64,000 nt of DNA from a virus. Taxonomy: Duplodnaviria > Heunggongvirae > Uroviricota > Caudoviricetes. Below, piece by piece: positions 1 through 64,000 of this stretch (within the stretch, counting starts at the first letter, position 1; the number at the start of each line of letters is the position of its first letter). The DNA lies in the IMG/VR virus record IMGVR_UViG_3300046055_000032, positions 22,145 to 86,144 of that record. The stretch is one strand, 5' to 3'. The notes under the pieces are model-generated. The model saw only the letters and a list, made by a program, of their open reading frames with translations. It did not search any database and was not told the DNA's origin. The translations under genes and the position numbers were made by a program.

Positions 1-167
1 CGAGAAGGAGTGCGAGTGGTGCGATGTCCAGTCGTTGTGCCGGGCCGAGGACGATGGGGAGGACGGTTGGGTGCGCGTGAAAGCTGGGAACCACAAGGAG
101 ACGTGGCGGTCACCGTTGGAGGACGTCAAGGAGAACGATACGGTGCTCCAGCCCGAGGCCGTTACTG

Positions 168-341
168 ATGAGTGATCCGAACCTGAAGCTCGTTCTCGCT
201 GCCTTGCTGGAGCGGGAGGGTGGCGGCGTCGTCGTTACGGCGAAGGATTTGGAGCGTGCGTCGGGTGCGAGTGATCGCGTCGTCGTGGAGCGCAGCGACG
301 AGATGGACGGTTGGATCGTTACGTTGCGCGGCGACGAATGA
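168..341 (+). CDS. small hypothetical protein (57 aa)
   Basis: ATG-initiated ORF, acidic, codon usage consistent with the rest; ATGA overlap with the next ORF. Confidence 0.3.
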   Translation: MSDPNLKLVLAALLEREGGGVVVTAKDLERASGASDRVVVERSDEMDGWIVTLRGDE

Positions 342-514
342 TCGTGGCGTCGACGGTGGGTTGGAAGACGCACGTTTTGCCGCGAGCGGGTGAGGGCGTG
401 CCGGCTCGTTGCGGTCTCTGCCCCGCTTGGGGATGGGGTTACGTGCAGGAGAACGCGACGTTGGCGGGAGTTCGCGCGGGCGAGTTGTGTGAGCGTTGCG
501 AGCGCTCGCTTTGA
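338..514 (+). CDS. small Cys-rich (Zn-ribbon-like) protein
   Basis: Internal ATG of track ORF 311..514; CGLCP...CERCERS motif; translationally coupled to the upstream ORF. Confidence 0.3.
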   Translation: MIVASTVGWKTHVLPRAGEGVPARCGLCPAWGWGYVQENATLAGVRAGELCERCERSL

Positions 515-620
515 TTGATTGGCGTTACGCCAGCCAAATATTTAAATCTCTAAAGAGCCTTGGCTCGCTGGCGAGGTGCCAAGCATTCATGTTCGCATCG
601 ATCCGGGAGAGTGACGTTCG

Positions 621-1832
621 ATGAGTGCAACCGCGTTCGCGATCGCGGGGTTCGGTTCGTTCGGTCTTCTCGCGTACGCCGTGACGCAAATCGACGAGCT
701 GCGGGATCGTTTCCCGTTCGTCGGTGAGAGCGATGGGGTCGGTGCGGACACTGGGGATGTGTACGACCCCATCCTGATGTCGAATGTCGTGGACGGCTGG
801 GGATGGTGCTGCCTGGACTGCTCGTCGCATTCGTGGTCGAACCGCGAGTACCGGAAGCAGAACGCTGAAGAGTACGCTCAACGGCACGAACGAGAGTACG
901 GGCACGGTACCGTTCTCGCGCCCGCGAACGAGATACGCGACGCCGTGAACGGGAAGTCGATTTCGTACGAGAGCGGAACGGATGACGGTCTCCACGAATG
1001 CGTTTGTGGTGCCGAGTTCGCGACGGCCAGACAGTTAACGGGTCATTACTCTCACTGTGACGAGTACCTTTCCGAGGACGAGGACGTCGAGGCCGATCCC
1101 GAGGACGTCGAGCCCAGCATCCAGACCACGGAGCCCGATGCCGAGGCCGTGCAGCCTGAGGCGAACTCCGAGTTCAAGGTCGAGATCGACACGGACCCGA
1201 ACGCTCGGAACGCCTCAGAGGACGAACCCGCCGACGACAGCGACGAGCCGCACCCCGAGTACCCGAAAGCGATGCCCGGTGACGTGCCGCGCCTCGTCGA
1301 ACCTCACCGGTTCGCAGACGACCTGGACTGCCCGGTCGCGGGATGCGGTTTCCATCACGACTGGAAGCCCAGCATCGCGCTGCACGCCTCCTCCACGCAT
1401 GACATGACCATGGACGAATGGTTGGACGTTTTCCTCGCAACGAACAGGAACGAGGACGGGGGACAGCTTGCCATGAGCGACGGGACCGGGAAAGGTTACA
1501 AGTATCTCGTCATGGACGAACTGACGAGCCGTGACGAGCCCGGGCGCTTCGAGGTGGGCGACCTCGCCGAGCACGTCGGGTTACCGAACGCGACCGTCAG
1601 CTCCATCCTGTCCCGACTTCACGGCGAGTTGGATGGGCTCGTTGATGGCGGGTACGGTGAATGGGTGTGGCGTCCCGAGCGGGAGCGATGGGAGGAGCCG
1701 CGGGCGTGCGACGAGCCGGGGTGCGGTTTCAGCACGGACGTGCCGAGCGCGATGCAGCGGCACATTGAAACCAAGCACGGCCGCGACGTTGACGTTGCCG
1801 GTCGTGATGACACAACGCCCGAGGCGGCGTGA
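621..1832 (+). CDS. membrane-anchored protein with C2H2-like zinc fingers and a C-terminal wHTH-like segment (putative regulator)
   Basis: 403 aa ORF; N-terminal hydrophobic helix; HECVCGAEF...HYSHC and CPVAGCGFHHD...H motifs; LAEHVGLPNATVSSILSRL helix-turn-helix-like; SD-like GGGAGAGTGA upstream. Confidence 0.55.
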   Translation: MSATAFAIAGFGSFGLLAYAVTQIDELRDRFPFVGESDGVGADTGDVYDPILMSNVVDGWGWCCLDCSSHSWSNREYRKQNAEEYAQRHEREYGHGTVLAPANEIRDAVNGKSISYESGTDDGLHECVCGAEFATARQLTGHYSHCDEYLSEDEDVEADPEDVEPSIQTTEPDAEAVQPEANSEFKVEIDTDPNARNASEDEPADDSDEPHPEYPKAMPGDVPRLVEPHRFADDLDCPVAGCGFHHDWKPSIALHASSTHDMTMDEWLDVFLATNRNEDGGQLAMSDGTGKGYKYLVMDELTSRDEPGRFEVGDLAEHVGLPNATVSSILSRLHGELDGLVDGGYGEWVWRPERERWEEPRACDEPGCGFSTDVPSAMQRHIETKHGRDVDVAGRDDTTPEAA

Positions 1833-1835
1833 CGT

Positions 1836-2174
1836 ATGCGGACGGGCCGGTACGTTACGCGCGGCACGCCCTGCCCGGCGCTGGACTGTGACGGCGAGTT
1901 GCGGCCCGTCCTGACCGGCGTGACGCTCGTCACGGACGATGGTCGCTTGCTCGGCGGATCGCTCGTGGACGAGGACGGTCGCTCGCGGGCGCCGTACGTG
2001 AACGGGGACTTGTTCGGTTGCGAGGCGTGCGGGCAACGTGTCGTGAGCGGGTTCAACGCCGAAGTGGCTCGCGACCAGCTCGATCAAGCTCTGGAAGAGG
2101 GCGTGGCGGCGGGCGACGTGACGCCCGCGTTGAGCCCCGAGATGCGGCGTTTCGTTGCGGCTCGCGATCCGTGA
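1836..2174 (+). CDS. Zn-ribbon protein
   Basis: CPALDCDG...CEACG; 4 nt after the upstream gene. Confidence 0.5.
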   Translation: MRTGRYVTRGTPCPALDCDGELRPVLTGVTLVTDDGRLLGGSLVDEDGRSRAPYVNGDLFGCEACGQRVVSGFNAEVARDQLDQALEEGVAAGDVTPALSPEMRRFVAARDP

Positions 2175-2197
2175 CGGGTTTTTGCTCTCTTTTCGCT

Positions 2198-2263
2198 TTT
2201 AGAAAGTTTAATGAGGGGTGAGGTCATACCATTACTTTAGATAGCGCAGCTACCTATCGAGAG
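2198..2263 (+). promoter_or_regulatory. Conserved promoter/5'UTR cassette (copy D): TTTAGAAAGTTTAATGAG ... GAGAGGTGCCAGAC-GTG
   Basis: Homologous to three minus-strand cassettes at 32.8, 34.0 and 35.1 kb; TATA-like TTTAAT about 60 nt upstream of the start; GAGGTGCC SD-like box immediately 5' of the GTG start of 2264..2689. Confidence 0.5.
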
Positions 2264-2689
2264 GTGCCAGACGTGAGCCAACAACAACGCGACGACGGCG
2301 GACGAGAGCAACGAACGTTCCCCATCGGGGACGAGCAACGGACGGTTGACGAACTGGCGGCGAAGCTCGCGCGATGGGACCGGGTCCGCAAGCAACGGCT
2401 CGGGTGCGAGGACAGCGAGGACGAGCTGAAGGAAGAGTTCGCGCAGCTGGATCTTCCGATCGGAACGCACCGTTTCGGGGACCAGGAACTCAGGGTGCAA
2501 CGTTACAAGCACACGTGGCTGAAGAAACAGGACCTCATCGAGGAGCTGCTCGCCCGGTTCGGTGACGATGTCGAGGATCTCCTCGCCACGGACGAGAACG
2601 GCGAAACGGTGAAGACGTTCCACCCCCGCTTCCGTGGCGAGTCGGAGGGTAAATCGTACATCCCGCAGGGGGAGGCTGACGATGACTGA
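2264..2689 (+). CDS. hypothetical protein (141 aa)
   Basis: GTG start preceded by GAGGTGCC; charged, coiled-coil-like. Confidence 0.5.
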   Translation: MPDVSQQQRDDGGREQRTFPIGDEQRTVDELAAKLARWDRVRKQRLGCEDSEDELKEEFAQLDLPIGTHRFGDQELRVQRYKHTWLKKQDLIEELLARFGDDVEDLLATDENGETVKTFHPRFRGESEGKSYIPQGEADDD

Positions 2690-2873
2690 CGTGCGCCAAA
2701 CCGCGCTGGTCAAGCTGACGAGACGGATGCGCGAGACGGGGCACATCGGGCCCGGTGACATCGTGATTGACGTCGCCATGCCTGGTCACGGTCCCGTCGT
2801 CTGTTACGCTGACCAGCGAACCGTTACCGACAAGCTGCCGGTACCGGACGGTATCATCTTCCCGGAGGAATGA
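2682..2873 (+). CDS. small hypothetical protein (63 aa)
   Basis: Internal ATG (MTDVRQ) of track ORF 2634..2873; overlaps the upstream stop. Confidence 0.35.
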   Translation: MTDVRQTALVKLTRRMRETGHIGPGDIVIDVAMPGHGPVVCYADQRTVTDKLPVPDGIIFPEE

Positions 2874-2877
2874 CCAC

Positions 2878-4101
2878 ATGACGCAACAAGCAGACACCAC
2901 GTGGACGTGCTCGTGCGGCGGAGCGAGCAACAAGACCTGGAACGAAGAGATCGAGCCCGAGTGGTCGCAAGACGAGCGGCGCGACGAGACGCGCGCCGGC
3001 ACGGCCGCGCGACAGCACCGAGGCCGATCGAACGGTGACGGGCACGAGATCATGGTTCACGTGGCCACGGACGAGAACCCGTGGGTGCGCGAGGACCACG
3101 ACGTGATCGAGGTCCGCGGCCGCATCACGTCGTTCGCGTTCGATACGGACAAGAACCAAGGCCAGTTGACGATCCGGGGCCTCGACGGCGACCAGTACGA
3201 GGCCGAGCTGCCGTCGCGCGCAGCCGCGATGCTCAGTCACCGGCCACAGTACGGGTCGGAACTCACCTACGGCGAGCGCGTCACGATCATGGACGAGGAA
3301 CCGGATCGGGTCGCCGAGGATTGCACGGACCCGGCCGTGTTCCGGATCGTGCAAGACGAGACGCCGTGGCTGTTCGGCGTGGTGAGCGAGAAGTACGAGC
3401 CCGTGAGCGTGAACGATCTGCGGGACGCTGTCCAGGACGTGGCCGAGGACTTGGACGTTCAAATCGTTCGCGAGCCCGACGGTCAGCATGGCGGGATCAT
3501 GGACGTGACCCTTGGGGAACGCGGCCCCGCAGAGCTGAGTCTGTTCGTGAACGCTGGGCACAAGAATGGGATGGAGAGCGCTCAAGCGCGGGCGCGTGCC
3601 GAGGTTCTCGCTTGCCAGAACATGATGACGCTCGACGTGGACGGGCTCGTCGCGGACGTTCCACAGCTCCGGTTCGAGCGACGGGCACGTCACTTGCCGG
3701 GTAGCGTGGAGGCGTTCGCTGACGACCTCATGGAGCTGCAAGAGGTCGCGGAACAGTTCCAGACGATGACGGACGCGGCGACGAGCGCTGACGTCACCGA
3801 GGACGACGTCCAGCACATCCTGCGCTTCTACGTGGAGCGGGGCCGCATCAGCGAGCGCACGAAGAACCTCGTCTTGCAGGCGTGGGGTGATGACGACATC
3901 ACGCAAGAGCCGGGAACGTTGTATGGGCTCGCGATGGCGGCGACGTGGGTCGGTACGCACGGCGTGCTGCCAAACGGGAACGATCTCAGCGGTGGCGTCA
4001 CAGAGGAGTTGCAGCAGATCGGTGGTGAGATGTTGATCGTTGCGCCGAGCGTTGACGAGTACATGGATCTCGTCGTGGAGAACCAGCCGGTGGAGGCGTA
4101 A
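2878..4101 (+). CDS. hypothetical protein (407 aa), conserved phage/plasmid-like protein
   Basis: Internal ATG (MTQQADTTW) of track ORF 2767..4101; long acidic ORF with a CSCGG motif. Confidence 0.55.
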   Translation: MTQQADTTWTCSCGGASNKTWNEEIEPEWSQDERRDETRAGTAARQHRGRSNGDGHEIMVHVATDENPWVREDHDVIEVRGRITSFAFDTDKNQGQLTIRGLDGDQYEAELPSRAAAMLSHRPQYGSELTYGERVTIMDEEPDRVAEDCTDPAVFRIVQDETPWLFGVVSEKYEPVSVNDLRDAVQDVAEDLDVQIVREPDGQHGGIMDVTLGERGPAELSLFVNAGHKNGMESAQARARAEVLACQNMMTLDVDGLVADVPQLRFERRARHLPGSVEAFADDLMELQEVAEQFQTMTDAATSADVTEDDVQHILRFYVERGRISERTKNLVLQAWGDDDITQEPGTLYGLAMAATWVGTHGVLPNGNDLSGGVTEELQQIGGEMLIVAPSVDEYMDLVVENQPVEA

Positions 4102-4176
4102 CGGGTTCGGAGGATGGAAGGGCGGGGGCTGCGGGGCCAGGGCTGCCCCTCCCCTCCTCGGTTCCCCTGGCCCCTG

Positions 4177-4746
4177 TTATCGGTTCTCGATCCAGGACGT
4201 CAGGCGTGCTTGCACGTTCTCGTTCACGATGTCGTCAGCGTCGCGGAGACGTACCTGGTCGATCGCGGGCCGCATGAACGGTTGCGGTTCCACGCCGGGG
4301 TGCATGACTTTTTGCGCGAACACTGTTTTCGTTCCGCCTGTGTTGGGGTCGTGAACGTTGAAGCGGAGCGCGTCCGCGTTCGTGGGCGTGATCTCGTACT
4401 TGGTCCAGGTCCGTTTCCCGGGCGGCACGGTCGGCCAGTCGGGCGCCACCATGGGGTGGCGATCGGCGAAGGGTTCCCCTTTCGTGGCGCTGCCGAACTC
4501 TTGCGAGGCCGCGTAGTCGGCGTCTGCGCCGAAAATGCTTCGCAGTCCCGTCGTGGTTCGCGTGACGGGGTTGGCGTAAATGCTGCGCTGCAAGTTCCCG
4601 GCGCCGGTCCCGTCACCGACGGGCGCGTTGCGGATCGCTAACTCTTCGATCCGGTGACTAATGTCTTGGATGGCGTCGCGGATGCCGCGCCGGATGGCGT
4701 CTTTGATCTCGTCGCTGTGATCCTCGACGTTGAGGCGGTTCGGCAT
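4177..4746 (-). CDS. HK97 gp10-like head-tail connector / tail-completion protein
   Basis: AIRNAPVGDGTGAGNLQRSIY resembles the ApvdTGnLrrSi signature of the HK97_gp10 family. Confidence 0.5.
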   Translation of the reverse strand: MPNRLNVEDHSDEIKDAIRRGIRDAIQDISHRIEELAIRNAPVGDGTGAGNLQRSIYANPVTRTTTGLRSIFGADADYAASQEFGSATKGEPFADRHPMVAPDWPTVPPGKRTWTKYEITPTNADALRFNVHDPNTGGTKTVFAQKVMHPGVEPQPFMRPAIDQVRLRDADDIVNENVQARLTSWIENR

Positions 4747-4747
4747 G

Positions 4748-5830
4748 TCAGGTTCCGTGCGTGTGTTTCGGTTTCACCCACGCGCTGGCTTCGATGCTGA
4801 AGTCGCTGGACGTGTTCGAGTCGTTGTTAATGATCTCGATTTGGAGCGTGGAGAGCGGGTCTTCGCCGTTCACGTCCGTGGTTCCGCGAACGATGGCGGC
4901 CCAGGCGTGCGACGGGATGAAGTCCGTCCAGGATTGTTGCCGGCCGGACGTATCGTCTGACGTCGTGACGGCCATCGTCTTGTACGGGGTTGGTTCCCCG
5001 TCCTCGTACAGTTTCCATTGATAGTCCACGGATTCTTGGGCCGTGATGGCGATCTTGTACGTGAATCCGTCGTCGTCGGCGAGGTTTAGGATCTCGTTCG
5101 CGAACCGGAGCTTGATGTCCTCGACGCCGCCACTGTTAACGTTGATGGTGTCTTGGACTTGCGCGCCGGTCGTGTTGCGCGTCGGGGAGCCGGCTTGCCC
5201 GGTCGCGGTCGTGGATTGGATGTTCGTTTCGACTTCCTCGTGCCGGCGCCGGTTGCGTTCCATTTTGGCGAGACGGCTCGGTTTCGGGAGGCCGACGCGG
5301 ACCGTTAGCGCTTCGCGCATCTGCTCGTACTCGAATCCCATGAAGCGGCCGGTGAGTTGCGTACCGTTGGATCGGCGGACGCCCACCTTGTCTCCAACGT
5401 TCGCGTTAAAGTCGTCACCTTGCAGCTCTCCCGAGTAAAGCGTGGCTTCGATTTGTCGGATACCGTTATAGTTGCCGTCGTCGTCTTGCCCGTTGTACAT
5501 TTCGATGAGCGTGTTCGCGAGCTTTTGCGCGGTTGTTTGGTCGTCGATCCAGGGAGTATACACGACGGCTTCGCGGCGACCGAAGGCATCGATGCTGTTC
5601 GTGTCCGTGATGAAGTCCGTTTCCTCTTGCGGTTCGCCGGTTCCCATGCCGGCGTACCGTACCGTGATGGCGTTCATGATTCTCTCGCGATCCAGGTCGC
5701 TTTTCAGTTTGCGTAGTTCGGTGTCCTCGTCCAGGATGCGATCCTCGTCGGGGCCGTCGAACGGGTTCGTTGTATCGAACCGTTCCCCGTCGGATGTTTG
5801 GTAATTGACTCGGAGTGTCGGTCCGCCCAT
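4748..5830 (-). CDS. virion structural protein (360 aa)
   Basis: Ser/Thr/Asn-rich ORF in the structural block; 2 nt after the upstream gene. Confidence 0.55.
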   Translation of the reverse strand: MGGPTLRVNYQTSDGERFDTTNPFDGPDEDRILDEDTELRKLKSDLDRERIMNAITVRYAGMGTGEPQEETDFITDTNSIDAFGRREAVVYTPWIDDQTTAQKLANTLIEMYNGQDDDGNYNGIRQIEATLYSGELQGDDFNANVGDKVGVRRSNGTQLTGRFMGFEYEQMREALTVRVGLPKPSRLAKMERNRRRHEEVETNIQSTTATGQAGSPTRNTTGAQVQDTINVNSGGVEDIKLRFANEILNLADDDGFTYKIAITAQESVDYQWKLYEDGEPTPYKTMAVTTSDDTSGRQQSWTDFIPSHAWAAIVRGTTDVNGEDPLSTLQIEIINNDSNTSSDFSIEASAWVKPKHTHGT

Positions 5831-5832
5831 CG

Positions 5833-6492
5833 TTAGTAGTCCATAGCGTACGTGATGGCAACGATGTCGCCGTCCGTGACGGACGTCGCGGTAACGCTCG
5901 CGTGATCCAGGAGGAAGTCGGCGAGGCTGGCGCCGCCGTAGTTGCCGACGATGTACAGGCCGACGTTCGTGATGTCCATTGATCCTTGATCGTGCTCGTA
6001 CTGCATGGATACGTCAAGTTTCGTATTGTGGATGTCGAGCGTGGAGGAGTCCACGGCGGATGTGACTTGCTCGCCGCTGACCGTCGTGTCCGTGCGTGAC
6101 GGGGACGCGCCCCCGTTACCGTACGCCAATTTCAGTTTCTCGTCGGGGTTATCGTTCCAGAAGTGTGGGTCCAAAGTGTTTCCGTTCTCGCCGATTTTGA
6201 TCGCAACGGTCCGGTTGTTGCCGCCGCTGTCCGTGAGCGTGCGTTCGTTGTCAGCGTTCTGTCGGCTGGGCTCGAAGAGGCCGTCCAGGATCTTGCCCCA
6301 GTTCTCGTTCCCCAGCTCGCGCTCGCTCCATCCGCTGGATCGGGCCGGTTCGGGCGCGTGCGGGTCGTTCCATACGTCGACGCGAGCGTACATTCCGATC
6401 GGGAAGCTCCCGTCCTCGTCGGGGAGTGATCGCTCCCGGGGCTTGTCTCCGCTCCAGGCGTCGGCGTCAATGTTCGTCATCGTCGTCACCAT
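5833..6492 (-). CDS. tail fiber / receptor-binding-like protein, paralog B
   Basis: Paralogous to 6486..7133 (GMYARVDV vs GMRGRVAV; C-terminal GDIVAITYAMDY vs GDTVQVTYEISW). Confidence 0.55.
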   Translation of the reverse strand: MVTTMTNIDADAWSGDKPRERSLPDEDGSFPIGMYARVDVWNDPHAPEPARSSGWSERELGNENWGKILDGLFEPSRQNADNERTLTDSGGNNRTVAIKIGENGNTLDPHFWNDNPDEKLKLAYGNGGASPSRTDTTVSGEQVTSAVDSSTLDIHNTKLDVSMQYEHDQGSMDITNVGLYIVGNYGGASLADFLLDHASVTATSVTDGDIVAITYAMDY

Positions 6493-7133
6493 GAAATTTC
6501 GTACGTTACTTGTACCGTGTCGCCGTCGGAGACGTTTGGGCCGCTGATGTATGTGTGATCCATCAAGGAGTAGTGATACGCGGCGTCCGTACCGTTATTG
6601 CTGTTAACGAGGAGGTAATAACCGATGTTCTCGACCGTGGTGGGGCTCCCTCCGTAAGCGGAGGACCCGCTAACGGTTAGCGTTCCGTTGCTGGTATCGA
6701 GTGACGTTTCGCCGGCGTTAAACTCATCGTACTTGGAACTGATGTCGTCATCGCTGATGGACGCGCTGCCGCTGCCGTCGTCTCCCCACCCTACGCGAGC
6801 CCAAGTGAAACGGTCATCAGCGTCCGCGAACACGTTTGACCATTCCGTTTGTCCTTCGGCGTTTTCCCAAGTTTGGAACGTAATCTTGGCGCCGTTATAA
6901 ACTTGGATTTTGTCTCCGCCGTCGGTTACTTGTTGGACGCTCACGTCACCGGGTTTGTCAGTAAGGATGCTGTGGAAGAGCAGTCCGAAGTTCTGGGTCC
7001 CGAGCTGGTACGGGGACCAAGGGCTGTGCTCCGTTTCGCCGTTCTCGCGATGCACTGCGACGCGTCCGCGCATCCCGACGGCGACGCCGGGTTTGTGTTC
7101 CGGTCGCGGTGGTTCCCACGTTTCAATCGGCAC
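6486..7133 (-). CDS. tail fiber / receptor-binding-like protein, paralog A
   Basis: GTG start; paralog of 5833..6492; overlaps it by 7 nt. Confidence 0.55.
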   Translation of the reverse strand: MPIETWEPPRPEHKPGVAVGMRGRVAVHRENGETEHSPWSPYQLGTQNFGLLFHSILTDKPGDVSVQQVTDGGDKIQVYNGAKITFQTWENAEGQTEWSNVFADADDRFTWARVGWGDDGSGSASISDDDISSKYDEFNAGETSLDTSNGTLTVSGSSAYGGSPTTVENIGYYLLVNSNNGTDAAYHYSLMDHTYISGPNVSDGDTVQVTYEISW

Positions 7134-7215
7134 CGTCGTCCTCCTCCTCCTCCTCGTCGTCGTCGTCGTTGATGATTTGAGCGTACCCGTTTTGTTCGAA
7201 ACCGATAGTCGTCAT
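7134..7215 (-). repeat. Trinucleotide microsatellite (GAC)4(GAG)5(GAC)2 inside a 30-codon upstream ORF (MTTIGFEQNGYAQIINDDDDEEEEEDDGAD)
   Basis: Perfect triplet array at about 7134-7168; the ATG at 7215 opens a short ORF ending in a TGA that overlaps the GTG start of 6486..7133. Confidence 0.4.
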
Positions 7216-7223
7216 GTTATCAC

Positions 7224-9497
7224 TTAGGGGTTAATGTCCAGCGTGGGGTTGAGAGTGTACGTTTTCGATGTTTGCGTTCCGCTCGGCTCGACGGTGACGT
7301 CACCGGTCAAGGGATAACTCTTCGAGATGAACGTCCCGCTTGGCTCGATCGTGAGATCGCCAGCAAGGCTATAGTCCTTGTTCGTGAGTGTTCCAGCGGG
7401 CTCGATCGTGAGATCGCCGGTCAGCGAGTAGTTGAACGTTTCGTCGGCCGTCGGGTTCGGGCTCGGCGGTTCGGCCGTTTCCGAGACGCCGGTCGTGGTG
7501 TCGATGCTGATATAGTCCTCGAACCGGGGGCTGCCGCTGCTGCCCGTCATGGCGAGATCGTACAGGAAATCGCGGACGTTCTCGTTCCGTACGCGAACGA
7601 CTTGTTCCTCGCCGGTATCAATGGCGCCTCCGACGACGTTGCGGGCACCCTCTTGCTCTTCGAGCTGCTCCAGGACGGGCGTTGGGCGTTCGTCGATGCG
7701 CCATTGCGCGACGGTCGTTGAACTCAAACCCCCGGAAGCCGACCCCGGACCCCGGATCTCTTCCCGCGGCCGCGTGATGGTTCGAAGGGTCGCTTTGGGC
7801 TCGCTGTCGTCCCAGATCTGGCCGTAATTCGCGCTGCCGTCCAGGACGTCCCGGGTAACGTTCCCGTTCCCGTCCAAGTCGTGAGCGGCACCGAGCGTGA
7901 AATACCCGTCCTCGCCACCTTTCGGCGTGATGTTAATGTTCGACGTGTACTCGTTCCCGTTGATGGAGACGGTCAAGTCGTCTTCTTGGAGGTCACGGTA
8001 CACCCAGACACGGTTGAGGCCGGTCGGGACGTTACCGACTTGAACGGTTTGCGCGCCGCCGTCGCCTTCGTGCCGGAACACCAGTTCGTCCGAGGCGTTC
8101 ACGGACAGTTCGTAAAGCGTGTTCGTTCGATCCGTGCCGGTCGTGCTCGTCGTGCCGGTCCATCCCAGGATGCCGTGCTCGACGCCCGAAGCGTCGCGCT
8201 CGAAGATGACGGCGATGGATAGGTCGCCCGTGATGCGGAGCTGGTCGTCGTGCCCAACCGCCTCCCCATCGCTTCCATCCGCCTCGATGCCGATCCCCCA
8301 TTTGGGCTCAGCGCTCTCGCGCGTCCCGATGGGGTGCTCTCGCCGGAGATGAATGTTGTTGTTGGTGGTGTCGTCGAGGGACAGTTTCGGCGACCCCTCG
8401 TACAGGCCCATCGGGAACCATGTCTGTTCGTCGCCGAGGAGACCGATCGGGCCGCTGCCGGACGTGTATTCCGTGAGGACGCCGAGCGGTTTCGGGATGT
8501 CCCAGAAACGGGCGCCATAGACGTGCCCGTCGAGATAGCGGTTGCCGTCATCGTGCCCGATGTAACACTCTCCATCCCCGCCGCCGTCCGGGGAGTTGCT
8601 GTACGTTTCATCAATGAATGTGTCGCCGTCCACGTTGATCTCGATGGTTTGCTCGGCGTCGTCGCGCGATAGCGTGAGGACGTGAAAACCGGGGGGGATG
8701 CCGTTCGAGCTGGTGAACGTTACGGAATTGTTCGAGCCGTACTGGTGACGGTACCGGAGAACGTTCCCGTTGTTGCTGGGCTCGATCTCCAGGTAGTACT
8801 GGTCGTTGTCGCTTTGCGATGTACCGGCAGAAGAGGTCCAACCGAGGAGCGGGTCCACGCTCCCGTCGCTGTTGCGATGGAAAGCGAAGAGGATGGTTAG
8901 GTCGCCACCGTGACTGCCTCCGAACTTCAAGTCCAGAGAACCGCTGTACAGGTACCCGTTGCTGCCATCGAAACCGTAACCGGTCTGGAACTTGTCTTGC
9001 CTCGAAACGTTGGAGAGACCGTCGTCGCTTTCGTTCAAGTAGAGGTTACCGACCTTGTCGTGCGGGCTCGCGTACCCGCGCTGCTCGCCCATGATGATGC
9101 TGCGAACGTTCCCCTCGTGCTGCTCTTCGTTGTCGAACACCTTTGACAGCATCTCGCGCTCCAAGCCCTTGCCGCGGAGTTCGTACGTGACGGGCTTGTT
9201 ATTGTACGCGTCGATGGCGGATTGGTCATCGGATTCGGCACGATCGAGGACGCCCGTGAACAGGAACGTTCCGTCCGTTCCGTCCGTGCTGTCGTTCTTC
9301 GTTACACGGAACAGGCGGTCGTTCGTCATGAGATCCTGGACGGACGACGACGTCACGTACGCGGTCAGGGAGACGGTCGGGATCTCGTTCAGTGAGCGCC
9401 CGAGCGACATGCCCGTAAAGCGATCCACTTCGTACCAAGCCTCGGCGTCGTCGTCGAAGAGCCACAACTTGTAGTATTGGCTCGTCACGTTACCCAC
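7224..9497 (-). CDS. large tail fiber/adhesin with two LamG (concanavalin-like) domains and three C-terminal 18-aa tandem repeats
   Basis: 757 aa; two similar roughly 130-aa segments (GDLTILFAFHRNSDGS.../GDLSIAVIFERDASG...); C-terminal repeats YSLTGDLTIEPAGTLTNK / YSLAGDLTIEPSGTFISK / YPLTGDVTVEPSGTQTSK. Confidence 0.65.
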   Translation of the reverse strand: MGNVTSQYYKLWLFDDDAEAWYEVDRFTGMSLGRSLNEIPTVSLTAYVTSSSVQDLMTNDRLFRVTKNDSTDGTDGTFLFTGVLDRAESDDQSAIDAYNNKPVTYELRGKGLEREMLSKVFDNEEQHEGNVRSIIMGEQRGYASPHDKVGNLYLNESDDGLSNVSRQDKFQTGYGFDGSNGYLYSGSLDLKFGGSHGGDLTILFAFHRNSDGSVDPLLGWTSSAGTSQSDNDQYYLEIEPSNNGNVLRYRHQYGSNNSVTFTSSNGIPPGFHVLTLSRDDAEQTIEINVDGDTFIDETYSNSPDGGGDGECYIGHDDGNRYLDGHVYGARFWDIPKPLGVLTEYTSGSGPIGLLGDEQTWFPMGLYEGSPKLSLDDTTNNNIHLRREHPIGTRESAEPKWGIGIEADGSDGEAVGHDDQLRITGDLSIAVIFERDASGVEHGILGWTGTTSTTGTDRTNTLYELSVNASDELVFRHEGDGGAQTVQVGNVPTGLNRVWVYRDLQEDDLTVSINGNEYTSNINITPKGGEDGYFTLGAAHDLDGNGNVTRDVLDGSANYGQIWDDSEPKATLRTITRPREEIRGPGSASGGLSSTTVAQWRIDERPTPVLEQLEEQEGARNVVGGAIDTGEEQVVRVRNENVRDFLYDLAMTGSSGSPRFEDYISIDTTTGVSETAEPPSPNPTADETFNYSLTGDLTIEPAGTLTNKDYSLAGDLTIEPSGTFISKSYPLTGDVTVEPSGTQTSKTYTLNPTLDINP

Positions 9498-10059
9498 CTC
9501 CGAGGTTCCCGACCGAAAACGTTAACTGGTACACGTACTGGTCCACTTCGCCCGCGACTTCCGTGGATCGCAACTGGTTCACCATGCCCTCCCATTCGCG
9601 CGGGTTCTCGCTGCTGCTCCACTCAGGGTACCCGAGCTTGATGGGGCCGCTCGCGTAATCTTGATGCGCTTGATCCGCGACGAAGTCGTACAGCATGTCC
9701 CGCACGTCCCGGCCGAGCTGTTGCGAGGAAACCGTGCTGGTATCGCTGTCCCCGTCCCGTTGCGCGGGAATGTGCTCCCCGTTGCCGTCACCGTACGGGG
9801 CGTTCGAGAGGTCGGGATAATCCGCCGCCTCGGCCGTAAGGATGAAACCGCTGATTTGGATGCGCGGCTGCTGGCTGCCGAGGTTAATGATGAAGTTCGT
9901 GGCGGACTCGCCTGTCAACTCGGTTGAAGTGTTCCCAGGGATTTGCGGGTCGATGAGTCGTACTTCGAGCGTTGGTTTTAACCGTTCGGCGGACAGGAAC
10001 AAGTACTCGTTGTTGCCGGTGCCGTCGTGTTGGCGCCGCAAATAGAACGTTAGGGACAT
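9490..10059 (-). CDS. tail structural protein (distal tail/baseplate-like)
   Basis: 189 aa ORF between the tape-measure genes and the fibers. Confidence 0.5.
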   Translation of the reverse strand: MSLTFYLRRQHDGTGNNEYLFLSAERLKPTLEVRLIDPQIPGNTSTELTGESATNFIINLGSQQPRIQISGFILTAEAADYPDLSNAPYGDGNGEHIPAQRDGDSDTSTVSSQQLGRDVRDMLYDFVADQAHQDYASGPIKLGYPEWSSSENPREWEGMVNQLRSTEVAGEVDQYVYQLTFSVGNLGGG

Positions 10060-10065
10060 GATGAA

Positions 10066-11094
10066 TCAATGCGTTGGTTGGTGGTTGCCGGTGCTGATGC
10101 CCATGTCTTGAAGATCCTTGTCGCTGAGTGCACCGATGATGGGCAATCCCTCGCCGGGTTCTCCCATGTCCATGCCGTGGAATTTGCCGTCCTCCATGCT
10201 GGGCAGGAAGCTGAGGAAGCCGTCAGCGATGAACTCGCCGATCGTCATCCACGAGTCCTTGAACAGGACGATCACTTCCATGAACAGTTCGCCGAGCGAC
10301 TTGATGTAGTCCACCCACGTGTCCATGAACTCGGACGCGCCCTCCTGTAGGAAGTCCATGCTGTCGTCATCGATCAACTCGCGCTCGCCGCGAAGCTTCG
10401 CCAGCATACCTTCCACGATTTGCGTCCCGATCTCCATCAAGCCCGCGCTCATTTTCAGGAGACCGCCGATCAGGATGCTCGCGATCCCGACGCCCGCCTC
10501 CGGTCCGAAGAGGGCGCCGAGGATGCCACCCTCTTGACTAGACAGGTCGACGAGGAAGCGCGCCAGCTCTTGCATGGTTTCCATGAGCGGACGAATCACG
10601 GGCAGAAGCGAAATGAACAAGAGATCGCTGAAGAGGCCCAGGATGTCGCCGAGCAGCTTGAACACTTGCTTGAAACCTTCCCCGCTGAACAGTACGGCGA
10701 GCGCGCCGAACCCGGCCATCATGGCGCCGCCGCCTTTCTGGAACGCGCTGAACGCCGCCTCCATCATGCCCGCCTGCTCGCTGACCTGGTCAACTTTTTC
10801 CTGCTCCTCCTCGGGCGGCATCATGTCGAAGTTGTCGTACATGTCTTGCAAGGCGTCGCGGCTGGATTGGAACTCTTCCGCGAATTCGCCTTGCGGGAGA
10901 GCGCCCATCGCTTCCGAGATGCGCAGGGAGGCGTCGCTGATGAGTTCGGCGCCCTCCTGGAAGTCCTCCATCGCGGCCGTTAGTTCGGGTGCTTGATCCG
11001 CGAACTCGTCCAGTTTGTCCATTTCCGCGCGCGGTACGTCGAACTCGACGGCGCCCTGCAACGCGCCGAGGTTGAACTCGGGACCGTCAGCCAT
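10066..11094 (-). CDS. tape-measure-like protein, paralog 2
   Basis: Met/Ala/Leu/Gly-rich with hydrophobic helices; paralog of 11087..12250 (LAVLFSGEGFKQVFKLLGDILGLFSDLLFISLLPVIRPLMETMQELARFLVD vs LAVLLAGDGFQFLLRAFMDFAQLFSEFMFVALLPIVKRAAPVMQHLLDTIRD). Confidence 0.6.
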   Translation of the reverse strand: MADGPEFNLGALQGAVEFDVPRAEMDKLDEFADQAPELTAAMEDFQEGAELISDASLRISEAMGALPQGEFAEEFQSSRDALQDMYDNFDMMPPEEEQEKVDQVSEQAGMMEAAFSAFQKGGGAMMAGFGALAVLFSGEGFKQVFKLLGDILGLFSDLLFISLLPVIRPLMETMQELARFLVDLSSQEGGILGALFGPEAGVGIASILIGGLLKMSAGLMEIGTQIVEGMLAKLRGERELIDDDSMDFLQEGASEFMDTWVDYIKSLGELFMEVIVLFKDSWMTIGEFIADGFLSFLPSMEDGKFHGMDMGEPGEGLPIIGALSDKDLQDMGISTGNHQPTH

Positions 11095-12250
11095 TAATGA
11101 TGCCCTCCGATGGTTGCTGTCCGGTGTGACCGCTCACGGCTTGTCCTTTGTCTACCTGCCCAACGTAATCGTTCACGTCACCGGGAACGAGGTCGGGCGT
11201 CACGTGCCGTCGCACGTATTCGCCGATATGGTTCCAGGCGTCCTCTAACTCGATCATGGCTTGCATGAACACGTCCGCGAGATCGTACGAAGCGGACAGG
11301 AACGCGTTCGCGCTCTCGCGCAAGTACCGGAACGGGCGCTCCAACGTTTCGAGATCCTCCCGCATCCCCTCCAGCCCGTTCTGGATCTGCGCCGTGAGTT
11401 GGTCAACGATCCTCGTACCGATCTCCATAAAGCCCGTGGACAGTTTCAGGAACCCGGCAACGAGAACGGACCCCAGCTCGGTAAGTTTCTCGGGACTGGC
11501 ATCTTGGAGCCCGGGGCCGCCCATGATGTCCCGGATGGTGTCAAGGAGATGCTGCATGACGGGTGCCGCCCGCTTGACGATCGGCAGCAACGCCACGAAC
11601 ATGAACTCGCTGAACAGTTGCGCAAAGTCCATGAATGCGCGGAGCAGGAACTGGAACCCGTCCCCGGCCAACAGGACGGCCAACGCACCCAACATGCCCG
11701 TCAACGGGCCCGCCCCCTTCGCCAGTTTCGGGAACACGCGCTTCGCAACGCCTCGACCGGCAACGAACGTGTCCAACTTGTCCAGGACTTGATCCGACAA
11801 GCTCAGATCCTGCGTTTGGGCGTGATCCACGGCCTCGCGCGTCTTCGCCTCAGCGTTGGTCGCGTCCGTCGTTGCGTCCCGGAGCTGCTCCATGCCGTAC
11901 TCTGGCCGGAGCGCCATCGCTGCGGCATCCAGTTCTTGCGCGCCGCGCAAGAACGACGCGGACGCATCCTCGGTATCGCGTGCCGCGGCAGCTTTCTCCG
12001 TTAAGAGATCCAGCTCGAACGTTGGCGTTTGCATGTCAACGGTACCGCGGAACGTTCCGAGGTTCAAGTCGCTGGTCATCAGTTCACGAAGTTCTCGTAC
12101 TCGCGTTGCCGTTTCCGTTTCTCCATACGCCGCTCGCGCTCCTCCTTCTCCGCTTGCTGGAAACCGATGAAGTGCTTCATACGCCGGACGGGCATCCGTT
12201 CCGCCTCCTCGCGCGTGTAACGCAGCGCGTCCATCTTGATCAACATCCAT
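11087..12250 (-). CDS. tape-measure-like protein, paralog 1
   Basis: Lies immediately downstream of the chaperone frameshift cassette; coiled-coil and hydrophobic segments. Confidence 0.6.
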   Translation of the reverse strand: MDVDQDGRAALHARGGGTDARPAYEALHRFPASGEGGARAAYGETETATRVRELRELMTSDLNLGTFRGTVDMQTPTFELDLLTEKAAAARDTEDASASFLRGAQELDAAAMALRPEYGMEQLRDATTDATNAEAKTREAVDHAQTQDLSLSDQVLDKLDTFVAGRGVAKRVFPKLAKGAGPLTGMLGALAVLLAGDGFQFLLRAFMDFAQLFSEFMFVALLPIVKRAAPVMQHLLDTIRDIMGGPGLQDASPEKLTELGSVLVAGFLKLSTGFMEIGTRIVDQLTAQIQNGLEGMREDLETLERPFRYLRESANAFLSASYDLADVFMQAMIELEDAWNHIGEYVRRHVTPDLVPGDVNDYVGQVDKGQAVSGHTGQQPSEGIING

Positions 12251-12270
12251 TCCGTAAGGTTGCGCTGCAT
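12079..12270 (-). CDS. -1 frame extension ('T-like' part) of the tail assembly chaperone
   Basis: ORF in the -1 frame relative to 12306..12755; it is entered exactly by a -1 slip at A_AAA_AAG (12309-12315). Confidence 0.45.
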   Translation of the reverse strand: MQRNLTEWMLIKMDALRYTREEAERMPVRRMKHFIGFQQAEKEERERRMEKRKRQREYENFVN

Positions 12271-12305
12271 CCGAGGGTCAGGCTGCCGGTCTGCCCGTCC
12301 CAGTG

Positions 12306-12755
12306 CTACTTTTTTGCGTCCTGGACCTCCTGGTCAGTCGCGGACGCGCTTCGAACGGCGGCCGTGATGCCGGTCTCGTCCAGGATCTTGTCAGCGAGAT
12401 CGCCATCTTTCAGCATCTCCCAACCGATCGAGGGCGATTTGGGGAGGTTCCATTTCTTCACGACCCGCCGTACGAGTTCGCGCTCCATCACGCTCGGCAT
12501 GGTTCTTGGTTCGTCCGCGTTCGGGTTCTCCTCCATGTACGCGAGCGCCGCCTTCTCGGCGGCCTCGTACTTCATACCGCGCGTCACTTCGTAATGCCAA
12601 ACCTTGATCGTTTGGCCGCGATGCTCGAACTGCGCGAGCTGTGTTTCTTGCGAGGCGAAGAAGTCTTTCGGGTCCTCGACTTGCTCCTGCCGCTCCTGCT
12701 CGGGATCGGGGGCGTCGTCGTCACTCATACATACACTCCTTGAGCCGCTTTTCAC
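12306..12755 (-). CDS. tail assembly chaperone ('G-like'), ends AKK-TAG on the slippery heptamer
   Basis: Position between the major tail protein and the tape-measure genes; slippery site GCA AAA AAG TAG at its 3' end. Confidence 0.6.
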   Translation of the reverse strand: MKSGSRSVCMSDDDAPDPEQERQEQVEDPKDFFASQETQLAQFEHRGQTIKVWHYEVTRGMKYEAAEKAALAYMEENPNADEPRTMPSVMERELVRRVVKKWNLPKSPSIGWEMLKDGDLADKILDETGITAAVRSASATDQEVQDAKK

Positions 12756-12787
12756 ACGGCGTTAACCGCTGTCACGCGGCGTAACGG

Positions 12788-13906
12788 TTACAGGCTGTTA
12801 TACGCGGATTGGGTGTCGAGGCTGATGACGCGGATCTCGTGCGGGACGACGTCAACGCTCGTCACGACTTCGTCGCCGGTTTCGTTCCACGGGTGCGGTG
12901 ATGCTTGAATGTGACAGTCCTGGAACACGAAATGCAGTTCGTCGCTGCCGTCGGCGCGCTGGAAGGGGATGAGGATGTCACCTTGAACGCCGTCTTCGAG
13001 CAAGTCGTACGTGGCGTTACTGTCCTCGCTCGCGAGATGCGCGGCGGGAACGACGTCCATGCTGAGCGAGTACTCGGGCTGACTGGTCGTAAAGAACTTG
13101 ACTTTTTGAGCGTCGCCGGAATGCGTGAAGAATTGCGGTTTGAGGCCGTTGCGGATGCTCCAGTTGAAACTGTTCACGTGCGCGATCGTGCGTCCGTCCG
13201 AGCCGAGGTTGATGCCGAGATCGTCCTGGTCGTAGGATGGGGAAGAGTAATCGAAGCTCCCCATCATCTGGATGTTCGCGGCGCGGTCGTAGAACATGTA
13301 CGGGTTACCGGGATCGTTCGGGTTCGCGGCGTCACCGGGCTCGGGTTGCGACGGAAGCGTCGGGTTCGCGTCGTCGTGATCCTGGACTTCTTTCGCGCGG
13401 AAGCTCGTACTGACTTGCAGCTCGCCGCCCTCGCTAATGCTGACGGTCGCTTCCTCGACCGTGCAGCCCGTGAAGGTTCGCAGAAAGTCCGGGTTCCCTT
13501 CGAGGGGGGCTTTCAACGTGAAGCTGGGCAGTTTCGTTGCCTGGCTCGTCGTCGTGCCGGGGGGAGTGGGTCCTTTGTCGTCCGGCATGAGCGTGTGAGC
13601 GTTCTCGACACCTGACGGGGTATTGTTCGAGGACTCGAACGTTTCCGTCCCGAAAACGTACCAGAAGAACTCTCCGGTCGTGGGCAGGATGTCGAGCGTT
13701 GCGGGCCCGTACTCTTCCCGTCCCTCTTTGCTCTTGTACCGGCGGCGCCCGGCACCGAAACTGTTGTACTCTTTGACGTCCACGGCCTTGTCCGGGAGGT
13801 CAGCGTTCGCGTTCGTGATACCAAGAAAGCGGTCAGTAGTGGCTGCCGTCCCGAACGTGGCCTCTTGACCGTACGCGAGCCGTGTTTGGCTGCTAACCCA
13901 TACCAT
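12788..13906 (-). CDS. major tail (tube) protein
   Basis: 372 aa structural ORF immediately upstream of the chaperone and tape-measure genes. Confidence 0.5.
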   Translation of the reverse strand: MVWVSSQTRLAYGQEATFGTAATTDRFLGITNANADLPDKAVDVKEYNSFGAGRRRYKSKEGREEYGPATLDILPTTGEFFWYVFGTETFESSNNTPSGVENAHTLMPDDKGPTPPGTTTSQATKLPSFTLKAPLEGNPDFLRTFTGCTVEEATVSISEGGELQVSTSFRAKEVQDHDDANPTLPSQPEPGDAANPNDPGNPYMFYDRAANIQMMGSFDYSSPSYDQDDLGINLGSDGRTIAHVNSFNWSIRNGLKPQFFTHSGDAQKVKFFTTSQPEYSLSMDVVPAAHLASEDSNATYDLLEDGVQGDILIPFQRADGSDELHFVFQDCHIQASPHPWNETGDEVVTSVDVVPHEIRVISLDTQSAYNSL

Positions 13907-13957
13907 GCGGGCGGGGAGAGGCGCTTGTTCGCTCGGGATAAAGGTTCGGGGATTCTG

Positions 13958-14602
13958 TTACGCGCCGCCGGCAACGTACTCGCATTGATCGATGAACCCC
14001 GGCTCGTTCATGGACCAACCGACGCCGCCGCCCGCGAACGTCGTATCCGTCGCACTCACGGACCCGTACGATACGCCGTCCAAGTCGTAGACGGTGCACG
14101 TGATGGTGCCATCGTTCGCCCATCGAACCACGACCTCCAACCATTCGTCAGAGGGTGAGAGCGATCCCTCGTGAGTAGCCAGACTGGATGACGAGCCGCC
14201 GTCCGTTACGCTGAGCGTCATGGTCCTCGGAGTGGGGCCGCGCACCCCGAACTCGTATTGGTAATAGTTGCTCGCGTTTTGCATCCCGAAATAGAACAGG
14301 ACTTCCGTTGGTTGCGTGTTGGAGCCGCTCGTGTCCCGGTACGCGAAGAACCGGATCTTGTCTCCCTGCGACGGATAGCTCGGGAGACCACTGGTCGAGA
14401 AGATGACGTTCGAGCTGTTCGTGCTCTGCTCCAGGGATCGCTGCTCGGCGTACGGACGCGTCGTGCTGGCAGCCCACGAGCCCGTATCGCCAACGTACTC
14501 GCTGATGTTGCCGTCCTCCGCATCCTCGACCGTGACCCAATCGAAGCGCTCCGTCGCGGCGCGCAGCCCGCTGTCGCGCAATGTGCCGTCGTTGCTTGTC
14601 AT
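13958..14602 (-). CDS. tail/neck structural protein
   Basis: 214 aa Ser/Thr/Gly-rich ORF. Confidence 0.5.
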   Translation of the reverse strand: MTSNDGTLRDSGLRAATERFDWVTVEDAEDGNISEYVGDTGSWAASTTRPYAEQRSLEQSTNSSNVIFSTSGLPSYPSQGDKIRFFAYRDTSGSNTQPTEVLFYFGMQNASNYYQYEFGVRGPTPRTMTLSVTDGGSSSSLATHEGSLSPSDEWLEVVVRWANDGTITCTVYDLDGVSYGSVSATDTTFAGGGVGWSMNEPGFIDQCEYVAGGA

Positions 14603-14606
14603 CGTG

Positions 14607-15107
14607 TCACCGGTACGCTTGGTACGTTACGTTCGCTGCCGACGATGATTTGATCCACGTCACGCCGAACCCGTCGTCGTGAAACGTCGAGCGGGCCGTC
14701 GCGTAACCGTCGATGTTTGACCCGCTGTTGCTGGTCTCGATCAAGTACACGATGCGTTCGTCTCCCGTGAACGAGTGATGCCGTTCCGTGCCCCCGGAGT
14801 TGCAAGACATGCCCGTCACGACTTCTTTCGTGCCGCCGGCCTGGTCCGGGTCCCAGGTCGCGAGACCGCGACTGTAACCGAACGCGTTGTTCCCGTCGGG
14901 CCCGGACGAGTACTCGCTGCCGCGTGAACCCAAATGCAGGTTCGCGTAAAACAGGACGAGTGAGGGGCGGAACCCCAGCGAGATCGACGACGTGCTGGTC
15001 GAGAACGTTCCGGTAGCGTCAGCTTGTCCCGCGGGAAGTTGCTGCAACATGGTTACGCGATCGCTCGGTACAGCGTGAACACGTTCGGCGTGACGGTTGA
15101 CGACCAC
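14607..15107 (-). CDS. small tail protein, paralog of 15053..15508
   Basis: Shared PQLVLFYSNLH / PSLVLFYANLH and DDGF..W motifs; the start may be the internal MLQQL. Confidence 0.5.
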   Translation of the reverse strand: MVVNRHAERVHAVPSDRVTMLQQLPAGQADATGTFSTSTSSISLGFRPSLVLFYANLHLGSRGSEYSSGPDGNNAFGYSRGLATWDPDQAGGTKEVVTGMSCNSGGTERHHSFTGDERIVYLIETSNSGSNIDGYATARSTFHDDGFGVTWIKSSSAANVTYQAYR

Positions 15108-15508
15108 GACAACGAGAACCCGTCGTCGTTGAACGACGACACCGCCGCGCGAGCACGTCCTGTAACGTTCGATCCGGAGTTGTCCGTGTAGATGATGTAC
15201 ACGACTTCGCCATCGCCCACGTACGAGTGATGCTCGTCCGGGGAGTCAGAGCTGGCACTGACGCTGGACACGTGCTGTTCCCCGCTCGCGCTCCCGACCG
15301 CGCTGCCTTCACTGAACGCGAGACTGTTCGCGCCACCGCCAGCGTTCGCTCCGCTATTGTACTCTGCGTTGAACGAGTTCTGGTGCAAGTTACTGTAGAA
15401 CAGTACGAGCTGCGGCGCGAACCCGGTCGTGACGTTCGTCTGCGATTGCGTCACGTACCCGACGTCAACGTCACCGGTGATGTTCGAGCCCGTCCGGTTC
15501 GTGCCCAT
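15053..15508 (-). CDS. small tail protein, paralog of 14607..15107
   Basis: See 14607..15107. Confidence 0.5.
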   Translation of the reverse strand: MGTNRTGSNITGDVDVGYVTQSQTNVTTGFAPQLVLFYSNLHQNSFNAEYNSGANAGGGANSLAFSEGSAVGSASGEQHVSSVSASSDSPDEHHSYVGDGEVVYIIYTDNSGSNVTGRARAAVSSFNDDGFSLSWSSTVTPNVFTLYRAIA

Positions 15509-15834
15509 TAGTCGTCAACCTCCAGGCCCGTCATGTAATAGTCCTGTGAGGCGCCGCTCGTGTTCTCGATGCGGAGCCGGTGATTGTTGGATGCGGAAAC
15601 GACGAGCTGGTTCAGTTGGCTGTGCCATTCCCCAGCGAACGAGTCGATCTTCACGCTCACCTCGAACGTGCCGTCACCGTTCACGTCGGTTTCGCGGTAA
15701 ACGTTCGCGTCACCGGTACCGCCTAACTCGACGATTTCGGCGGCCCCAGTCTCACCGGAGGAGCCGTCGGCGGTAACGCTGTTCGTGTCCGCGATCTCGT
15801 TGCCAGTCACGTGGAACGTGTCGTTGAGGGCCAT
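15508..15834 (-). CDS. hypothetical structural protein (108 aa)
   Basis: 1-nt ATGA-style overlap with the downstream gene. Confidence 0.5.
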   Translation of the reverse strand: MALNDTFHVTGNEIADTNSVTADGSSGETGAAEIVELGGTGDANVYRETDVNGDGTFEVSVKIDSFAGEWHSQLNQLVVSASNNHRLRIENTSGASQDYYMTGLEVDD

Positions 15835-15836
15835 GG

Positions 15837-16037
15837 TTATGCTTGCTGGTTACCGACATTGCGTCGCGCCAACGCTTGCGCCGTTGACGTGCTGACGTTT
15901 GACCATTGCTCGATGCGCGTCGCGGCGAGATCGTTCCCGCGCCGAGCCAACAGTTGCGCCGCGGACAGATCACCGCCACCGCCACCACCACTGCTGCCAT
16001 CGACGAGAGCGATCCCGTCGAGCGGTGCGAGACTCAT
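15837..16037 (-). CDS. small Gly-rich protein
   Basis: 66 aa; GTGA overlap with the upstream gene. Confidence 0.4.
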   Translation of the reverse strand: MSLAPLDGIALVDGSSGGGGGGDLSAAQLLARRGNDLAATRIEQWSNVSTSTAQALARRNVGNQQA

Positions 16038-17431
16038 CCCGTCACCCCGTACGAGTACGCGACGACGTCCTGGCTCGCGCCGGAAGCGTTCGCGACGACG
16101 ACAGCGATGGTTTTGGCGCTACCGGTATTGTTCGTCCAGCTCCAGCCGGTGGTGTCGCGGTCGTGAATCGTGCTGCCGTCGCCGCTCAGGATCGTGGTTC
16201 GAGTGGTGGAGGTGCCGCCGCTGAGCGTAACGATCACGAGATCCACGCCGGCGGGAACGGCCGTCCCGTCCGGGTGCGTGAGGCCGGCTTTCGTGATGGT
16301 GACGTCGTCGCCGTCGGCGAGGCGGTCGATGACGAGCACGCCCTCGTTGCTGTCGGCGACGGTCCCGCTCTCGGTGGCGCGGATCATGTTTTGGAAGTCC
16401 GCGTCGAGCGTTGCGTCACTGTTGGCGCCGTCGTCCGTGAGGCTGAGGCCGGGGCCCGCGTTCAGGGTTCGCTCGTTCGCGAGATCCGTGGAGGCGGTGA
16501 GCGTAACGTACGGAGCGTCGTCGGGAGCGTGCGGGAGATCGCTGACGGCGACGTTGCGATGGTCAGCGTTCGCGTTATCGTACAGGAGGAGCTTGTCCGC
16601 GTCGCTGGTGCTCGTTTCGGTCGTTAGGCTGTCCACGTCAAGGTTCGCGGTGACGTTCCCCTCCGCGCTGCCGTCCGCGACACTGAGACCAGGGCCGCCG
16701 GCGAGGACGCGTTCCGCGGACAGGTCGTCGTTGCTGTTAACGGTCACGTACGGTGCGTCCGGGGGCGCGCCGCCGGGAAGGTTGTCTCCCGTAACTTTCC
16801 GGTGCTTTCCCTGCGAGCGGTCGTAAACGAGGAAAAAGTCGGCGGAACCGTCAACGGACGAGATCTCGGTGAGGCCGTTAACGTTCACGCTCACCGTGAC
16901 GTCGTTCCCCGCGCCGGCGTCGTTCAGATCCAGGACGGCGCCCGTGGCCAAGGACCGTTCGTTGTCGAGCGCACTGTCCGAGGCGAGGGCGACATAGCTG
17001 GGGGATGCGAGGCCGCTGAGGCGCGCTGCCACGGATGTCGCGTTGCCGCTGGGGTCCGTGCCCAGCTCCCCCTGAACGCTGATGAGTTCCTGGAGCGTAC
17101 GGTTGTGGAGATGCGCCGGGATGCGGATCTCGACCGCGTCCCCGGCTGCGTGACTCGCGGGTGGGCTACCGTCGACGCCGCGGGACGTTTGCGTGAACTC
17201 GTCCGCGACCGTGTCACGGGAAGTGTACTTGATGCGTTCATCGTTGATCGTGATGACGGCCTGGTCCGGCGCTTCCCCGACGCTCTCCTGGATGGGGATA
17301 ACGTCGTCCGTGCTCGTGACGTCCGCGGCGAGCGTTAACGTGATACGGTTCGAGAGCAGGCCCACGTCCCCGCGGGACAGTAACGTGCCCGGGTACCCGG
17401 CCGAGGGATCCCGGAAGCCCTCGCCAGTCAT
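16034..17431 (-). CDS. fiber-like protein with about three 45-50 aa tandem repeats
   Basis: Repeat units APYVTVNSNDDLSAERVLAGGPGLSVADG... / APYVTLTASTDLANERTLNAGPGLSLTDDG... / PSYVALASDSALDNERSLATGAVLDLNDAG... Confidence 0.6.
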   Translation of the reverse strand: MTGEGFRDPSAGYPGTLLSRGDVGLLSNRITLTLAADVTSTDDVIPIQESVGEAPDQAVITINDERIKYTSRDTVADEFTQTSRGVDGSPPASHAAGDAVEIRIPAHLHNRTLQELISVQGELGTDPSGNATSVAARLSGLASPSYVALASDSALDNERSLATGAVLDLNDAGAGNDVTVSVNVNGLTEISSVDGSADFFLVYDRSQGKHRKVTGDNLPGGAPPDAPYVTVNSNDDLSAERVLAGGPGLSVADGSAEGNVTANLDVDSLTTETSTSDADKLLLYDNANADHRNVAVSDLPHAPDDAPYVTLTASTDLANERTLNAGPGLSLTDDGANSDATLDADFQNMIRATESGTVADSNEGVLVIDRLADGDDVTITKAGLTHPDGTAVPAGVDLVIVTLSGGTSTTRTTILSGDGSTIHDRDTTGWSWTNNTGSAKTIAVVVANASGASQDVVAYSYGVTG

Positions 17432-17739
17432 CGGATCGTCACCTCGAAGCGGAGACTTTTTCGCTCGGTGCGGGTCCCGCTCGTCAGGTCCACGTCAGCG
17501 TCAACCGTGGCGCGGTACGTTCCATGCGCATCACCGGGCGCTTCCCAGTAGTAGACCCAAAGACCGGTTTTCTCTTCCGTCATGGCGTCAGCGTCAACGA
17601 TTTTCTCGCCGTCGGGATCGACAATGTCAATGGTGGGCGTACCGTCAACGTCCACCCGGTTACCGTCAGTGTCGGTGAATCGCGCGACGAGGTCGGCCGT
17701 GCTGCCCGGTTCAACGTTGTTCTGCGCGATGCTCGTCAT
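17428..17739 (-). CDS. hypothetical (103 aa), beta-rich
   Basis: ATGA overlap with the downstream gene. Confidence 0.5.
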   Translation of the reverse strand: MTSIAQNNVEPGSTADLVARFTDTDGNRVDVDGTPTIDIVDPDGEKIVDADAMTEEKTGLWVYYWEAPGDAHGTYRATVDADVDLTSGTRTERKSLRFEVTIR

Positions 17740-17984
17740 GGGGACCCTCGCAGGAAGACGTTAACGTTCACGGGCTCCGTGACGTTCTCGGTCGTGACGC
17801 TCGCGATCCCGTCCGCGGTAACGGACGCGTCCGGGACGAAGTCGTCCACGACGACCGTCTCACTGTCGACGTTTTCCGTGGCGCGGCGCCCACCTCGCCG
17901 CTCCAGCTCGATGTGCGTTGTGTCGCGGATCGACACGTCAACGGTAACGTTGTCGCGAAGGTAAACGGTCAGCGAGGACGTCAT
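17736..17984 (-). CDS. hypothetical (82 aa)
   Basis: Internal ATG (MTSSLTVYL) of track ORF 17736..18245, chosen for its ATGA overlap with 17981..18550. Confidence 0.4.
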   Translation of the reverse strand: MTSSLTVYLRDNVTVDVSIRDTTHIELERRGGRRATENVDSETVVVDDFVPDASVTADGIASVTTENVTEPVNVNVFLRGSP

Positions 17985-18550
17985 GCGGTCATCTCCCGGA
18001 ACCGCCAACGGATCTCTAACTCGGCTTGGCGCCGATACCATCCCTTCGAGATGGTATCGAAAACGTTGATGGTGCGCCATTGCATCCAGCTTCGGCCCGA
18101 AACGTTGTCCCGGTCCAGGTTCTCGAACGGGTCGTTGCGGTTGTTCTCGATGATGCGTCGCAGCTCCCCGATGAAACGGTTCGCGTGGGAGCGACTGTGA
18201 CGAGTAAACGTCTCGATCTGGAGCGTCATCCGCTCGTTCGTCCACTGGTGCGTGATGGTGACGGGTTCGCTCTGCTCGGGCAGGCTCCAGATCACGACCC
18301 AGTCGTTGTTGCGAAAGTTAACGCCTTTCGTGTGCTCCCCGAACTCGATGTTCGGTACCTTGCCGTCCGTGTTCTCGGGTTTCCACTCCTCGCGCAGCAT
18401 CGCGATGACGAGCGTGGGGACGTCCACGGCGACGCCGTCGCCGGCCGTCACGAACGCGTCGTTGCGCGTAACGTTCTCCTCTAACGTCGTCACAGGAGCG
18501 TCCACCTCTGGTGATCTTGACCCATGAACTCTCGCCAGCGCTCGTTCCAT
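17981..18550 (-). CDS. hypothetical structural protein (189 aa)
   Basis: ORF; overlaps the upstream gene's end. Confidence 0.5.
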   Translation of the reverse strand: MERALARVHGSRSPEVDAPVTTLEENVTRNDAFVTAGDGVAVDVPTLVIAMLREEWKPENTDGKVPNIEFGEHTKGVNFRNNDWVVIWSLPEQSEPVTITHQWTNERMTLQIETFTRHSRSHANRFIGELRRIIENNRNDPFENLDRDNVSGRSWMQWRTINVFDTISKGWYRRQAELEIRWRFREMTA

Positions 18551-19782
18551 CGCTGGATCTTGTTCTGGTACTGGGGACTCATGTTCGAGCCCTCCGGCAC
18601 GGCTTGTACGTACTCTTCGTTATCGAGCAAGTCCGCGGCCGCCTTCATGGCCGTGTTCTTGCGGACAGCGTCTGGGACTTCCACGATTTCAGCGTTCGCG
18701 GGATGCTGGCTGGCTTGCGTGCCGAGTTGCGCGCGAGCGCATCCCGTGAACTTGTCTTGCGTTTTGCCGGTATGCCAAACGTACTCGTCCCCGATACGGA
18801 TCATGCCGCGCGTCTCGTACCGGTGCGTGGACTCGCACGGGATCGCGGTTTGCGCGTTCGAGACGGTACTGGATGTGGTCGTGATGGGTTTCCCGTACTC
18901 GTAACTGACGCGGAGCAAGCTCGCGCGACGGAACAGGAACGTTTTCCTGACTTTCAACTGTCCTTTCTGTTCGTCCAGCCACCAATCGTTGTTGCGGCCC
19001 TGGGTTTTCTCCGCGAGGAAGTCCGTCCACTCCCCTTGCGGTTGCGCCGCCGAGATCTCGCCGCTGCTGCCCTCGTAGACTTCGATCTTGTGCCCTCGCC
19101 CCGCATCGAACGGCAGCACGGGTGCGTGATTCAGTTGGACGGGACGCGGGACCGCGAACCAGTTCTGGAAGATCTCGCGGTGCCGTTCACGCCACGCGTG
19201 CAAGTCGTGGATTTCGTGCTGCACGAACACGGGCCGGTACGCTTTCCCGGTCCGATCCTCGAACTCGCCTTCGGCGCCGAGAATGTACGACGTGATTTGT
19301 CCTTTTTCGGGCAACGAGTTCTGGTTAAAGCCTTCGAGTTTGAGGAGCCAGTTCTGTACGTCGTTCGGGGTACAGTACGTGTACGGGGTCGTTGCTGGGG
19401 AGGAATCGGACACGCTCGCGCCGGCGTCAACGACGCTAACGCAAACGTTGTGATCCTTCTGGACGCCTTCGTGCGTGAACGTCGTTTCAACGTACCACGT
19501 ACCGGTCGTGGCTTGCTGGTGAAAGTCAACGTTCACGTAAAAGGCGTCCGTGGTGCCCGTCACGCTTCCGTCCGTGTCGTGCGTGGCGGTGAACGTCCCG
19601 GTCGCGGTCTGGCTGGTCCCGTTCGGGTCCCGTTGCGAGTCGTTCGGGTTGAACAGTTTCTCGCTATGGCTCGCGGGAACGATGGTCTGCCCGCTGGAGT
19701 CGTCGACGTACGTCCAGTACAGGAGGAACGCGTCCTCCCCTTGCTCCGCGACTTCACTGAACGTTACGTCGCACGATACCAA
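18490..19782 (-). CDS. virion structural protein (430 aa)
   Basis: Long ORF in the structural block. Confidence 0.55.
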   Translation of the reverse strand: MVSCDVTFSEVAEQGEDAFLLYWTYVDDSSGQTIVPASHSEKLFNPNDSQRDPNGTSQTATGTFTATHDTDGSVTGTTDAFYVNVDFHQQATTGTWYVETTFTHEGVQKDHNVCVSVVDAGASVSDSSPATTPYTYCTPNDVQNWLLKLEGFNQNSLPEKGQITSYILGAEGEFEDRTGKAYRPVFVQHEIHDLHAWRERHREIFQNWFAVPRPVQLNHAPVLPFDAGRGHKIEVYEGSSGEISAAQPQGEWTDFLAEKTQGRNNDWWLDEQKGQLKVRKTFLFRRASLLRVSYEYGKPITTTSSTVSNAQTAIPCESTHRYETRGMIRIGDEYVWHTGKTQDKFTGCARAQLGTQASQHPANAEIVEVPDAVRKNTAMKAAADLLDNEEYVQAVPEGSNMSPQYQNKIQRWNERWREFMGQDHQRWTLL

Positions 19783-19842
19783 GCGAAGAGACCTCCGAGG
19801 AGGTACCGTTCAGGCCCTTGTTACCAATATTTAAGGTCCCGG

Positions 19843-20304
19843 CTATCCCGCTTCCACGCTCGCGCCGCTCTCGATCCATTGCAGCTCGCCGCCGAACGTG
19901 TCGTCTTGTTCGTAATCGTCGAGGAGGGCGTCCCAGACGGCTTCAGCGATCTGGTCCTGGGTCAGGCTGGCGCCGCCTGACAAGTCGTCCAAGTCATGGC
20001 TGGTCACGTAATGTCCCTCGCCAAGCGGTGGCAAAGCCGGGTCCGAGTGCTCGGCCACAGCGACGATGTTGTGGCTTTGCATACTGCTCGGGATCTCGAT
20101 ACCGAGACGCCATCCAAGTCCGGGCGTGAACGTCATCGAGTGCCGGTACGTTGCGGTGTCCCAACTGGATTCGTCTTGTTGCAAGTACTCGACAGTACCA
20201 CTGTTGTTCCGGACGAACGCGACGTCCGCGCTCCCGGACGTTACGTCGTTACCGTTCTTGTACCAGCGGCGAATGATGAGTTCGTGATCCCCGATCTGCC
20301 ACAT
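19843..20304 (-). CDS. hypothetical (153 aa)
   Basis: ORF. Confidence 0.5.
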   Translation of the reverse strand: MWQIGDHELIIRRWYKNGNDVTSGSADVAFVRNNSGTVEYLQQDESSWDTATYRHSMTFTPGLGWRLGIEIPSSMQSHNIVAVAEHSDPALPPLGEGHYVTSHDLDDLSGGASLTQDQIAEAVWDALLDDYEQDDTFGGELQWIESGASVEAG

Positions 20305-20306
20305 CG

Positions 20307-21482
20307 CTATTTGAAGGGGAAGTCAGTCACGAAACCGATCCCGTCGAACGTGTCGTCGGTGGTCTCGAACGTTTCGCTGTGCTCTTCGTTCCCGTGCGGG
20401 GGGCTGTGCTGGATCACGATGTGCTCGGCGAGCAACGATTTCGCGGTGTCGGTGTCTTGGTCTTGGAACCGGATCTCGCCGTTCTCGGGTATGTGAACTA
20501 CGACGTTGTCCGTCCTGTCCTCGTCCCCGCTACTCACGCTGTTACGTTTATTCTCGCTTCGACGAGCACTTCTCTCGCTCCCAATGTCCGGGTCGCGGAC
20601 CTCGAACAGGGCGTTACTGGCGTCACCTGGACTCAAGCTTTCGTGACGCACGCCCGCGTGATATTCCACTGGGAACTGTCCGTTCAAGTACTGAGTCCAG
20701 GTCTCGTTCTCCAACCCTGTCTCTTGATCGTCGAGGTAAATGGTGGTGTGGTCAACCCACCGATGGAACAGGTAGTTCTGTGCGTCCCGTCTCGTTGACT
20801 CGTCGAGATCAACACTGTACAGGAGGACCTCGCACATAACGCCGTTCCAGTGATCTTGAACGCTTCCCGCGCCCTCGTCGGCCCATCGAGCACCCAGCGT
20901 GACCGTCGTTGACGTGCTCTTGGCGGTCCTCCCCGAGCTGTTCTCGTCAGCTCCCCACCGCTGCAAACTTACCGTGTCGTTGCCACCGCTAACGTAGCCG
21001 CGAAGCGTTGACACGGACCACGTCCCCGGTACTTGAAGCGGTCGGTACGGGCCGCTCCCGTTATAGTTGTGCTGCTGTTGCTGTAACGGATCGTTGGGGT
21101 CAGCGTCCGCGAACGTGAGCGCCCACTCTTGATCGGGGAGGCTCACGTCGTGTTTGGCGATCGGGAACTGGGTCCCGATCGCGCCCCATTCGTTCTTGTA
21201 AACGATGATGAGGGTGAAGGGTTGCAGACCGTCGAGCGTGGAGTCATGCCCGATCGACATGAAATCGTCGCCGCCATCGAAACGGACCCCGGGACGAGCG
21301 CGGCCATAGTCTTCCGTGTACGTGGGCTGGTTCGCGGACGTGGGTTGCGAAGCGTGGAACCCGTTCCCGCTCTGGTCCCCCCACTGGCTGAGGCTGTCGC
21401 CATCGTTGGCGGTGATTTGTTTCGCGTCAAGGTGCAGCTCCAAGTCCGCGGTTTGTGGCGGGGAGAGCGGAGGGCGAGCCAT
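20307..21482 (-). CDS. LamG/concanavalin-like domain structural protein
   Basis: GDDFMSIGHD...FTLIIVYKNEW... pattern typical of laminin-G-like lectin folds. Confidence 0.55.
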   Translation of the reverse strand: MARPPLSPPQTADLELHLDAKQITANDGDSLSQWGDQSGNGFHASQPTSANQPTYTEDYGRARPGVRFDGGDDFMSIGHDSTLDGLQPFTLIIVYKNEWGAIGTQFPIAKHDVSLPDQEWALTFADADPNDPLQQQQHNYNGSGPYRPLQVPGTWSVSTLRGYVSGGNDTVSLQRWGADENSSGRTAKSTSTTVTLGARWADEGAGSVQDHWNGVMCEVLLYSVDLDESTRRDAQNYLFHRWVDHTTIYLDDQETGLENETWTQYLNGQFPVEYHAGVRHESLSPGDASNALFEVRDPDIGSERSARRSENKRNSVSSGDEDRTDNVVVHIPENGEIRFQDQDTDTAKSLLAEHIVIQHSPPHGNEEHSETFETTDDTFDGIGFVTDFPFK

Positions 21483-21613
21483 ACGTTACACCCACCGGAT
21501 GCGGCGCCGGAACTCGTGCCCCGGGTGCTGTTCCAAATGTTGTTTGACGCCTCCCGCGGACGTTTTCTCGCTGTTACAGTTCATGCAAACGTACACGTTC
21601 GTGACGGTCACCG

Positions 21614-21943
21614 TTACCACCCACTGCCCCGTTGATCCCAAGCGATGCCTTCGCGGAGACGGGCACGTTTCGGGTTCGCGTTCCCGTCACAGTACACGCG
21701 AACCACGTCCCAGTCCGACGCTGACGTCGCCGTCCCGTCCGGCGCGACGCCAATGTAAATGTCGTCGTTCGCGAGATCGCTCGGGATCGCGAATCGCATC
21801 TCTTCGCCGTCCGAGGGTTGGCGCGCCAAAAGGCGAGAGAACTTCGAGTGGCCTGCCGTCAGGAGGCCGCTCGCTGCGCTAACGTCAACGGCTCGATCCC
21901 CCGGCTTGTTAATGATGACGCTGTAATCGTGCTCGCTCGCCAC
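21614..21943 (-). CDS. hypothetical (109 aa)
   Basis: ORF. Confidence 0.45.
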   Translation of the reverse strand: MASEHDYSVIINKPGDRAVDVSAASGLLTAGHSKFSRLLARQPSDGEEMRFAIPSDLANDDIYIGVAPDGTATSASDWDVVRVYCDGNANPKRARLREGIAWDQRGSGW

Positions 21944-22106
21944 GGCTCGTCACCGTTTACGGGTCCGTGATGTCCTCCAGGAGTTCGTTCGTTCGGCGCT
22001 GCTCCTCCAGGAGGTTGTCCACGAGATGGATCAACATCGCCCAGGACTCGCGGCGACTGTCAACGTCCACTTGCGCCTCCGGTGCCTCGTCCTCAGTCAT
22101 GATCCG

Positions 22107-23105
22107 TTACTCCTCGCTCCATTCGAGCGTTACGTCAACGTCAGCCGTGTTCCCGACGGACGGTTCCTTGTTCTCGACGACGACATCGAACTGTTCGTCC
22201 TGCGTACCGTTCACGGCCTGCTGGAACAGTGACGCGTTCGCGACCTTGGGTTCCCAGTCAACGCTCGTATTCGAGCGCCCATGCAGTTGCGCGATCGTCG
22301 TTGGCGTCCCGCCGCTATCCACTTTCTGGACTTCGGCACGGAACGGGACTTCGGCACTGATGGTAGCCTTGCGGACCGTTGCCGTAACGCTCGCGCTCGG
22401 CTGGAACGTGAGCGTGCTGGTCGTGCCTGGAGACACCGCGGCAGCGGTTTGCTGTCCAGCGTCGTCCGTGCCGAGCACGCCCTCCTCCACGATCGGGACC
22501 GGGTTGCTGGAGCTGACGGCCGATCCGCCAACGTACAGGTCAGCGTCCGCGAGCAAGTTCCCGAAACTGGACTGCGTAACGGTCGCGTCAAAGTTACCGT
22601 CGTCCGTGACCGTCACGGTTGCAGCACTAACGTCCAACGCGGCGCCGCTTTGGCCGTTAACGTCCACGGCCAGGTCGTTGGTTTGCGATCCGGCGCCGCC
22701 CGTCGTGATGTCATCGATACTGTTAACGTCGAACGCGCCGTCGTCCGTGACTGTCACGGTCGCGGCACTGACGTCCAACGCGGACGCGCTCTGCGCCGCG
22801 ATGTCGACGAGGAGGTTGTTCGTTTGCGCGCCGCCCGTATTCACGTCCTGTAGCTCGTTCACGCTGAACGAACCGTTGTCCGTGACCGTTACCGTGGCGC
22901 CGCTAACGTCCAACGCGGACCCGCTTTGCGCGTTAACGTCCACGGCAAGGTTGTCCGTTTGCGAACCCACGCCGCCGGTGGTGACGTCACTGATGTCGTT
23001 CTCGAACGTGCCGTCGTCGGTGACCGTGACGCCGCCACTGGACGAGATGTCCAAACGGTCGCCGTCGCTGTCGAGTAGTCGAACGTCTTGTGGTGCTTGC
23101 GTCAT
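22107..23105 (-). CDS. repeat protein (4 units of about 40 aa), head decoration or fiber candidate
   Basis: Repeated TVTDDG.F..N...DV.TGG.GSQTN.LAVDVN.QSG.ALDVS.A. Confidence 0.55.
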   Translation of the reverse strand: MTQAPQDVRLLDSDGDRLDISSSGGVTVTDDGTFENDISDVTTGGVGSQTDNLAVDVNAQSGSALDVSGATVTVTDNGSFSVNELQDVNTGGAQTNNLLVDIAAQSASALDVSAATVTVTDDGAFDVNSIDDITTGGAGSQTNDLAVDVNGQSGAALDVSAATVTVTDDGNFDATVTQSSFGNLLADADLYVGGSAVSSSNPVPIVEEGVLGTDDAGQQTAAAVSPGTTSTLTFQPSASVTATVRKATISAEVPFRAEVQKVDSGGTPTTIAQLHGRSNTSVDWEPKVANASLFQQAVNGTQDEQFDVVVENKEPSVGNTADVDVTLEWSEE

Positions 23106-23120
23106 GGAGTGCCTCCTACA

Positions 23121-23318
23121 TTACAGTTCTGCGAGCTCCTCTTCGAGTTGCGCGATCTCGTCGTCATAGTCCTCAACCATCTGCTCCTTCTCCGCGATTT
23201 GTCGCTTCATGTCGAGGATCTGTTTCCTCGCTTCCGCCTTACGGCTCTGATAATTCGCGAGCTGGGCGCTCACCCGCGCGCGCTCCAGTTCGTCCTCGGC
23301 AGGTGCGTCAGCCGTCAT
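23121..23318 (-). CDS. small coiled-coil protein
   Basis: 65 aa, heptad-like acidic/basic pattern. Confidence 0.45.
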   Translation of the reverse strand: MTADAPAEDELERARVSAQLANYQSRKAEARKQILDMKRQIAEKEQMVEDYDDEIAQLEEELAEL

Positions 23319-23661
23319 CCAACATCACCGTAACGTGATAATCCGCGCTCTCGAAGCTTACGTTCTCGACTGCGATCTCGGCCGTGTCTGTGCTGTCCAC
23401 GGGAAGTCGACCACCTAACAGGACGGTTTTGCTGAGTTCGCTGCCCGTCGTGCTGGCTTGGATCTTGAGAGCGCCGCCGATGCGAAGCCGCCACACGCCC
23501 GGGTGCGTCCCGTCCACGATGAAGCCAACGATGTCCTCCGATCCCGAGAACGAGACGAGCGTGTTCGTGGCGTCCGTCACTAACGTGTCCACGCTCCCGA
23601 CCCGCAACTTGATCGGCGCATCGGACAGCTGCGTGACGACGCTGCCAGAAATAACGCCCAT
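23308..23661 (-). CDS. hypothetical (117 aa)
   Basis: ORF. Confidence 0.5.
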   Translation of the reverse strand: MGVISGSVVTQLSDAPIKLRVGSVDTLVTDATNTLVSFSGSEDIVGFIVDGTHPGVWRLRIGGALKIQASTTGSELSKTVLLGGRLPVDSTDTAEIAVENVSFESADYHVTVMLDDG

Positions 23662-23672
23662 GCATCATATCC

Positions 23673-24071
23673 TCATGTCGTTTTCGCGCAAACGTCCACC
23701 ACGAGTTCGCCGCTCGTCGCGTCGGCGGCGTCGGTGCTCGCGTTAACGCGAACGAACGGAGCGTGCCGAGTGACGGTGAGCGTCGCGAATTGCGTCGTCG
23801 CGGAGCCGTCGGGGAGCGTGACGTCGCTGCCAACCTGGTGCTGGTTCCCGCGAGAGAAACCAACGTCCGGCGCGTCGAAGACCTGTACCGTGGCGCTGTC
23901 GTCGCCCGTGTATTGGAAATATAGTGTTACTTGATCGTACCCCTCCCACTCCAAGACGGGCGCATCCGATCCGGTGGTCGTTAAGTCGCTGGTCGAGAAC
24001 GTGACCTCGAACCGGGCAACGCTCGTACCGCGCCGCGTCTTGTGGTCATAGTGAGTCGTGACGGACACCAT
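23673..24071 (-). CDS. hypothetical (132 aa)
   Basis: ORF; directly abuts 24072..24329. Confidence 0.5.
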   Translation of the reverse strand: MVSVTTHYDHKTRRGTSVARFEVTFSTSDLTTTGSDAPVLEWEGYDQVTLYFQYTGDDSATVQVFDAPDVGFSRGNQHQVGSDVTLPDGSATTQFATLTVTRHAPFVRVNASTDAADATSGELVVDVCAKTT

Positions 24072-24329
24072 TTACTCGTCGTCCTCCGCGATGATGATGC
24101 GCTCCTTCTCCTTCCCCTGGACGCGCCCGAACAAGTAAACCGTTACGCCGCTCAGGAACGTCCACAACTCTTTCGCCTCCTCCCGATGCAGCGGCACGAC
24201 ACCGTACAGGAGGCCGAGGCCACCGATCGCCCACACGGCAACGATGACCCACAGAACGTACTTTTCCGTGTCGTTGTTCCGGGGCGTGAGGCTGAACGTG
24301 CGTTGGAGTGCTCGCAACTCATTCATCAA
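24072..24329 (-). CDS. small membrane protein (2 TM helices)
   Basis: YVLWVIVAVWAIGGLGLLYGVV and FLSGVTVYLFG hydrophobic helices. Confidence 0.45.
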   Translation of the reverse strand: MMNELRALQRTFSLTPRNNDTEKYVLWVIVAVWAIGGLGLLYGVVPLHREEAKELWTFLSGVTVYLFGRVQGKEKERIIIAEDDE

Positions 24330-24402
24330 CGTTATCGTTCCTCGTGAAGCATCGAAGAACGGACTTCGCTTCCCGTCGCAGAGCGCGTTTGAGGTTCATC
24401 GT

Positions 24403-24705
24403 TCATGACCCGATGACTTCGACGCGAACCGTCATGGATTCGTTCTCCGGGATCGGGTCCAACCCAAGGATCGGGTCGTTCGTGTCTCCGTTCCAGTACA
24501 CGTTCCAGAACCCGTCAAGGGGTTGAACGTTCAGGTGCGAGAGGCGACGAACGCCGAGCTGGGCGGCGTCCAGCGAGAGGAAGCGCTCGTCCCAGTTCTC
24601 GATGTGAACATCCACGACGCGGTGCTTCTGCCCGCGCTCCTCCGGGATGCGCTCCACCATCTCGTACTCGACGGCGGCTTCGTCCGATGCGGGCGTGATG
24701 TTCAT
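24403..24705 (-). CDS. hypothetical (100 aa)
   Basis: ORF. Confidence 0.45.
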   Translation of the reverse strand: MNITPASDEAAVEYEMVERIPEERGQKHRVVDVHIENWDERFLSLDAAQLGVRRLSHLNVQPLDGFWNVYWNGDTNDPILGLDPIPENESMTVRVEVIGS

Positions 24706-24711
24706 CGGGGA

Positions 24712-25047
24712 TCACTTCCCGATCACGATGCACCAGGCTTCGCCGGCGTCATCGCTGCCATCGGCTTCGGCGAGACCCACCGTATCGGACCCGGACGTGC
24801 CGCTGCCGTCTTGCGCGAACGCCTTAACTTGGTCGTTGCTCTCGTCGTAATGGAACACGAACCCTTGATCGCTCACGCCACCGAACAGGACGGTCGTGAC
24901 GGTGGAGCTAAGACCCGGCACGTCGCTCAGAGCGAAGTCTTCACCCCCGGACGTGTAACTGGTAATGTCCAGGCGCCCGAACACGGCCGTCATGTCACCG
25001 AACGCGCCTCGCTTGGTCTCGTCAACCTTCGTAAAGGTTTTCGTCAC
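24712..25047 (-). CDS. hypothetical (111 aa), head completion candidate
   Basis: ORF downstream of the capsid gene. Confidence 0.45.
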   Translation of the reverse strand: MTKTFTKVDETKRGAFGDMTAVFGRLDITSYTSGGEDFALSDVPGLSSTVTTVLFGGVSDQGFVFHYDESNDQVKAFAQDGSGTSGSDTVGLAEADGSDDAGEAWCIVIGK

Positions 25048-25053
25048 GTGTCA

Positions 25054-25479
25054 TCACTCCTCGTCATTGATACGGTCAAGGATGTCCTGCTTGGTGCCTG
25101 ACGTGGCGACGCCAACGTTGGCAGCGTACGCGCGCAGCTCGTCTTTCAGCCAATCCAACGACGGCTCGCCGTCAGGGTGATCGTCATCCTCAGCTGGATC
25201 GTCCTCGTCAACCGGTGTCGCGGCCGTCTCTGCGGCAGGATCGTCGCCCTCATCAGGCTCCGTGCCCTCGGACGTTGCCGCGTCAGTCCTCTCCTCGACT
25301 GCCTGCCCGTCTTGTTCGTCCTCGGCGAGGATCGAGAGGTCATCGTACTCCGCGACCAGGTGGCGATGCCCAACGTACTCGTTACCGGGCCGGAGAGTGA
25401 TCGCCGCTCCGCCCGCCATCACGCGCCGTGGAGGCGTAGCGCGCGAACCGTCCACCGTGAATCGTACTCGCTCCGTCAT
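25054..25479 (-). CDS. acidic protein with a C-terminal HeH/SAP-like motif
   Basis: LDWLKDELRAYAANVGVATSGTKQDILDRI resembles HeH (Rho-N/SAP-like) motifs. Confidence 0.5.
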   Translation of the reverse strand: MTERVRFTVDGSRATPPRRVMAGGAAITLRPGNEYVGHRHLVAEYDDLSILAEDEQDGQAVEERTDAATSEGTEPDEGDDPAAETAATPVDEDDPAEDDDHPDGEPSLDWLKDELRAYAANVGVATSGTKQDILDRINDEE

Positions 25480-25511
25480 GTCCTCACCGATACGTCGTTC
25501 TCGTCGTTTGG

Positions 25512-26774
25512 TCAGTCCGCGCTACGCTGCTTGCCGTGGACGTTGTACCGCGTAAAGTACGATTGCTCGCACGTCAAGTACAGCGCCCGCGTATCGAACT
25601 GTCCGCGGATGACCGGGTTATCCACGTCAACGTACAGCGTCGGGAAGCCCACCTTCATGTGCGCGTGGCGCTGGTCGATGAGGTAGGTGTGGGTCAGTCC
25701 CGTGCCGCCGTTCTCGCCGTCGTCGTCGAAGTCGTTCGTCCCGTTCGACGCCAGCTTCTTGTCGGCAACGATCGGCCGATCCTGGTAGGCGCGGATCGTG
25801 AAGGTGATGTCGCGCCCGGGGTGCGTGGCGGTGGTGCTGAGCCCGTCCATGTCCAGCTTCGCCTGCACGCTCGTCAGGTCGTACCGGCCCTGGCTTTGCA
25901 GCTCGCGATAGAACGCGCGCCGCGTGTCACGGCCCGTCAGGAAGACTTGAGCCGTCGGGTCCGCGCCGTTGTCCTCCGTGTCGTCGATGATGGTATCCCA
26001 TCCGTCGAGCTGCCACGTAAGGTTCTGGTTGTAGTTGTTCTTCGATCCGTCGGGGCGCGCCACGACGCTATCGAACGTGGTAGCGCTGCGATCAACGTCG
26101 CCCTCGTACGGGTCGTAGTGACCGTTATCGTTCGAGGACGCCAAGTCGTCGTCCTCTTGATCGCTGGCGATGTGGCGATCGATGGTCTCCAGACCCTTCG
26201 CGTTCGAGTTCGCGTCGTTCTTCGCATCGCTCGTCGCGTTGGCGCCGATGTCGTTCGAGTCCGCGTGCGCGGAACGAACCAGCTCTTCGTTGAGCAGCTG
26301 CGAGTGAATGTCCCGCATAACGGCGAGCTTCCACTCCCAGACGTCCAGCCCGTCGTCGTGCTGCGCACGGAACCCGGCGTCGGTCGTCAAGTTGAACGGC
26401 GAATGCAGGAACCCCGGGATGCTATCCAGCTCGGTCGGGCTCGTATCAATGTTGCTGGCGACCGTGCCTTGCGTCGAGCCGCTGGCCGTGTCAGCGTCCG
26501 GGTCGGCGCCGCCGGCGCCCTTCGTGTTCGGGTCGCTGGTCGTGACGCGGAAACCGGACCGCTCCCACGGCTCCTTCTTCAAGATCGCGTGAGCGTTGCT
26601 TTCACGGTTCACCTGGTCGTAAACCAGGGCGCCGTAGGTGACGTTGATGGCGCCACCAAGATTGCTCACGTCACCGGCCTTGAAGAAGTTCTTCGCGAAC
26701 TTGGGGTACGCCTTGTTCTCCAGGCTCCACTCGACGTAGCTGGAGACGTTGTTACCGAGTAGGTCGTTCGACAT
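25512..26774 (-). CDS. major capsid protein (HK97-fold candidate)
   Basis: 420 aa ORF directly downstream of the scaffold and protease genes, in the canonical gene order. Confidence 0.65.
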   Translation of the reverse strand: MSNDLLGNNVSSYVEWSLENKAYPKFAKNFFKAGDVSNLGGAINVTYGALVYDQVNRESNAHAILKKEPWERSGFRVTTSDPNTKGAGGADPDADTASGSTQGTVASNIDTSPTELDSIPGFLHSPFNLTTDAGFRAQHDDGLDVWEWKLAVMRDIHSQLLNEELVRSAHADSNDIGANATSDAKNDANSNAKGLETIDRHIASDQEDDDLASSNDNGHYDPYEGDVDRSATTFDSVVARPDGSKNNYNQNLTWQLDGWDTIIDDTEDNGADPTAQVFLTGRDTRRAFYRELQSQGRYDLTSVQAKLDMDGLSTTATHPGRDITFTIRAYQDRPIVADKKLASNGTNDFDDDGENGGTGLTHTYLIDQRHAHMKVGFPTLYVDVDNPVIRGQFDTRALYLTCEQSYFTRYNVHGKQRSAD

Positions 26775-26776
26775 GT

Positions 26777-27586
26777 TCAGCGACCTCCAAAGTAGGTCTT
26801 GTTCAGGTACTTGTTGACCTCGAAGTGGTTCTGCTTCGTCCCAGCGCGGAACCCAACGCGACCACTGGACTCGAACGTGCCCCCGCTCACGTCCCGATCC
26901 TCACCGATCGCCTTCTCGATCAAGTTCGGGAGCGCCTTCCGCGGATCGTTATCGTTCTTCTGGAACACTTCTTGCAGCTCGTCGCTGCGACCGAAACCCG
27001 GTGGCGCGGGCGTGGACGCTTTCGCGACCTCCTCAGCGCGCTCTTCAGCCTGAGACACGGCCCGGCTCGTCGCCTCGTCGAGCAGCTCCTCGACTTCGTC
27101 GCGCGTGAACGTGTCGCGGCTCTTCGGGATCTTGGACTCGTCCTCGTCCGTGGTATCGTTAGCCGGCTCCGAGGACGAGCGCTGGTGACGTTGCGCGTCG
27201 GAGTCCGTGTAACGGTCCGGCGCACCGCCGCCCTCCTCTTCCTCGGGGTTCTCCCCGACGGCCTCCTCCTGTTGGCCGTCCGGGAACTCCACGTCGTCCT
27301 CGGGATGAGGCTCGTCCTCCTTCAGGACGCGCCGCTCGATCCGGTCGAGCCGCTCACCCATGCGCTCCTGCTGCTTCGAAACGGACTGGAGCGCCTGCAC
27401 GGCCTTGTCGAGAACCTCCTCGGTCTCAGCTTCGGGCGAGCCCTCGTCCTCCTCGTCCTCGTCGCGCTCGGGCGAGCGATCCTGCGTCTCCTCGTCCGGG
27501 GGTCCAGTGTCGTTCATCAGTGCGATCTCCTCGTCGTCGTCCTCCTCCTCGTCGTCGGGAGGAGGCACGTTGGTATCCTCAGTCAT
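26777..27586 (-). CDS. scaffolding protein
   Basis: 269 aa, extremely acidic (D/E runs), coiled-coil; lies between the protease and the capsid gene. Confidence 0.6.
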   Translation of the reverse strand: MTEDTNVPPPDDEEEDDDEEIALMNDTGPPDEETQDRSPERDEDEEDEGSPEAETEEVLDKAVQALQSVSKQQERMGERLDRIERRVLKEDEPHPEDDVEFPDGQQEEAVGENPEEEEGGGAPDRYTDSDAQRHQRSSSEPANDTTDEDESKIPKSRDTFTRDEVEELLDEATSRAVSQAEERAEEVAKASTPAPPGFGRSDELQEVFQKNDNDPRKALPNLIEKAIGEDRDVSGGTFESSGRVGFRAGTKQNHFEVNKYLNKTYFGGR

Positions 27587-27637
27587 TGTGTACCTCCGTG
27601 AACCCTCCCCACGAAGAGGAGGGGGGAGCGTGAGCCG

Positions 27638-30600
27638 TCATGGAATCATACCTCTCGGCATGGCGTTCCCGGTCAGTTGTTCGTAAACGATCGGGAACGT
27701 GTCCTTGAACTCCAAGTAATCCTGCTCCGGCAACATGGACGCGTCAATGTTCCCGTCCAGGCTATGCTTCATCGCGTCGAACACCCGGTCAGGGTTATCG
27801 AACTCTTGATACATCTTGAAGCAGGCCGAGCATTGCTCGTTCCACTCCTCCTCGAACACTTCGCCGCCCAGCGCCGCGAACGCGAGCATGTGCGCGGCCA
27901 AGCTCGGGTCGTCCGTTTTCGTTAACCGGTGATCCACGCGCCGAGCCTGTGATCGCGGGATCTCGTTCAACGCCCTCACGAACGCGTCACTGTGCACGTG
28001 ACTGACGCCGTGCGCGTCCGCGCTCTTCTGTTGATGTTGACAGATCGCCCACGCACTCTCCTCGTCATGACCCTCGTCGCGCAAACTCTCGACGCACTCG
28101 TGCGCTTCTTTCGGGTTCGCGACGTGCTCGTCAACCGGGACGTCCCCCCCGTCGCCGTCCCGATCGCGCGGAGAGTCAGCGGCTCGCTGCTCGCGCCGCT
28201 GCTTGTCTTGCGCCATCTGTTGATCGAGGCCGTTAAAGATCCCGTCCTTGTCGGCGGCGGAGCCCTCGTGCTCGTTAACGTCGTCCGTTTCGTCGAGCCG
28301 GCGATCCTCGTAATCGTCCTCGTCCTCTTGCTCGAAACGGGTATCGTCGCGATCCTTGCCACGGATCATGCCGAGCGTGCCCTTGTACATGCTCGCGACC
28401 CGCTCGTGACTGGGCTTCTTCGTGAATTGGCGCAGCATGGCGTGACGTTTCGCGCGCCACTCGCTCGCGGCGTGAAGCTCGTCGAGCGTCTTGCTCATCG
28501 CCGCAACGTCCCCGTCGTCTCGGTGCTCGCAGTCCTCGGGGCAACCGTCTTCGTGCCGCGGGCACGCCCCGTACTCCTCGCTGTCCTCGTCCTCGTCGTC
28601 TTTGGCGAGGACGTCATCCAGCTGGTTCTCGTACTCCTTCATCGCGAACCCTCGCGGGCGTGTCCCGGCCGTGTCGTCGTCATCGTTCGCGGAGTCCTCC
28701 GTACGGTCACTGCCCGCCGGGTAAAGATAATCCTCGACGTCACCGAGCTGCGGCTTCTGCGACGACGCGTCAGCGCGCGCCACGTGCGCCGACGACGCCG
28801 CGGTCGGGCGCGCCGGATAATCCAACGGGAACCCCCGGAACGAGCCGCTGTCGTCGCTGCCACGATTCTGCCCGTACGTGGGCCGCTGACGCATCACTTC
28901 GCTGCCGAGCGACTTCATCTTGTGCTCACCGGTATCGCGGAAGTACCTGTCACCGCTCGGGTGAGCCAACTCGCGCGCGAGCGCGTTACGGTATCCCGGA
29001 AGGGTGTTCATGTCTTTTCTGTCAAGGACTCGCGCATAGTCCGAGGTGCCGCCATAGCCGTGTGACTCGACGGTCTCGATCACGTCCCGCAACGCTTCCG
29101 GCTTGATCTCGAAGATCTCTTCGATCTTCTCGTAATCCGGCTCACGACCAAGCATCTCCCGGACCTCCGGGAATCGGGCTCCGCCACCCTCGCCGCCGGG
29201 ATCGCCCCCATCATGGGGATCGCCCTCGCCGTGAGGCTCGTCACCCCCGCTCTCGGCGCTCTCGTCGTAATAGTAGCCGCCGCGCGGGCCTTGCTGTACG
29301 TCCGCTCCCTCGGGTGCGTCCGAGGGGTCATCGACGTACGTGCGATCCTTAACGAGCGTCTGCAATTCCTTCAGCGTCTTGTCGCGGTGCGCGGCGTGCT
29401 CGTCGTAACTGTCAGCGACGTGCTCGTCGAGGTCACTGATAACGTCAACGGCGCTTTCCAGCCATGCGATGTCGTCGGCGCTGACGTTGCGCTCGAACGC
29501 TCGCATGTACTCTTGAAAGTCATCGAGCGCGTCATGGACGTCCCTGCGTTCCTCGCGGCGCATCGCGTCAACGTGATCTTTGACGAGCGCGTCGTCTCGT
29601 TTCAGTCGCGCGATCGCGAGACCGGCCCGGTCAACGTTACCTTTCTGGAGATCGATGCTGGCCTCGTACAGGTAATCGGCGAGGGAGCCGCACGCGATAG
29701 CGTCCTTGAACGCGATACCGTCCAGGATCGCCGCCTTGCTCGTTTCGTCCTCGATGACGTCGTCGTGGGACCGATGCTCGTCCTCGTCATCGCGTCCCGT
29801 CTCGTCGAGGCGCTCCAGGCGGCGCTTCATCTCCTTGCCCTCCTCTTCTTCTTTCTCGTCGTCGCTGTCCGCTTCCTCGTCAGCGTCCGCTCCGTCCTCG
29901 TCGTTGAGGAGGTCGTCGAGCGCCTTGTCAACGGTCGCGAGCGCGTCCTCGTACTCTTCGACGTCCTCGTCACCGTCCTGCTTGTCCGGTTCCTCGTCGT
30001 CGTCGTTCCAGAAGAAACGATACGACTCTTCGCCGTCGCTGACTCGCATCCCGTTCTCGGTTTTCGCGATGACGTCGAACCCCGCGCCTTGATTCATGCC
30101 GCGATCGCAGATCGTGACGGCGCTGAGGCTAATCTTCTCGATCTCGTTAACGAGCTTGCACGTGAACCCGCTACAGTCCGTCGTTTGTTGGGACTGCACG
30201 GCTTGCCCGCTGATACTGAACGCGCGCAAATCACCTTTCAGGATCTTCTCCGCGATGTCGCGCCCGATCTCGTCGTCCGTGTAAATTTTCCCAACGACGA
30301 ACAGGGCTTCCGTCCCCGGTTCGACGTCCGCGTCCTTGAGCAGATCGAACCGTTGCAGATCACTGGGCGTGACGGCGCGGACCTCGGTCTTGTAAACCGT
30401 GCCGTCCTTCGCCTCCCACGATTCGAGGATCTCGCCCGGAATGATGTCCGTGTGCTGCAACGAGAACCGGGCGCGCTTCAAGAGTTGCGGGAGCGCCGCC
30501 CGGAGCGCGTCGCCTTTGATGAGGTCGTTTTCGTCGTCAACGACGGCCACCGACGCGGGACCGTAAATCGTGACGCCGTCGCGCGCCTTGAACACGCGCA

Positions 30601-31018
30601 TCTCGTTCCGCGGACTCGGACGCCGCGCCGCTTTTCGCGCTCGATTGATGGGGTTGCTGTCCTCGGGCTCCGCCGCGTCCTCGGGCTCGTTCGAGTCCTG
30701 GCAAGAGCAATCCGTTCCGCGGCCGCAGCCACAATCCTTCGCCGTCGCGTCCTCGTCGTCCTCTTCATCGTCTGCGGGAAAGTCACGCTCCTCGTCGTCG
30801 CCGCTGACGACTTGCCGGAAGGAGTCCGGGTCGCCTTTCAGGATGTCGTTCGCGACCGCGTCCGCGAGCTGTTTCGAGAGACCGTTGCTCCGCAGGTCCT
30901 CTCGGATGGTGGCGTACGCGGTATCGTCCCCGAACTCCTCGCGGACGCGCTGCGCCTTACGGAAATAGTGCAGGAACCCCTCGCTCGGGGTCCCGTCAGC
31001 GATTGGAGTGGCCACCAA
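27638..31018 (-). CDS. 1126-aa polyprotein with an HK97-family prohead protease domain (aa ~140-320) and a long acidic scaffold-like extension
   Basis: RVFKARDGVTIYGPASVAVVDDENDLIKGDA...LQHTD...GLRAFSISGQ resembles S78 prohead protease motifs; the remainder is D/E-rich; contains the shared YVDDPSDAPEGADVQQGPRGGYYYDES motif (nt ~29261-29341). Confidence 0.65.
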   Translation of the reverse strand: MVATPIADGTPSEGFLHYFRKAQRVREEFGDDTAYATIREDLRSNGLSKQLADAVANDILKGDPDSFRQVVSGDDEERDFPADDEEDDEDATAKDCGCGRGTDCSCQDSNEPEDAAEPEDSNPINRARKAARRPSPRNEMRVFKARDGVTIYGPASVAVVDDENDLIKGDALRAALPQLLKRARFSLQHTDIIPGEILESWEAKDGTVYKTEVRAVTPSDLQRFDLLKDADVEPGTEALFVVGKIYTDDEIGRDIAEKILKGDLRAFSISGQAVQSQQTTDCSGFTCKLVNEIEKISLSAVTICDRGMNQGAGFDVIAKTENGMRVSDGEESYRFFWNDDDEEPDKQDGDEDVEEYEDALATVDKALDDLLNDEDGADADEEADSDDEKEEEEGKEMKRRLERLDETGRDDEDEHRSHDDVIEDETSKAAILDGIAFKDAIACGSLADYLYEASIDLQKGNVDRAGLAIARLKRDDALVKDHVDAMRREERRDVHDALDDFQEYMRAFERNVSADDIAWLESAVDVISDLDEHVADSYDEHAAHRDKTLKELQTLVKDRTYVDDPSDAPEGADVQQGPRGGYYYDESAESGGDEPHGEGDPHDGGDPGGEGGGARFPEVREMLGREPDYEKIEEIFEIKPEALRDVIETVESHGYGGTSDYARVLDRKDMNTLPGYRNALARELAHPSGDRYFRDTGEHKMKSLGSEVMRQRPTYGQNRGSDDSGSFRGFPLDYPARPTAASSAHVARADASSQKPQLGDVEDYLYPAGSDRTEDSANDDDDTAGTRPRGFAMKEYENQLDDVLAKDDEDEDSEEYGACPRHEDGCPEDCEHRDDGDVAAMSKTLDELHAASEWRAKRHAMLRQFTKKPSHERVASMYKGTLGMIRGKDRDDTRFEQEDEDDYEDRRLDETDDVNEHEGSAADKDGIFNGLDQQMAQDKQRREQRAADSPRDRDGDGGDVPVDEHVANPKEAHECVESLRDEGHDEESAWAICQHQQKSADAHGVSHVHSDAFVRALNEIPRSQARRVDHRLTKTDDPSLAAHMLAFAALGGEVFEEEWNEQCSACFKMYQEFDNPDRVFDAMKHSLDGNIDASMLPEQDYLEFKDTFPIVYEQLTGNAMPRGMIP

Positions 31019-31109
31019 CAGCAGTGCGTGCCGGCGACATATATAGGCATTTCCCTACTTATGCACGCCCGCGGAACGTTTTCGCTGGACCCGAAAACGT
31101 CGAAAACGT

Positions 31110-31643
31110 TCACTCGACGTCGCGCTTCCGATCCCGAACCAACGCGGCAGCTTTCTCTAACAGCGCTCGCTCCCCGTCGGGGGCCACCGACTCCGCCATG
31201 TCCTCCACAACCCCGGCCGCTTCGTCGATGCCGCGATTCTCCGCCTGCTTCAGCCCACGCACGACGTGCGGCATCAATTCTCGGATGCGCGTCCCGGACA
31301 ACCCCGACAGAGAGTCATCACGGTTCGGTCCGGTCAAAAGCCCGTACGCGCGCTCGCGATGATCCGTGTCGAGCGCCCCATTGTGATCCTCCAACAGTTG
31401 CCGGCGCTCGCGCTCCCAACGACCACGCTCCTCCTCCCACGCACCCCGAACAAGATCACTTAACCGTTGACAGTGAGCGTCCTCCAACGCAGCGCGCGCC
31501 GCGTCAACGATCCGCACCGCCTCAAAGTCACAGTACTTCGCAACGATGATCCCCAGCGCTCGCGCATCGTCCACGTCCCCGGGCCGCGCGAAACGGTCCC
31601 GTTTGACGTCCCGAACGATCGGTTCCAGCCGATCCCGCATCAC
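31110..31643 (-). CDS. hypothetical (177 aa), first gene of the accessory island
   Basis: ORF; coiled-coil-like. Confidence 0.45.
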   Translation of the reverse strand: MMRDRLEPIVRDVKRDRFARPGDVDDARALGIIVAKYCDFEAVRIVDAARAALEDAHCQRLSDLVRGAWEEERGRWERERRQLLEDHNGALDTDHRERAYGLLTGPNRDDSLSGLSGTRIRELMPHVVRGLKQAENRGIDEAAGVVEDMAESVAPDGERALLEKAAALVRDRKRDVE

Positions 31644-31954
31644 GCGGACGCCTCCTCAACGTCTTCGTCAAGGTTGTGCGTCTCTTTCTCGGTCACGCGG
31701 TACGTGATGAGGACCTGGTGCCCGTTCCCACACGCGAGCGTTTCGACGACTTTGGCGGGGAAGCCGTTCGTTCGTAACCAGTTGACGGCGACCCGGTCGG
31801 CGCCAGCCTCGCACTCAGGACAGCGAGGCATCACACTCCCTCCTGCGCGTCGGGACGCCCATCCCGCGGCGATGCCAGCAGCTCGACTAACGCCTCCCGC
31901 CGAGCGTCTCCGAGGATGCTCGTGCGCCCATACCGCGAACGCGTCACGGCTCAT
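31640..31954 (-). CDS. Zn-ribbon protein (104 aa)
   Basis: Internal ATG (MSRDAF) chosen for its ATGA overlap with 31954..32547; CPECEAG...CGNGH. Confidence 0.45.
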   Translation of the reverse strand: MSRDAFAVWAHEHPRRRSAGGVSRAAGIAAGWASRRAGGSVMPRCPECEAGADRVAVNWLRTNGFPAKVVETLACGNGHQVLITYRVTEKETHNLDEDVEEASA

Positions 31955-32547
31955 CACCGCACCTCCAACTGGATGGGTTCCCAACCAACGTCACAGCACA
32001 GGTACGCGACGCCATCAAGGAGGATGATGTCACCGACGCGGAAGGATCGGATCGCGTCCTCGTCGTCGACGACCCGCGGAACGGGGCAGTGCGGACCACC
32101 CGCCTCGACGCTTTGCCAAAGCGCTTCGAGGAACGCGTCCGTCGTGATGCCCAGCTCGTTCCGCGCCAACGAGCGCGGGTCCTTGGTGGGCGCGTGAGCG
32201 GCCACTTCCTCGGGCGCGAGCTGGCCGCGCCACGTCTCCTCGTACTGGTCGCGAAGATCCGCGAGACTGGGCGTTTCCGGTTCGTCGTCGTCACCGTAGT
32301 TGCGATGCCCGATCGGATTCGGATACCTCATCCGTTGATTGTGATGCCAGATGCGGACCTCGGCCTGGTACTCGTTCAGCCCGTCGAGCACGGCCTGGAA
32401 CTGCTCGTAACGGTCCGGGTGCGATGCCTCGTCCGCGGTCTCGTCGCAGTGATAACCGCAAAAGCAAACGTCCGCAGCAGCAGCCGTGACGCGGCACGCG
32501 CGCCGCGCGTGCTCGTCATGCTTCGCGCCAGCGCGAGTCAGGCTCAC
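31954..32547 (-). CDS. hypothetical Cys-rich protein (197 aa)
   Basis: ORF; CFCGYHCDE and LCCDVGW motifs. Confidence 0.5.
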   Translation of the reverse strand: MSLTRAGAKHDEHARRACRVTAAAADVCFCGYHCDETADEASHPDRYEQFQAVLDGLNEYQAEVRIWHHNQRMRYPNPIGHRNYGDDDEPETPSLADLRDQYEETWRGQLAPEEVAAHAPTKDPRSLARNELGITTDAFLEALWQSVEAGGPHCPVPRVVDDEDAIRSFRVGDIILLDGVAYLCCDVGWEPIQLEVR

Positions 32548-32744
32548 AGGACCTCCTCCTGGTAGATCGCGTCCGTGTACGCGGCGCGGACCCTGCGATT
32601 GATCTCCGCACGCGATCCTTGCACGTCCGGGTGCTGTGTGGCGTCCCGGATCGCCGCAGCGAGGAAGCGGTCACTCCACTCGCCGTCAGTTCGCTGGACG
32701 GCTGTCGTCACGATCTCGCGGATAGCGGTTTGCGTCCTCATCAT
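32544..32744 (-). CDS. small protein (66 aa) driven by cassette copy A
   Basis: ATG 8 nt after GAGGTGCC. Confidence 0.5.
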   Translation of the reverse strand: MMRTQTAIREIVTTAVQRTDGEWSDRFLAAAIRDATQHPDVQGSRAEINRRVRAAYTDAIYQEEVL

Positions 32745-32811
32745 GGCACCTCAACGCGCCCGCGTGGGCGCATATAGTAGTAGGACCTACTTGCTTATTA
32801 AATTTTCTAAA
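32745..32811 (-). promoter_or_regulatory. Promoter/5'UTR cassette copy A (TTTAGAAAATTTAATAAG-CAAGTAGGTCCTACTAC-hairpin GCGCCCACGCGGGCGC-GAGGTGCC-ATG)
   Basis: Near-identical to copy B; TATA-like TTTAAT about 55 nt upstream of the start; SD-like GAGGTG. Confidence 0.6.
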
Positions 32812-33025
32812 GGCCCGACGGTTCGCCCACGGGCGGCAGCACCCGGATCGTCTCGCTCGTCTCGTGGCGCAATTGATCCATCACGAAACCCTCGTCCTTG
32901 ACGGCGGGCACTCCCTCAGCGAGCCCCGGACCCGCCTCCGGCCCGTACGGATGCAGCTGAAGCGGCACCCACTTGTCCCGTTTCTCCTCCCACACGCCCT
33001 CGTTCCAGTTACGGCGAATCATCAT
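32807..33025 (-). CDS. hypothetical (72 aa)
   Basis: ORF; weak. Confidence 0.35.
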   Translation of the reverse strand: MMIRRNWNEGVWEEKRDKWVPLQLHPYGPEAGPGLAEGVPAVKDEGFVMDQLRHETSETIRVLPPVGEPSGL

Positions 33026-33096
33026 AACGCCCCTGACCGGACTCGAACCGGCGGCACTCGATCAAACGGTGCCGGGCCCCGTGCGGCCTCGCGGGG

Positions 33097-33279
33097 CTAC
33101 GACCCGGTACGGACGACCTCGATCCTGCTGGCACGATCCGCATCCGACGCATCGCTCTCCCACAACGCGCCGCACGCGCACACGAACTTGTACGCGAACC
33201 CCCCGAACGCCTGAGGACGGTACGTGGGGCTGCCCACGGCCACCCCGTGGCAGCCGTTGCTCGGGCAAGACTGACTCAT
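33097..33279 (-). CDS. small Zn-ribbon protein (60 aa)
   Basis: Internal ATG (MSQSCPSNGCHG...CACG) of track ORF 33097..33750; 1-nt overlap with the upstream stop. Confidence 0.4.
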   Translation of the reverse strand: MSQSCPSNGCHGVAVGSPTYRPQAFGGFAYKFVCACGALWESDASDADRASRIEVVRTGS

Positions 33280-33992
33280 CACATACGCACGCCCTTGGGG
33301 ACGTCGCTTGCGCGCTTCGCCGCAGCCGCGACCTCCTCCTCGGCCTCGCCGGCGTCGTCCGACGCCCACACGGCCTTGTCCAGGCGGTCCAGCACGACGA
33401 GAGTGCCGGCGTCGAAAACGTTCTTCACGACGCCCTCGTACGTTTCCCCGTTCTTGTGCTCGACGGTGAACCGCTGACGGACGGTCGAGCCCTCGCCGCT
33501 GCCCGTCTTCGTGACGTCCCCGAACGAAAGGTCCTTGATCGGCGCCATCGTCTCGCGCTTCCGCTCCTCGCGCTCCTTCCAGCGGAGCGCCTCCTCGTGC
33601 TGCTTGTTGCGGCGCTCGCGCTCGGCCTGCTCGGCCAGCTCCTCCTCGCGCTCCCGGATGCGCTCGCGCGCGTCCTCGCTGACCGGGTACGCCGTCCAGC
33701 GGGTGCTCGTCGCCCAGAACGTGTCCCCGAGTTCGTCGTTCAGCTCGCACAGGACGCCGTCCGTGTACGAGCCGACCGCGTCAGGGTGCGAGAGCCGTTC
33801 GCGGGGTTCGTCGTCCACGATCGAAACGATGTACCCGGTCTTGCCCTCCGCGGGGCGAGGATGGACCTTCTCGACCCGCACGGTCGCCAACGCGGCGCGC
33901 TTGGGGCTATAGTTGTAAAGCAGCGCCGGGAACGTGTCCCCGACGTCCGTCGGCCAGTCCTCGGGATCGAGTCCTGTCGCGTTGATCGTCAT
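33279..33992 (-). CDS. hypothetical (238 aa) with a central coiled-coil (ERIREREEELAEQAERERRNKQ)
   Basis: Start reassigned to the internal ATG (MTINATG) downstream of cassette copy B; the track ORF extends upstream only by reading through the cassette. Confidence 0.55.
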   Translation of the reverse strand: MTINATGLDPEDWPTDVGDTFPALLYNYSPKRAALATVRVEKVHPRPAEGKTGYIVSIVDDEPRERLSHPDAVGSYTDGVLCELNDELGDTFWATSTRWTAYPVSEDARERIREREEELAEQAERERRNKQHEEALRWKEREERKRETMAPIKDLSFGDVTKTGSGEGSTVRQRFTVEHKNGETYEGVVKNVFDAGTLVVLDRLDKAVWASDDAGEAEEEVAAAAKRASDVPKGVRM

Positions 33993-34064
33993 CGTCTGGC
34001 ACCTCAAACGCCCATCGCGGGCGCGAATAGTAGTAGGACCTACTTGCTTATTAAATTTTCTAAA
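33993..34064 (-). promoter_or_regulatory. Promoter/5'UTR cassette copy B
   Basis: TTTAGAAAATTTAATAAGCAAGTAGGTCCTACTACTATTCGCGCCCGCGATGGGCGTTTGAGGTGCCAGACG-ATG. Confidence 0.6.
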
Positions 34065-34614
34065 CCTCCTGGGGCGAGTCGGGGGTGCTGACGTCAATCG
34101 CTAAACAATCCGGGAGCGGAAGCGCTTCGCTCCAAACCCCCAACCCCTCACAGGACAGCTCTCCCCTCTCTCGACCCTCCTCGGACTCGGCCGCCGCGAA
34201 CGCGCCCGGCGCCTCCCCGCACTCAAGCACCACATCCGCAACGACCGTGCTGTCAGCGCTCACCACGAGCGTATGCGAACCCTCGCCCAAGCACGGAAGG
34301 GCGCGGGCCTCCCCTATGTCCCAGCCCTCAGCCGCGAACTCGGCGCGATCCATGCCCGCCTCCACGCGCAGCGTCGCGTCCAGCGGCGCATTCTCAGCAC
34401 CAGTCAACGTGACGCGCAACGTGTCGATGGCAAGGTTCTCGTCCATGTCCGCACCGTCGGTGCGAGCGCTCGCGTACGGTGCCGGCTCGTACTCCAGCCA
34501 TTCCGGACCGACGAGAACGGTCGCCGCCAACGCGACGGTCACGGCCATCATCAGCACCACGCCAACGACCGGCGAGACGGCGCGATCCTCAACGGTTCGC
34601 GTATTCGCGATCAT
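34060..34614 (-). CDS. membrane-anchored / secreted protein (184 aa)
   Basis: Internal ATG (MIANTR) with ATGA overlap; N-terminal TM or signal helix VVGVVLMMAVTVALAATVLV; 4 Cys. Confidence 0.5.
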   Translation of the reverse strand: MIANTRTVEDRAVSPVVGVVLMMAVTVALAATVLVGPEWLEYEPAPYASARTDGADMDENLAIDTLRVTLTGAENAPLDATLRVEAGMDRAEFAAEGWDIGEARALPCLGEGSHTLVVSADSTVVADVVLECGEAPGAFAAAESEEGRERGELSCEGLGVWSEALPLPDCLAIDVSTPDSPQEV

Positions 34615-34955
34615 GGTTCGTCCTCCGGGTCGTGCGCGAGGGCCCGATAAGCGTCCCCAGTGTTGCGGGGGATCGAGCCCGTCATGTACTCCAGAAACAC
34701 CGTCAGGCATTCATCGACGTTCGTGTCGTCAGCGTCCCGCGCAGAAACCGACGTGTAGTCGAGGTAAATGCTGTCGGGATCGGTGGGTCGCCACACCTCC
34801 GCGATGATGCCCCGCTCGGCCGTGCGGCGGAACCGGACGCGCCCGCCGGTACCGAACCAGGCCTCGACCGCGGGTTCGCCCTGCTTGCTCGTCCGCGTGA
34901 CGCGGGTCACGGTGAGGCTGCTGTCGGGGGAGTCGTCGCCGGGTTCAGGCATCAT
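34611..34955 (-). CDS. hypothetical (115 aa)
   Basis: Internal start MMPEPGDD overlapping the stop of the 47-aa ORF. Confidence 0.5.
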   Translation of the reverse strand: MMPEPGDDSPDSSLTVTRVTRTSKQGEPAVEAWFGTGGRVRFRRTAERGIIAEVWRPTDPDSIYLDYTSVSARDADDTNVDECLTVFLEYMTGSIPRNTGDAYRALAHDPEDEP

Positions 34956-35088
34956 TCGCCCTCTCCCCCGCCTCGTCGGGGTGCGGGTACGCCGCGCGCT
35001 TCGCTTGCTTGCCAAGGTAACGCTGAACCTCGGCGCTGTGCTCGACCTTGTCGCCGGGCGGGACCAGGTCCGTGTTGGTTCCGTTCAT
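34945..35088 (-). CDS. small protein (47 aa) driven by cassette copy C
   Basis: My own translation (not in the ORF track): MNGTNTDLVPPGDKVEHSAEVQRYLGKQAKRAAYPHPDEAGERANDA; GAGGTGCC 4 nt upstream of the ATG. Confidence 0.4.
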   Translation of the reverse strand: MNGTNTDLVPPGDKVEHSAEVQRYLGKQAKRAAYPHPDEAGERANDA

Positions 35089-35155
35089 CGTGGCACCTCA
35101 AGCCCTCTCGGGCGCAATAAGTAGTAGGACCTACACCCTCATTAAAGTTTCTAAA
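35089..35155 (-). promoter_or_regulatory. Promoter/5'UTR cassette copy C
   Basis: TTTAGAAACTTTAATGAGGGTGTAGGTCCTACTACTTATTGCGCCCGAGAGGGCTTGAGGTGCCACG-ATG. Confidence 0.55.
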
Positions 35156-35422
35156 TTGGGAGCAGCGGGCAACCGACAAGCAGGGACACCCCTGACAACC
35201 ACGACGCCGAACACGCTCCCGTGTCGGCGTAACCGGCGAACCCGAAGCCAGCTCGCCCGAGCCGAACGAGCAGCTCTCGATCTACCGCCGAGCGGGCTCC
35301 CTGAGCCCACGGCAGGGCCGGAGCGACTCGTCAAGCGACGAGAAGGAAAAGCAAAGGCGGGCGTGCGCCCCGTTGAAGGTTAAGGTGAATCGTAAGCGCC
35401 CGCACGCTCGGGCAGCCCTCGA

Positions 35423-35563
35423 TCACCGCTCCGGCAACGGGACCGGCACGATCACGCCGTCACCGCCGCAATGAACGTGTTTGAACATCACGGCGTGCAG
35501 CGCGCTGGCACAGTACGCGTGATTGCTGCCGGTGATGTCGATCTTGAACGCGACGTCACACAT
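35423..35563 (-). CDS. small Cys/His protein (46 aa)
   Basis: Internal ATG of track ORF 35423..35650; weak. Confidence 0.3.
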   Translation of the reverse strand: MCDVAFKIDITGSNHAYCASALHAVMFKHVHCGGDGVIVPVPLPER

Positions 35564-35786
35564 CGACGTGCTCCGGCCAGTCGTGAACCTGCTTGAGCGA
35601 CAAGAACCGCTCGACGCTGGTCGCGGTCTCGCGGTAAAGCTTGTAATCACTCAAGTCGTACTCCTCCCGGATCTGGCTGGCGGACTCTTGCGCCCGCTGC
35701 GCACCCGCAGGGCTGTCGTCGAAGATCTCCATCTCGACCAGCGTGCGCGGGTTCGCTTCATCACGGAGAGCGACGATCAATGGCAT
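35556..35786 (-). CDS. hypothetical (76 aa)
   Basis: ORF preceded by the degenerate cassette GATTTAATATCCTTAAAG...GAGGTCGCCATCGA-ATG. Confidence 0.45.
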   Translation of the reverse strand: MPLIVALRDEANPRTLVEMEIFDDSPAGAQRAQESASQIREEYDLSDYKLYRETATSVERFLSLKQVHDWPEHVDV

Positions 35787-35832
35787 TCGATGGCGACCTC
35801 ATGTGGGGGCTTTAAGGATATTAAATCTTCGC
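35787..35832 (-). promoter_or_regulatory. Degenerate promoter cassette (TTTAATAT ... GAGGTCGCC)
   Basis: Similar architecture to copies A-D, with lower identity. Confidence 0.4.
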
Positions 35833-37200
35833 TTACTCGACATAGCCGTATTGCCCGAAGCAGTGACCGTTCTCGCGCACCCGCGGCGGGCACTCCGGTT
35901 TCTCGACGTCAACGCCCCGCTCTCTCTGGAACGCCCACTCACCGAGCTTCTCGGCGTAGTCCAAGTACTGGGGATCGTCGTCGTTGTCGCCCTTGTAGAC
36001 GCCCGCGAAGTCCTGCGCCCACTCCTTGACTTCCTCGACCTGCTCGCTCATCACTTGGATCTCGGCCGGGACGCCATCGACCGTCACGACCACGTGAACG
36101 GCGCGATAGTAACCACCGGCTGGGTCCTCCCGAAACTTGTCGTCCACTTCGCGAACCTCAGCGCCTTCGGCGACGCTCCACTCTTGCAACCGGCGAACGG
36201 TCTGCTCCAGGTCGTCGGACGTGTCCGTGAGGACGCGCATCCCGATGATGTCGTCCATGTGCTCTAACGGATCGTCGTCGTACTCCTCCTTGCGATCCTC
36301 ACGTTTTGTCTTGAGCGACCCGGCATCCTTGAGGCGACCACGGGTCTTGGAACCCGAGAACGCTTCCCTCAAGGATGAGTGAAGGTCGTAGAACGGTTCC
36401 GTGAGTTGACCAACCCACTCGTCGTACTCGTTCTCGCTCGCGCCCATCTCTGGCGCGTCCTGGATGTGCTCCGCCCATGTTCGATCGAACGCGGGCGCGT
36501 GCTCGACCACAGCCTCCCGATCCTCAGCCGCCGCGAGCGCTTTCCGCCGATCGACAAACACCCCACCTTGCGGACCCTCGTGAACGGGAACGCCCTCGGG
36601 CACATCGTCTGGACCCTCCACGTACTGGCGATGATCGGGCGGTGGGAGATCGCCCGGGGTCGTTTGCGTCACGACGATCTCGCCAGTGTTGACGCCAACC
36701 TTCAGGAGCGATGTCTCGATCTCTTCGTTACGCATCGCCTCGAACGAGTTCCCGGTCGCCTGCCGAGCATCATCCAGCGATCCGTAGATGCTTACGTGCG
36801 GGTGATCGAGTTCCTGGTCGAACGCGTCGCGTTTCCAGTCAAGGTAAACGTCGCTCTCCGGGAAGTCAACCGCAACGCCCACGACCTTACCGTCCTCGTC
36901 GATGACCCGATAACAGGAACCATCCCCGAACCAGTTCCCGTCCTCTTGCTTCACGATCACTTCACCCGTCTCGGGATCAATGTCGTGATCCACGACCCTG
37001 TCAAGCGACACAAGCCCGTCCTCCTCGTCTTGTTCTTCGCGCAGCTGCTCCTCGAACTCGGACCCCGGTGCCTCCTCACGCATCCACTGACTTTTCACAG
37101 CGACGCGCTGCTCGACATCGCGTTGCTCGTCCCCGTCGCGTCTCCCCTCATGCAGCCAGTGAGCGTTCCTCTCGCTCTCACGCCAATCGATCGTGATCAT
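35833..37200 (-). CDS. RelA/SpoT-like nucleotidyltransferase (small-alarmone-synthetase/toxSAS-like) domain protein
   Basis: C-terminal SGSKTRGRLKDAGSLKTK...DDIIGMRVLT...GGYYRAVHVVVTVDGVPAEIQVMSEQ..W matches the GRVKs..Si..K / DliGiRii / YrSlHlvv...EiQiRT motifs of the RelA_SpoT synthetase fold; the start is set to the internal ATG that gives an ATGA overlap; carries the shared QYVEGPDDVPEGVPVHEGPQGGVFVD motif. Confidence 0.6.
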   Translation of the reverse strand: MITIDWRESERNAHWLHEGRRDGDEQRDVEQRVAVKSQWMREEAPGSEFEEQLREEQDEEDGLVSLDRVVDHDIDPETGEVIVKQEDGNWFGDGSCYRVIDEDGKVVGVAVDFPESDVYLDWKRDAFDQELDHPHVSIYGSLDDARQATGNSFEAMRNEEIETSLLKVGVNTGEIVVTQTTPGDLPPPDHRQYVEGPDDVPEGVPVHEGPQGGVFVDRRKALAAAEDREAVVEHAPAFDRTWAEHIQDAPEMGASENEYDEWVGQLTEPFYDLHSSLREAFSGSKTRGRLKDAGSLKTKREDRKEEYDDDPLEHMDDIIGMRVLTDTSDDLEQTVRRLQEWSVAEGAEVREVDDKFREDPAGGYYRAVHVVVTVDGVPAEIQVMSEQVEEVKEWAQDFAGVYKGDNDDDPQYLDYAEKLGEWAFQRERGVDVEKPECPPRVRENGHCFGQYGYVE

Positions 37201-39248
37201 ACCGGGACTGCCTCCTGCCATTGCTCGATCGCTTCCTCCCACGCCCGCTGGAACGCTGTCTCGGACGGTTCGTGAACATCGTCCAAACGGTACACGGCCT
37301 CTTCCGGGCTCGCCACGACGTACTCGGCTTCGTCGTCGAAAAGACCCGGGCCCGTCATCCAAGACGTGGCGATGTTCTCCACGGGAACGCGAGCACTCAG
37401 CACCACGTCACCGAAATCTTGCGCGACTTCCGGGTCGGCCGTCCACGATTCGAGCGCGCGATGCTGGACGGCCAGCTGCTCCTCGTTCCCTTCCTCTTTC
37501 GCGCGCCGTAGCTCGTCCGCGATCTCGCCACTGACGCCGCGGTACATTGTGACGGTGTCCGTGTCCGGGTCGTACGTCGGGTCCACGTCACGCACGAACG
37601 CTTGCGTGAACGCGGCCATGCGCGCCATGTGCTCGGCGTCCCGTTGCCCAACGCCAAACGACTCCGAGCGCTTCTGTTCCTCGGCCAGGATGCCGGGATG
37701 CACGAACGAGTTCCCGGTCTTCTGCACCGCCCACGCCCACATCGGTAACGTGGACGGTTCCTCAGGGCTCTGGCCCCAACTGTCCGTCGCGTTAACGGCT
37801 TCCGGGAGCTTCTCCACTAACTGTTCCCCGATCTTACTGTAAAGCGGGCCGGCGTGCAGTTCCTCGAACGTTGATGTCTCACCGATCGTCACTTCGTCAG
37901 CGTTCGTCTTGACCAGGTTCTTGAGATGCGACGACGCGGCCTCGCGGTAATCCGTTTCGTCGAGGCGTTCCCGGATCGCGTCCCAGTCGATGCCGTCCAC
38001 CAGCTTTTCGCCGTACTGTTCCGCGTCCTGGATCGAGACCGTCTCGCTCACGCGGCTCGATTCGTGCGCCGCGTCGCTGGTCTCGACTTGCTCCGACGCG
38101 ACGTCGTGACCCGTCGCGGAAACGTGCCCGCCGAGACCGGACGGCGTCTCGAAACAGTGACCCGGCACGTCACAGTACTCTTCACCCTGCTTGTGGATGC
38201 GCGTCATCTGTAACTCGGCACCGACCGGCGCGTCGAGCAGCTCCGAAACGTACCGTCTCGTTTTCCCGATGCCGTCCGAGTCAACGTCCCGGAGACGATC
38301 CACCCACTCGTTGCGGACAGCGACCGCCTCTTCGTTGTACAGTTGCCAGCGCTCCTCCTGGTCCATGATGTTAACGTTCTCGCGCGTGTAGGTGTCACCG
38401 TCCGGGTCCCCAGCGACGAGCACCTCTGCCTCCTCACCCCCGAACAGTCCCGAGGACAGCCAGGAACCAATAACGCGCTCCACGGGAACGCGCGTCGAGA
38501 TGACGACGCCGTGGTTGTCCTCGGCAAAGTTGCCCGCCACGACAGGGTTGGCCGTCCACGACTCCACTGCCCGATGCGTGACGTCCGCTTCGTCGGTCGA
38601 TGGGCCCACGCCCGAGCGGATGAGTTGGTCAAGCTCTTCCTGAAAGTGCTCCGCGCCCGTGCCGCGGAACACTTCGATGGTGTCGGTGCCCGGGTCGTAG
38701 GTCGGATTCCACTCCCGATGCAACGCTTGGTCCAACGCCGCCGCCTGCTCGAACTGTTCAGCCTGCTCGGGCGACAGGTCGTGCTCCGCCACTTCTTCCT
38801 CCACGTCCGGGTGAAGCTTGTCAACGCCGTACTTCTCGCGCGCCCACGCCCACACCGGGACCGTCGCCTCGCTGTTCGGCCAGCCGCCGAAACGGTTCAG
38901 CGCGTCCGGTGTGACGTCCTCGATCTCCCCGGGCGCTTCGACCAGGCGGAACGGTTCCTCGAACTGTTCGTACTCCTCCATCGTCATGCGGGAGGGATCA
39001 AGGCCGTTCTCCCAGTCGGACAGGGGCGCTTGCTCTAACCGTTCCTGCACAGCGTCACGGTACCCTTCTGCAAGCGTCGCCGGTGATGCGCCTGCGACAC
39101 CTGACGACTCGGCTTCGTCCTCATCAACGCTCCCCTCCGACTCGTAGTACAAGCCACCGCGCGGTCCTTCATGGATCTCGACGCCGTTCGGCGCTTCCGA
39201 AGGATCGTCAATGTAGATGTTCGCTTTCGCAGCGCGCTTCCCCGTCAT
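37197..39248 (-). CDS. protein with two tandem ADP-ribosyltransferase-like (R-S-E) domains
   Basis: Two homologous roughly 170-aa segments, each with FRG/YRG (Arg), ESWTA (S-x-T) and GGEEAEVLV / DDEAEYVV (E-x-E) in the order and spacing of ART toxins; N-terminal shared motif IYIDDPSEAPNGVEIHEGPRGGLYYES. Confidence 0.55.
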   Translation of the reverse strand: MTGKRAAKANIYIDDPSEAPNGVEIHEGPRGGLYYESEGSVDEDEAESSGVAGASPATLAEGYRDAVQERLEQAPLSDWENGLDPSRMTMEEYEQFEEPFRLVEAPGEIEDVTPDALNRFGGWPNSEATVPVWAWAREKYGVDKLHPDVEEEVAEHDLSPEQAEQFEQAAALDQALHREWNPTYDPGTDTIEVFRGTGAEHFQEELDQLIRSGVGPSTDEADVTHRAVESWTANPVVAGNFAEDNHGVVISTRVPVERVIGSWLSSGLFGGEEAEVLVAGDPDGDTYTRENVNIMDQEERWQLYNEEAVAVRNEWVDRLRDVDSDGIGKTRRYVSELLDAPVGAELQMTRIHKQGEEYCDVPGHCFETPSGLGGHVSATGHDVASEQVETSDAAHESSRVSETVSIQDAEQYGEKLVDGIDWDAIRERLDETDYREAASSHLKNLVKTNADEVTIGETSTFEELHAGPLYSKIGEQLVEKLPEAVNATDSWGQSPEEPSTLPMWAWAVQKTGNSFVHPGILAEEQKRSESFGVGQRDAEHMARMAAFTQAFVRDVDPTYDPDTDTVTMYRGVSGEIADELRRAKEEGNEEQLAVQHRALESWTADPEVAQDFGDVVLSARVPVENIATSWMTGPGLFDDEAEYVVASPEEAVYRLDDVHEPSETAFQRAWEEAIEQWQEAVPV

Positions 39249-40180
39249 CGATCCCCGTCACCTCGTTCTTGCTCGGGCTCCACGATACCGGTACGGAAAT
39301 GCCGGTGACGGCACCTGGGATGCGGGAGCGGGAAGTTGTCGTCGCGGACAGGGTCCCACGAGGGGTTCCCCAGGTCCGGGTACTCGGGGTGCTGTCCCGT
39401 GCTGACGTCAATAATGAGTTCTTTCAGTTCCGGTTTCGGGATGCCGCCCTCGCTCTCCTCCATGATGACGCGGCACACGTCGCACGTTTTCTCGTCGTTC
39501 ACGGTCCCGAACTCGTACAAGAAGGAACGGTCCGTGCGCTCCTCCGCTTCATCGTACGCTTCGTCGCGCGCCGTCTGGTACACTTTCCACGTTTCCGTGG
39601 ACGCGATGCGCTCCAACTGGGAACGTACCTCGTGCCCGATCTCTTGTACGAGACGCGAACTGATGCGCCCCGGACTCACGCGCCCGTCACGGTACGCTTC
39701 AAGAATCACTTCCCGGATCGTGCGCGCCTGCTCGTTCGTAAAGGACGCGAACGTGTCCGCTAACGTTTCCTCACTTAACGCTTGCTGGAACGAGCGTTCG
39801 TGCCGTGGCGAGAACGCCATCGAGACGCCCACGCCCGTCGCGACGTCCTGTAGCCCGCGAACGTACGTGTCGCGTAACCGTGACTCCATGATGGACTGCA
39901 TACGGTCCGCGGTCCGTTCCGAAATATTGTTCACGAGCTGGTTCAGTTCGTCCGGTGACGCGTGCCGATGCTGCGGCAACGCCTCCAACTCTTCCCGCAA
40001 GACGCGATCCAGATCCCGCGACAAGCGCTCCTCCGCGACGTCAGCGCCGCTCTGCTTCCGCAACCATCGCGCCGCTTCCTGGTGCTTGCGCAGGAACGCA
40101 TGAAAGTTCGCGAGCCGGTTCTCGGCCGTGCTTTGTCCCAGTTCCAGTACGTGCTGGTTCGCGCGAAAGATCGGGTTCAT
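39245..40180 (-). CDS. phage Mu gpF-like minor head (head morphogenesis) protein
   Basis: C-terminal PLPHPRCRHRH matches the conserved 'hPnCRC' signature of Phage_Mu_F; located just downstream of the portal. Confidence 0.65.
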   Translation of the reverse strand: MNPIFRANQHVLELGQSTAENRLANFHAFLRKHQEAARWLRKQSGADVAEERLSRDLDRVLREELEALPQHRHASPDELNQLVNNISERTADRMQSIMESRLRDTYVRGLQDVATGVGVSMAFSPRHERSFQQALSEETLADTFASFTNEQARTIREVILEAYRDGRVSPGRISSRLVQEIGHEVRSQLERIASTETWKVYQTARDEAYDEAEERTDRSFLYEFGTVNDEKTCDVCRVIMEESEGGIPKPELKELIIDVSTGQHPEYPDLGNPSWDPVRDDNFPLPHPRCRHRHFRTGIVEPEQERGDGDR

Positions 40181-40425
40181 CGATGCGCCTCCCAGTCCGT
40201 GAGCGTCACCATGCGGTGCCAATCACAGTCCTCGTTCGGGCAGATCACGCTCGGCTCAACGTTCCCGTTCGCGCCGATCTCGTGCTCGGGATGAAGGCGC
40301 GCGACGTGTCCGCGCGGACATCGCATCCAGACGGTCCCGCTCGCCGCCAAGTACCAGGTTAACGGGTCGTCGAGGTTCTCGTCGTGCGTTAACGTGCTCG
40401 TCGGGTCCGCGATCCCGGGCGTCAT
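40177..40425 (-). CDS. small Cys/His protein (82 aa)
   Basis: Internal ATG of track ORF 40177..40446; CPRGH...CPNEDCDWH. Confidence 0.4.
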   Translation of the reverse strand: MTPGIADPTSTLTHDENLDDPLTWYLAASGTVWMRCPRGHVARLHPEHEIGANGNVEPSVICPNEDCDWHRMVTLTDWEAHR

Positions 40426-40589
40426 CGGAACGTTTCCTCCCACCACTCTTGCGCGAGCCGTTCCGCGTTCTCGTCACCGTACACGCCGCTTAACAAGCTT
40501 CGCTTCCAGCCCAACATGCAGGAACGACACATAGGCGCCGTCGATCCGTCGACACGCTCTGCTTCTGGTTCCCCGCACCCGCACGTCAT
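40422..40589 (-). CDS. small Zn-ribbon protein (55 aa)
   Basis: Internal ATG (MTCGCGEPEAE...CRSC). Confidence 0.35.
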   Translation of the reverse strand: MTCGCGEPEAERVDGSTAPMCRSCMLGWKRSLLSGVYGDENAERLAQEWWEETFR

Positions 40590-40647
40590 GGGTGACCCCC
40601 GTGACCGTTCACGCACCGGCCCACCCGATGCGGCAAACCGGAACGAT

Positions 40648-42699
40648 TCACCGACCCCCACCTCCTTGGCCGCCGCCGAGACCGCCGCCTTGGCCTTGTG
40701 GCGCGCCGCCAAGACCGCCTTGCCCGCTACCCATGCCGCCGCTGGGGAGGCCTCCCATGCCGCTTGAGCCGCTGCCTTGCCCGCCGGGCGATGCGTCCGG
40801 CACGTCCTCCGGCTCGACCGGGAACTCGAACTCGCCCGTCTCCGGGTTCCGGCCTTTCGGCGGGAAACCGAGCTGCTGCATGGACATCGCGAAGTTCGCG
40901 CGCATCGTTTTCTCCTGCAACTGCTGCATCTCGTCCTCTAACTCGACCGGCGCCAACTGTAACTCCCACTCGTTAACGCTAACGCGCCCCTCACCGTCGC
41001 ACAGACCGCACTGCTCGTTGTCGAAGCCCTCCCATTTGCTGCGCTCCTCGCACTCCGGGCACGGCAACCGGATCAAGTTCAACAACGCCGGAAAGATCTC
41101 TTCGTTATAGATGCACTGTCCCTTCTTCGCGCCGAGTAACGTGACTTGCCATTGCGTGGGGCCCTGGTTCTGGAGACCGACCGCGTCCACGTTCCCGTGA
41201 AACACGGGCGCCACGTCGTACGCGCTCCCGATGCGGCGATAGAACTCGTCGCGGACTTGCTCGAACTGCATCTCCTCCGGCAGCCGCGAGAACTCCATGT
41301 ATTGCGGCATCGCGGAACTGTCACCCGGATCGAAACCGAACTTCGGCACGTAATGACCGTCCTGGCTCACGTTCCGATCCTCCGCGCTTTTCCACATCGC
41401 CTGCACGCTATCCGGGTTCCGCGTCGGGATGAACAACGCGCTGCGCGGCATACGCTCCTCCTCGTAGAACGTCCGCATGAAGCGCTCCATCGAGAGGAGC
41501 GTTTTCGCCATGTCGTAGACGCTCACGAGCGGGGACGTCCCGTACCCGTAACTGGGATCGAACTTCGTAGCGTGCACGACCTCGCCCGGGAAACCGCTCT
41601 CCGGGTCCGGTCCCACGTAATACTCGACGATGTTCTCGCTGCCGCCACCCTGCTGACCGGTCGAGGAGCCGCCCGTACCGGGCTCCACGGCCACCCACCA
41701 TACCTCGTGCAGCTTCCGCCCGCACTGCTCGCACTCGCCCGGTTCCTCGTACACTTTCCCTTGACTCGGAACGTTACCGACGCTCCCCGGCGACGGGTGC
41801 GAGTACGCGTCCTCGTCACCGTCCGCGAACGGTTCGCGCCGCCACTGTTCCGAGCCGTCATCGTAACGGTACGCCTCGTCTGGTCGTGGTCTGTGACGAA
41901 GACAAATCCAGTACCGTCCACCGGGCGTCATGAGGCGCGGATGAACGACTTTCTGGAAATTGCGCGGGTCAGCAACGAACACTTCGCGCGTGATCCAGTC
42001 CTTGATGTGACCGTCCCCGTCAATGTCGTAATCGGCGAGATGAATCATCAAGCCGTCGTCCACGATGTCGAGATGCTTCTCGAAGATGCGGAGCGCCGTC
42101 ATGAAGTCGTGACCGTTCCGATCCACTTTCTCGAAAAAATCCTCGACGGCCGCCACGACGCGCCGATCCGGTTCCGCGAACCAGTCAACGTCCGGCGGGA
42201 AACGTACGCCCTCGTCCGTTTCGACGGGCTTGTCATCGTCGCCAGGCATCGGGCCGCTCGGGTCCTCCGCCTCCCCTCCCCCGGGACCAGCGGGCGCCGA
42301 CTCGCCGCTCACACCGCTTGGAGCAGCGTCCTCGTTCTCGCGCTCGGTCTCGTACTCGTTCGCGTCCAGTGCGGTATGTGCACCGCACTCCCGGCACCAG
42401 TCCGGTTCCTCGTCCACGCCGTACTCTTCACGGCACACTTTACATTTCGCGCCGTACGTTGGCTGCCATTCGTAACCGTTCATCAGGATGGTGTCCCGCA
42501 ACGCTTGAACGCTTTTACGAACGGCATTGTTTTTACGGTACAGTTCGTACAGTTCGTTGATGCCAACCTCACCGAACCCGTCGCGATTCAACGGTCCGGC
42601 ACGGTCGCGCTGCAACGGGCCCGCGCGCCGATCCGGCATCACGCCACGCGACGCGAGCCCGGCCTTGAACAAGCGAGCCGTTCGCGACCAATCAACCAT
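40648..42699 (-). CDS. portal protein with embedded Zn-ribbon inserts and a Gly-rich C-terminal tail
   Basis: 683 aa; lies between the terminase and MuF/protease genes; CKVCREE...CRECGAH, CEQCGRK, CPECEER...CGLCDGEG inserts; C-terminal (GGxG)n. Confidence 0.7.
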   Translation of the reverse strand: MVDWSRTARLFKAGLASRGVMPDRRAGPLQRDRAGPLNRDGFGEVGINELYELYRKNNAVRKSVQALRDTILMNGYEWQPTYGAKCKVCREEYGVDEEPDWCRECGAHTALDANEYETERENEDAAPSGVSGESAPAGPGGGEAEDPSGPMPGDDDKPVETDEGVRFPPDVDWFAEPDRRVVAAVEDFFEKVDRNGHDFMTALRIFEKHLDIVDDGLMIHLADYDIDGDGHIKDWITREVFVADPRNFQKVVHPRLMTPGGRYWICLRHRPRPDEAYRYDDGSEQWRREPFADGDEDAYSHPSPGSVGNVPSQGKVYEEPGECEQCGRKLHEVWWVAVEPGTGGSSTGQQGGGSENIVEYYVGPDPESGFPGEVVHATKFDPSYGYGTSPLVSVYDMAKTLLSMERFMRTFYEEERMPRSALFIPTRNPDSVQAMWKSAEDRNVSQDGHYVPKFGFDPGDSSAMPQYMEFSRLPEEMQFEQVRDEFYRRIGSAYDVAPVFHGNVDAVGLQNQGPTQWQVTLLGAKKGQCIYNEEIFPALLNLIRLPCPECEERSKWEGFDNEQCGLCDGEGRVSVNEWELQLAPVELEDEMQQLQEKTMRANFAMSMQQLGFPPKGRNPETGEFEFPVEPEDVPDASPGGQGSGSSGMGGLPSGGMGSGQGGLGGAPQGQGGGLGGGQGGGGR

Positions 42700-42893
42700 T
42701 CACGTACTCCTCCCACAAGTAGACCGCGACGCCCGCGAGAACGCCACCCAACACGTAACCCGCGGCTCCGATCAACGTCACGGCCCAGCCTCCTCCACGC
42801 CCGGGCACGGTCCCCGATGCAAGCCGCGAGCGTGGGATCGCAGCTCGTCACCGTCAACGGGCACCTTGCTGTCACAGGTCGGGCACGTAACGT

Positions 42894-43205
42894 TCACGGT
42901 TCGTCCTCCTCCGCTTGCATGACGAGCAACTTCACGTCGTCCCCGTTCTCGAAGTACGTTCGCAGGAAGCTCGCGACTTCCGTCCGATCCACGAGCGCGT
43001 CCGCGCCGCCTTGCCCGTCGCCGCGGAAACGGATACCGCCTTCGAGCACGAACGCGCCAAAGTCTTCCAGCAACGTTTCGCGTTTCCGGTCAATGTACTG
43101 TTTCGCTTCCTTGCGCGCGATGCGGGCAATGTCGTCTTTCGCCCACCGGCGCTCTTCATAGTACTCGGCATCCGACGGACCGGGATCATCGTTGTCGTCA
43201 GACAT
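42894..43205 (-). CDS. hypothetical acidic protein
   Basis: Internal ATG (MSDDNDD) of the track ORF. Confidence 0.45.
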   Translation of the reverse strand: MSDDNDDPGPSDAEYYEERRWAKDDIARIARKEAKQYIDRKRETLLEDFGAFVLEGGIRFRGDGQGGADALVDRTEVASFLRTYFENGDDVKLLVMQAEEDEP

Positions 43206-43261
43206 GGTGCCGCTCCTCTTGCTTGATAAGGGTTCGTCGTAGCATGGCCAGCCACAGCACG

Positions 43262-43732
43262 TCAACGACCGCTTGTCTTGTGTTGTCGAACATCGTTGGC
43301 CGTCACTTCCGCATCGCTCTCGTCGTCGCCCTGTTTCAGGCGAGCCACTTCTCGCTGCAACTCCTCGTACTCTTGCAGCTTGTCTTTCGCTTCACTGTAC
43401 TTGTCCTTGAGCCGCTCGTGCTTCGTCTCCATCTCGGCGAGGCGCTCGTTGATCTTGCGCTGCCGGTGATGATCCTGTTGCGCGCCGCGCGCCATCTGTT
43501 GCTCGAACTTGACGGCCGCCTTCTCCTGCTCGGACAAGTTCTCCTCCGGGAACAGTGCCGGGTGAATGTACAAGTCCCACGCAAAGAACAAGCACCAAAC
43601 GGTAGCCGTCACGAAACCCACCCACCGCCGCCAAAAGAACGCTGACAGGGACGTCCCGACGAACATCATCGTATTGTACCACAGGAACGTGTGCGCTTCC
43701 GTACGCGGCCAATCGAACAACGTCACGGGCAT
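43262..43732 (-). CDS. membrane protein (2 TM) with a C-terminal coiled-coil
   Basis: FLWYNTMMFVGTSLSAFFW and VGFVTATVWCLFFAW helices, followed by an ERLAEMETKHERLKDKYSEAKDKLQEYEELQREVARLK coiled-coil. Confidence 0.5.
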   Translation of the reverse strand: MPVTLFDWPRTEAHTFLWYNTMMFVGTSLSAFFWRRWVGFVTATVWCLFFAWDLYIHPALFPEENLSEQEKAAVKFEQQMARGAQQDHHRQRKINERLAEMETKHERLKDKYSEAKDKLQEYEELQREVARLKQGDDESDAEVTANDVRQHKTSGR

Positions 43733-43877
43733 TCCCCCAACGAGACCAACGCTCGCAACGAACTGTTAGTCGTCATCACTCGCCTCCGCGTCACGGATCA
43801 CGTCCCCGGCCAGCGTGACGGTCGTCCACTGGTCGCCGTCCCGGTGACGGAGACGGAGACGTGACGCCTCGATCCCG

Positions 43878-44072
43878 TTACCCGTCATCGCGAACCACTC
43901 CCGCCAACGCTTCACTGTAACGGCACAACCGCTCCGCGGCCCCCTGATCCATGACCATGTTCATCTCCATCCATAGACAGATCTGGATCGCCTGGTGCGG
44001 GTGAGCGTTCGCGAACCGGTTCAGGTTCGCCATCTCGGTCTCGTCCAATTGCGCGAACTGGAACTTATCCAT
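43878..44072 (-). CDS. hypothetical (64 aa)
   Basis: Internal ATG (MDKFQFAQ). Confidence 0.4.
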   Translation of the reverse strand: MDKFQFAQLDETEMANLNRFANAHPHQAIQICLWMEMNMVMDQGAAERLCRYSEALAGVVRDDG

Positions 44073-44259
44073 GCTCGACACTCCGCAACGCTTTCTCCGC
44101 GTTCCTGTGCATGTGCTCGACGAGCACCAATAAACGCTCCGCGTCCTCCGCCGGTAACGTGCCGTCGTCACGCAACGCCTCGACGCGATCACGTACGCTT
44201 GCCGCGGCGCCGATCACGCGCCCCACGTACGTGGCCTGCGAGAGGTCGTTACGCGCCAT
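44065..44259 (-). CDS. hypothetical (64 aa)
   Basis: ORF. Confidence 0.4.
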   Translation of the reverse strand: MARNDLSQATYVGRVIGAAASVRDRVEALRDDGTLPAEDAERLLVLVEHMHRNAEKALRSVEHG

Positions 44260-44473
44260 GATGCGCCGCCTCTTGCTGTGCGTGCCAGCCGCACAAGTGA
44301 ACCGTAACGTTCACGGCACGATCCACGAGTCGAACCTCGTACGTGAGCCTTGCCTCCGCGGATCGCGGGCAACGGTACCCGTCCGAGCGATCCCGGATCT
44401 CGCATGTCGGCGAGTCCTCGTCCCCCGGCAACGGTTGCACGCTTCGGAACTGTAAGACGTGACGGTCACTCAT
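44249..44473 (-). CDS. small Cys protein (74 aa)
   Basis: ORF; CEIRD...CPRS...CGWH. Confidence 0.4.
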   Translation of the reverse strand: MSDRHVLQFRSVQPLPGDEDSPTCEIRDRSDGYRCPRSAEARLTYEVRLVDRAVNVTVHLCGWHAQQEAAHHGA

Positions 44474-44732
44474 CGCGTTCCTCCAACGTGGGCGCGCCCA
44501 AGTACACGGCCAACCGGTCGAGCAAACACACGGGGCACCGACCCGGGACCGGGACGCCGCTAAGGCGCGGCTCGTTCGTCATGAACGCTCGCCCGCACTC
44601 CGGGCACTCGTAACGTTCCCGATCCGTGACGTTCACGGCGTTCCGTGGTGTCGTATCGTTCCCACCCAACGATAACGTGCCCCACTCAGCGTGCCTCGTA
44701 CCGTTGCCGTTCGATGATTCGTTGCTGGACAT
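44466..44732 (-). CDS. Zn-ribbon protein (88 aa)
   Basis: Internal ATG (MSSNESS); CPECGRAF...CPVC. Confidence 0.4.
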   Translation of the reverse strand: MSSNESSNGNGTRHAEWGTLSLGGNDTTPRNAVNVTDRERYECPECGRAFMTNEPRLSGVPVPGRCPVCLLDRLAVYLGAPTLEERDE

Positions 44733-44933
44733 GAACGTCACACTCCCAATTCCCGCTTCGCCCACTCACCGCGCACGTCCCGGAACGCTTCCGCGCGGAG
44801 ACGTCCCCCGCACTGCTCCCGCTCGCGATGCTGCTCACCTTGATGCTCGGCCGACGCCTGGGTCCGGAACAATGTTTGCGCGTTGCTGCCGCACGAGCAC
44901 ATCCACACGTAACCGTCCCGGTTCGTTGACGAG

Positions 44934-45653
44934 TCAATGTTCATGGCACACCTCGGACGCGAACGGGTTCCGGTACAGGATACTGTCGTGATCGCCGACC
45001 CGTGCCGCCATCTGGCGGTTCTCGGCACGTGCCTTCGCCTGCTTCATGTCCTCGATTGTGCGCGCCACGGCCCGTGCCGGGTTCTCGGCTTCGCGCTTCA
45101 CTTGGTTCGCCCACGCCGTCATGTTGCGCGCCACGTCCATTTTGCTGTCTTGGCCGTGCCCGGCGACCGGGTCCAGGTTCTTCCCGATGTGCACCGGCTC
45201 GTTCACGCCACCGTGCGTGTCCTTGAGCCGGTCCAGGATCTTGTTGCTCCAGCCCGTATAGTTCTGATTCACGACTTGCGCCTCCACGCTCATGTCGCGC
45301 AGCTCCTGTTTCGTGAAGTTAGCGTTACAGGTCGGGCACTGGCGCGGGATGCAGATCGTGGCCGGGTCCGCGAGCCGGTGACATTCCGGGCAACGCATCG
45401 GGTAATCGTGCTCCGGCAAGAACAGCCACTCGTTGTGCGTTCCGTGCCGGTTCTCTTGGTCCCGGTGCTTGTACTGGAACTTGCGCGGCAGCGACGTCCC
45501 GCCGGGACTGGATTGCTCAACCATCGTCGTCCCCTCGTCGCGTTGGTTCGCCGCACGTTTCACAGAACGGTTCCGCGCGCCCGCTGCTCTCCGCCTCGAT
45601 ATGCCCGACGGCCCGGCACAGTTCGTGTTTCGCGTCCGGTAGTACCTGGTCAA
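44934..45653 (-). CDS. hypothetical Zn-finger protein
   Basis: CPECHRL...CPTCNANF; the true start may be the internal MVEQSS (~45524). Confidence 0.45.
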   Translation of the reverse strand: MTRYYRTRNTNCAGPSGISRRRAAGARNRSVKRAANQRDEGTTMVEQSSPGGTSLPRKFQYKHRDQENRHGTHNEWLFLPEHDYPMRCPECHRLADPATICIPRQCPTCNANFTKQELRDMSVEAQVVNQNYTGWSNKILDRLKDTHGGVNEPVHIGKNLDPVAGHGQDSKMDVARNMTAWANQVKREAENPARAVARTIEDMKQAKARAENRQMAARVGDHDSILYRNPFASEVCHEH

Positions 45654-45703
45654 TGATCGGGTTCGTGGTCACGATAACGCCTCACTGTTCCGATGGATTC
45701 GCT

Positions 45704-45925
45704 TCATTCCCCGCACACTTCCTCGTACAGGGTCTCGACGCGCTCCGGCGATAACGTGCCGACGCGCTGCCCGGGATCAACCGCGATCGGGACGACGCCT
45801 TCGGGGAGGCGAGGCCGGACTTGCTGGATGAGTCGTTGCGCGGCCGCGGGCTCGCTCGTCTCCACGACGAGCACGTCACCCGGCTGCGGATCGAGAGTGT
45901 CGATGCGCGCGATCGCGTCATTCAT
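45704..45925 (-). CDS. hypothetical (73 aa)
   Basis: ORF. Confidence 0.45.
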   Translation of the reverse strand: MNDAIARIDTLDPQPGDVLVVETSEPAAAQRLIQQVRPRLPEGVVPIAVDPGQRVGTLSPERVETLYEEVCGE

Positions 45926-46063
45926 TCGCGCTCACCAACTCGCTCGGATCCTCGCGTCTCGTCGTGGGTTGCCCGCACACGACGCAAGCGCGCGGCACGT
46001 CCGCGTCACCGTCATGTACCCGCAACAGGAGATGCTCGCTACAGATCGGTACCAGGTTCGTCA

Positions 46064-46255
46064 TCACGCCGGCACCGCCCGGGTATTGCCGTCGCGCACG
46101 TCCTGTAACCGTTCCCGGAACGCTTCCAGGCTCAACACCGTCCGCGTACCGCAACGGCACGAAAGCGTCACGGTGCGCTCGTTGTGATTGAACGATCGCT
46201 GCATGTCTCGCCGGCAAATCGGGCATCGCGTCGGGTGAGGCTGTTCGCGCGTCAT
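46064..46255 (-). CDS. Zn-ribbon protein (63 aa)
   Basis: Internal ATG (MTREQPHPTRCPICRR...CRCG); ATGA overlap. Confidence 0.4.
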   Translation of the reverse strand: MTREQPHPTRCPICRRDMQRSFNHNERTVTLSCRCGTRTVLSLEAFRERLQDVRDGNTRAVPA

Positions 46256-46469
46256 GGGTTCGAGCGATCCTCGACGCCCCGGAACTCTTCCGGCGCCTCG
46301 GGAGGGTTCTCTTTCTGTTTTTGTAGATAGTTCTCCGATACGGCCTCGTCCGGGTCCGCGCCCTTGAACTCTGACATGTTCCCGTGACAGCAACGGTTGT
46401 CGGGACCGTTTTTGTCCAGATAGTCGTCCTCGTACACGCTACCGCACACCGTGCATCGTTGATGCGTCA
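46252..46469 (-). CDS. Zn-ribbon protein (72 aa)
   Basis: Internal ATG (MTHQRCTVCG...CCHG). Confidence 0.4.
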
Positions 46470-46472
46470 TGG

Positions 46473-47966
46473 TTACACCACCAAATCCAAGTCCGCGTTG
46501 TCGATCGCGCTCACACTGGGACCCGTCGCGAGGCTCATCGCGCCGTAACGTAGCGCGTCCATCGTGTGATCGTCCTTGTCCTGCGGCGTTTCCTTCGCCG
46601 GCTCGTCCTCGCCCGTTTCGGGGTAATGGTACCGGCGGATTTCGCGCTGCACGTTCTCGCACCGTTGCGCTACCATCAATCGCGGCAACCCGTCGTCTTG
46701 GATCGTTAACCGGCTCGTAACTTCCTGGATGCCCGGCATGATCTCGTTGTTCGCGCCCTCGCTCGGGAACCCGATGCGCGCCATTTTCTCGATCTCGTCC
46801 GGCTCGGACGGGTCACATACCATCGTGCCGTTACCGTGTTTGGCGACCCAGTTCTCTCGCACCCAGCGCCCCATCTCGGCGGCGAGCGTTTGCGTTCGAT
46901 AGTACTCGTCCGCGATGATCATGCGGCCGTCACCGTCCACGAGGCACAGCAAACACACGATCGGGTTCTGGTACCCCCAATCCACGAAGTAGCGTATGTC
47001 CTCCGGCCGGAAGCGGCGGTCGTTCGTGTGATCAACCCACGCGCCGTACTCGTCGTCGTACGAGAGATCGATGACGTGCGTATCGACCGAGAACCCCGGG
47101 TACACGAGACCTTCCAACTGCACGAACTCGCCGTGGATCTCTTGCGCCGCGAACTCGGAATCGCCGTACGTTCGTCGCAAGCTGCGAAGGTACTCGTCAC
47201 TCAACCACGGATTGTCCGTCGCACTCACGCGCACCCAATCGTACCCGTCCGTGGCGTCCTCGCTCGCGAACCGCTCGAACAGCCAATTGTGCCCGTTCGG
47301 GGTCGTCGTCACGACGCCACCTTGCGGGTAACCGACTTGCCGCAAACGCCCCACGATCACGTTCCAAGCGTCCGCGCTCGCGAACGCTGCCTCGTCCACG
47401 TGAAAGAACGCTGCGTCGATGCCGCGAAACGCGTCGTCGGGGTTCGTCGTCGTACGGAAATACACGTCACTGCCGTTCGTGAGGACGGTGTGTTTTTCGC
47501 CCTTGTTTCTACTGTGTAGCGCGAGCGGGTGCAGCACGTTAAAGAACGCCGGGATCGTGCTGGACATCAACTGCTTGTAACTGTTCGCGGCCACGATCGC
47601 CGTCAATCCCGGATGCTCGATCAACCACTTCACCGTCTCCGCGCAGCCCGTCAACGTTTTCCCGGACCCCAAACCGCCAACGAACGCCGCGAAACGGATG
47701 TCTTGTTCATCGTCCCGGACGCCATCACACAGCGCGTGAAACGCTTGCTGTTTCTCGTGCGGGTTCTCGTCATGCCAGGGATCGTAACCTTTCCCCTCCA
47801 ACGCATGATGCCAATGCCAACGATAGTTGCTCGCAACTAACCCAGCACGCACCAATTCTGCCTCGCTCGCACTCGACGAAACATGCTTCGGCTCACGCCG
47901 AACTGTATCCGGGAACTCCTCACGGAGCGACGTCCGCATCACTGTCAACTCCCTCGAAACGAGCAA
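46473..47966 (-). CDS. terL: terminase large subunit
   Basis: 497 aa; Walker A GLGSGKTLTG; ATPase plus C-terminal nuclease-like acidic residues; adjacent small subunit candidate. Confidence 0.8.
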   Translation of the reverse strand: MLVSRELTVMRTSLREEFPDTVRREPKHVSSSASEAELVRAGLVASNYRWHWHHALEGKGYDPWHDENPHEKQQAFHALCDGVRDDEQDIRFAAFVGGLGSGKTLTGCAETVKWLIEHPGLTAIVAANSYKQLMSSTIPAFFNVLHPLALHSRNKGEKHTVLTNGSDVYFRTTTNPDDAFRGIDAAFFHVDEAAFASADAWNVIVGRLRQVGYPQGGVVTTTPNGHNWLFERFASEDATDGYDWVRVSATDNPWLSDEYLRSLRRTYGDSEFAAQEIHGEFVQLEGLVYPGFSVDTHVIDLSYDDEYGAWVDHTNDRRFRPEDIRYFVDWGYQNPIVCLLCLVDGDGRMIIADEYYRTQTLAAEMGRWVRENWVAKHGNGTMVCDPSEPDEIEKMARIGFPSEGANNEIMPGIQEVTSRLTIQDDGLPRLMVAQRCENVQREIRRYHYPETGEDEPAKETPQDKDDHTMDALRYGAMSLATGPSVSAIDNADLDLVV

Positions 47967-48480
47967 TAACTTCCTCCGCGCGCTCCGGGTCCTCTTTCGC
48001 CAACTCCTCGACGAGAATATTCACGCTCTCGTCATGCTGCTCAACATTCGTCTGCTGCAACACGAGAGAAAAATTACCTTGTTCCTCAAAAAAGTCTTTA
48101 TTATTATGCCACCAGCCCGTGATGCGCGACTCGTAAAACTGCATCCGCTCGAACGCCTCCCCGTCACCCGACGCCTCAAACGCCTCCTCCGCCTCATCGT
48201 ACTTCCGCAAAAACTTCTCTAACCGCCGACGAGCCGTCTTCTGCAACTTACGCAACTCGTGCGCCATCCCCGCCTGCACGATCTCGTTCGTCCCATCCCC
48301 CAACCGCGACAAGAAATGCCCAATCGTTCGCGGATCAACAAAGACTGACTCCGTCTCCCTTAAATACTCCGTAACCTCCCCCGGCTCCATACCCTGACGC
48401 GTGCACTCCAAGATCTGCAAATGCAAACCCTCCCGCTGCAACTCGCTGATACGAACCTGCGGAAGGTCCTCCTCACTCAT
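47920..48480 (-). CDS. putative terminase small subunit
   Basis: 186 aa acidic helical protein immediately upstream of terL, overlapping it by 47 nt. Confidence 0.5.
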   Translation of the reverse strand: MSEEDLPQVRISELQREGLHLQILECTRQGMEPGEVTEYLRETESVFVDPRTIGHFLSRLGDGTNEIVQAGMAHELRKLQKTARRRLEKFLRKYDEAEEAFEASGDGEAFERMQFYESRITGWWHNNKDFFEEQGNFSLVLQQTNVEQHDESVNILVEELAKEDPERAEEVIARFEGVDSDADVAP

Positions 48481-48868
48481 CGCACCATAAAAGAGACCAA
48501 GTCCCCTATCAAACCTTGCCGACTTTAGTTAGCTAAAACATCGGGTGACGGAAACGCCAACACGACGAGACGGCTCCGATCACCGCCAACACGACGCGAA
48601 ACAAGAACGCAACAGATCACGTCACGACGACCGCGACCCTGTCGACCGGTGACGAGCAGCACCCTGCGCACCGAAACACGGACGACACAACTCCGGGTTC
48701 CGGCCAACGGTTCGCTGACTGGCGTCGTACCACTCGCCGCAGTTCGAGCACCGCCTCACCCCCGCAGATCCTCCCTATGGCAGTCCTCGTCAACGGGCGG
48801 TCGATGCCAAGTACTGCATCTCACGCACCATTCCTGACGCTCGGCTTTCCCCTCCCCACTAACGCTCA

Positions 48869-49174
48869 TCACTCACGCACCTCCTCGTTGAATGTTCGAG
48901 CCTGCTCGGCGATCCCCGCCGCCCCCTCGTCACAGCCGCCAGCCTCGCCCACGTCTTCGAGGCGGCGCAAGTCTCGCCGCATCGCCTCCTCGGGATCGTC
49001 ATCCCCGATCCCGTGGCTGTGTATGAGGGCCTGAACCACCTTGTGGTAGCAGGCGAGGCGACGAGCGGCATGGACCGGGCGCCCCTCGATCTCGTGCAAC
49101 GCTTCCTCAGCGTTGGCTCGCAGCGGCAGCGCAAGTTCGTTGACCTGCGAACGCTTTCCCCCGTCCTCGCTCAT
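48869..49174 (-). CDS. hypothetical (101 aa)
   Basis: ORF. Confidence 0.45.
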   Translation of the reverse strand: MSEDGGKRSQVNELALPLRANAEEALHEIEGRPVHAARRLACYHKVVQALIHSHGIGDDDPEEAMRRDLRRLEDVGEAGGCDEGAAGIAEQARTFNEEVRE

Positions 49175-49382
49175 GCCGTCACCACCTCGATCTTGGCGCC
49201 GGTCGGCGCGAAGACGTCACTCGCAAGACCGCTGCGCCGATGCTCATCCCCGCTCGCCGCAACCAGCGAGACGACACCGGTCACGCCACCACCTTCGAGC
49301 CGTCGCGCCCGCGGTCGGTTACCGACTCCCCCTCGCCGCCGCGGAACGTCGATCGTGATCGAGAGGACATGGTTAGCGTCTC

Positions 49383-49652
49383 CTACGTCACCTTGAATGT
49401 CCCGAGCACGGGCTCGAACACGCGCCCCCGCCCCAACAAAGCGTTCACGGCCTCTTCGACTGCTTGTTGGCTGAACCCTTGGCCGGTGAAGTGCTTCGCG
49501 ATCTCGTCGTAGGTCACGCCCGCACCGTCGTCGTGCTGGTCACAGTACGCAACGATGCGATCCCCCAACGGCCCCTCATCGACCCTCGGCCCGCGCACGG
49601 GCTCCTCGTTTGATTCACTCACACTCTCGAACGGGTGGTCGTCACTCATCAT
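49383..49652 (-). CDS. small winged-helix-like DNA-binding protein
   Basis: 89 aa; VTYDEIAKHFTGQGFSQQAVEEAVNALLGRGRV helix-turn-wing pattern. Confidence 0.45.
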   Translation of the reverse strand: MMSDDHPFESVSESNEEPVRGPRVDEGPLGDRIVAYCDQHDDGAGVTYDEIAKHFTGQGFSQQAVEEAVNALLGRGRVFEPVLGTFKVT

Positions 49653-49770
49653 GTGTCACTCCACGTGTGGATCGCTCGCATCGGGAAGCAACGCTGCCAG
49701 CAAGCCATTGAGCGGCTTCTCACGGCCGCACCCCCCAGCCCGCCCTCCCCCTTTCCCTCACGAGAACACC

Positions 49771-50390
49771 TCAAAACCACGCCTCCACCTCCCGCAGCGC
49801 ATTCTTGCGCTCCAGCACGAGACCCAACGCTTCGAGCGCCGCGACATAGTCAGCGTTAACGTTCTCGGCGCCGAAGGTCACGATCGCGCTCGCGAAGCTG
49901 GCGTGCCCATCCATCTCGCCCACGAAACCGACGCGATGATCAACGAACGTGAACAGGTCCGCGTCATTCAAGTGCTCGTGCCACCGATCCGTGGACGTGG
50001 CCGCAGACACCAACGCGGTGATAGTGTTGACGTCATCGCGCTCCGCTTCGCGAGCCATCTTGTCAGCCCACGGGTCGTTGAAGCGGCGCCCGTACGGCGG
50101 ATTCACCCACACATGCCCCCCCCCCAGGACTGGGCGAGCCCGTCAACGACGCGACGCGTGACATGTGCGAAAGGATTGGCGGGCGAGCCCCACTCCTCGC
50201 TCGGAACCGTCGGGGTGCAGTCGTTGTCGAGGGTCCAACGCTCGGCAGCGATCGGCGCCGGCTCGCACCCGGATGCGGGATCGAGGTCGAAACCACCGAG
50301 CGCGGCACCCAACGGCTCCCAAAGATAGCGAGGCGTCGCCCACTCGGGACCAGTGCCGTGCTCGCCGTAAAAGTCCGTTCCGTCACTCAT
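49771..50390 (-). pseudogene. phage Dam-type N6-adenine DNA methyltransferase split by a frameshift in a G10 (plus-strand C10) homopolymer
   Basis: N-terminal part (50103..50390) EWATPRYLWEPLGAALGGFDLDPAS resembles the Dam (PF05869-like) N-terminus and ends SWGGGMCG-stop; the C-terminal part (49771..50112) starts VWVNPPYG with the catalytic NPPY; an 8- or 11-G tract would fuse them in frame. Confidence 0.6.
50116..50125 (-). repeat. C10/G10 homopolymeric tract inside the methyltransferase gene
   Basis: acatg-cccccccccc-aggac. Confidence 0.9.
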
Positions 50391-50651
50391 CGTAGCTCTT
50401 CATCGCCGCAACTCGGGCAACCATCACTAAGCCGCTCGACGGCTTCCGGGGACCGGATCGGAAAGGTCTCCCCGCCATCCCGGCAGGTGACGTCGCTGGG
50501 GCTCGAATGTAACCGGGCTCGGTGAAGGTCATGCCAGAAACCCATCAATCACTCACTCTCCGCGACCGTTCCGTGGTGGGATCTCGGTCGTCGGCCCCGG
50601 TGATGCGCATCTCGCCGATGACGACCGGGACGCCGACAGCGACGTCACGCC

Positions 50652-50997
50652 TCACTCCCATGCCATCACCACGTCCGTGACGCCCAACCACTCCTCGATG
50701 CGCCGCTGCACGTCACGCGCAACGGCTCGCTCGTCGTCCGATAACAGCGACCCGTGCTCCGGTCGATCCTGAACGAGTTCCTCGTACCAAGAACAGTGAT
50801 CCCGTGCCCACGTCCGCAACGCTTCCTCGCCAACGTTCACGCGCTTCGCCGCGTCCTGCAAGGTCTCTTCGTCCGCGAGAACCCGTAACCGGTACTTGAC
50901 GTCGTCCTCAGACAACGCGCCCGCGAACGTCGGGCCCGCCAAGTACTGTTCGACGTCCGCTGGCACGTCACGCTCACTCTCCATCGTCATCACGCCC
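50652..50997 (-). CDS. hypothetical (about 115 aa)
   Basis: Internal ATG (MTMESERD) of track ORF 50652..51278. Confidence 0.4.
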
Positions 50998-51453
50998 GAT
51001 GCCGGCGTCGCGCGCCCGCTGCAACGCGGGTTGCGCCTCTTGGCTGATGGCGCCGTTCCGTGACCAGGCCGCGACGCGAGCCAGCGTGGCGTAGAGGTCC
51101 TCGGCGGTGCGCTCGTATTGGTCGTCATGCTCGTCCTCCACGAAACACCACAAGCACTCGTACCCGGTTCCCGTGAACGGTGCATCGAGCAGGTGCTCGC
51201 GGCACGCATCGTAACGGATGGTCGCGTTCCCGCGACGATCGGGGGGTTCAGTCTCGTCGCGGAGCACGTCCACGACACGCAACATTAACTCGGGCAACCC
51301 CCGCATGGGAGGGTGAGTCATCTCCTCGGGACGCACCTTCCCCTGCAACCATCGAGCCTGCTCCTCTAACCAGTCAAGATCGTTGGGGGACAAGAGCCTG
51401 CGATCGTGAGATCCTCGAACGGGGTCCGCGTTCTCGTGTTCGTTACTCGTCAT
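50974..51453 (-). CDS. hypothetical (159 aa)
   Basis: ORF. Confidence 0.4.
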   Translation of the reverse strand: MTSNEHENADPVRGSHDRRLLSPNDLDWLEEQARWLQGKVRPEEMTHPPMRGLPELMLRVVDVLRDETEPPDRRGNATIRYDACREHLLDAPFTGTGYECLWCFVEDEHDDQYERTAEDLYATLARVAAWSRNGAISQEAQPALQRARDAGIGRDDDGE

Positions 51454-51611
51454 GGGTGTCCTCCGAACAAGCGTTCACGTGATGGTGACCAGACAACAAA
51501 CGTTCAGCGACGTCACTCACCACCAGCTCGATCGCCGGATCGCGGCCGACGAGTGCGTTCTTGCATACAACGACGCCTCGCGCCTCTCCAGGTGTCGGAT
51601 GCTCGTGATCG

Positions 51612-51887
51612 TTAGTCATCGTCAGTGTCCTCCTCTCGTTGGCGTGCCTGATACATCTCGCGGGCGAAGTGACAGAACAGCGCTGGTCCGTGAACAATGA
51701 ACAGGAACATGCCAAGCGCACGCCAAAACATGACGTCGCCAACGAACCATTGCATCGCGTACAGGACGGCCGCGCACAGGAACGTGACGCCGCTCACGAG
51801 CAGGAACGCTTCCCCGAAGATGCGCTGCTCCCGCGGACTGTACGAATCAGTGACCATCCGCGACTCCGATCCGTTCTCGTGCCGCAT
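51612..51887 (-). CDS. small membrane protein
   Basis: Internal start; FLLVSGVTFLCAAVLYAMQWFV and ALGMFLFIVHGPALFCHF helices. Confidence 0.4.
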   Translation of the reverse strand: MRHENGSESRMVTDSYSPREQRIFGEAFLLVSGVTFLCAAVLYAMQWFVGDVMFWRALGMFLFIVHGPALFCHFAREMYQARQREEDTDDD

Positions 51888-52367
51888 GACAAGCCTCGCA
51901 ACGGAGCTGAAGCATGTCGCGCAACCGGCGGATCTCGTGGACGAGTCGCAAGCCGTCGTCCACGCTGAGATGCATCCCGTTGTCCAGCTTCGCCGCCAAA
52001 CGGTCAAGGACGTCCCGGGTAACGGGTTCGTGCTCGTCTACCGCCACGTGACGTCCCCTCCGTAACGGCAGAGTCGAGCCTGCCATGCGCCGTTGCGATC
52101 CATATGATGTTGCAGCATCGCGCTCGTCCCGAGGGAGCAGCGACAGACCCCACGAGGAACGCTACTCATCCTGCCCCTCCACGAACTCGGCGCGCAGACG
52201 GCGCAGATCCTCGAACTCCTCCGCGAGCACCACGTCGTTGCGTTGCCCCGACTCGGGGGGGCCGATCCTCGGCACCGAAACGTTCACATTGAAGCGCGGC
52301 GTACGCGATCTCCGTTGCCTTCTCAACGATGCGCAAGTAAAGCGTACTGTCGTCCCCGTACTCGGGA

Positions 52368-52736
52368 TCAACCATCATGTTCCTCCGTGGGTGGGTCACT
52401 GTACGTGGCGCCGCCGGCGCCGACGCGCACCTTCACGATCGGGCTTTCCGCGTCCGATAACAAGCTGCTGGGCGGGCAGCGCCGCAACAAGTTATCCACG
52501 ATGCCTTTCGTCGTCATCGCGCCACCGTGGCGCAAGAACGCGTTCATCAGGCCCAGGACATGACAGGCCTTGTCGCCGGACTTGGGTCCGTCAGGGTGCT
52601 CGTGATCGTGGACATGGAACGATCCGTTTTCGCTCCACCAAAAAGTGTGACGACCGCACCAGCAAGTGGTCGTGGGATCGTCCTTGCGAGCGTTACCGAT
52701 GAAACCGCACGCGTCACAGTACAGGAGCTTCGTCAT
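52368..52736 (-). CDS. Zn-ribbon protein (122 aa)
   Basis: CDACGF...CWCG. Confidence 0.45.
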   Translation of the reverse strand: MTKLLYCDACGFIGNARKDDPTTTCWCGRHTFWWSENGSFHVHDHEHPDGPKSGDKACHVLGLMNAFLRHGGAMTTKGIVDNLLRRCPPSSLLSDAESPIVKVRVGAGGATYSDPPTEEHDG

Positions 52737-52808
52737 CGCGACCCCCCGAACGAAACGAAACCAGGCTGGCGGTGCGGGGGGGTCGCCATGCAGCGCTCAC
52801 GAGTCACG

Positions 52809-53069
52809 TCAACGGGGGTCGTTGTCGTCATGCTCACCCTCCGTCCCATCAATGGTCGCCACCCAATCCTTGGGCTCGATGCGGAGCCTCGTGACGCCCC
52901 CGTCGTCCTTCATAGCGTTAACGAGCGCGTGACGGTCCAGACGCACGCAAACCACGTCCCGTGAGTCGCCGGCGTGCTCGGGCGGGACGAACCCGTCATC
53001 GAACGTGACCAATACGTGCTCGTCGTCGGCGGCGATCGTGGCCGTGATCGGTTCGTTCTCGTCAGTCAT
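52809..53069 (-). CDS. hypothetical (86 aa)
   Basis: ORF. Confidence 0.4.
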   Translation of the reverse strand: MTDENEPITATIAADDEHVLVTFDDGFVPPEHAGDSRDVVCVRLDRHALVNAMKDDGGVTRLRIEPKDWVATIDGTEGEHDDNDPR

Positions 53070-53524
53070 GGGTTAACGCCTCCACGTCGCAGCGATGCAT
53101 CGTAATCCATGCCCTTTACCCGCCCGCGGGACGCGTCCGCGTCGACCTTCGCGCCCCCGTTGTCCTTCGCGTCCATGAGCGCGTCAATCGCTTGTTGGGT
53201 GCGTTCCCGCATCCTGTGCGCGGCATCGCTGAGAGTGCGCGAGCTGTCGTCAGGCACGTCGATCGTTTCCGTGACGTCAGGGTCCAGCGCCTCGATGCGA
53301 TCCCGGCGCTCCCCCAACGCCTCGATGGCCACGAGCCATTGCTCCCGGAACGCGAACGTCCAACGATCATCGTTGTCGAGAGCGTGATGGTGACGGTACA
53401 GGAACAGGCACGTACCGGCCGGGTCACCGACGCCCAGCTCGTCATTGATGCGGCGGTACAACGCTTTCGCCAGCGCCTCGCTGGGTCCCGGGTCCAAGTC
53501 CACGACCACGTACGGGTCAGTCAT
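53066..53524 (-). CDS. hypothetical (152 aa)
   Basis: Internal ATG (MTDPYVVVDL) giving an ATGA overlap with the upstream gene. Confidence 0.45.
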   Translation of the reverse strand: MTDPYVVVDLDPGPSEALAKALYRRINDELGVGDPAGTCLFLYRHHHALDNDDRWTFAFREQWLVAIEALGERRDRIEALDPDVTETIDVPDDSSRTLSDAAHRMRERTQQAIDALMDAKDNGGAKVDADASRGRVKGMDYDASLRRGGVNP

Positions 53525-54381
53525 GTTGCTCCTCCAACTCGTTCTCTCGCGTCGGTTCGTCGCGCGCAAGCCCGCGGTTCGCGGGCGAGGACCTCGTCTA
53601 TCGCGAACTCTATGGCCCAGATCCACGGGTTGTCTCTCCATCGGAGTCCGTCCTCGTCGTAGGTCTCGTTCCATCGCCGTCGAAAACAAGCGATGGGGAT
53701 CTGCTCAGGCCGAGTGATGTCGCGGTGATCATAGTCAGCAGGAACAACGCCCTCAGCGTAAGCGTCCTCGCGCGACATCTCGTTTAGGCGCTCGACGCGG
53801 ACGTCGGTGACGTGCAACCAGATACGGGTCGCCCACTTCGGCATGTGAATGCTCGGCCGCCAACCGAACTCGTCCTCGTCGTAATCGAGCAGATGCCCGG
53901 GATCCTGCTTGTAGAACTCTTCCGCGAACCATTCCACGATCTCGGTTTCCTGTTCGTCGGTCCAATCAGCGTTCTCGGGATGCCGATACGCGCCGTCGGC
54001 CCGATAAACGATGACGGGCGCACCGCCACCGTTCTTGATCTCGGTCCCGGCGCGGTGCGTTTCCCGCACGTACGCGCGATCACCGGCTTGCACGATCGGG
54101 CAAAGAGACGCGGCGTGGTCGTGCTCGGGCCCACGCCCCGGATGGTCCGTTTCCAAGACGATCATCGTTCCCTCGCCGCCAGGCAAGTGACAGGACCACC
54201 AGACGCCCGAGTAATCGTTGCCGGTGATCGAGTCAACGCGCTCGAAGCGCTCCGGTTGCGGTTTTAGAGGGCGCCGCGTTTGGGTCTTGCGGCCGTCAAG
54301 GATGCCGCGAACCGAGCGAGCGTGGAACCGAAGCGGGCGCTCGCGGAGCGTGACGAGTTCCGTGAGGGAGGCGTCGCTCAT
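53521..54381 (-). CDS. ASCH/PUA-like domain protein
   Basis: Internal ATG; N-terminal RSVRGILDGRKTQTRRP and GDRAYVRETH match the common phage ASCH-domain family opening (..AIL.GRKTQTRR.. / GD.lwVRE). Confidence 0.5.
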   Translation of the reverse strand: MSDASLTELVTLRERPLRFHARSVRGILDGRKTQTRRPLKPQPERFERVDSITGNDYSGVWWSCHLPGGEGTMIVLETDHPGRGPEHDHAASLCPIVQAGDRAYVRETHRAGTEIKNGGGAPVIVYRADGAYRHPENADWTDEQETEIVEWFAEEFYKQDPGHLLDYDEDEFGWRPSIHMPKWATRIWLHVTDVRVERLNEMSREDAYAEGVVPADYDHRDITRPEQIPIACFRRRWNETYDEDGLRWRDNPWIWAIEFAIDEVLAREPRACARRTDARERVGGAT

Positions 54382-54677
54382 CAGACCCTCGCTCGCGTGA
54401 TGATGCGAACCCACTTGTCCAGGAGCTTCGTCGATTCCGTCGGCGGCTCCGGCGGCGCCGCATCGAGAGATCGGATGCGCGCGCGCAGCGCAGCGTTCGT
54501 GCGCCGCAACTCCCAGCTCGCTTGCACGAGATCCGCAGGCTTGGTGACGTGCAGGTCGTGACAGTACTCGCGTAACGGTCCCGGGAGCGCGTTGATGTTC
54601 TCGGGCGACGGCTCCCAATCCGGCGGGATCGTGACGGTGCGCGGACCTTGACGTCTCGTCGGGCTGCCCAGTGTCAC
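54381..54677 (-). CDS. hypothetical (98 aa)
   Basis: ORF. Confidence 0.4.
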   Translation of the reverse strand: MTLGSPTRRQGPRTVTIPPDWEPSPENINALPGPLREYCHDLHVTKPADLVQASWELRRTNAALRARIRSLDAAPPEPPTESTKLLDKWVRIITRARV

Positions 54678-54737
54678 GTCTTCAGCACCCCGAGAGGATC
54701 GTTACGAGCGGCGCGCGAGTCGTCCGTGTGCTCGTCG

Positions 54738-55091
54738 TCAGTCATCGCTGCCGTCACGCTCCGTCACGCTCGGGTCCCGGTGCTTCTGCACGGTCTCCAT
54801 CTCGAAACGGGACGAGTGGGTCGGGATACCGAAACCGTTCGCGTCCAACGCGTCACCGTGATGGATCGCAAGCAACATGACTTCGCACAGCTTCCCGAGC
54901 GTGCATTCCGCGGCCCCGAACGCGATCGCCGCACGACGCACCGCCGGATGACTCTTCAACGCGCCCGCGCTCACGTCCAAGGCCTCGCGCGCCTCCTCGT
55001 ATCGACGCATATGCTCTGCGGCCTCGATCAAGCCTTCCCGCTCCAGGCGTTCGCTCATGAGGTCCGCGTCGTCGGGATCGTTACTCGTCAT
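54738..55091 (-). CDS. hypothetical (117 aa)
   Basis: ORF. Confidence 0.4.
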   Translation of the reverse strand: MTSNDPDDADLMSERLEREGLIEAAEHMRRYEEAREALDVSAGALKSHPAVRRAAIAFGAAECTLGKLCEVMLLAIHHGDALDANGFGIPTHSSRFEMETVQKHRDPSVTERDGSDD

Positions 55092-55755
55092 CGTTCACCT
55101 CCACAGGGAACACCTCGGCATGGATCTCCTCCTCGATGAATCGCCACACTTCGTGAATGCCGTGCTCCGCAAGGACGTCCCTCGCCGCCGCTTGCTCTTC
55201 CGAACCGCCGCGCCCGACCGCGAACAGAGCCAAGAGGCGCAGCACTTCGTCCTGGGGAGCGTACTGTGACGGCTCGGGGGGGAGGGCTGCCAGCGCGGCG
55301 CGCAACGTAGCGAGCGCTTGATCCGGTGTCTCGTCCAACTGGAACAGCTCTCGTCCGTACGTGACGGGTTGATCCTGCTCGTCATGTCCCGCATAGCTCA
55401 CCTTGTACGTGACGGGAACATTGGAGTTTTCGCCTGATTCCGACCATCGGCGGGGATCTTGTTGGCGGTGAATGTGCACGGTCCCGATGTGGCAACCGTT
55501 CACGCGCAACTCGGCATCCAACATCACGGCACCCCCGACGAGCCGTCCTCCCACACGACGCGACCCTCGATCATGAGGCTCCCGCCCTCGGGGAGGTAGA
55601 TCTCGTCCACCATGTCGCCGTCCGGGCCGTGAACGTACGCGACGACTTCCGTCACGGCTCGTCCTCCAGTACGCGTTTCGCGTCATCCCGCAACGCGACG
55701 GCCTGGAGACGCAACAACCGTTGCCGGCGCTCGTCCCCGTCCTTGATCGCGTCAC
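55081..55755 (-). CDS. hypothetical (start uncertain)
   Basis: ORF; the N-terminal 60 aa are Arg-rich and may not be coding. Confidence 0.35.
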   Translation of the reverse strand: MTRSRTGTSAGNGCCVSRPSRCGMTRNAYWRTSRDGSRRVRSRPGRRHGGRDLPPRGREPHDRGSRRVGGRLVGGAVMLDAELRVNGCHIGTVHIHRQQDPRRWSESGENSNVPVTYKVSYAGHDEQDQPVTYGRELFQLDETPDQALATLRAALAALPPEPSQYAPQDEVLRLLALFAVGRGGSEEQAAARDVLAEHGIHEVWRFIEEEIHAEVFPVEVNDDE

Positions 55756-55904
55756 TGAATTGTTGATTCAACGTCACGCTGCGTTGCAGCAACGTCACGA
55801 GCCGATCGTTCTCGTTGCGGGCGTGCTGTAGGGGCTTGTTCGTGTTCTCCATCATCGTGTCCTCCTCGCTACGCTTCATGCTTGGCTGCGGGGGCGTGAA
55901 TTGT

Positions 55905-56210
55905 TCAGTCATCGGTGGCGCACCTCGCCTCGAACCCGCACTGCTTTTGCATCGAATCTTGATGCACCCACACCAGGCTCGGCGGCTCGTTCTGGTGCGT
56001 TCCCCGGCGCTCGGGAGCGCGATGATACACCTTGATAAGTTCTTGGCCGCAATGATCGCACTCGCACGTTAACGGTGGCGCTTTCCTCGCAACGTCCGCT
56101 TGCGCTTCCCGTAGCTCTTTCCGCATCGGCTGGATCGTTACGGAGTACAGATAGAGAGCCGTACCGACGCCGGCAGCGAGCGCACCGATGAACGCGTCAA
56201 CGAGCATCAC
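55905..56210 (-). CDS. small membrane-anchored Zn-ribbon protein
   Basis: N-terminal helix LVDAFIGALAAGVGTALYLY; CECDHCG. Confidence 0.4.
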   Translation of the reverse strand: MMLVDAFIGALAAGVGTALYLYSVTIQPMRKELREAQADVARKAPPLTCECDHCGQELIKVYHRAPERRGTHQNEPPSLVWVHQDSMQKQCGFEARCATDD

Positions 56211-56743
56211 AACGCTTCCTCCAAGATCGCGAGCTGCTGTCCCGCGACACGCGCCTGATGGATCGCGTCATCCAGCGCGTTATGATGCGTGCCCTCCCGG
56301 TCCGGGTGCTCGATCGGGACGAGCTTGTCCAGCGTACGGCAGCATCGCGCCTCCGCCGGATGCCAGGGAACGTCGTAGTCGATGTGCTCGTACGCGTCGC
56401 GCAGCACGACGTGATCGAACGTGGGCGGGTTCGCCCACAGCACTGTCTCGCGAACGCCACGGTACCAGCTACGGAAACGCCGAAACGCTCGCCGAACGTT
56501 CACGTCACCCTGGACAGCGGCGTGGCGCGCTGGATCGCTTTGCTGCATCCACCACGCAGCCGTGTCCGGGCACGCAACGAAACCTTCCGCCGCCAAACTT
56601 TCCGGGTCGATGGCGGTATAGAACCGTTCGTTGTCGTGCTGCGACGGACCGTTCTCGTCAAACAATACGGCCCCGATACTCAGCACGGGCGCCGGTTTCT
56701 CCGCGCCGAGCGTCTCGATGTCCAGCATCACGTGATTCGTCAT
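56207..56743 (-). CDS. DEDDh-type 3'-5' exonuclease (DnaQ-like)
   Basis: LDIETLG (Exo I), HNALDDAIHQA (Exo III with catalytic His). Confidence 0.6.
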   Translation of the reverse strand: MTNHVMLDIETLGAEKPAPVLSIGAVLFDENGPSQHDNERFYTAIDPESLAAEGFVACPDTAAWWMQQSDPARHAAVQGDVNVRRAFRRFRSWYRGVRETVLWANPPTFDHVVLRDAYEHIDYDVPWHPAEARCCRTLDKLVPIEHPDREGTHHNALDDAIHQARVAGQQLAILEEAL

Positions 56744-57252
56744 GCGAGCATCTCCGAGTCGCCGTCGTCGTTCAAGACGAGCGTGCTGTCGTCACCGCTC
56801 TCGACGAGGACTTCGATACTGTTCACGTCCGCGGCCAGTTGCAGCTGCGTCGAGTACGTATGTCGTCCCTGGGTGCTGACGCGACCCAGCGGGACGCCCA
56901 CCTCGTCCAAGTCGTCGTCTCCAGTGCCTTGAAGCGGTGCGGGCGCGAACGTCCAAACGCCACCCGGGCCGTACAGTACGTGCACGACGATGTCTCGCGT
57001 GGGGTCGTTCGCTAACCGGACGCGCAACTCGCCCTGATACGCGCCGCGATTTCCACCGGGGAGTTCGGAAGTGGATACTTCTTCACGGTGCGAGTTAATG
57101 TGCACGTGAACGAGGTCGTCGCTGTAACCTTCGAACCGAATGGCGTCCATCGTCGCTGACGCCTCGCGTGAGTCGGTGTCAGTCACTGGTCTTCCTCCAA
57201 GTCCTCCATAACGTCGATCTCGGCTTCGATCTCGTCCAGCCAGTCCCGGCAA
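56740..57252 (-). CDS. hypothetical (170 aa)
   Basis: ORF. Confidence 0.4.
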   Translation of the reverse strand: MPGLAGRDRSRDRRYGGLGGRPVTDTDSREASATMDAIRFEGYSDDLVHVHINSHREEVSTSELPGGNRGAYQGELRVRLANDPTRDIVVHVLYGPGGVWTFAPAPLQGTGDDDLDEVGVPLGRVSTQGRHTYSTQLQLAADVNSIEVLVESGDDSTLVLNDDGDSEMLA

Positions 57253-57378
57253 CGGTCAACGAGCCCGCGAGCAGAGTCGAAGGTGTTTCCTGCCAGTTTG
57301 CGTTTCAGATCGTCCACGTCAGTTGACAGTTCTTGATGGTACGCTTTCGCACGCACCCGAGCCTTCTTGCGCTGTCGT

Positions 57379-58089
57379 CTATCCATCCGCGACCCTTTCC
57401 CGTTCCGTGAACTCGTCAACGACTTGCACGTTCTCGTGTCCGTCACGGAACGCCGGCAAATCGTCCTTCCGCAGCTCGCGTTCCCGTTGAACGGTTTCCG
57501 TGAGCGTTACCTCCTCACGGCTCGTCGTTTCGAACAAGAGCAAGTTCTCGGCATCCAGCGACGAGACCAAGCGGGAGCGGACATCGACTCGCGTTTGGGA
57601 CGGTTTGGGTGTCGTGGTGATGGCCTGGAAGCGTTTCAAGTGAAGCTTGCCGTTCGTTGCTTCCTTCTCGTCCCACGTGATGTCATCCACTTCAACGGTT
57701 TCGCCGTCGATCGCGAAAAGGGCGCGGCTCGTATGGCGCGTGAACGTTTTCGCGATCTCCTCCTCGAACGTGACCGTCACGTACGTGACGTCCTCGTACT
57801 GTTCGTCGAGCACCGCCTCGACCTCCTCCTTCTTCGCTTCCAGCTCCTCCATGCGCTCGTAGAACGCCTCCTCAGCCTCCTGCTTGGCGTTCTCGGCCCG
57901 CTCCCGGGCCTCATCCCGCTCCCGTTTCAGCTCGCGGACACGCGCCTCACGGCGCTCCCACGCTTCGGCAGGTACCATCGTCATGCGAACCTCGGTGTCA
58001 TCCGAGACGTCGTCCGCGGGCTCATCCGTTGCGTCCCCGTCCGTGATCTCCTCGTCGTCCGGTTCGTCGTCTCGGTTCCAGAGACCCAT
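57379..58089 (-). CDS. acidic coiled-coil protein (236 aa)
   Basis: ORF. Confidence 0.45.
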   Translation of the reverse strand: MGLWNRDDEPDDEEITDGDATDEPADDVSDDTEVRMTMVPAEAWERREARVRELKRERDEARERAENAKQEAEEAFYERMEELEAKKEEVEAVLDEQYEDVTYVTVTFEEEIAKTFTRHTSRALFAIDGETVEVDDITWDEKEATNGKLHLKRFQAITTTPKPSQTRVDVRSRLVSSLDAENLLLFETTSREEVTLTETVQRERELRKDDLPAFRDGHENVQVVDEFTERERVADG

Positions 58090-58804
58090 CAGTTACGCAC
58101 CCCGAACTCTTGGCCGAAGAACGCTTCGGCGGCCGCGATCGCGACGCGGCACCCGCCGACGTGATTCTCGTTGTCGATCTTGTTCCACGCTTTCTCGATG
58201 CCGTTCTCCAGGACGCGATCACGGTAGTTCGGGCCAGTGCTAACGTCATCGATGACGCGCGACTCGTAATGATCCTGCGACTGGTCGCGGTCGTATTCTT
58301 TGTCCTGGCTTTCACTTCGAGCGCGATCCACGCCGCCTCCCGTGGGCGCCCCGTATCGTAACCGTCCGATGCGATGCCTTTGCGGTCGCTGCTCACGAAA
58401 CGGAACGCGCTTTTCATCCCGTGAAAGCACGCCTTCGCTGCGTGATCGTGCTTCAAGCTCTCGTTGCACAGCCCGTGATGATGATGGCAGCGCTCCTCGT
58501 CGCCGCGCGTACCCGGTAACTCGCACGGCGAACCGTTGTCCGTCGGGTAACCGCACTCGGGAACGAGCCCGTCGTGATGATGGCAACGATCCTCACCGTC
58601 CGGCGGAATGAGCTGGCAGGGGGAGCCGTCGTCCGTCGGGTACTCGCAACGATCCGGTGACGCGTCCCCCGCGTTCCCGTCGCCGTTGGCGACGTATGTG
58701 GGGATATGGCTCACGGACGTGCCACCGCTCCCCGCCAAACTGTCCCAGGACGAGAACCGTTTCGCGGTCTTGGCTCCATCTGAGCTGAGCGTCATGCTTG
58801 TCAT
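58089..58804 (-). pseudogene. Cys/His-rich protein with a duplicated C-x-YPTD-x-GSPC...RCHHH(H)GL motif; the reading frame breaks mid-gene
   Basis: Track ORF 58022..58804 looks protein-like only in its first ~140-150 aa; track ORF 58089..58586 looks protein-like only in its last ~80 aa (..YRDRVLENGIEKAWNKIDNENHVGGCRVAIAAAEAFFGQEF) and ends exactly at the start of the next gene; the switch maps to ~58325-58385, near a GGGGCGCCC run. Confidence 0.4.
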
Positions 58805-58858
58805 CGTGATCCTGGCATCCTCTATCGCCAGGAACCCGCTTCGGCCCCTTAAGATTTT

Positions 58859-59863
58859 TTATTTCGTCTCGTTGGATGCCTGCACCGGCGCTCCCGGCTC
58901 GGGCTGATCCAGTTCGTGCTGCGCTTGCAGATGCAAACGCAACGCGTCGTGCGTCCCGAACCCGGCATCGCAGAGCGGGCACGACGAGACGTCCTCGGGT
59001 GTCGCACCGGGCTCGTTCGAGCCCGGGCAATCCTCCCCCGTCGCCGGGTCCTCGTGAACGGCGGGCGCCGCGTCGCCTCCCCCCGCCCAGCAGAGCGACC
59101 CGCAGCGTTGGCACCGCACGTTCTCCGACAACTCCGGGTGCGCGCCGCTGCCATCGCAGGGATAGTCACCCGTTTTGCGGTTCTTGTGCTTGTACAGGAC
59201 CGGTCGATGTTCTCGCGTATGGAACGACGCCTCGCACACCGGGCACTTCGCCGTGCTTTCCCGCTCCGCCCGGATCTCGTCCTGCGTCTTGTTCTGCACT
59301 TCGGGACGGTCCGGGCAACGGTGCCGCTGATGCGTCGTGAGTGCCGTACGCCATGTCGTCTCGTAACCGCAACCGTGACGGCAACAGGTCGGTTCATCGA
59401 ACGTGTTCGATTTCACGTTCTCCATCGCGTCCCGGTCCGGTCCGTCCTCGGAACGGCTCTGGTCCGATACCGCCGGGTGATCCTCCGGGTCCTGGTCATA
59501 GTACTCTAAGAGAGCCCACCGTACTTGCTCCGAGATGGTGGTACCCTCCAACAGTTTGACTTGATGCAAGAGATGGTGCAGCGAGCCGGGGAGGTGGACT
59601 TTGACGTTTTGCGTACCGCCGAACGATGACGCTAACTCGTCGTCGTCCGTGCCCCTGTCGTTCTCGATGTTCACGAGCCCTCCTCCGCACCGCAGCACGT
59701 TGGACAGTACCAGCGAGATCCTTGACGCGCTTGCCCCACGTGCGTCGATGCCCCGCAACCGAGCGTTGCGCACTCCTTCGCGTGAACAGCTCTCTTCTGA
59801 CTCATGGGATAACGCCCCGCAAAGCGTCGAACGCTTCGACCCCGATCGCCGTCGCGAAACCAA
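58859..59863 (-). CDS. C2H2-type zinc-finger protein (334 aa)
   Basis: CPVCEASFHTREH..., CPLCDAGFGTHDALRLHLQAQH. Confidence 0.45.
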   Translation of the reverse strand: MVSRRRSGSKRSTLCGALSHESEESCSREGVRNARLRGIDARGASASRISLVLSNVLRCGGGLVNIENDRGTDDDELASSFGGTQNVKVHLPGSLHHLLHQVKLLEGTTISEQVRWALLEYYDQDPEDHPAVSDQSRSEDGPDRDAMENVKSNTFDEPTCCRHGCGYETTWRTALTTHQRHRCPDRPEVQNKTQDEIRAERESTAKCPVCEASFHTREHRPVLYKHKNRKTGDYPCDGSGAHPELSENVRCQRCGSLCWAGGGDAAPAVHEDPATGEDCPGSNEPGATPEDVSSCPLCDAGFGTHDALRLHLQAQHELDQPEPGAPVQASNETK

Positions 59864-59991
59864 GAAGGGCTGCTAACACGATCACGCAGCCCGTGAGGAC
59901 GAACCAAGCGACCGTCACTTCAACGATTCGAGTCATCGGTACCCCTCCGCAACCGCGGTGACGAGCCAAGGGACGAGCAGTGCGCGACGCA

Positions 59992-60876
59992 TCAGTTCCC
60001 GCCTCCTGCCGTGGACGTTTGCGCGGAACCGTCCGTGCCCGGGACGGGAATCAGCAGATCCGCATCCGTCCCGTTCCCGCCGCCGGCGATGGTCGTGGGC
60101 GTGACGCCGTTCCATTGCTCGATCCACTTGTAGATCAAGTAGTTCTGGTTTTGCGCTAACTGTTGATTGATGGTCTCGATCGCGTCCGCCTCCCCCTCCG
60201 CCGTGATGCGAGTCTGGTTCGCTTCGTGCCCCGCCGCGATCTCCAACCGCTTCTGCTTCTGCGCCTTTTGCTCGGCCACAACTTTCTGCTCGATGCTGTC
60301 CGTGATCTCTTTCGAGAACACGAGGTTCTCGATGTCAATGTTCGTGACCACGATATGGTTCTCGTTCAGTACCGGGGACAGCTCATCCTCGACGGTCGGC
60401 GCCAACATGGAACGGTTCTTGATGAGTTCTTCAGCCGTGAACTGCGCCATCGTGGCCTTCACGCTCTGCTTGATCGCGGGCTCGATCACGATGTTCTTCA
60501 CGTCGCTCGGGTTCCCGATGTTCTGGTACACCCACGGCGTCCATCCCGCTTCGAGCCGATACCCGACGGTGACGCGAACGTCAACGATCTGCAAATCATC
60601 GCTAGTGCTCTCCAACTCCTCTGTGCTCTTCTGCTTCTGGACGCTGTACACGATCGCGTCCTGCACGAACGGAGTCTTCACGTGCCATCCCTCTTCCCGT
60701 ACGGGCTGCTCTTGCGTTCCCGAGCGCTGGTCAAAGATGACGGCCTCGTGACCGGCCGGTACTTCGTAGACAGCACTGATGAGCGCCGCCGCCCCGATGA
60801 GGGCAGCGATGATCACGATAGCGCCCATGACTTTCCCTACAGCCGTTACGTTGCCTCGTGCGTCAGTGAGTTCCAT
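59992..60876 (-). CDS. SPFH / band-7 (prohibitin/stomatin-like) membrane protein
   Basis: N-terminal TM helix VMGAIVIIAALIGAAALISAV, then VPAGHEAVIFDQRSG...VDVRVTVGYRL...ATMAQFTAEELIKNRSML..., then an EQKVVAEQKAQKQKRLEIAAGHEANQTRITAEGEADAI coiled-coil, as in SPFH proteins. Confidence 0.65.
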   Translation of the reverse strand: MELTDARGNVTAVGKVMGAIVIIAALIGAAALISAVYEVPAGHEAVIFDQRSGTQEQPVREEGWHVKTPFVQDAIVYSVQKQKSTEELESTSDDLQIVDVRVTVGYRLEAGWTPWVYQNIGNPSDVKNIVIEPAIKQSVKATMAQFTAEELIKNRSMLAPTVEDELSPVLNENHIVVTNIDIENLVFSKEITDSIEQKVVAEQKAQKQKRLEIAAGHEANQTRITAEGEADAIETINQQLAQNQNYLIYKWIEQWNGVTPTTIAGGGNGTDADLLIPVPGTDGSAQTSTAGGGN

Positions 60877-61033
60877 CTTGGCATCCCATCTCGTAGCGTC
60901 GATTAGTTGTTTTCGTCGTCGCGTTGCTGCTCGATCTCGCGGACCCGCCGATCCTGCTGGATCGCGTACGCGAGAGCAAGGAACGTGACGGCCAGAACGA
61001 TGAGGGCAGCGGCCGCGATACGCAGCCCAGCAC

Positions 61034-61432
61034 TCACGGGATCGTCTCCGTGCCGGTTCGCGAAACGTTCACGGACGACGGCTCGTCACTGACAGCGACC
61101 AGCTCTTCGAGGACGGCGCGCGTCTCCTGGATCTGTTGCTTCGCAGAGTCGTCCCGGGAGAGTCCGTAGCGTGGCGCGCGCCAACATTGTTCCCCGTCAG
61201 CGGCGGCGGCGATGATGCGCTCGGCGCGTGTCCCGTTCAACCAGTCCTCGTTGTGGCCACCGAAGAGGGCCGTCAGCGGGCAAGGTGCTTCCATGCGGTC
61301 CTCGTCCGCGCAGTTCGCCAAACGGATGAATCCCTGTTCGTTTTGGCGAAGGGAAACGTCGCCGCCACGTACCGCAGCGGTGAGCTTCACCGTCAGTTCC
61401 GCGAGCGTGAAGTCCCGCATCGTGATCGTCAC
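61034..61432 (-). CDS. hypothetical (132 aa)
   Basis: ORF. Confidence 0.4.
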   Translation of the reverse strand: MTITMRDFTLAELTVKLTAAVRGGDVSLRQNEQGFIRLANCADEDRMEAPCPLTALFGGHNEDWLNGTRAERIIAAAADGEQCWRAPRYGLSRDDSAKQQIQETRAVLEELVAVSDEPSSVNVSRTGTETIP

Positions 61433-61493
61433 GTGATGAACCCGCCTCGGCTCTTTTCTTTCTTTTGGATTCGGTACGCTCGGCGGAGCAACG

Positions 61494-61805
61494 TCACTTC
61501 TTGTTCCACCAGGTGGCGAGTTGGTCGCCCGAGATGGTCCGCGGCTTCAGCCCGTCCCGCTCGTCGCCGCACTCCACGCACTCGTTCTCGGATCGCTCGA
61601 CGGCTTGACGGATCGTGGCCTCGAACAGTTCGTGCGCCGTGTCCACGGCGTCGGCCTCGACCTGTAGATCCGTGTAGTGCTTCAGCGCTTCCCAGACCTC
61701 GTTCCGCGAAAAGTACCGGTCGTCCGCGTGGTGTCCGTTCCTCGTGGTCCCACCCTCGTCGTTAAATGTCTCCTCTGCTGGCAAAGCGAACGCCTCGCAA
61801 GGCAA
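61494..61805 (-). CDS. hypothetical (103 aa), non-ATG start
   Basis: TTG-initiated ORF preceded by the degenerate cassette TTTAGAAAGATTAAAG; CVECG. Confidence 0.35.
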   Translation of the reverse strand: MPCEAFALPAEETFNDEGGTTRNGHHADDRYFSRNEVWEALKHYTDLQVEADAVDTAHELFEATIRQAVERSENECVECGDERDGLKPRTISGDQLATWWNKK

Positions 61806-61915
61806 GCAGTCGATTGGTTGGGCTTTAATCTTTCTAAATCCGCAAGGCGTTGGTGTGAGAAGAAAACGTCGATGAATCGCTCTCCCATCGAATCATCCAG
61901 AGCGGGGGCGAAGCG

Positions 61916-62386
61916 TCACGCCGCGCTGTACCAATCGTCGGGGATCGGTCCGATCGGTGACGCACGCCTCGCCCACACCCATCCGTCGCGAGGCCGACGC
62001 GAGCGCCCGTCCGCCTCCCAACGCTCGCGTTCCTTCGCGCGTGATGAGGCGAGGAGCAGATACACGCGGAAGAAATGGTTCCGTCTCCGCCCATCATCAG
62101 GGTCTCTCTCGCTTCTCCAGGCCAGCAGATAGCGTTGCTCCCACGAGCGAGGGGGGACAAAGGCCTCACCGTCACGGCGCTCCATGCGCTTCAGTCGGCC
62201 GCTGACGCCATTCGTCGTCGTCGCCTGAACGAGCGCAAAGCCCGTCGGGATGAAACCGATGACGTCCGCGCCGAAGAGATCCTCCGCTTGCCATTGAGTC
62301 TTGACCGCGCGGTGCGTATGGCGGGCGAGCTTTTCCTCGATGAGCCACGTCTCCGCAGCCCGTTCCCGAGCCTTGTCACTTACCAT
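61916..62386 (-). CDS. hypothetical, weak resemblance to a restriction-endonuclease-like nuclease or resolvase
   Basis: DLFGADVIGF...GFALVQATT is reminiscent of PD-(D/E)xK / Hjc-type cores, but incomplete. Confidence 0.35.
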   Translation of the reverse strand: MVSDKARERAAETWLIEEKLARHTHRAVKTQWQAEDLFGADVIGFIPTGFALVQATTTNGVSGRLKRMERRDGEAFVPPRSWEQRYLLAWRSERDPDDGRRRNHFFRVYLLLASSRAKERERWEADGRSRRPRDGWVWARRASPIGPIPDDWYSAA

Positions 62387-62518
62387 GTTTCCTCACGTAC
62401 GTGAAAGAAAGGTCCAGAGACAGTGAAGAGAAGTACCACTACAGTCGTCCCCTCTGACCACTCTCTCTACATCCTTTGCTGAGGCGGTTCGTGTTCTCTT
62501 CCTCATGGCATGAAAGGC

Positions 62519-63721
62519 TTATGGCTTCTCAATATCACAGACACACTCCCACTTCGGGAGGTTGCAGTCCTCGCACTCGGGCACCTCACCAGCCTGTTCC
62601 AAGAAGTCCGGCGGCGCTTTCGGGGCAGGTTCGACGGCTGCCGCCCACGAGGCCATGTCCTTCGGCGAGTCCGGGAGCTTGCTCTGCACGGCGTCGATGC
62701 CCTTGGCAACGGTTTGCGCCGATCCGCTGTCCTCGTCCATGACGACCGGATCGACGTACTCATCGAACCATTCGTAACCCTTCTCCGTCACCTCGAACAG
62801 TTTACGGCCATGCTCACCCCGACGCCCGAGGAGCTTCAGCATGCCGGTCTTGCGCGCGTTCTTGAACGCTTTCCGGGCACGGTACTCGCTGATACCGGGA
62901 GTTCGGCGCTTCACGAACTCGCTGACGCGCACCGTCTCGTCTTCCATTTCTCTCTGGCGCGCGAACTCGATCGCGGAGATCAAGTTCTCCTCCTCCTCCA
63001 TCGAGAGGGTTTGCATACGCGCCCGCCGCCAAACGCCTTCCATGTTATCGCCAAGCTCGAACATGAACCCGTACATGGTTTGCCGGCCACGAGCCTTGTC
63101 GCGCGTGATCATGCGTTGATCGGGGACGTCTTGAGCACCACTCGGTTTGTGCTCCAGCATCCAAGTGAAGTCCACGCCAGCTCGGTTGTGTTGGCTGCCG
63201 TAGTACTCGCCGTCTTTCGTCATGTGCGCGAGGAGGGCGATGGTGCAGGGGTGGTCGTGCTTGACTTGCTTGATGTTGCCGAGCGCGTTCTTGACAGGCA
63301 CGTGCATCGCAGGGTCCTCGAACATGACTTCCGTCAGGCTGTCGATGATGACGATGTCCGGTTCGTACCGCTTCACCCACTTCTTGAACTTGTCGCGTCC
63401 CTCCGGCGAGTCGAGCTTGATGTTCTCGTGATGCTTCGCGTACAGTTCCCCGTCAGGGGGGTCGCCGTCGCTCTTCGCCTGGTACACGCTGCCGATGCGC
63501 TGCTGCCAATGGTCCTCGTTCATGTCCTGGTTGACGAAGAGGACGGAGTCAACCTGCTCGGTTGCCAGCTTCCCGAGCGCGCGGGTGCCCATCAGGCAGC
63601 TGAGGGCAGCGTCGATCGCGAGCGCCGTCTTGCCGCTCTGCGCTTGCCCGAAGATGATGCCCAGCTCGTTCTTGGGTAGGAAACCGTCGATGTACCAGCC
63701 GTCGCGGGGTTTACTCGTCAT
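62519..63721 (-). CDS. RecA/DnaB-superfamily replication ATPase (AAA_25/RepA-like) with a C-terminal wHTH
   Basis: Walker A GQAQSGKT; Walker B VIIDSL; CTIALLAHMTKDG sensor-like region; C-terminal helix-turn-helix; TATA-like and AT-rich sequence upstream. Confidence 0.65.
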   Translation of the reverse strand: MTSKPRDGWYIDGFLPKNELGIIFGQAQSGKTALAIDAALSCLMGTRALGKLATEQVDSVLFVNQDMNEDHWQQRIGSVYQAKSDGDPPDGELYAKHHENIKLDSPEGRDKFKKWVKRYEPDIVIIDSLTEVMFEDPAMHVPVKNALGNIKQVKHDHPCTIALLAHMTKDGEYYGSQHNRAGVDFTWMLEHKPSGAQDVPDQRMITRDKARGRQTMYGFMFELGDNMEGVWRRARMQTLSMEEEENLISAIEFARQREMEDETVRVSEFVKRRTPGISEYRARKAFKNARKTGMLKLLGRRGEHGRKLFEVTEKGYEWFDEYVDPVVMDEDSGSAQTVAKGIDAVQSKLPDSPKDMASWAAAVEPAPKAPPDFLEQAGEVPECEDCNLPKWECVCDIEKP

Positions 63722-63924
63722 CGGGGTCCATCTCCAAGTAGTTTCGAAGGGCGTCGGTTACGATGTGGCTCCTTGGTCGATCTTCTTCCTCCGCTGCGTC
63801 GTCGAGAGCTTCAGCCAGGTGCCGATCGAAGCTATGTGATAGAACGACTTTATGCATTTTTCGCTTCGACGCCAAGGAGGGTCGCCTCGCTTCATAAATA
63901 TTTCGATCTGCGTTCGATAGCAGG

Positions 63925-64000
63925 TGAGAGAAGAGAGAGGGAGAGGGGGAAGGTTGGGTTGGGAGGTAGGATCGGAGTAGAGAGAGGGGGGGAGGAGGGT
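63925..64000. repeat. polypurine (GA-rich) tract at the right end of the window
   Basis: gtgagagaagagagagggagagggggaaggttgggttgggaggtaggatcggagtagagagagggggggaggagggt, roughly 95% purine over about 75 nt. Confidence 0.7.

Follow-up and report, generated by a model that had tools for sequence, protein, structure and literature searches.

The 64,000-nt window analysed here (positions 22,145-86,144 of IMG/VR record IMGVR_UViG_3300046055_000032, a tailed virus of the Caudoviricetes whose hosts are presumed to be haloarchaea, the salt-loving archaea) carries four full copies of a cassette of about 70 nt, c1, c2 and c3 on the minus strand and c4 on the plus strand, which share TTTAGAAA-N-TTTAAT, a GGTC-centred block, a hairpin, and GAGGTGCCA placed 5-7 nt 5' of a start codon. 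The cassettes are best read as archaeal BRE/TATA promoters specific to the virus and joined to a leader with a 5' hairpin and a Shine-Dalgarno (SD) sequence, and each is quite probably a self-contained expression unit comprising BRE/TATA, conserved block, 5' hairpin leader and SD. Cassettes of this kind are already known from HF2, HGTV-1 and T4-type phages; it is in sequence and layout that the present family is new.

Almost nothing has been mapped of how archaeal tailed viruses regulate their genes, and HF2 is the only case found among them of repeated intergenic sequences that are proven promoters. The unit described here is compact and dissectable, and is shared by two or more uncultured viruses even though the genes under its predicted control have been fully exchanged. 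Cassettes of this type fix start codons for annotation, mark the predicted boundaries of transcription units, and are candidates for strong expression signals with a leader in haloarchaeal genetics.

A repeated cassette and its partial relatives

All four copies lie where a preliminary description of this DNA had placed them (three on the minus strand, one on the plus strand), and its hairpins and GTAGGTCCTAC match those found here; for c4 the start at 2198 holds, while the end moves from 2263 to the GTG at 2273-2275. The long forms below were each identified by profile HMM, motif and hairpin.

32811-32745, minus strand: cassette c1, long form; TTTAGAAAATTTAAT 32811-32797, AGTAGGTCCTACT 32791-32779, hairpin GCGCCC-ACGC-GGGCGC 32771-32756, GAGGTGCCA 32752-32744
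34064-33993, minus strand: cassette c2, long form; TTTAGAAAATTTAAT 34064-34050, AGTAGGTCCTACT 34044-34032, hairpin GCGCCC-GCGAT-GGGCG(T) 34024-34008, GAGGTGCCA 34005-33997, ATG 33992
35155-35089, minus strand: cassette c3, long form; TTTAGAAACTTTAAT 35155-35141, TGTAGGTCCTACT 35135-35123, hairpin GCGCCC-GAGA-GGGC(TT) 35115-35100, GAGGTGCCA 35099-35091, ATG 35088
2198-2275, plus strand: cassette c4, long form, the most diverged copy; TTTAGAAAGTTTAAT 2198-2212, block GTGAGGTCATACC 2218-2230, A/T-rich hairpin TAGATAGC-GCA-GCTACCTA 2238-2256, GAGGTGCCA 2261-2269, GTG 2273
534-592, plus strand: short-form relative without the leader hairpin; palindromic TATA island ATATTTAAAT 534-554, GAGCC-TT-GGCTC inverted repeat, GAGGTGCCA 573-581
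61824-61839, minus strand: TATA-type core only, ATTTAGAAAGATTAAA, two mismatches to the cassette head
35787-35826, minus strand: separate promoter-like site, GATTTAATAT, then GAGGTCGCCA 17 nt past the TATA, then ATG 35786

Repetition of these elements in the window lies far beyond chance, with TTTAGAAANTTTAAT matched exactly at four places and with two mismatches at two more (0.27 expected), and GAGGTGCCA matched exactly at five (0.36 expected). The window holds only 11 AT-rich islands, and six of these bear a TTTAGA-N-TTAA(A/T) head. The preliminary description had proposed a motif search over the virus and its relatives; a profile HMM built from c1-c4 and run on the window recovers the four copies at E = 2e-21 to 2.5e-26, its sole further match being weak and partial (61847-61825, E = 0.22), and one relative, L022, yields three more cassettes. 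Because c1, c2 and c3 are recent copies of each other (the first 38 nt of c1 and c2 are identical), they do not count as independent evidence within the window, and the independent evidence for the family comes only from c4 and the three copies of L022.

Two further sites had been put forward as degenerate versions of the cassette, at 61806-61850 and 35787-35832. Both retain the TATA-type part (61824-61839 and 35811-35826) and lack the conserved block and the hairpin; the former is also without GAGGTGCCA, and the latter has only TTTAAT and a GAGGT-like element in common with the cassettes. In the short form at 534-592, the fifth GAGGTGCCA of the window, which the preliminary description had missed, lies only about 32 nt past the TATA, and ATG 590 starts an 11-codon uORF that overlaps ATG 621; read on the minus strand, the island of this site gives TTTAGAGATTTAAAT. 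A protein search with the 403-aa protein of 621-1832 returned only itself.

Predicted promoter head, leader hairpin and ribosome-binding site

Throughout the seven cassettes of the window and L022, TTTAGAAA-N-TTTAAT, GGTC and GAGGTGCCA are each unchanged (7/7), and every cassette follows the local coding strand and is aimed at a start codon 58-66 nt past TTTAAT (4/4 in the window and 3/3 in L022), a distance that replaces the 55-60 nt first given. AGAAA-N-TTTAAT, likewise unchanged in 7/7, fits the haloarchaeal promoter consensus, in which the BRE is 'CGAAA' and the TATA 'TTWT' (PMC4983044). On this reading AGAAA-N-TTTAAT(A/G)(A/G)G would serve the host polymerase as an archaeal BRE/TATA promoter, with transcription predicted to start about 24-31 nt past the first T of TTTAAT, in the A/T-rich ACTATAT or AGTAAGT.

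The block RGGTC-N-TAC(T) occupies about -16 to -4, the usual site of an archaeal repressor. It may be contacted by a regulator, either virus-specific or from the host, or else act as a promoter-specificity element. A perfect 6-1-6 palindrome is present in three of the seven cassettes, namely c1 and c2 (AGTAGG-T-CCTACT) and r_3 of L022 (CTTACT-T-AGTAAG), the fraction of shuffles that reach one being 0.01-0.035; in c4, r_1 and r_2 the palindrome does not rise above shuffles. The half-sites converge in the window virus and diverge in L022. Since it is perfect in only three of seven copies, and lies 7 nt further downstream in L022 than in the window virus, the operator for a dimeric regulator that had been proposed is at best weakly suggested and stays hypothetical.

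The foot of the hairpin stands 25-26 nt past TTTAAT in all seven cassettes. The hairpins are 4-9 bp long, are followed by 0-3 T, take up the indels of the cassette in their loops, and differ in sequence while pairing is kept, with stems that include GCGCCC, GCCGCC, CGTGGGAG and GATAG. Their summed folding energy is -78.8 kcal/mol against -43.1 kcal/mol in shuffles (z = -6.3; 0/1000 as low), the individual hairpins giving only modest z-scores. In a covariance-model alignment, which is fitted to the structure and hence leans towards the hairpin, 87.5% of cells are paired and five of six pairs are changed on both sides, a result equalled by 0/500 shuffles. MAFFT/RNAalifold misaligned the bare hairpin segments and predicted no structure from them, and Rfam gave no match at gathering score in the window and no cassette match at E <= 1 in 32400-35400. 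By hand count there are five G.U pairs on the sense strand against one A-C mismatch, and because G.U pairs are tolerated on that strand the hairpin is most likely RNA. The transcript would open with it almost at once, most plausibly for 5'-end protection or mRNA stability. The 270-nt gap upstream of c3 is unremarkable in its folding (z = -1.2).

Downstream of the hairpin, (T)TGAGGTGCCA supplies the Shine-Dalgarno sequence for the first gene of the unit, 5-7 nt before its start codon. The GAGGTG in it, separated from the cassette start codons by 5-7 nt, also precedes the starts of many internal genes (for example 55926, 55101, 49188, 48883, 39264, 31965 and 17445), and is the general ribosome-binding site of this virus. 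The complementarity to 16S rRNA claimed for the element 5' of the start holds for GAGGTG, which is complementary to the haloarchaeal 16S 3' end, ...CACCUCC-3' (the window carries no rRNA gene); it fails for the CCA of GAGGTGCCA, which is conserved, yet is not accounted for by 16S pairing. A point against the reading is that 72% of transcripts in Haloferax volcanii are leaderless (PMC4983044), which makes leadered mRNAs with an SD the less common design among the presumed hosts.

The start codon of c1 is ATG 32744 or, more likely, ATG 32741. Three downstream ORFs had been thought to be called over-long through the cassettes, and one such call stands, 33279..34097 behind c2; the call behind c4 is longer by only 3 codons, and the ORFs behind c1 and c3 are blocked by the TGA within TTGAGG. 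Automatic ORF calls in L022 likewise start inside cassettes. On the upstream side, a 72-aa ORF ends at TAG 32809-32807 in c1 and a pilin-like ORF at TAG 34062-34060 in c2, in each case within TTTAG.

The ORFan island and its equivalent in L022

Three of the cassettes fall between genes of the virion block, and the fourth precedes a series of plus-strand genes:

31110-35832, minus strand: ORFan island with c1-c3 and about 13 small ORFs, between the RelA_SpoT-like and head protease genes
37200-35833, minus strand: RelA_SpoT-like gene
31018-27638, minus strand: head protease gene
2273-2689, 2682-2873 and 2878-4101, plus strand: genes downstream of c4, predicted to be driven by it

In L022, whose capsid protein is 82% identical to that of the window virus, the three cassettes occupy the same RelA-to-protease interval as c1-c3, and the cassette blocks are invariant in 7/7 although the flanking proteins of the two viruses are only 55-82% identical. 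The ORFs of the island at 31110-35832 have no detectable homologue in the equivalent island of L022, and it is in these two islands, free of shared genes, that three of the four window cassettes and all three of L022 are found. The cassettes would therein head small ORFan groups of a hypervariable island within the virion-gene block, c4 would head a plus-strand operon, and the head and tail genes further downstream are probably served by c1 as well.

Searches for further members covered relatives and larger collections. The stretches compared in L012 (terminase 64% identical), L013 (48%) and L023 are without a cassette. The pattern TTTAATNAGNNNGTAGGTCCTAC has 0 matches in IMG/VR, and TTTAGAAANTTTAATN{35,60}GAGGTGCC has 0 in IMG/VR and 0 in GTDB genomes; its five matches in JGI metagenomes, on otherwise dissimilar contigs of 25-47% GC, were set aside as chance. 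The looser TTTAGAAANTTTAATN{8,12}GGTC has 43 matches in IMG/VR, every one in a contig of low GC content and none of them resembling a cassette. Phage records contained no match to 30000-38000 by megablast, and one cassette, compared by blastn with 50,697 such records, had chance matches only. A tRNA-like fragment in the island, at about 33030-33095, was considered as an attP and rejected, ARAGORN and Rfam being negative and its 22-mer absent from GTDB genomes.

Counterparts in other viruses and alternative readings

Reporter assays together with primer extension showed that the AT-rich intergenic repeats (IRs) of HF2 are promoters whose TATA begins at -26 (PMC8707807). Like them, the cassettes are repeated AT-rich intergenic units with BRE/TATA in a tailed haloarchaeal virus (29-58 bp in HF2), with further conserved motifs around the transcription start (in the cassettes, the predicted start) and a possible upstream stop codon within the repeat head (IR4 and PolB in HF2); in both, repeats are kept in related viruses (cassette sequence and genomic position are conserved in L022), transcripts are leadered (about 45 nt for HF2 IR4, predicted for the cassettes), and the conserved parts are suggested to be bound by a factor that the virus encodes. 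Unlike the cassettes, which are known from sequence alone, the HF2 IRs were experimentally tested. There is no sequence similarity between the two, IR4 sharing no block with the cassettes and these sharing none of the HF2 alpha/beta/gamma motifs. Furthermore, the HF2 repeat stops near the start site, without a covarying leader hairpin, SD or start codon, and in HF2 the repeats stand before long transcripts, both early/middle and late, whereas the cassettes cluster in an ORFan island.

The promoter-early stem-loop (PeSL) cassettes of T4-type phages (Arbiol et al. 2010, PMC2839356; Comeau et al. 2014, PMC4122927) resemble the present family in their order of upstream stop in an AT-rich head, promoter, stem-loop with G.T pairs, SD and start codon, in their concentration in hyperplastic, ORFan-rich regions, and in the location of some copies within the virion module beside genes without assigned function. 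They differ in that the PeSL promoter is a strong sigma-70 -35/-10 promoter where the cassettes are, by inspection, archaeal BRE/TATA-like; in that the PeSL stem-loop lies within or around the promoter and acts as a terminator, whereas the cassette hairpin has a fixed place past the TATA, within the predicted leader; and in number, with about 50 copies per genome against four cassettes and their short forms in the 64-kb window. PeSL mini-circles, products of recombination, have been demonstrated, whereas none were seen for the cassettes.

For HGTV-1, a conserved motif with a TATA-like box and an inverted repeat is described before many small ORFs of that haloarchaeal tailed virus, the same arrangement as here, and it has already been likened to PeSLs (Sencilo et al. 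2013, summarised in PMC3950731). On inspection of its sequence, the HGTV-1 unit is about 110 nt long and comprises TTTTTATAG, the inverted repeat ACTCCTCGTG-GCA-CGAGGAGT, GGTATATAAA, and a second BRE/TATA, CGAAAGNCTTAATAC. It has no sequence similarity to the cassettes, and its ATG lies about 25 nt past the last TATA, which would give a leaderless mRNA without SD, unlike the cassettes. The SAS/ESAS of Cluster K mycobacteriophages and the stoperators of Cluster A are phage-specific short repeats 5' of starts, including the ribosome-binding site, and share with the cassettes a presumed phage-encoded binding factor; they differ in belonging to bacterial phages, in their 13-17 bp against the 70 nt of the composite units here, and in having no TATA or hairpin module.

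The preferred reading as promoter and 5' untranslated region, also that of the preliminary description, is consistent with every test run (orientation, motif fit, SD and hairpin). Its chief rival, which we regard as unlikely, would make the cassettes promoter-terminators of the PeSL type, their hairpins attenuating or ending upstream read-through and so insulating ORFan modules, and the cassettes themselves serving mainly as patches of homology for recombination. The architecture matches that of T4-type PeSLs point by point (PMC2839356), and the cargo of the hypervariable ORFan island is wholly different in the window and in L022; the hairpin, however, comes after the TATA, no earlier than the predicted start, and has only 0-3 T behind its stem. 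Longer T runs are normally needed for archaeal termination. The 38 identical nt of c1 and c2, and Logan contigs of this virus that end exactly at c1 and c2, also speak for recombination patches, but such breaks are expected in a de Bruijn assembler from any repeat of at least 31 nt. The cassettes account for fixed break points in short-read assemblies of this virus, and neither rearranged junctions nor mini-circles were seen. This rival is in any case compatible with the promoter reading, the disagreement being confined to the role of the hairpin.

That the hairpin and its flanks are instead a cleavage or stabilisation signal in polycistronic transcripts, with no promoter role for the AT-rich head, is improbable. 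For phiH1 and HF2, long primary transcripts with subsequent processing have been described (PMC8707807), and c1 and c2 directly adjoin their upstream ORFs with no terminator between, yet the AT-rich head agrees with the BRE/TATA consensus and is the most conserved part (7/7), which a processing site would not need, and the short-form sites keep the TATA-plus-SD logic without a hairpin. Scarcely credible is a MITE-like remnant or a conserved coding segment devoid of regulatory role, for which the existence of a repeated sequence of about 70 nt and one open cassette frame (FRKFNKQVGPTT) can be cited. Mobile-element remnants had been named as an outcome that would overturn the promoter reading; terminal inverted repeats and target-site duplications are absent, the ends TTTAGAAA... 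and ...GAGGTGCCA not being inverted, the flanks differ between copies, and orientation is always that of the genes. As coding sequence the cassettes fail in that the frame differs between copies: the distance from TTTAG to the start is 67/70, 72, 67 and 75 nt and the reading frame is therefore not kept, the loop of the hairpin takes the indels, and upstream stop codons lie inside the cassette.

Beyond the promoter reading, it is conceivable, though we offer it tentatively, that the cassettes are an archaeal-virus counterpart of PeSLs, portable promoter-hairpin-SD units that would move with or capture ORFan cargo and so build the hypervariable island. They might be switched jointly by one viral protein reading AGTARG half-sites next to GGTC, and the hairpin and GAGGTGCCA leader might give viral mRNA an advantage in stability or translation in a mostly leaderless host. 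Candidates for the binding protein are the 403-aa HTH/C2H2 protein (621-1832), the 89-aa winged-helix-like protein (49652-49383) and the 337-aa C2H2 protein (59872-58859). The PeSL idea, that regulatory cassettes drive modular shuffling, would with this family reach a second lineage of archaeal viruses, HGTV-1 having been the first. The present cassette family is absent from L071 and L072, but L071 carries an analogous repeat of its own.

Copies and conservation of the cassette

The putative promoter/5'UTR cassettes c1 (32811-32745), c2 (34064-33993) and c3 (35155-35089) on the minus strand, and c4 (from 2198) on the plus strand, were found by direct reading of the sequence at the places named in the preliminary description, except that c4 runs to a GTG at 2273, beyond the limit it had been given. 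Each consists of the following elements.

Element 1 (5' end): TTTAGAAA-N-TTTAAT
Element 2: spacer of 25-26 nt, constant in length in all copies, containing RGGTC-N-TAC(T) followed by an A/T-rich stretch
Element 3: hairpin of 4-9 bp
Element 4: (T)TGAGGTGCCA
Element 5: start codon, 5-7 nt past GAGGTG

In c1 and c2 the upstream gene terminates at the TAG contained in TTTAG, and in c1 a second ATG, at 32741, is the better-spaced start. The window holds four exact matches to TTTAGAAANTTTAAT and two with 2 mismatches, against 0.27 expected, and five matches to GAGGTGCCA, against 0.36. A four-copy profile search of the window recovers c1-c4 at E = 2e-21 to 2.5e-26, the sole other match (61847-61825) being weak and partial, and a repeat finder groups c1-c3 as one 68-nt family and c4-c3 as an inverted pair. 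Only 11 AT-rich islands occur in the window, six of them with the head TTTAGA-N-TTAA(A/T). Two sites earlier called degenerate versions do have the TATA-type head common to the cassettes, which is all they share with them; a fifth GAGGTGCCA, at 573-581 behind a TATA island at 534-554, had gone unlisted.

L022, a contig of a related virus (SRR28149500) reached via a protease homologue, is identical to the window virus at 82% in the capsid and 55% in the protease, and carries three cassettes, r_1, r_2 and r_3, beginning at ~7316, ~8253 and ~9162. All seven copies, the two viruses taken together, keep TTTAGAAA-N-TTTAAT, GGTC and GAGGTGCCA unchanged, and the sequence between these blocks differs among the copies, a pattern pointing to selection on separate functional elements rather than to recent copying alone. 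Because c1, c2 and c3 are close mutual copies (the first 38 nt are identical in c1 and c2), only c4 and the three copies in L022 count as independent witnesses. The claim that ORFs are read through the cassettes is true, in the window, of the ORF behind c2 only; over-long calls do occur in L022, where automatic gene calls at 7337-7486 and 8291-8449 begin inside r_1 and r_2, upstream of the ATGs supported by a Shine-Dalgarno (SD) site.

Probable promoter, palindrome and predicted leader hairpin

AGAAA-N-TTTAAT agrees with the haloarchaeal consensus of BRE 'CGAAA' and TATA 'TTWT' (PMC4983044), and in halovirus HF2 intergenic repeats of similar build were proved to be promoters, with the TATA from -26, in reporter, primer-extension and mutagenesis experiments (PMC8707807). 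By the HF2 rule, transcription of the cassettes would start within ACTATAT / AGTAAGT, a few nucleotides 5' of the hairpin. The conserved block RGGTC-N-TAC(T) would then fall at about -16 to -4, a region in which archaeal repressors often act by hindering the recruitment of polymerase. As far as sequence analysis reaches, through repeat statistics, seven-copy conservation, BRE/TATA fit and SD use, the reading as a promoter/5'UTR family holds, with promoter activity and start site as predictions.

A near-palindromic core, named earlier as a plausible operator for a dimeric regulator, is perfect in c1 and c2 (the 13-mer AGTAGG-T-CCTACT, reached by a fraction 0.02-0.035 of shuffles). The perfect CTTACT-T-AGTAAG of r_3 (0.01 of shuffles) has the same half-site in the opposite arrangement and 7 nt further downstream, and the palindrome in c4, r_1 and r_2 is not distinguishable from shuffles. 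With one copy reversed and shifted and three unremarkable, a shared half-site AGTARG is plausible and a fixed dimeric operator is still a hypothesis; within the conserved block, GGTC is the only element invariant in 7/7.

At a constant position, the hairpin varies in its stem, which is GCGCCC (c1-c3, r_2), GCCGCC (r_1), CGTGGGAG (r_3) and GATAG or TAGATAGC (c4), and also in its loop. Minimum free energies add up to -78.8 kcal/mol over the seven segments, where dinucleotide shuffles give -43.1 +/- 5.7 (z = -6.3; 0/1000 as low). In a covariance-model alignment, which is structure-fitted and misregisters c3 and c4, so that its pairing counts are indicative rather than exact, 87.5% of cells pair and both sides change in five of six pairs (0/500 shuffles reaching this). 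Non-Watson-Crick positions are largely sense-strand G.U (5, with a single A-C), which makes an RNA hairpin in the sense transcript likelier than a cruciform in the DNA or an antisense RNA.

The protease gene has a TATA-like site of its own in both viruses. The window site (31020-31110, minus) is CCTATATATG; before it comes AAGTAGGG, with the AGTAGG half-site inside. The L022 site (9965-10030, plus) is TTTTTAAATAG and has an 8-bp hairpin, GCGAGTGG...CCACTCGC, after it.

Ribosome-binding sites and short forms

GAGGTG is the ordinary SD of the window virus, since many internal genes have it, on their coding strand, in front of the start codon. The extra CCA of the cassette 9-mer, presumably without complementarity to the 16S 3' end, is kept in every promoter-proximal copy, including both short-form sites, which have no leader hairpin.

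Window 534-581, plus strand: TATA island and GAGGTGCCA
L025 (contig of the window virus) 4438-4484, plus strand: 4.9 kb beyond the left end of the window, preceding an SNF2-type helicase gene

The TATA-to-SD distance is ~30-32 nt in short forms against 47-55 nt in the long form, so the long form amounts to a short form with a hairpin module added. The L025 site has a perfect 16-nt palindrome, AAGGATTTAAATCCTT, with the TATA box at its centre, and then TTGAGGTGCCA-GG-ATG. At 590-625 (plus), an 11-codon uORF, MFASIRESDVR, starts 10 nt past GAGGTG and 7 nt past the 9-mer GAGGTGCCA, and its overlap, via ATGA, with the ATG of a 403-aa HTH/zinc-finger protein (621-1832) suggests translational coupling. 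A second, different conserved translation-start motif is a 35-42 nt repeat that spans the starts of several genes and encodes MTSN(D/E).

51464-51423, 51633-51592, 55102-55061 and 63723-63689, minus strand: GGAGG..ATGACGAGTAACGA repeat

Genomic setting and known counterparts

The window has a G+C content of 60-67%, and between 64000 and 4177 nearly all genes lie on the minus strand, a plus-strand block ending at 4101.

48020-46473, minus strand: large terminase
42699-40648, minus strand: portal
39248-37197, minus strand: MuF-like head protein with C-terminal DRAT ADP-ribosyltransferase domain
37200-35833, minus strand: RelA_SpoT-like gene
31018-27638, minus strand: head maturation protease
26900-25512, minus strand: major capsid protein

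Tail and baseplate genes are recognisable too, after the capsid in minus-strand order. Since the nearest isolate, Haloarcula virus HCTV-5, has a capsid identity of only 25% and megablast of 30000-38000 against phage records gave no match, this is a haloarchaeal-type tailed virus without a close cultured relative; the Logan assembly of SRR18079251 contains the same virus. The MuF-DRAT protein and the RelA_SpoT-like (alarmone-synthetase-type) gene that follows it (39248-35833, minus) look like a virion-delivered toxin/effector module, and the pair is kept in L022, where an HD_4 gene adjoins it. Three ~123-nt repeats, 64-81% identical (22596-22994), within a 337-aa ORF (23120-22107), are probably internal repeats of a structural protein.

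In each virus the interval from the RelA_SpoT-like gene to the protease gene holds three cassettes, in an island of small ORFans (window 35832-31110, ~13 small ORFs; L022 3091-9945, ~20 ORFs). The flanking genes are conserved between the two viruses, and no protein common to both islands is detectable by tblastn at E = 1e-3. The island looks like an insertion hot spot, because in L013, from a more distant relative, a protein aligning with the protease N-terminus comes immediately after the MuF-like gene. Logan contigs of the window virus start or stop exactly within c1 and c2, breaks that we attribute to repeats of at least 31 nt in such assemblies.

The cassettes agree at every point of build and setting with the published account of T4-type PeSLs, which have an AT-rich head containing the stop codon of the preceding gene, a promoter, a stem-loop, an SD and a start codon, and lie in ORFan-rich hypervariable regions (PMC2839356); they differ in their archaeal promoter type and in placing the hairpin downstream of the promoter. 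PeSL-like motifs have already been reported in halovirus HGTV-1 (PMC3950731); read directly, these are unrelated in sequence to the cassettes, ~110 nt long and with several TATA-like boxes, and their ATG comes ~25 nt past the last of these, which would make the mRNAs leaderless. Virus-specific promoter/SD consensus units appear common in this group, since another more distant relative, L071 (JGI 3300005193), has its own.

1422-1490, 1835-1900 and 14044-14110 of L071, plus strand: ATAGATTTATA-N~25-TTGAGGAG-AGAAAGA-ATG

Searches of IMG/VR, JGI metagenomes, GTDB genomes, GenBank phage records and Rfam gave no member of the window/L022 family. The family is real, and a well-delimited new form of a known element type, not a new principle.

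Apart from one archaeal type IV pilin N-terminal signal, the island ORFs lack any family assignment. This signal (Pfam Pilin_N, E = 8e-8) lies in a 184-aa ORF (34614-34060, minus) between c3 and c2, at its start; such pilin-like cargo is unusual in a virus. The ~270 nt upstream of c3 (35156-35422, minus) hold no convincing ORF, fold no better than shuffles (z = -1.2) and give a weak, chance-level Rfam match to mir-375. A tRNA-like 3' fragment (33030-33095, minus; T-arm CCGGTTCGAGTCCGG, acceptor-like GCCCC...GGGGC), negative with ARAGORN and Rfam and with a 22-mer of it absent from GTDB genomes, directly follows a 58-aa CxxC protein (33273-33097), an arrangement reminiscent of the HF2 module of attP, CxxC protein and integrase.

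Follow-up and report, generated by a model that had tools for sequence, protein, structure and literature searches.

Do tailed viruses of archaea load enzymes into their capsids and inject them into the cells they infect? Head-packaged, injected enzymes are well known in phages of bacteria. For archaea, "a particular paucity" of polyvalent effector proteins has been described (Iyer et al., PMC5512222). The question is raised by the stretch of viral DNA analyzed here (64 kb in total, referred to as the window), in which an initial annotation pointed out a MuF head morphogenesis gene followed by separate genes for two ADP-ribosyltransferase (ART) domains and a RelA/SpoT-type domain. Both proteins were proposed to be packaged into the capsid and injected to reprogram a haloarchaeal host.

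All the MuF, ART and RelA strings quoted in that annotation are present on the minus strand. The genes for MuF (39245-40180), ART-ART (37197-39248) and RelA_SpoT (35833-37200) all lie 3′ of the portal gene, in what would be a late head operon with the order portal, small ORF, MuF, ART-ART, RelA_SpoT. The MuF/ART and ART/RelA junctions are ATGA stop/start overlaps, the start codon of each enzyme gene overlapping the stop codon of the gene before it, which makes them three separate but coupled ORFs. The enzyme genes sit between those of the portal and the prohead protease, and their description as separate genes of the head module is thus confirmed. A MuF-fusion polymorphic toxin could be ruled out, since MuF, ART-ART and RelA_SpoT are three ORFs with stop codons. 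The MuF protein starts, as had been assumed, at the ATG at 40180; the resulting 311 aa match the gene call of the source contig, and the longest ORF, from a TTG at 40222, has 325 aa. The start of the RelA protein had to be corrected from the TTG at 37362 to the ATG at 37200 (455 aa), which is the most likely one because it overlaps the ART stop.

The head genes point to the identity of the virus. The upstream boundary of the head module is marked by the portal protein (40648-42699, minus strand, 683 aa), which matches phrog_18178 (E 1.3e-26); its Pfam Phage_portal match is sub-threshold. By tblastn against the phage collection, it finds Druskaviridae portals only (26-27% identity, E 7e-22). 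The MuF protein scores 23.0 bits with Pfam Phage_Mu_F, below the cut-off of 29.6, and matches a PHROG head morphogenesis family at E 8e-9. Its blastp matches include an HCTV-5 gpF-like protein (E 2e-11) and HVTV-1 gp114 (E 1.5e-10), and it carries the HPxCR / HPRCRH motif as PLPHPRCRHRH at residues 298-308. With this profile match and its position 3′ of the portal gene, the gene at 39245-40180 can be classified as a predicted MuF / SPP1 gp7-like head morphogenesis gene. The prohead protease is an S78-type fusion protein of 1126 aa (27638-31018, minus strand; phrog_23555, E 9e-38) and is 41.5% identical to the head maturation protease of HVTV-1. Portal, MuF and prohead protease are thus homologous to those of the Druskaviridae HVTV-1, HCTV-1 and HCTV-5; on the other hand, shared genes have 26-42% identity and nucleotide similarity is absent. 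The source therefore appears to be an uncultivated tailed virus of haloarchaea, a distant relative of the Druskaviridae. The haloarchaeal host, already suspected, is deduced from the Druskaviridae being the sole cultured relatives of the head genes and from the very acidic proteins. Matches in the phage collection were limited to the portal, the terminase and a short motif; the locus as well as the ART and RelA proteins had none at the nucleotide or protein level, and scans of IMG/VR with the two proteins gave no relatives.

The ART protein (683 aa) consists of an N-terminal motif, described below, and two tandem domains of the R-S-E type. Domain 1 (residues ~107-314; 38307-38930, minus strand) contains VFRG (R195), ESWT (S230/T232) and EAE (E273/E275), and domain 2 (residues ~466-683; 37200-37853, minus strand) contains MYRG (R570), ESWT (S601/T603) and EAE (E640/E642). 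Both copies thus keep R, S-x-T and E-x-E. The halves are mutually homologous (blastp E 3e-31, 33% identity over ~310 aa), which supports the proposed tandem arrangement and shows them to be true paralogues. Domain 1 matches its family HMM at E 4e-93. Four ART copies show no variation in the catalytic R, ESW[TS] and [EQ]xE, which are found again in at least 20 related proteins. A word-indexed homologue search found only the ART protein itself and P0004, and the ART-domain alignment only the copy of the relative L002, in which the two ART domains are separate genes.

A significant match to an ART family of Pfam was obtained, as predicted; the family matched is DRAT (PF07357; copy 2, 40.5 bits against a cut-off of 25, E 2.3e-10) and not the expected ADPrib_exo_Tox. 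Orthology to DraT was ruled out, as only positions 163-247 of the 256 in the profile are matched. This coverage of about a third argues for an ART of the same clade rather than a DraT. Neither the ART protein nor the ART profile found a match in sequence searches of the PDB, and the fold was therefore assessed in an AlphaFold model, where the anticipated split beta-sandwich was found. The earlier comparison with the C3 and iota toxins stands at the level of the R-S-E clade; close kinship by sequence does not, because the PDB sequence search was empty. Both domains are thus assigned to the predicted R-S-E clade mono-ADP-ribosyltransferases (C3 / VIP2 / Alt / DRAT-like). E-x-E is the signature of arginine-specific ARTs and, therefore, arginine is the likely target: once in the cell, the ART domains would attach ADP-ribose to arginine residues in proteins of the host. 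T4 Alt is an arginine-specific ART (PMC9503650, PMC5512222).

The RelA protein carries a RelA_SpoT nucleotidyltransferase (pyrophosphokinase) domain at residues ~288-403 (35992-36339, minus strand; Pfam PF04607, 43.5 bits against a cut-off of 27, E 4.4e-11), in agreement with the initial annotation. The diagnostic strings are TRGRLKDAGSLKTK (286-299), DDIIGMRVLT (316-325), GYYRAVHVVVT (363-373) and AEIQV (379-383). R289, K291, S295, K299, D317, Y365-R-A-V-H369 and E380-I-Q382 are invariant in seven divergent family members. They correspond to the Arg/Lys that bind ATP, the Asp that binds Mg, the Y-R-x-x-H platform for the base and the catalytic Glu of the synthetases, all of which the domain thus appears to keep. 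Further upstream, a conserved N-terminal domain (residues 97-151; 36748-36912, minus strand; phrog_28612, E 1.4e-7) shares 55% identity with P0002, which adjoins a MuF gene in L005. The word-indexed search with the RelA protein found one 91% relative and one relative of the N-terminal domain.

Compared with structures in the PDB, the RelA family profile matches 2be3 (E 1e-17), 3l9d (5e-17), YjbM (2e-14) and RelP (3e-13) best; FaRel2 reaches only 5e-4, and Tas1, CapRel and Apk2 are absent among the 26 matches listed. The family is therefore predicted to be closest to the RelQ/RelP small alarmone synthetases (PDB 2be3, 3l9d, 5ded, 6ewz), with which it shares the catalytic residues, rather than to the toxSAS structures. 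The AlphaFold model of the RelA protein is poor (pLDDT 44.9); its top 25 Foldseek matches are nearly all SpoT, SAS1 and RelP, with E ~1e-3 and low TM-scores. RelQ and RelP are single-domain synthetases, whereas the viral protein has the extra N-terminal domain and the motif. Moreover, its syn3 region reads A-x-H and its syn4 region EIQVM (relatives have EIQ[IV]K), where (p)ppGpp synthetases have S-x-H and EIQIR. Because of these two deviations the product is uncertain. The enzyme would transfer pyrophosphate from ATP to the 3′-OH of a purine nucleotide, judging by sequence similarity most likely yielding (p)ppGpp, with (p)ppApp or a modified tRNA 3′ end as alternatives. For Apk2, it has been pointed out that specificity is not predictable from sequence alone (PMC12226406). 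A further difference from RelQ and RelP lies in the host, as no (p)ppGpp could be detected in Haloferax volcanii (PMC8646023). With a host that does not itself produce (p)ppGpp, the enzyme would poison or take over metabolism or translation and would not hijack a stringent response.

The two enzymes share with the prohead-protease protein a motif of 26 aa, the consensus of which is K.R.Y[IV]DDPSEAPEG..VQEGP.GG.YYE. The window contains exactly three copies, always in frame and always in head-module proteins. All copies are on the minus strand: copy 1 in the ART protein (residues 12-35, YIDDPSEAPNGVEIHEGPRGGLYY; 39144-39215; 56.0 bits), copy 2 in the RelA protein directly upstream of the catalytic domain (residues 193-216, YVEGPDDVPEGVPVHEGPQGGVFV; 36553-36624; 37.9 bits) and copy 3 in the protease protein (residues 561-584, YVDDPSDAPEGADVQQGPRGGYYY; 29267-29338; 55.9 bits). 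These scores were obtained with an HMM built only from proteins outside the window. Chance occurrence was ruled out, as scores in 30 shuffled windows did not exceed 10.7 bits, compared to the 38-56 bits observed. A possible degenerate copy between the ART domains (residues 329-347, KTRRYVSELLDAPVGAELQ; 38208-38264, minus strand) is suggested by its position only, because its 7.7 bits fall inside the shuffle range. Directly after it lies a C-x5-H-C...H...H stretch (residues 358-381; 38106-38177, minus strand). The motif lies outside Pfam coverage, and its well-conserved residues contain predicted beta strands.

In metagenomes, 438 protein clusters carry the motif in one to five copies each, half of them with a copy near the N-terminus. 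Its partner domains are ART, RelA_SpoT, GNAT, zeta toxin, SAM lyase, topoisomerase IB and nucleotidyltransferase, as well as the prohead protease S78, MuF and one portal; that is, the classic set of head-packaged effectors together with proteins of the head itself. The EncFtn-like or rubrerythrin protein that had been reported for the motif-bearing set was not identified by a simple pattern search. The ART protein of the window holds two copies of one domain, and motif-bearing relatives of 1000-2000 aa combine several modules. In seven related proteins with the same architecture as the RelA protein, the motif directly precedes the RelA_SpoT domain. In three other metagenomic lineages, such a motif-RelA_SpoT gene is found just 3′ of the portal gene, beside ART-like and MuF proteins. 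A degenerate DNA pattern covering ~37% of motif copies matches the window at copy 3 (0/100 shuffles) and 29 stretches in IMG/VR. It had 0 matches in 596 Gb of cellular genomes (representatives of 185,579 species). The motif thus seems to be virus-specific. Not every such protease has it, since it is absent from the HVTV-1 head protease.

The cultured Druskaviridae offer the closest comparison. By tblastn, copy 3 finds HVTV-1 gp115 and HCTV-5 gp114 (E 1e-5 to 2e-6), and Druskaviridae effectors carry the motif at their N- and C-termini. As in the window, effector-type proteins are encoded between the portal or MuF gene and the protease gene. Indeed, zeta-toxin, ART and ParB proteins tagged with the motif lie between MuF and the protease in HVTV-1 and HCTV-5; examples are gp115, a "zeta toxin" with a C-terminal ADPrib_exo_Tox domain, and HCTV-5 gp109 ("ADP-ribosyltransferase") and gp114 ("zeta toxin and ParB nuclease"). 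The Druskaviridae ARTs, however, match ADPrib_exo_Tox and not the DRAT-like clade. The novelty initially seen in the locus must accordingly be divided. The ART part has precedent, since Druskaviridae carry ART and zeta-toxin genes beside MuF, annotated as such in HCTV-5 and HVTV-1. For RelA_SpoT in an archaeal virus, in contrast, no precedent was found; a homologue is absent from all records of the phage collection, those of the Druskaviridae included. New as well is the 26-aa motif common to the ART, RelA and prohead-protease proteins.

Because the ART and RelA proteins share the motif with the capsid protease, their loading into the capsid and their injection are probable. Packaging is supported further by the presence of the motif in other head-module effector proteins. 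The motif would dock the proteins inside the assembling procapsid or mark a site for trimming by the prohead protease there, and the virion would therefore carry a few copies of each enzyme. These would enter the cell with the DNA, like T4 Alt, the Dar proteins of phage P1 and the MuF-fused toxins of bacteria. One point against injection is that a virus dependent on host translation would seem to run a risk by delivering an enzyme that consumes ATP or GTP. As a whole, the explanation that ART-ART and RelA_SpoT are loaded into the capsid, injected and reprogram the host is judged reasonably likely. More tentatively, and on balance with some doubt, the motif may serve archaeal tailed viruses as a portable tag for capsid loading, comparable to an encapsulin cargo-loading peptide or the T4 capsid targeting sequence. 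Any enzyme carrying it would then be taken up by the procapsid and reach the host together with the genome, and a small alarmone synthetase injected into hosts devoid of (p)ppGpp would turn a "bacterial" alarmone into a viral weapon. In T4 (Alt and internal proteins) and P1 (Dar), enzymes encoded among the head genes are likewise loaded into the procapsid via a short targeting element, and they are linked to the prohead protease (PMC9503650, PMC5512222). The motif has no sequence relationship with the T4 capsid targeting sequence or DarA; it is also longer and can be internal or repeated, and its role in loading is putative.

Alternatively, the enzymes may be made late and act only in the already infected cell, where they might shut down the metabolism of the host, prevent superinfection or counter co-infecting viruses or defence systems; the motif would then mediate protein-protein interaction or regulation that has no relation to capsids. 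The position in a late operon shows, after all, only the timing of synthesis. Furthermore, every lineage has a small conserved ORF 3′ of the RelA gene, as expected for the inhibitor of a toxin-immunity pair. In the window, this is an acidic ORF of 76 aa (35556-35786, minus strand), 97% conserved in L002 and, by its position only, a candidate inhibitor or immunity protein. The other lineages have an ORF of ~80 aa at the same place, mutually conserved; the 76-aa ORF is not called an immunity protein here because homology between it and the ~80-aa ORF is not detectable. The absence of packaging is nevertheless considered unlikely. The prohead protease, MuF and portal proteins that share the motif all function within the procapsid, the motif proteins of HCTV-5 and HVTV-1 likewise lie between MuF and protease, and in bacteria the counterparts that have these domains are packaged (PMC9503650, PMC5512222).

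Even less probable, though compatible with packaged enzymes, is that the motif is a recognition or cleavage site of the prohead protease or a spacer of polyvalent proteins and not a docking signal, so that targeting would come from MuF or the portal. Polyvalent proteins are processed into units (PMC5512222), the motif precedes each enzyme module with up to five repeats in long multi-domain proteins, and the degenerate copy lies between ART domains that L002 encodes separately. Yet 26 well-conserved residues, in which beta strands are predicted, would make a long cleavage site, and many small single-domain proteins have one N-terminal copy and nothing to separate.

A toxin-immunity "moron" of a temperate virus, serving lysogen competition, addiction or abortive infection, would fit the small ORF and the ties of bacterial Apk2 and MuF toxins, followed by immunity genes, to temperate phages (PMC12226406), but it is very improbable: the enzymes are not fused to MuF, the 76-aa ORF has neither a Pfam match nor detectable homology to its counterparts, the lack of cellular matches to the motif pattern argues against proviruses, Druskaviridae proviruses were not found by others (PMC8651126), and no integrase match was obtained among the ORFs scanned. 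The results for the motif pattern and the integrase suggest, indirectly, that the temperate carriage of MuF toxins does not extend to this virus.

With capsid loading retained as the preferred explanation, the closest bacterial parallel is that of the MuF polymorphic toxins and Apk2 (PMC5576092, PMC12226406, PMC9503650). MuF-fused ART and RelA_SpoT domains (the latter in the (p)ppApp synthetase Apk2) and the head packaging of effectors have been described (PMC12226406, PMC9503650, PMC5512222). Both systems place MuF, ART and RelA_SpoT in the head-morphogenesis module, with a small gene after the RelA_SpoT gene. In the window, unlike in bacteria, the enzymes are separate genes and not C-terminal extensions of MuF, they carry the 26-aa motif, the host is archaeal and there is no sign of lysogeny. 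The locus appears to be a variant of the MuF-associated, head-packaged effector theme, the packaging of which we infer.

Together with its relatives, the locus indicates that haloarchaeal tailed viruses have a rich, modular effector repertoire, organized around a short virus-only motif and not around MuF fusion. It offers a handle on capsid loading, on the targets of ADP-ribosylation in archaea and on RelA/SpoT action in (p)ppGpp-free cells. If the motif is a loading tag, it would be usable to package foreign proteins into the capsids of archaeal viruses.

The genes under study belong to a long minus-strand gene run with a GC content of about 63%. Read along this strand, the genes of the terminase large subunit (46473-47966) and the portal (40648-42699) are followed by an 89-aa ORF (40177-40446), the MuF gene (39245-40180), the gene of the 683-aa ADP-ribosyltransferase (ART) protein (37197-39248), that of the 455-aa RelA protein (35833-37200) and a 76-aa ORF (35556-35786). 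After several small ORFs come a prohead-protease fusion of 1126 aa (27638-31018), an ORF of 269 aa and, at 25512-26774, what is probably the major capsid gene, all on the same strand. ATGA overlaps join the MuF stop codon to the start of the ART gene and the end of the ART gene to the start of the RelA gene; the trio is thus translationally coupled. The gene calls of the source contig are concordant (311, 683 and 455 aa). The MuF assignment made in the initial annotation holds, with a PHROG head-morphogenesis match (E 8e-9) and homologous gpF-like proteins in haloviruses (E 2e-11); the Pfam match is sub-threshold.

The portal matches only haloarchaeal siphoviruses of the Druskaviridae, and MuF and the prohead protease are likewise closest to this family. 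The proteins are very acidic (D+E 18-25%), and a neighbouring ORF carries the signal domain of archaeal type IV pilins. Together, these features support a haloarchaeon as the probable host. No nucleotide match was found in 50,697 phage records, and no tRNA was seen, nor an integrase among the ORFs scanned. The pilin signal domain is N-terminal in one of the small ORFs that separate the prohead-protease gene from the RelA gene (34060-34710, minus strand; Pilin_N 33 bits, cut-off 25.2). It is kept in the relatives L001 and L002, and a pilin-like protein encoded inside a viral head module is unexpected. The 89-aa ORF has no family match, and its Cys/His pairs (CPRGH...CPNEDCDWH) suggest a zinc ribbon. 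Elsewhere on the minus strand, the virus encodes an SPFH/Band 7 protein (59992-60876, E 1e-27), an AAA_25 RecA/DnaB-like ATPase (62519-63721, E 3e-23) and a protein (58859-59863) that weakly matches the Rad50 zinc hook and C2H2 zinc fingers.

The ART protein was described from the sequence as carrying two tandem R-S-E domains. Indeed, its halves are paralogous (E 3e-31, 33% identity), and the C-terminal half matches Pfam DRAT, an arginine-specific R-S-E ADP-ribosyltransferase family, with 40.5 bits (cut-off 25). A DraT orthologue was rejected, as the profile matched over the last third only. When both copies are aligned with two relatives from metagenomes, three elements are invariant: the Arg of [FY]RG, the E-S-W-[TS] and the second Glu of [EQ]-A-E. 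The catalytic residues are spaced as R195-S230-E273 in copy 1 and R570-S601-E640 in copy 2, a spacing typical of R-S-E ARTs such as C3 and iota toxin. Both copies therefore look catalytically competent. The E-x-E arrangement, a mark of arginine-directed enzymes, suggests arginine as the acceptor residue. Structural comparison, proposed as a check for both enzymes, was informative for the ART only: among predicted viral structures it matched MuF-fusion or polyvalent proteins of phages, a protein from an uncultured archaeal virus and one of the halovirus HCTV-1, whereas the AlphaFold model of the RelA protein was too poor to add much. In L002 (91% identical), the two ART domains are separate genes (2-487 and 484-1152) with an ATGA-type overlap, so the fusion in the window is recent and the ART unit modular. 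Between the two domains, after a possible degenerate half-copy of the motif discussed below (residues 329-347), residues 358-381 (38106-38177, minus strand) read YCDVPGHCFETPSGLGGHVSATGH, which looks like a small Cys/His metal-binding knuckle.

The RelA_SpoT domain of the neighbouring protein was also verified (Pfam 43.5 bits, cut-off 27). A single-sequence search against the PDB was weak (E about 0.01). Searching with the motif added six proteins of the same architecture, in which a variable N-terminus leads to the motif and, some 25 aa further on, the RelA_SpoT domain. The seven aligned proteins all keep R289, K291, S295, K299, D317, Y365-R-A-x-H369 and E380-x-Q382, which correspond to ATP-binding, Mg-binding, base-stacking and catalytic residues when aligned with Rel_Seq and RelQ/RelP. 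The family profile matches RelQ-type small alarmone synthetases (E 1e-17), YjbM (2e-14), RelP (3e-13) and FaRel2 (5e-4), and the long RelA/SpoT-homologue enzymes at 0.015 or weaker. This similarity to RelQ/RelP-type enzymes favours a guanosine-nucleotide pyrophosphokinase, although the protein departs from the synthetase motifs in syn3 (Ala for Ser) and in syn4, which lacks the Arg. (p)ppGpp is thus the leading candidate for the product, if a tentative one. (p)ppApp, made by the bacterial enzyme Apk2, is a less likely product. Structures of Tas1, CapRel and Apk2 are absent from the 26 matches listed for the profile. Nucleotide specificity was not switched in Apk2 even by motif swaps (PMC12226406). 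A tRNA or another acceptor appears improbable, and an inactive protein or some other function equally so. No RelA_SpoT match was found in the collection of 50,697 phage records.

In every case, the gene next after a motif-bearing RelA_SpoT gene is a small acidic ORF of 76-81 aa. Besides the window, it is found in the metagenomic lineages L009 (1503-1628), L010 (11392-11634), L011 (10754-10999) and L014 (1535-1774). The four metagenomic ORFs, of about 80 aa, are homologous (45-49% mutual identity). The 76-aa ORF of the window has no detectable homology to them, though it is of the same size and in the same place. The small ORF may encode an inhibitor or immunity protein. The wider gene order is also conserved. 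L010 presents terminase, portal, a DUF192-motif-RelA_SpoT protein, the 80-aa ORF and large motif proteins. In L011-L013 (10 contigs), RelA_SpoT is followed by the 81-aa ORF, an 833-aa protein whose ART domain belongs to the window's clade, and a fusion of DUF192, motif and MuF. After RelA_SpoT in L014 come the 79-aa ORF, a protein of 1002 aa that carries two motifs, and MuF. The trio of RelA_SpoT, ART and MuF is thus found again in divergent lineages.

The main addition to the initial annotation is a shared motif of 26 aa. Exactly three copies occur in the six-frame translation of the window: in the ART protein (residues 12-35), in the RelA protein directly ahead of its catalytic domain (193-216) and in the prohead-protease protein (561-584). 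Scored with an HMM trained solely on 238 copies from proteins outside the window, the ART, protease and RelA sites reach 56.0, 55.9 and 37.9 bits, respectively; across 30 shuffled windows the maximum is 10.7 bits. The next best site of the window (7.7 bits, not significant alone) lies between the two ART domains, at the would-be module boundary. A profile search through all 1.84 billion cluster representatives returned 438 motif proteins at E <= 1e-3, 93 of them at E <= 1e-10. Each has between 1 and 5 copies, about half of the proteins have one no more than 60 residues from the N-terminus, and the median D+E is 24.5%. The window's ART clade is present in at least 20 motif-bearing proteins, several with tandem copies.

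Among the top 147 motif proteins, Pfam domains of effector type comprise DRAT-like ART (6), RelA_SpoT (6), GNAT (5), ADPrib_exo_Tox (3), Zeta_toxin (3), S-AdoMet lyase (2), metallopeptidase (2), topoisomerase IB (1) and poly(A)-polymerase-type NTase (1). Head-assembly domains are prohead protease S78 (5, plus 3 of XkdF type), Phage_Mu_F (2) and portal (1); DUF192 (5) is of unknown function. A degenerate DNA pattern capturing about 37% of motif copies found nothing in 185,579 species sampled by a single genome each (596 Gb); it matched 29 stretches in IMG/VR and one in the window. By this distribution and these domain partners, the motif marks head-module proteins and is specific to viruses.

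Other motif proteins widen this picture. A HEIGH zincin metalloprotease signature is present in the tagged protein L4_a (L004 3-950), just upstream of the ART-like P0004, and Peptidase_Mx and an anthrax-lethal-factor-like family also occur, which points to metalloproteases as another cargo type. In a subset (e.g., P0006, P0030, P0031, P0035, P0040, P0045-P0047, P0051, P0056 and P0060), the surroundings of the motif are lysine-rich and not acidic, as in KVYIKNPSEAPKGVKVQEGKRGGHYYES, so the motif probably also occurs in viruses of non-hypersaline habitats. One protein among P0061-P0153 matches Rubrerythrin and EncFtn-like, a family typical of encapsulin cargo, and would strikingly parallel encapsulin cargo loading. 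A second shared element, C-V-x-x-L-x-x-x-G-H-x-E-E-x-A-x-A-I-C, is located near the C-terminus of the protease protein (residues 975-996; 28031-28096, minus strand) and near the N-terminus of the MuF-adjacent P0002 (residues 38-62), with 48% identity over 25 aa.

Precedents exist in cultured haloviruses. HCTV-5 has an annotated ADP-ribosyltransferase (gp109, ADPrib_exo_Tox) directly before its gpF-like gene, as well as a BNR 'sialidase' and a giant zeta-toxin/ParB protein. The HVTV-1 protein gp115 has Zeta_toxin and, C-terminally, an ADPrib_exo_Tox domain. All these effector-type genes are placed between portal or MuF and the head protease, and ART genes beside MuF in a halovirus head module are thus already in GenBank. 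The motif occurs at the N-terminus of HVTV-1 gp115, twice in gp116, and in HCTV-5 gp114 once N-terminally and twice C-terminally. The role of such halovirus toxins is unknown according to a review (PMC4284463). In bacteria, fusions of MuF with ART and with RelA_SpoT (Apk2, a (p)ppApp synthetase) and head packaging are established themes (PMC12226406, PMC9503650, PMC5512222). The theme is therefore known in bacteria, and haloviruses already have annotations for some of its ART part; as far as could be found, the novelty lies in the RelA_SpoT family of effectors and in the shared motif. The literature search found no paper linking RelA/SpoT with archaeal viruses.

All peptide strings quoted in the initial annotation were found in the window; its observation is confirmed, and its interpretation of packaged effectors is supported. 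Domain identities, intact catalytic residues, operon structure and the distribution of the motif are established, and the mechanism proposed beyond them is as follows. The motif would bring tagged proteins into the procapsid, or mark them there for the prohead protease, and these proteins would be delivered together with the DNA. Host proteins would then be modified on arginine by the ARTs, and a 3'-pyrophosphorylated nucleotide would be the product of the RelA enzyme. (p)ppGpp is undetectable in Haloferax, and few archaea have RelA/SpoT homologues (PMC8646023). Hence, the effect of the RelA enzyme on the haloarchaeal host would be direct inhibition or depletion rather than a hijacked stringent response.

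Follow-up and report, generated by a model that had tools for sequence, protein, structure and literature searches.

The question raised by this locus is why a virus should carry a DNA methylase gene whose two halves lie in different reading frames and meet exactly at a long run of G's. The stretch of DNA analyzed (the window, 64 kb in length) is part of the genome of a tailed haloarchaeal virus. It has 62.5% G+C, encodes acidic proteins, and includes genes for the terminase large subunit (46473-47966, minus strand), the portal (40648-42699, minus strand), and a baseplate-like protein akin to those of the Haloarcula viruses HCTV-2 and HHTV-2. The methylase gene belongs to a tightly packed operon of small genes upstream of the terminase, since its ATG overlaps the TGA of the preceding gene (ATGA), which encodes a small CxxC protein of 53 aa (50387-50548, minus strand). 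The same arrangement is found in the one close relative described below. A small orphan enzyme upstream of the terminase is also found in halovirus Hardycor1 (PMC7911831).

The tract occupies positions 50116-50125, which read C10 on the plus strand and G10 on the coding minus strand, and it is the site of the frame break, encoding W-G-G-G as TGG GGG GGG GGC. The N-terminal half is a 95-aa ORF in frame 0 (50103-50390, minus strand) that runs from the ATG at 50390 to the TGA at 50103-50105 and ends ...AQSWGGGMCG*. The C-terminal half is a 113-aa ORF in the -1 frame (49771-50112, minus strand) that runs from a GTG at 50112 to the TGA at 49771-49773 and opens with (M/V)WVNPPYG. The list of ORFs also contains one at 50143-50343 (minus strand) that terminates in the frame of the C-terminal half. 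Between this -1-frame stop (50143-50145) and the frame-0 stop (50103-50105) lies a 40-nt zone, 50103-50142 on the minus strand. As both frames are open there only, the halves can be joined only by a slip inside this zone, whether in DNA, in RNA, or on the ribosome. The tract is flanked as GGGCTCGCCCAGTCCT(G)nCATGTGTGGGTGAATCC. When its length was edited in silico, G8 gave a single 205-aa ORF (...SWGGHVWVNPPYG... / ...AQSWGGHVWVNPPYG...) and G11 a single 206-aa ORF (...SWGGGHVWVNPPYG... / ...AQSWGGGHVWVNPPYG...), and these were the only two lengths to do so, with G9, G10, and G12 all leading to an early stop. The joined product would be a protein of 23 kDa that reads AQSWGG(G)HVWVNPPYGR across the junction. 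The initial annotation had described two Dam-like halves in different frames that meet at a G10 run, are fused by 8 or 11 G, and with 10 G terminate after SWGGGMCG; its coordinates and ORFs are exact, and tract editing reproduces both fusions.

The tract is unusual for this genome. It is the sole homopolymer of at least 8 in the window, where G/C runs of lengths 4 to 7 number 283, 60, 12, and 6. This is a drop of about 4-fold per added base, and therefore only about 0.08 runs of 10 or more would be expected in the window. Across 25 large ORFs, GGG-GGG is used at 1 of 99 Gly-Gly pairs, compared to 5.6 expected (Poisson p = 0.024). The virus avoids G-runs in its coding sequence, and the G10 tract exceeds chance expectation. 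As in contingency loci, the repeat lies within an ORF and is far above the genome background.

Only one close relative was found, a virus contig from another sample (JGI sample 3300046050, run SRR18079259), referred to here as L001. L001 and window 57181-48774 are collinear, with a nucleotide identity of 87-98%. In L001, too, the methylase gene falls into two ORFs (94 and 113 aa). Its tract, in the same position, is G7, and the flanking sequence is identical over at least 12 nt in both directions. Tract-length polymorphism between relatives is a comparative-genomic signature for calling contingency loci, and such a polymorphism with conserved flanks is seen here between two lineages (G10 and G7). 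Since G7 is G10 minus 3, the break has the same -1 phase (3n+1) in the window and in L001, and a -1 shift or one added G would join the halves in either genome. Were the phases random, two alleles would both be 3n+1 with a chance of about 1/9.

Homopolymers are error-prone, and the true tract could be in frame (G11 or G8) and the gene ordinary. Both G10 and G7 are one base below an in-frame length, and coverage or quality is poor just downstream, since a G-rich stretch there is an N-gap in L001. However, window 47103-53390 (6,288 bp), with its G10, is matched at 100% identity by a 29,980-bp contig from the Logan assembly of SRR18079251. An assembler artifact is unlikely because this second assembler gives the same G10, which weakens the assembly error that the initial annotation had offered as its alternative. 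The two assemblies probably come from the same reads, so a systematic error at the read level is made unlikely rather than excluded. The relative from a different sample is out of frame as well, and its N10 scaffold gap suggests short-read data, in which case consensus errors at a G7 would be improbable. We consider a sequencing or consensus error an improbable explanation of the break.

No further close relative was recovered in scans of IMG/VR with the fused protein, two DNA patterns, and the terminase, in metagenome contigs searched by alignment and DNA pattern, or in genome contigs searched by DNA pattern. Three loci from these scans (L002-L004) are distant, in frame, and without a G tract. 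Exact-protein look-ups of the N-terminal half, the C-terminal half, and two neighbors returned only one Logan contig from one run, and the terminase cluster led only to the L001 sister contig and a short Logan contig without the methylase. A terminase locus that is 64% identical (L007) is without a Dam gene, and no GenBank phage matched the region by megablast. Within the protein and contig collections searched, there was no in-frame (ON) allele, only 3n+1 (OFF) lengths.

The fused protein matches Pfam family PF05869 (Dam) at 50.5 bits (cut-off 28.1) and PHROG 111, "DNA methyltransferase", at 5e-27, each as one stretch that spans the junction. Alone, the C-terminal half scores 32.5 bits against PF05869, and the N-terminal half has no match. 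The score against NCBIfam TIGR01712 (phage_N6A_met) is 40.2 bits with an equivalog cut-off of 97.05, and the protein is thus a relative of this model and not an equivalog member. A tblastn search of GenBank phages gave 148 records, and the best 30 of the 148, which are the matches listed, each cross the junction in one piece; the top phage match among those listed is Haloferax phage LSV-48N at 38% identity. Identity to any intact relative found is at most 49% by BLASTP local alignment. In an alignment of 40 sequences, W17, P20, F34, L36, D37, W89, N96, P98, and Y99 are invariant, and all are kept here, as are G84, L85, and W107, which are also on the alignment's list of invariant or near-invariant positions. 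The N-terminal half bears an EWATP motif, the FDLDPAS strand (motif I), and an insertion specific to the clade (about 25 aa, lying between motifs I and IV). The catalytic NPPY (motif IV) is in the C-terminal half, together with the remainder of the Rossmann-like core. The family patterns behind these motifs are EWxTP, FxLDP(A/C), and (N/D)PPY. In its matches to PF05869 and PHROG 111, its three motifs, and its invariant residues, the protein thus resembles the phage Dam family (PF05869/TIGR01712), and it differs from that family in the frame cut by the G tract, the clade-specific insertion, and the TIGR01712 score under the cut-off. Profile and motifs are those of a PF05869 member, whereas the single uninterrupted polypeptide is absent. 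The description of the gene as a Dam-family adenine methyltransferase broken by the G tract only is supported.

We also examined the fused protein with an AlphaFold2 model (pLDDT 84, pTM 0.80). In this model, the N-terminal half contains a helix at residues 21-30 and strands at 34-37, 48-53, and 79-81, and the break falls at residues 89-92, directly before the strand that bears NPPY (91-95). Because the break falls just before this strand, with motif I in the N-terminal half and the catalytic motif in the C-terminal half, neither half is predicted to be a complete enzyme. A fold search returned only generic class I N6-adenine methyltransferases (RlmJ, CAPAM, and CamA, with TM 0.4-0.5), and a sequence search of the PDB returned nothing relevant and no solved structure for the Dam family PF05869.

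Two incomplete halves could in principle be translated separately and assemble into an active heterodimer, with the C-terminal half initiated at the GTG that overlaps the stop of the N-terminal half by 10 nt. Consecutive genes of this operon overlap by 8-17 nt as a rule, the GTG starts are conserved in the window and L001, and the 3-nt difference between the tracts leaves both ORFs intact. Split C5-methyltransferases also exist, including M.AquI and M.EcoHK31I. Nevertheless, the modeled break lies inside the core sheet, directly before the NPPY strand, the other family members examined are all continuous at this site, and a stable split gene needs no long mutable homopolymer at its junction. 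A naturally split enzyme appears to be the least probable of the explanations considered.

The rest of the Dam family is continuous at this site. The 38 other family proteins in the 40-sequence alignment are uninterrupted across the junction, and 47 further GTDB genomic loci have no frame break at the junction site, although one of them (L028) has a possible frame break near the N-terminus. The W-x-G site could be placed in 40 loci, and none of them has more than 5 consecutive G's there. On these grounds, we rejected the idea that the whole family is split or recoded at this point. The long tract and the break are peculiar to a small clade, since they are absent from the other family members examined; the frame relation at the tract is the same in both of the two close relatives and is found in none of those other members. 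Haloarchaeal relatives read W-x-G-x-VWVNPPY, which is exactly the spacing of the G8 product, and bacterial relatives read W-G-G-x-x-V[WF]VNPPY, which is the spacing of the G11 product. Judged by these spacings, the proteins from both ON lengths would fit the family.

Selection on the two halves was measured between the window and L001. In the C-terminal half, 18 of the differences are non-synonymous and 21 synonymous, which corresponds to a dN/dS of 0.215 at a dS of 0.33 (Fisher p = 6.5e-6); in the two alternative frames, the dN/dS of this stretch is 1.2-1.8. As dN/dS is low in the Dam frame, the catalytic half has been translated in that frame for most of the time since the two lineages diverged. 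An old pseudogene shared by both genomes is ruled out by the C-terminal value. For the N-terminal half, the dN/dS of 0.49 is not significantly lower than 1 (p = 0.15), and the replacements lie mostly within the clade-specific insertion of about 25 aa when the translations are compared by eye. On the evidence of the C-terminal half, the gene is otherwise under purifying selection, like a contingency locus.

A recent loss is a different matter. Here, slippage at a mutational hot spot would have inactivated the gene separately in each lineage; the gene would no longer be in use, and reversion would be irrelevant. Both alleles are OFF, dN/dS is blind to a recent event, and the N-terminal half lacks a significant signature of constraint. 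Further small genes carry a frameshift in either the window or L001, in one case at a homopolymer. There, C7 on the coding strand at window 52255-52261, compared to C6 in L001, breaks the gene for a 70-aa acidic protein (~52162-52378, minus strand) in the window; this gene is intact in L001, and the C7 is also present in the Logan assembly. At L001 4373-4708 (corresponding to window ~52810-53069, minus strand), a 1-nt deletion puts most of a gene out of frame, and its window counterpart is an intact 86-aa acidic ORF. Slippage-type indels are a common mode of change in these populations, which raises the prior for hypermutability and for plain decay alike. Simple mutational decay has a real prior because frame-disrupting indels are not rare in the window and L001 genomes. 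The methylase gene, however, is without a second lesion in either half of either genome, all of its conserved residues are intact, and its C-terminal half is strongly constrained over a dS of 0.33. Two independent hits at one site in an otherwise undamaged gene would imply either very recent loss in both lineages or continuing use. We regard plain recent inactivation as possible, though unlikely.

The shared phase may also be explained by recoding, programmed or merely tolerated, rather than by mutation. In this case, the genome is always in the -1 phase, and a low, set level of enzyme is made by -1 frameshifting on G_GGG_GGC and/or by RNA polymerase slippage that adds one G, so that the tract is a dosage device and not a DNA switch. 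The frame relation is the same in both genomes even though the tracts differ by exactly 3 nt. G_GGG_GGC, in frame 0 at the 3' end of the tract, is an X_XXY_YYZ heptamer in both genomes and is followed by identical sequence, with a zero-frame stop three codons after it; this match is formal only. A -1 shift on the G7 would give WGGHVW, exactly the spacing of the haloarchaeal relatives, and purifying selection acts on the C-terminal half even though the frame is broken. There is a precedent in the herpesvirus thymidine kinase, in which frameshifting on a run of G's compensates at a low level (PMC5009743), and -1 programmed ribosomal frameshifting has been inferred in haloarchaeal tailed viruses (PMC8211752).

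Conversely, no stimulatory structure was found. The 60-100 nt downstream fold with z of 0.1 to 1.2 relative to shuffles, and the sole hairpin common to both genomes starts about 17 nt past the tract, farther than the 5-9 nt expected of a classical stimulator. Heptamers made only of G are also poor -1 shifters in tested systems. Transcriptional slippage calls for a homopolymer of about 9 or more, a length that the G10 of the window reaches and for which the G7 of L001 is too short. Other genes of the family (the 38 aligned proteins and 47 loci) have no frame break at the site, and a phase shared by only two observations would arise by chance about 1 time in 9. Recoding is thus an unlikely account. 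A stronger form, in which the shared -1 phase is no coincidence and the clade keeps its methylase permanently out of frame, with slippage on the pure G-run giving a small set amount of enzyme and a fraction of progeny genomes methylated, seems less likely still.

The explanation that we tentatively prefer, at somewhat less than an even chance, is a real hypermutable tract that toggles a functional Dam-family gene and is OFF in both lineages sampled. We rank this DNA-level switch first because the tract length is polymorphic with conserved flanks, coding capacity is kept on both sides, the ON lengths fit the family, the run is unusual in a genome that avoids runs, and the gene is of a suitable class. 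In this mechanism, replication slippage would alter the length of the G-tract. G8 and G11 would give the full-length enzyme (ON), while G7, G9, and G10 would give a truncation after the AdoMet-binding half (OFF), which is the current state of both sampled lineages. The gene would stay intact because ON variants are selected often enough. Changes in tract length would be frequent and reversible, and ON alleles would be present in the population. OFF genomes may still produce some leaky full-length protein through slippage of RNA polymerase or the ribosome on the run, which is likely for G10 and would be compatible with a switch.

The phase-variable switch of the initial annotation is therefore retained in part. 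The G10 and G7 tracts with identical flanks and the purifying selection on the C-terminal half favor it, but no ON allele was found, and both alleles are OFF in the same phase, in a sample of two lineages only. Slippage by the ribosome (-1) or during transcription, or a recent loss that struck each lineage separately at a mutational hot spot, explains this shared 3n+1 OFF phase equally well or better. In addition, G7 is short for a fast switch. A literature search found no experimentally shown homopolymer phase variation and no homopolymer-switched methylase in an archaeal virus, and no report of this methylase locus or of run SRR18079251.

Homopolymer-switched methyltransferases are a textbook bet-hedging device and are well known in bacteria. 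The poly-G/C phase-variable methyltransferase and restriction-modification genes (phasevarions) of Helicobacter, Campylobacter, and Neisseria resemble the present gene in that a long G/C run lies inside the methyltransferase coding region, the tract length differs between close relatives, particular lengths restore the frame, and the gene is otherwise conserved. Unlike these, the gene here is from an archaeal virus rather than a bacterial chromosome, encodes an orphan Dam-family enzyme rather than one of Type I, III, or IIG, and is known from OFF alleles alone. We consider the locus a well-founded candidate, and an archaeal virus with a homopolymer-switched methylase would be a new setting for a known bacterial device.

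In another virus of haloarchaea, phiCh1, the virion population is only partly methylated, and we know of no homopolymer or frameshift in its methylase, M.phiCh1-I. By description rather than by sequence comparison, phiCh1 is similar to the virus studied here in being a haloarchaeal tailed virus with its own adenine methyltransferase, M.phiCh1-I being described as the Dam-like methyltransferase of this Natrialba virus (Baranyi et al. 2000, cited in PMC13076061). A viral gene that is out of frame in a run of G's is also seen in the thymidine kinase of herpes simplex virus, where a one-base change in the G-run still leaves some full-length protein through slippage on the run (PMC5009743). That case concerns a eukaryotic virus under drug selection, whereas here the same out-of-frame phase is found in two lineages and is known from sequence alone.

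The benefit of a switch would depend on the target of the enzyme. PamA, a Dam-like enzyme of a Staphylococcus prophage, methylates GATC (PMC12435837), and the tblastn matches to Staphylococcus phages suggest that it belongs to PF05869. The enzyme encoded here may methylate GATC-like sites as well. Classical restriction systems are known from haloarchaeal hosts, as are Mrr-type enzymes with GA(m6)TC as their substrate, and Haloferax Mrr cleaves GA(m6)TC DNA (PMC7776575). Since Haloferax Mrr cuts such sites, methylation can shield the virus from one class of host nuclease and expose it to another, which holds if the target is GATC, as for PamA. The benefit would then be hedging between classical restriction, against which methylation protects, and methylation-dependent Mrr-type restriction, where methylation is lethal. 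If the switch is real, a virus that flips its own Dam-type methylation gains a plausible advantage in haloarchaea. If recoding is at work, mixed methylated and unmethylated virions would be produced by recoding, in a domain with very few known recoding events. Plain decay or a read error would make this an ordinary annotation problem.

GATC itself occurs in the window as often as expected (501 sites observed for 501 expected), with neither avoidance nor enrichment. Its density of about 7.8 per kb is far above that reported for Haloferax chromosomes, and CTAG is nearly absent (2 observed, 15.6 expected). A G-quadruplex-like sequence, GGG AAA GGGGG A GGG C GGG CT GGGGGG, lies at window 49731-49757 on the minus strand, 14 nt 3' of the methylase stop, and the N10 assembly gap of L001 is precisely at this spot. 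Immediately upstream of its methylase operon, L001 also has 2.6 kb of inserted DNA (L001 6817-9391) that the window lacks. This insertion has genes for a 415-aa SMC_N/AAA ATPase and for a 298-aa protein with a PEP-utilizers domain. At window 54478, within a minus-strand gene at ~54380-54677, (GC)4 is found in place of the (GC)3 of L001, and this difference gives two alternative C-terminal tails on a protein of about 100 aa. Shortly downstream of the portal, with one 325-aa ORF between, the window encodes two proteins with toxin-type domains (35833-39248). The 683-aa protein (37197-39248, minus strand) has a C-terminal DRAT-like ADP-ribosyltransferase domain, and the 509-aa protein (35833-37362, minus strand) has a RelA/SpoT nucleotide pyrophosphokinase domain. 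Both resemble the head-associated polymorphic toxins of phages.
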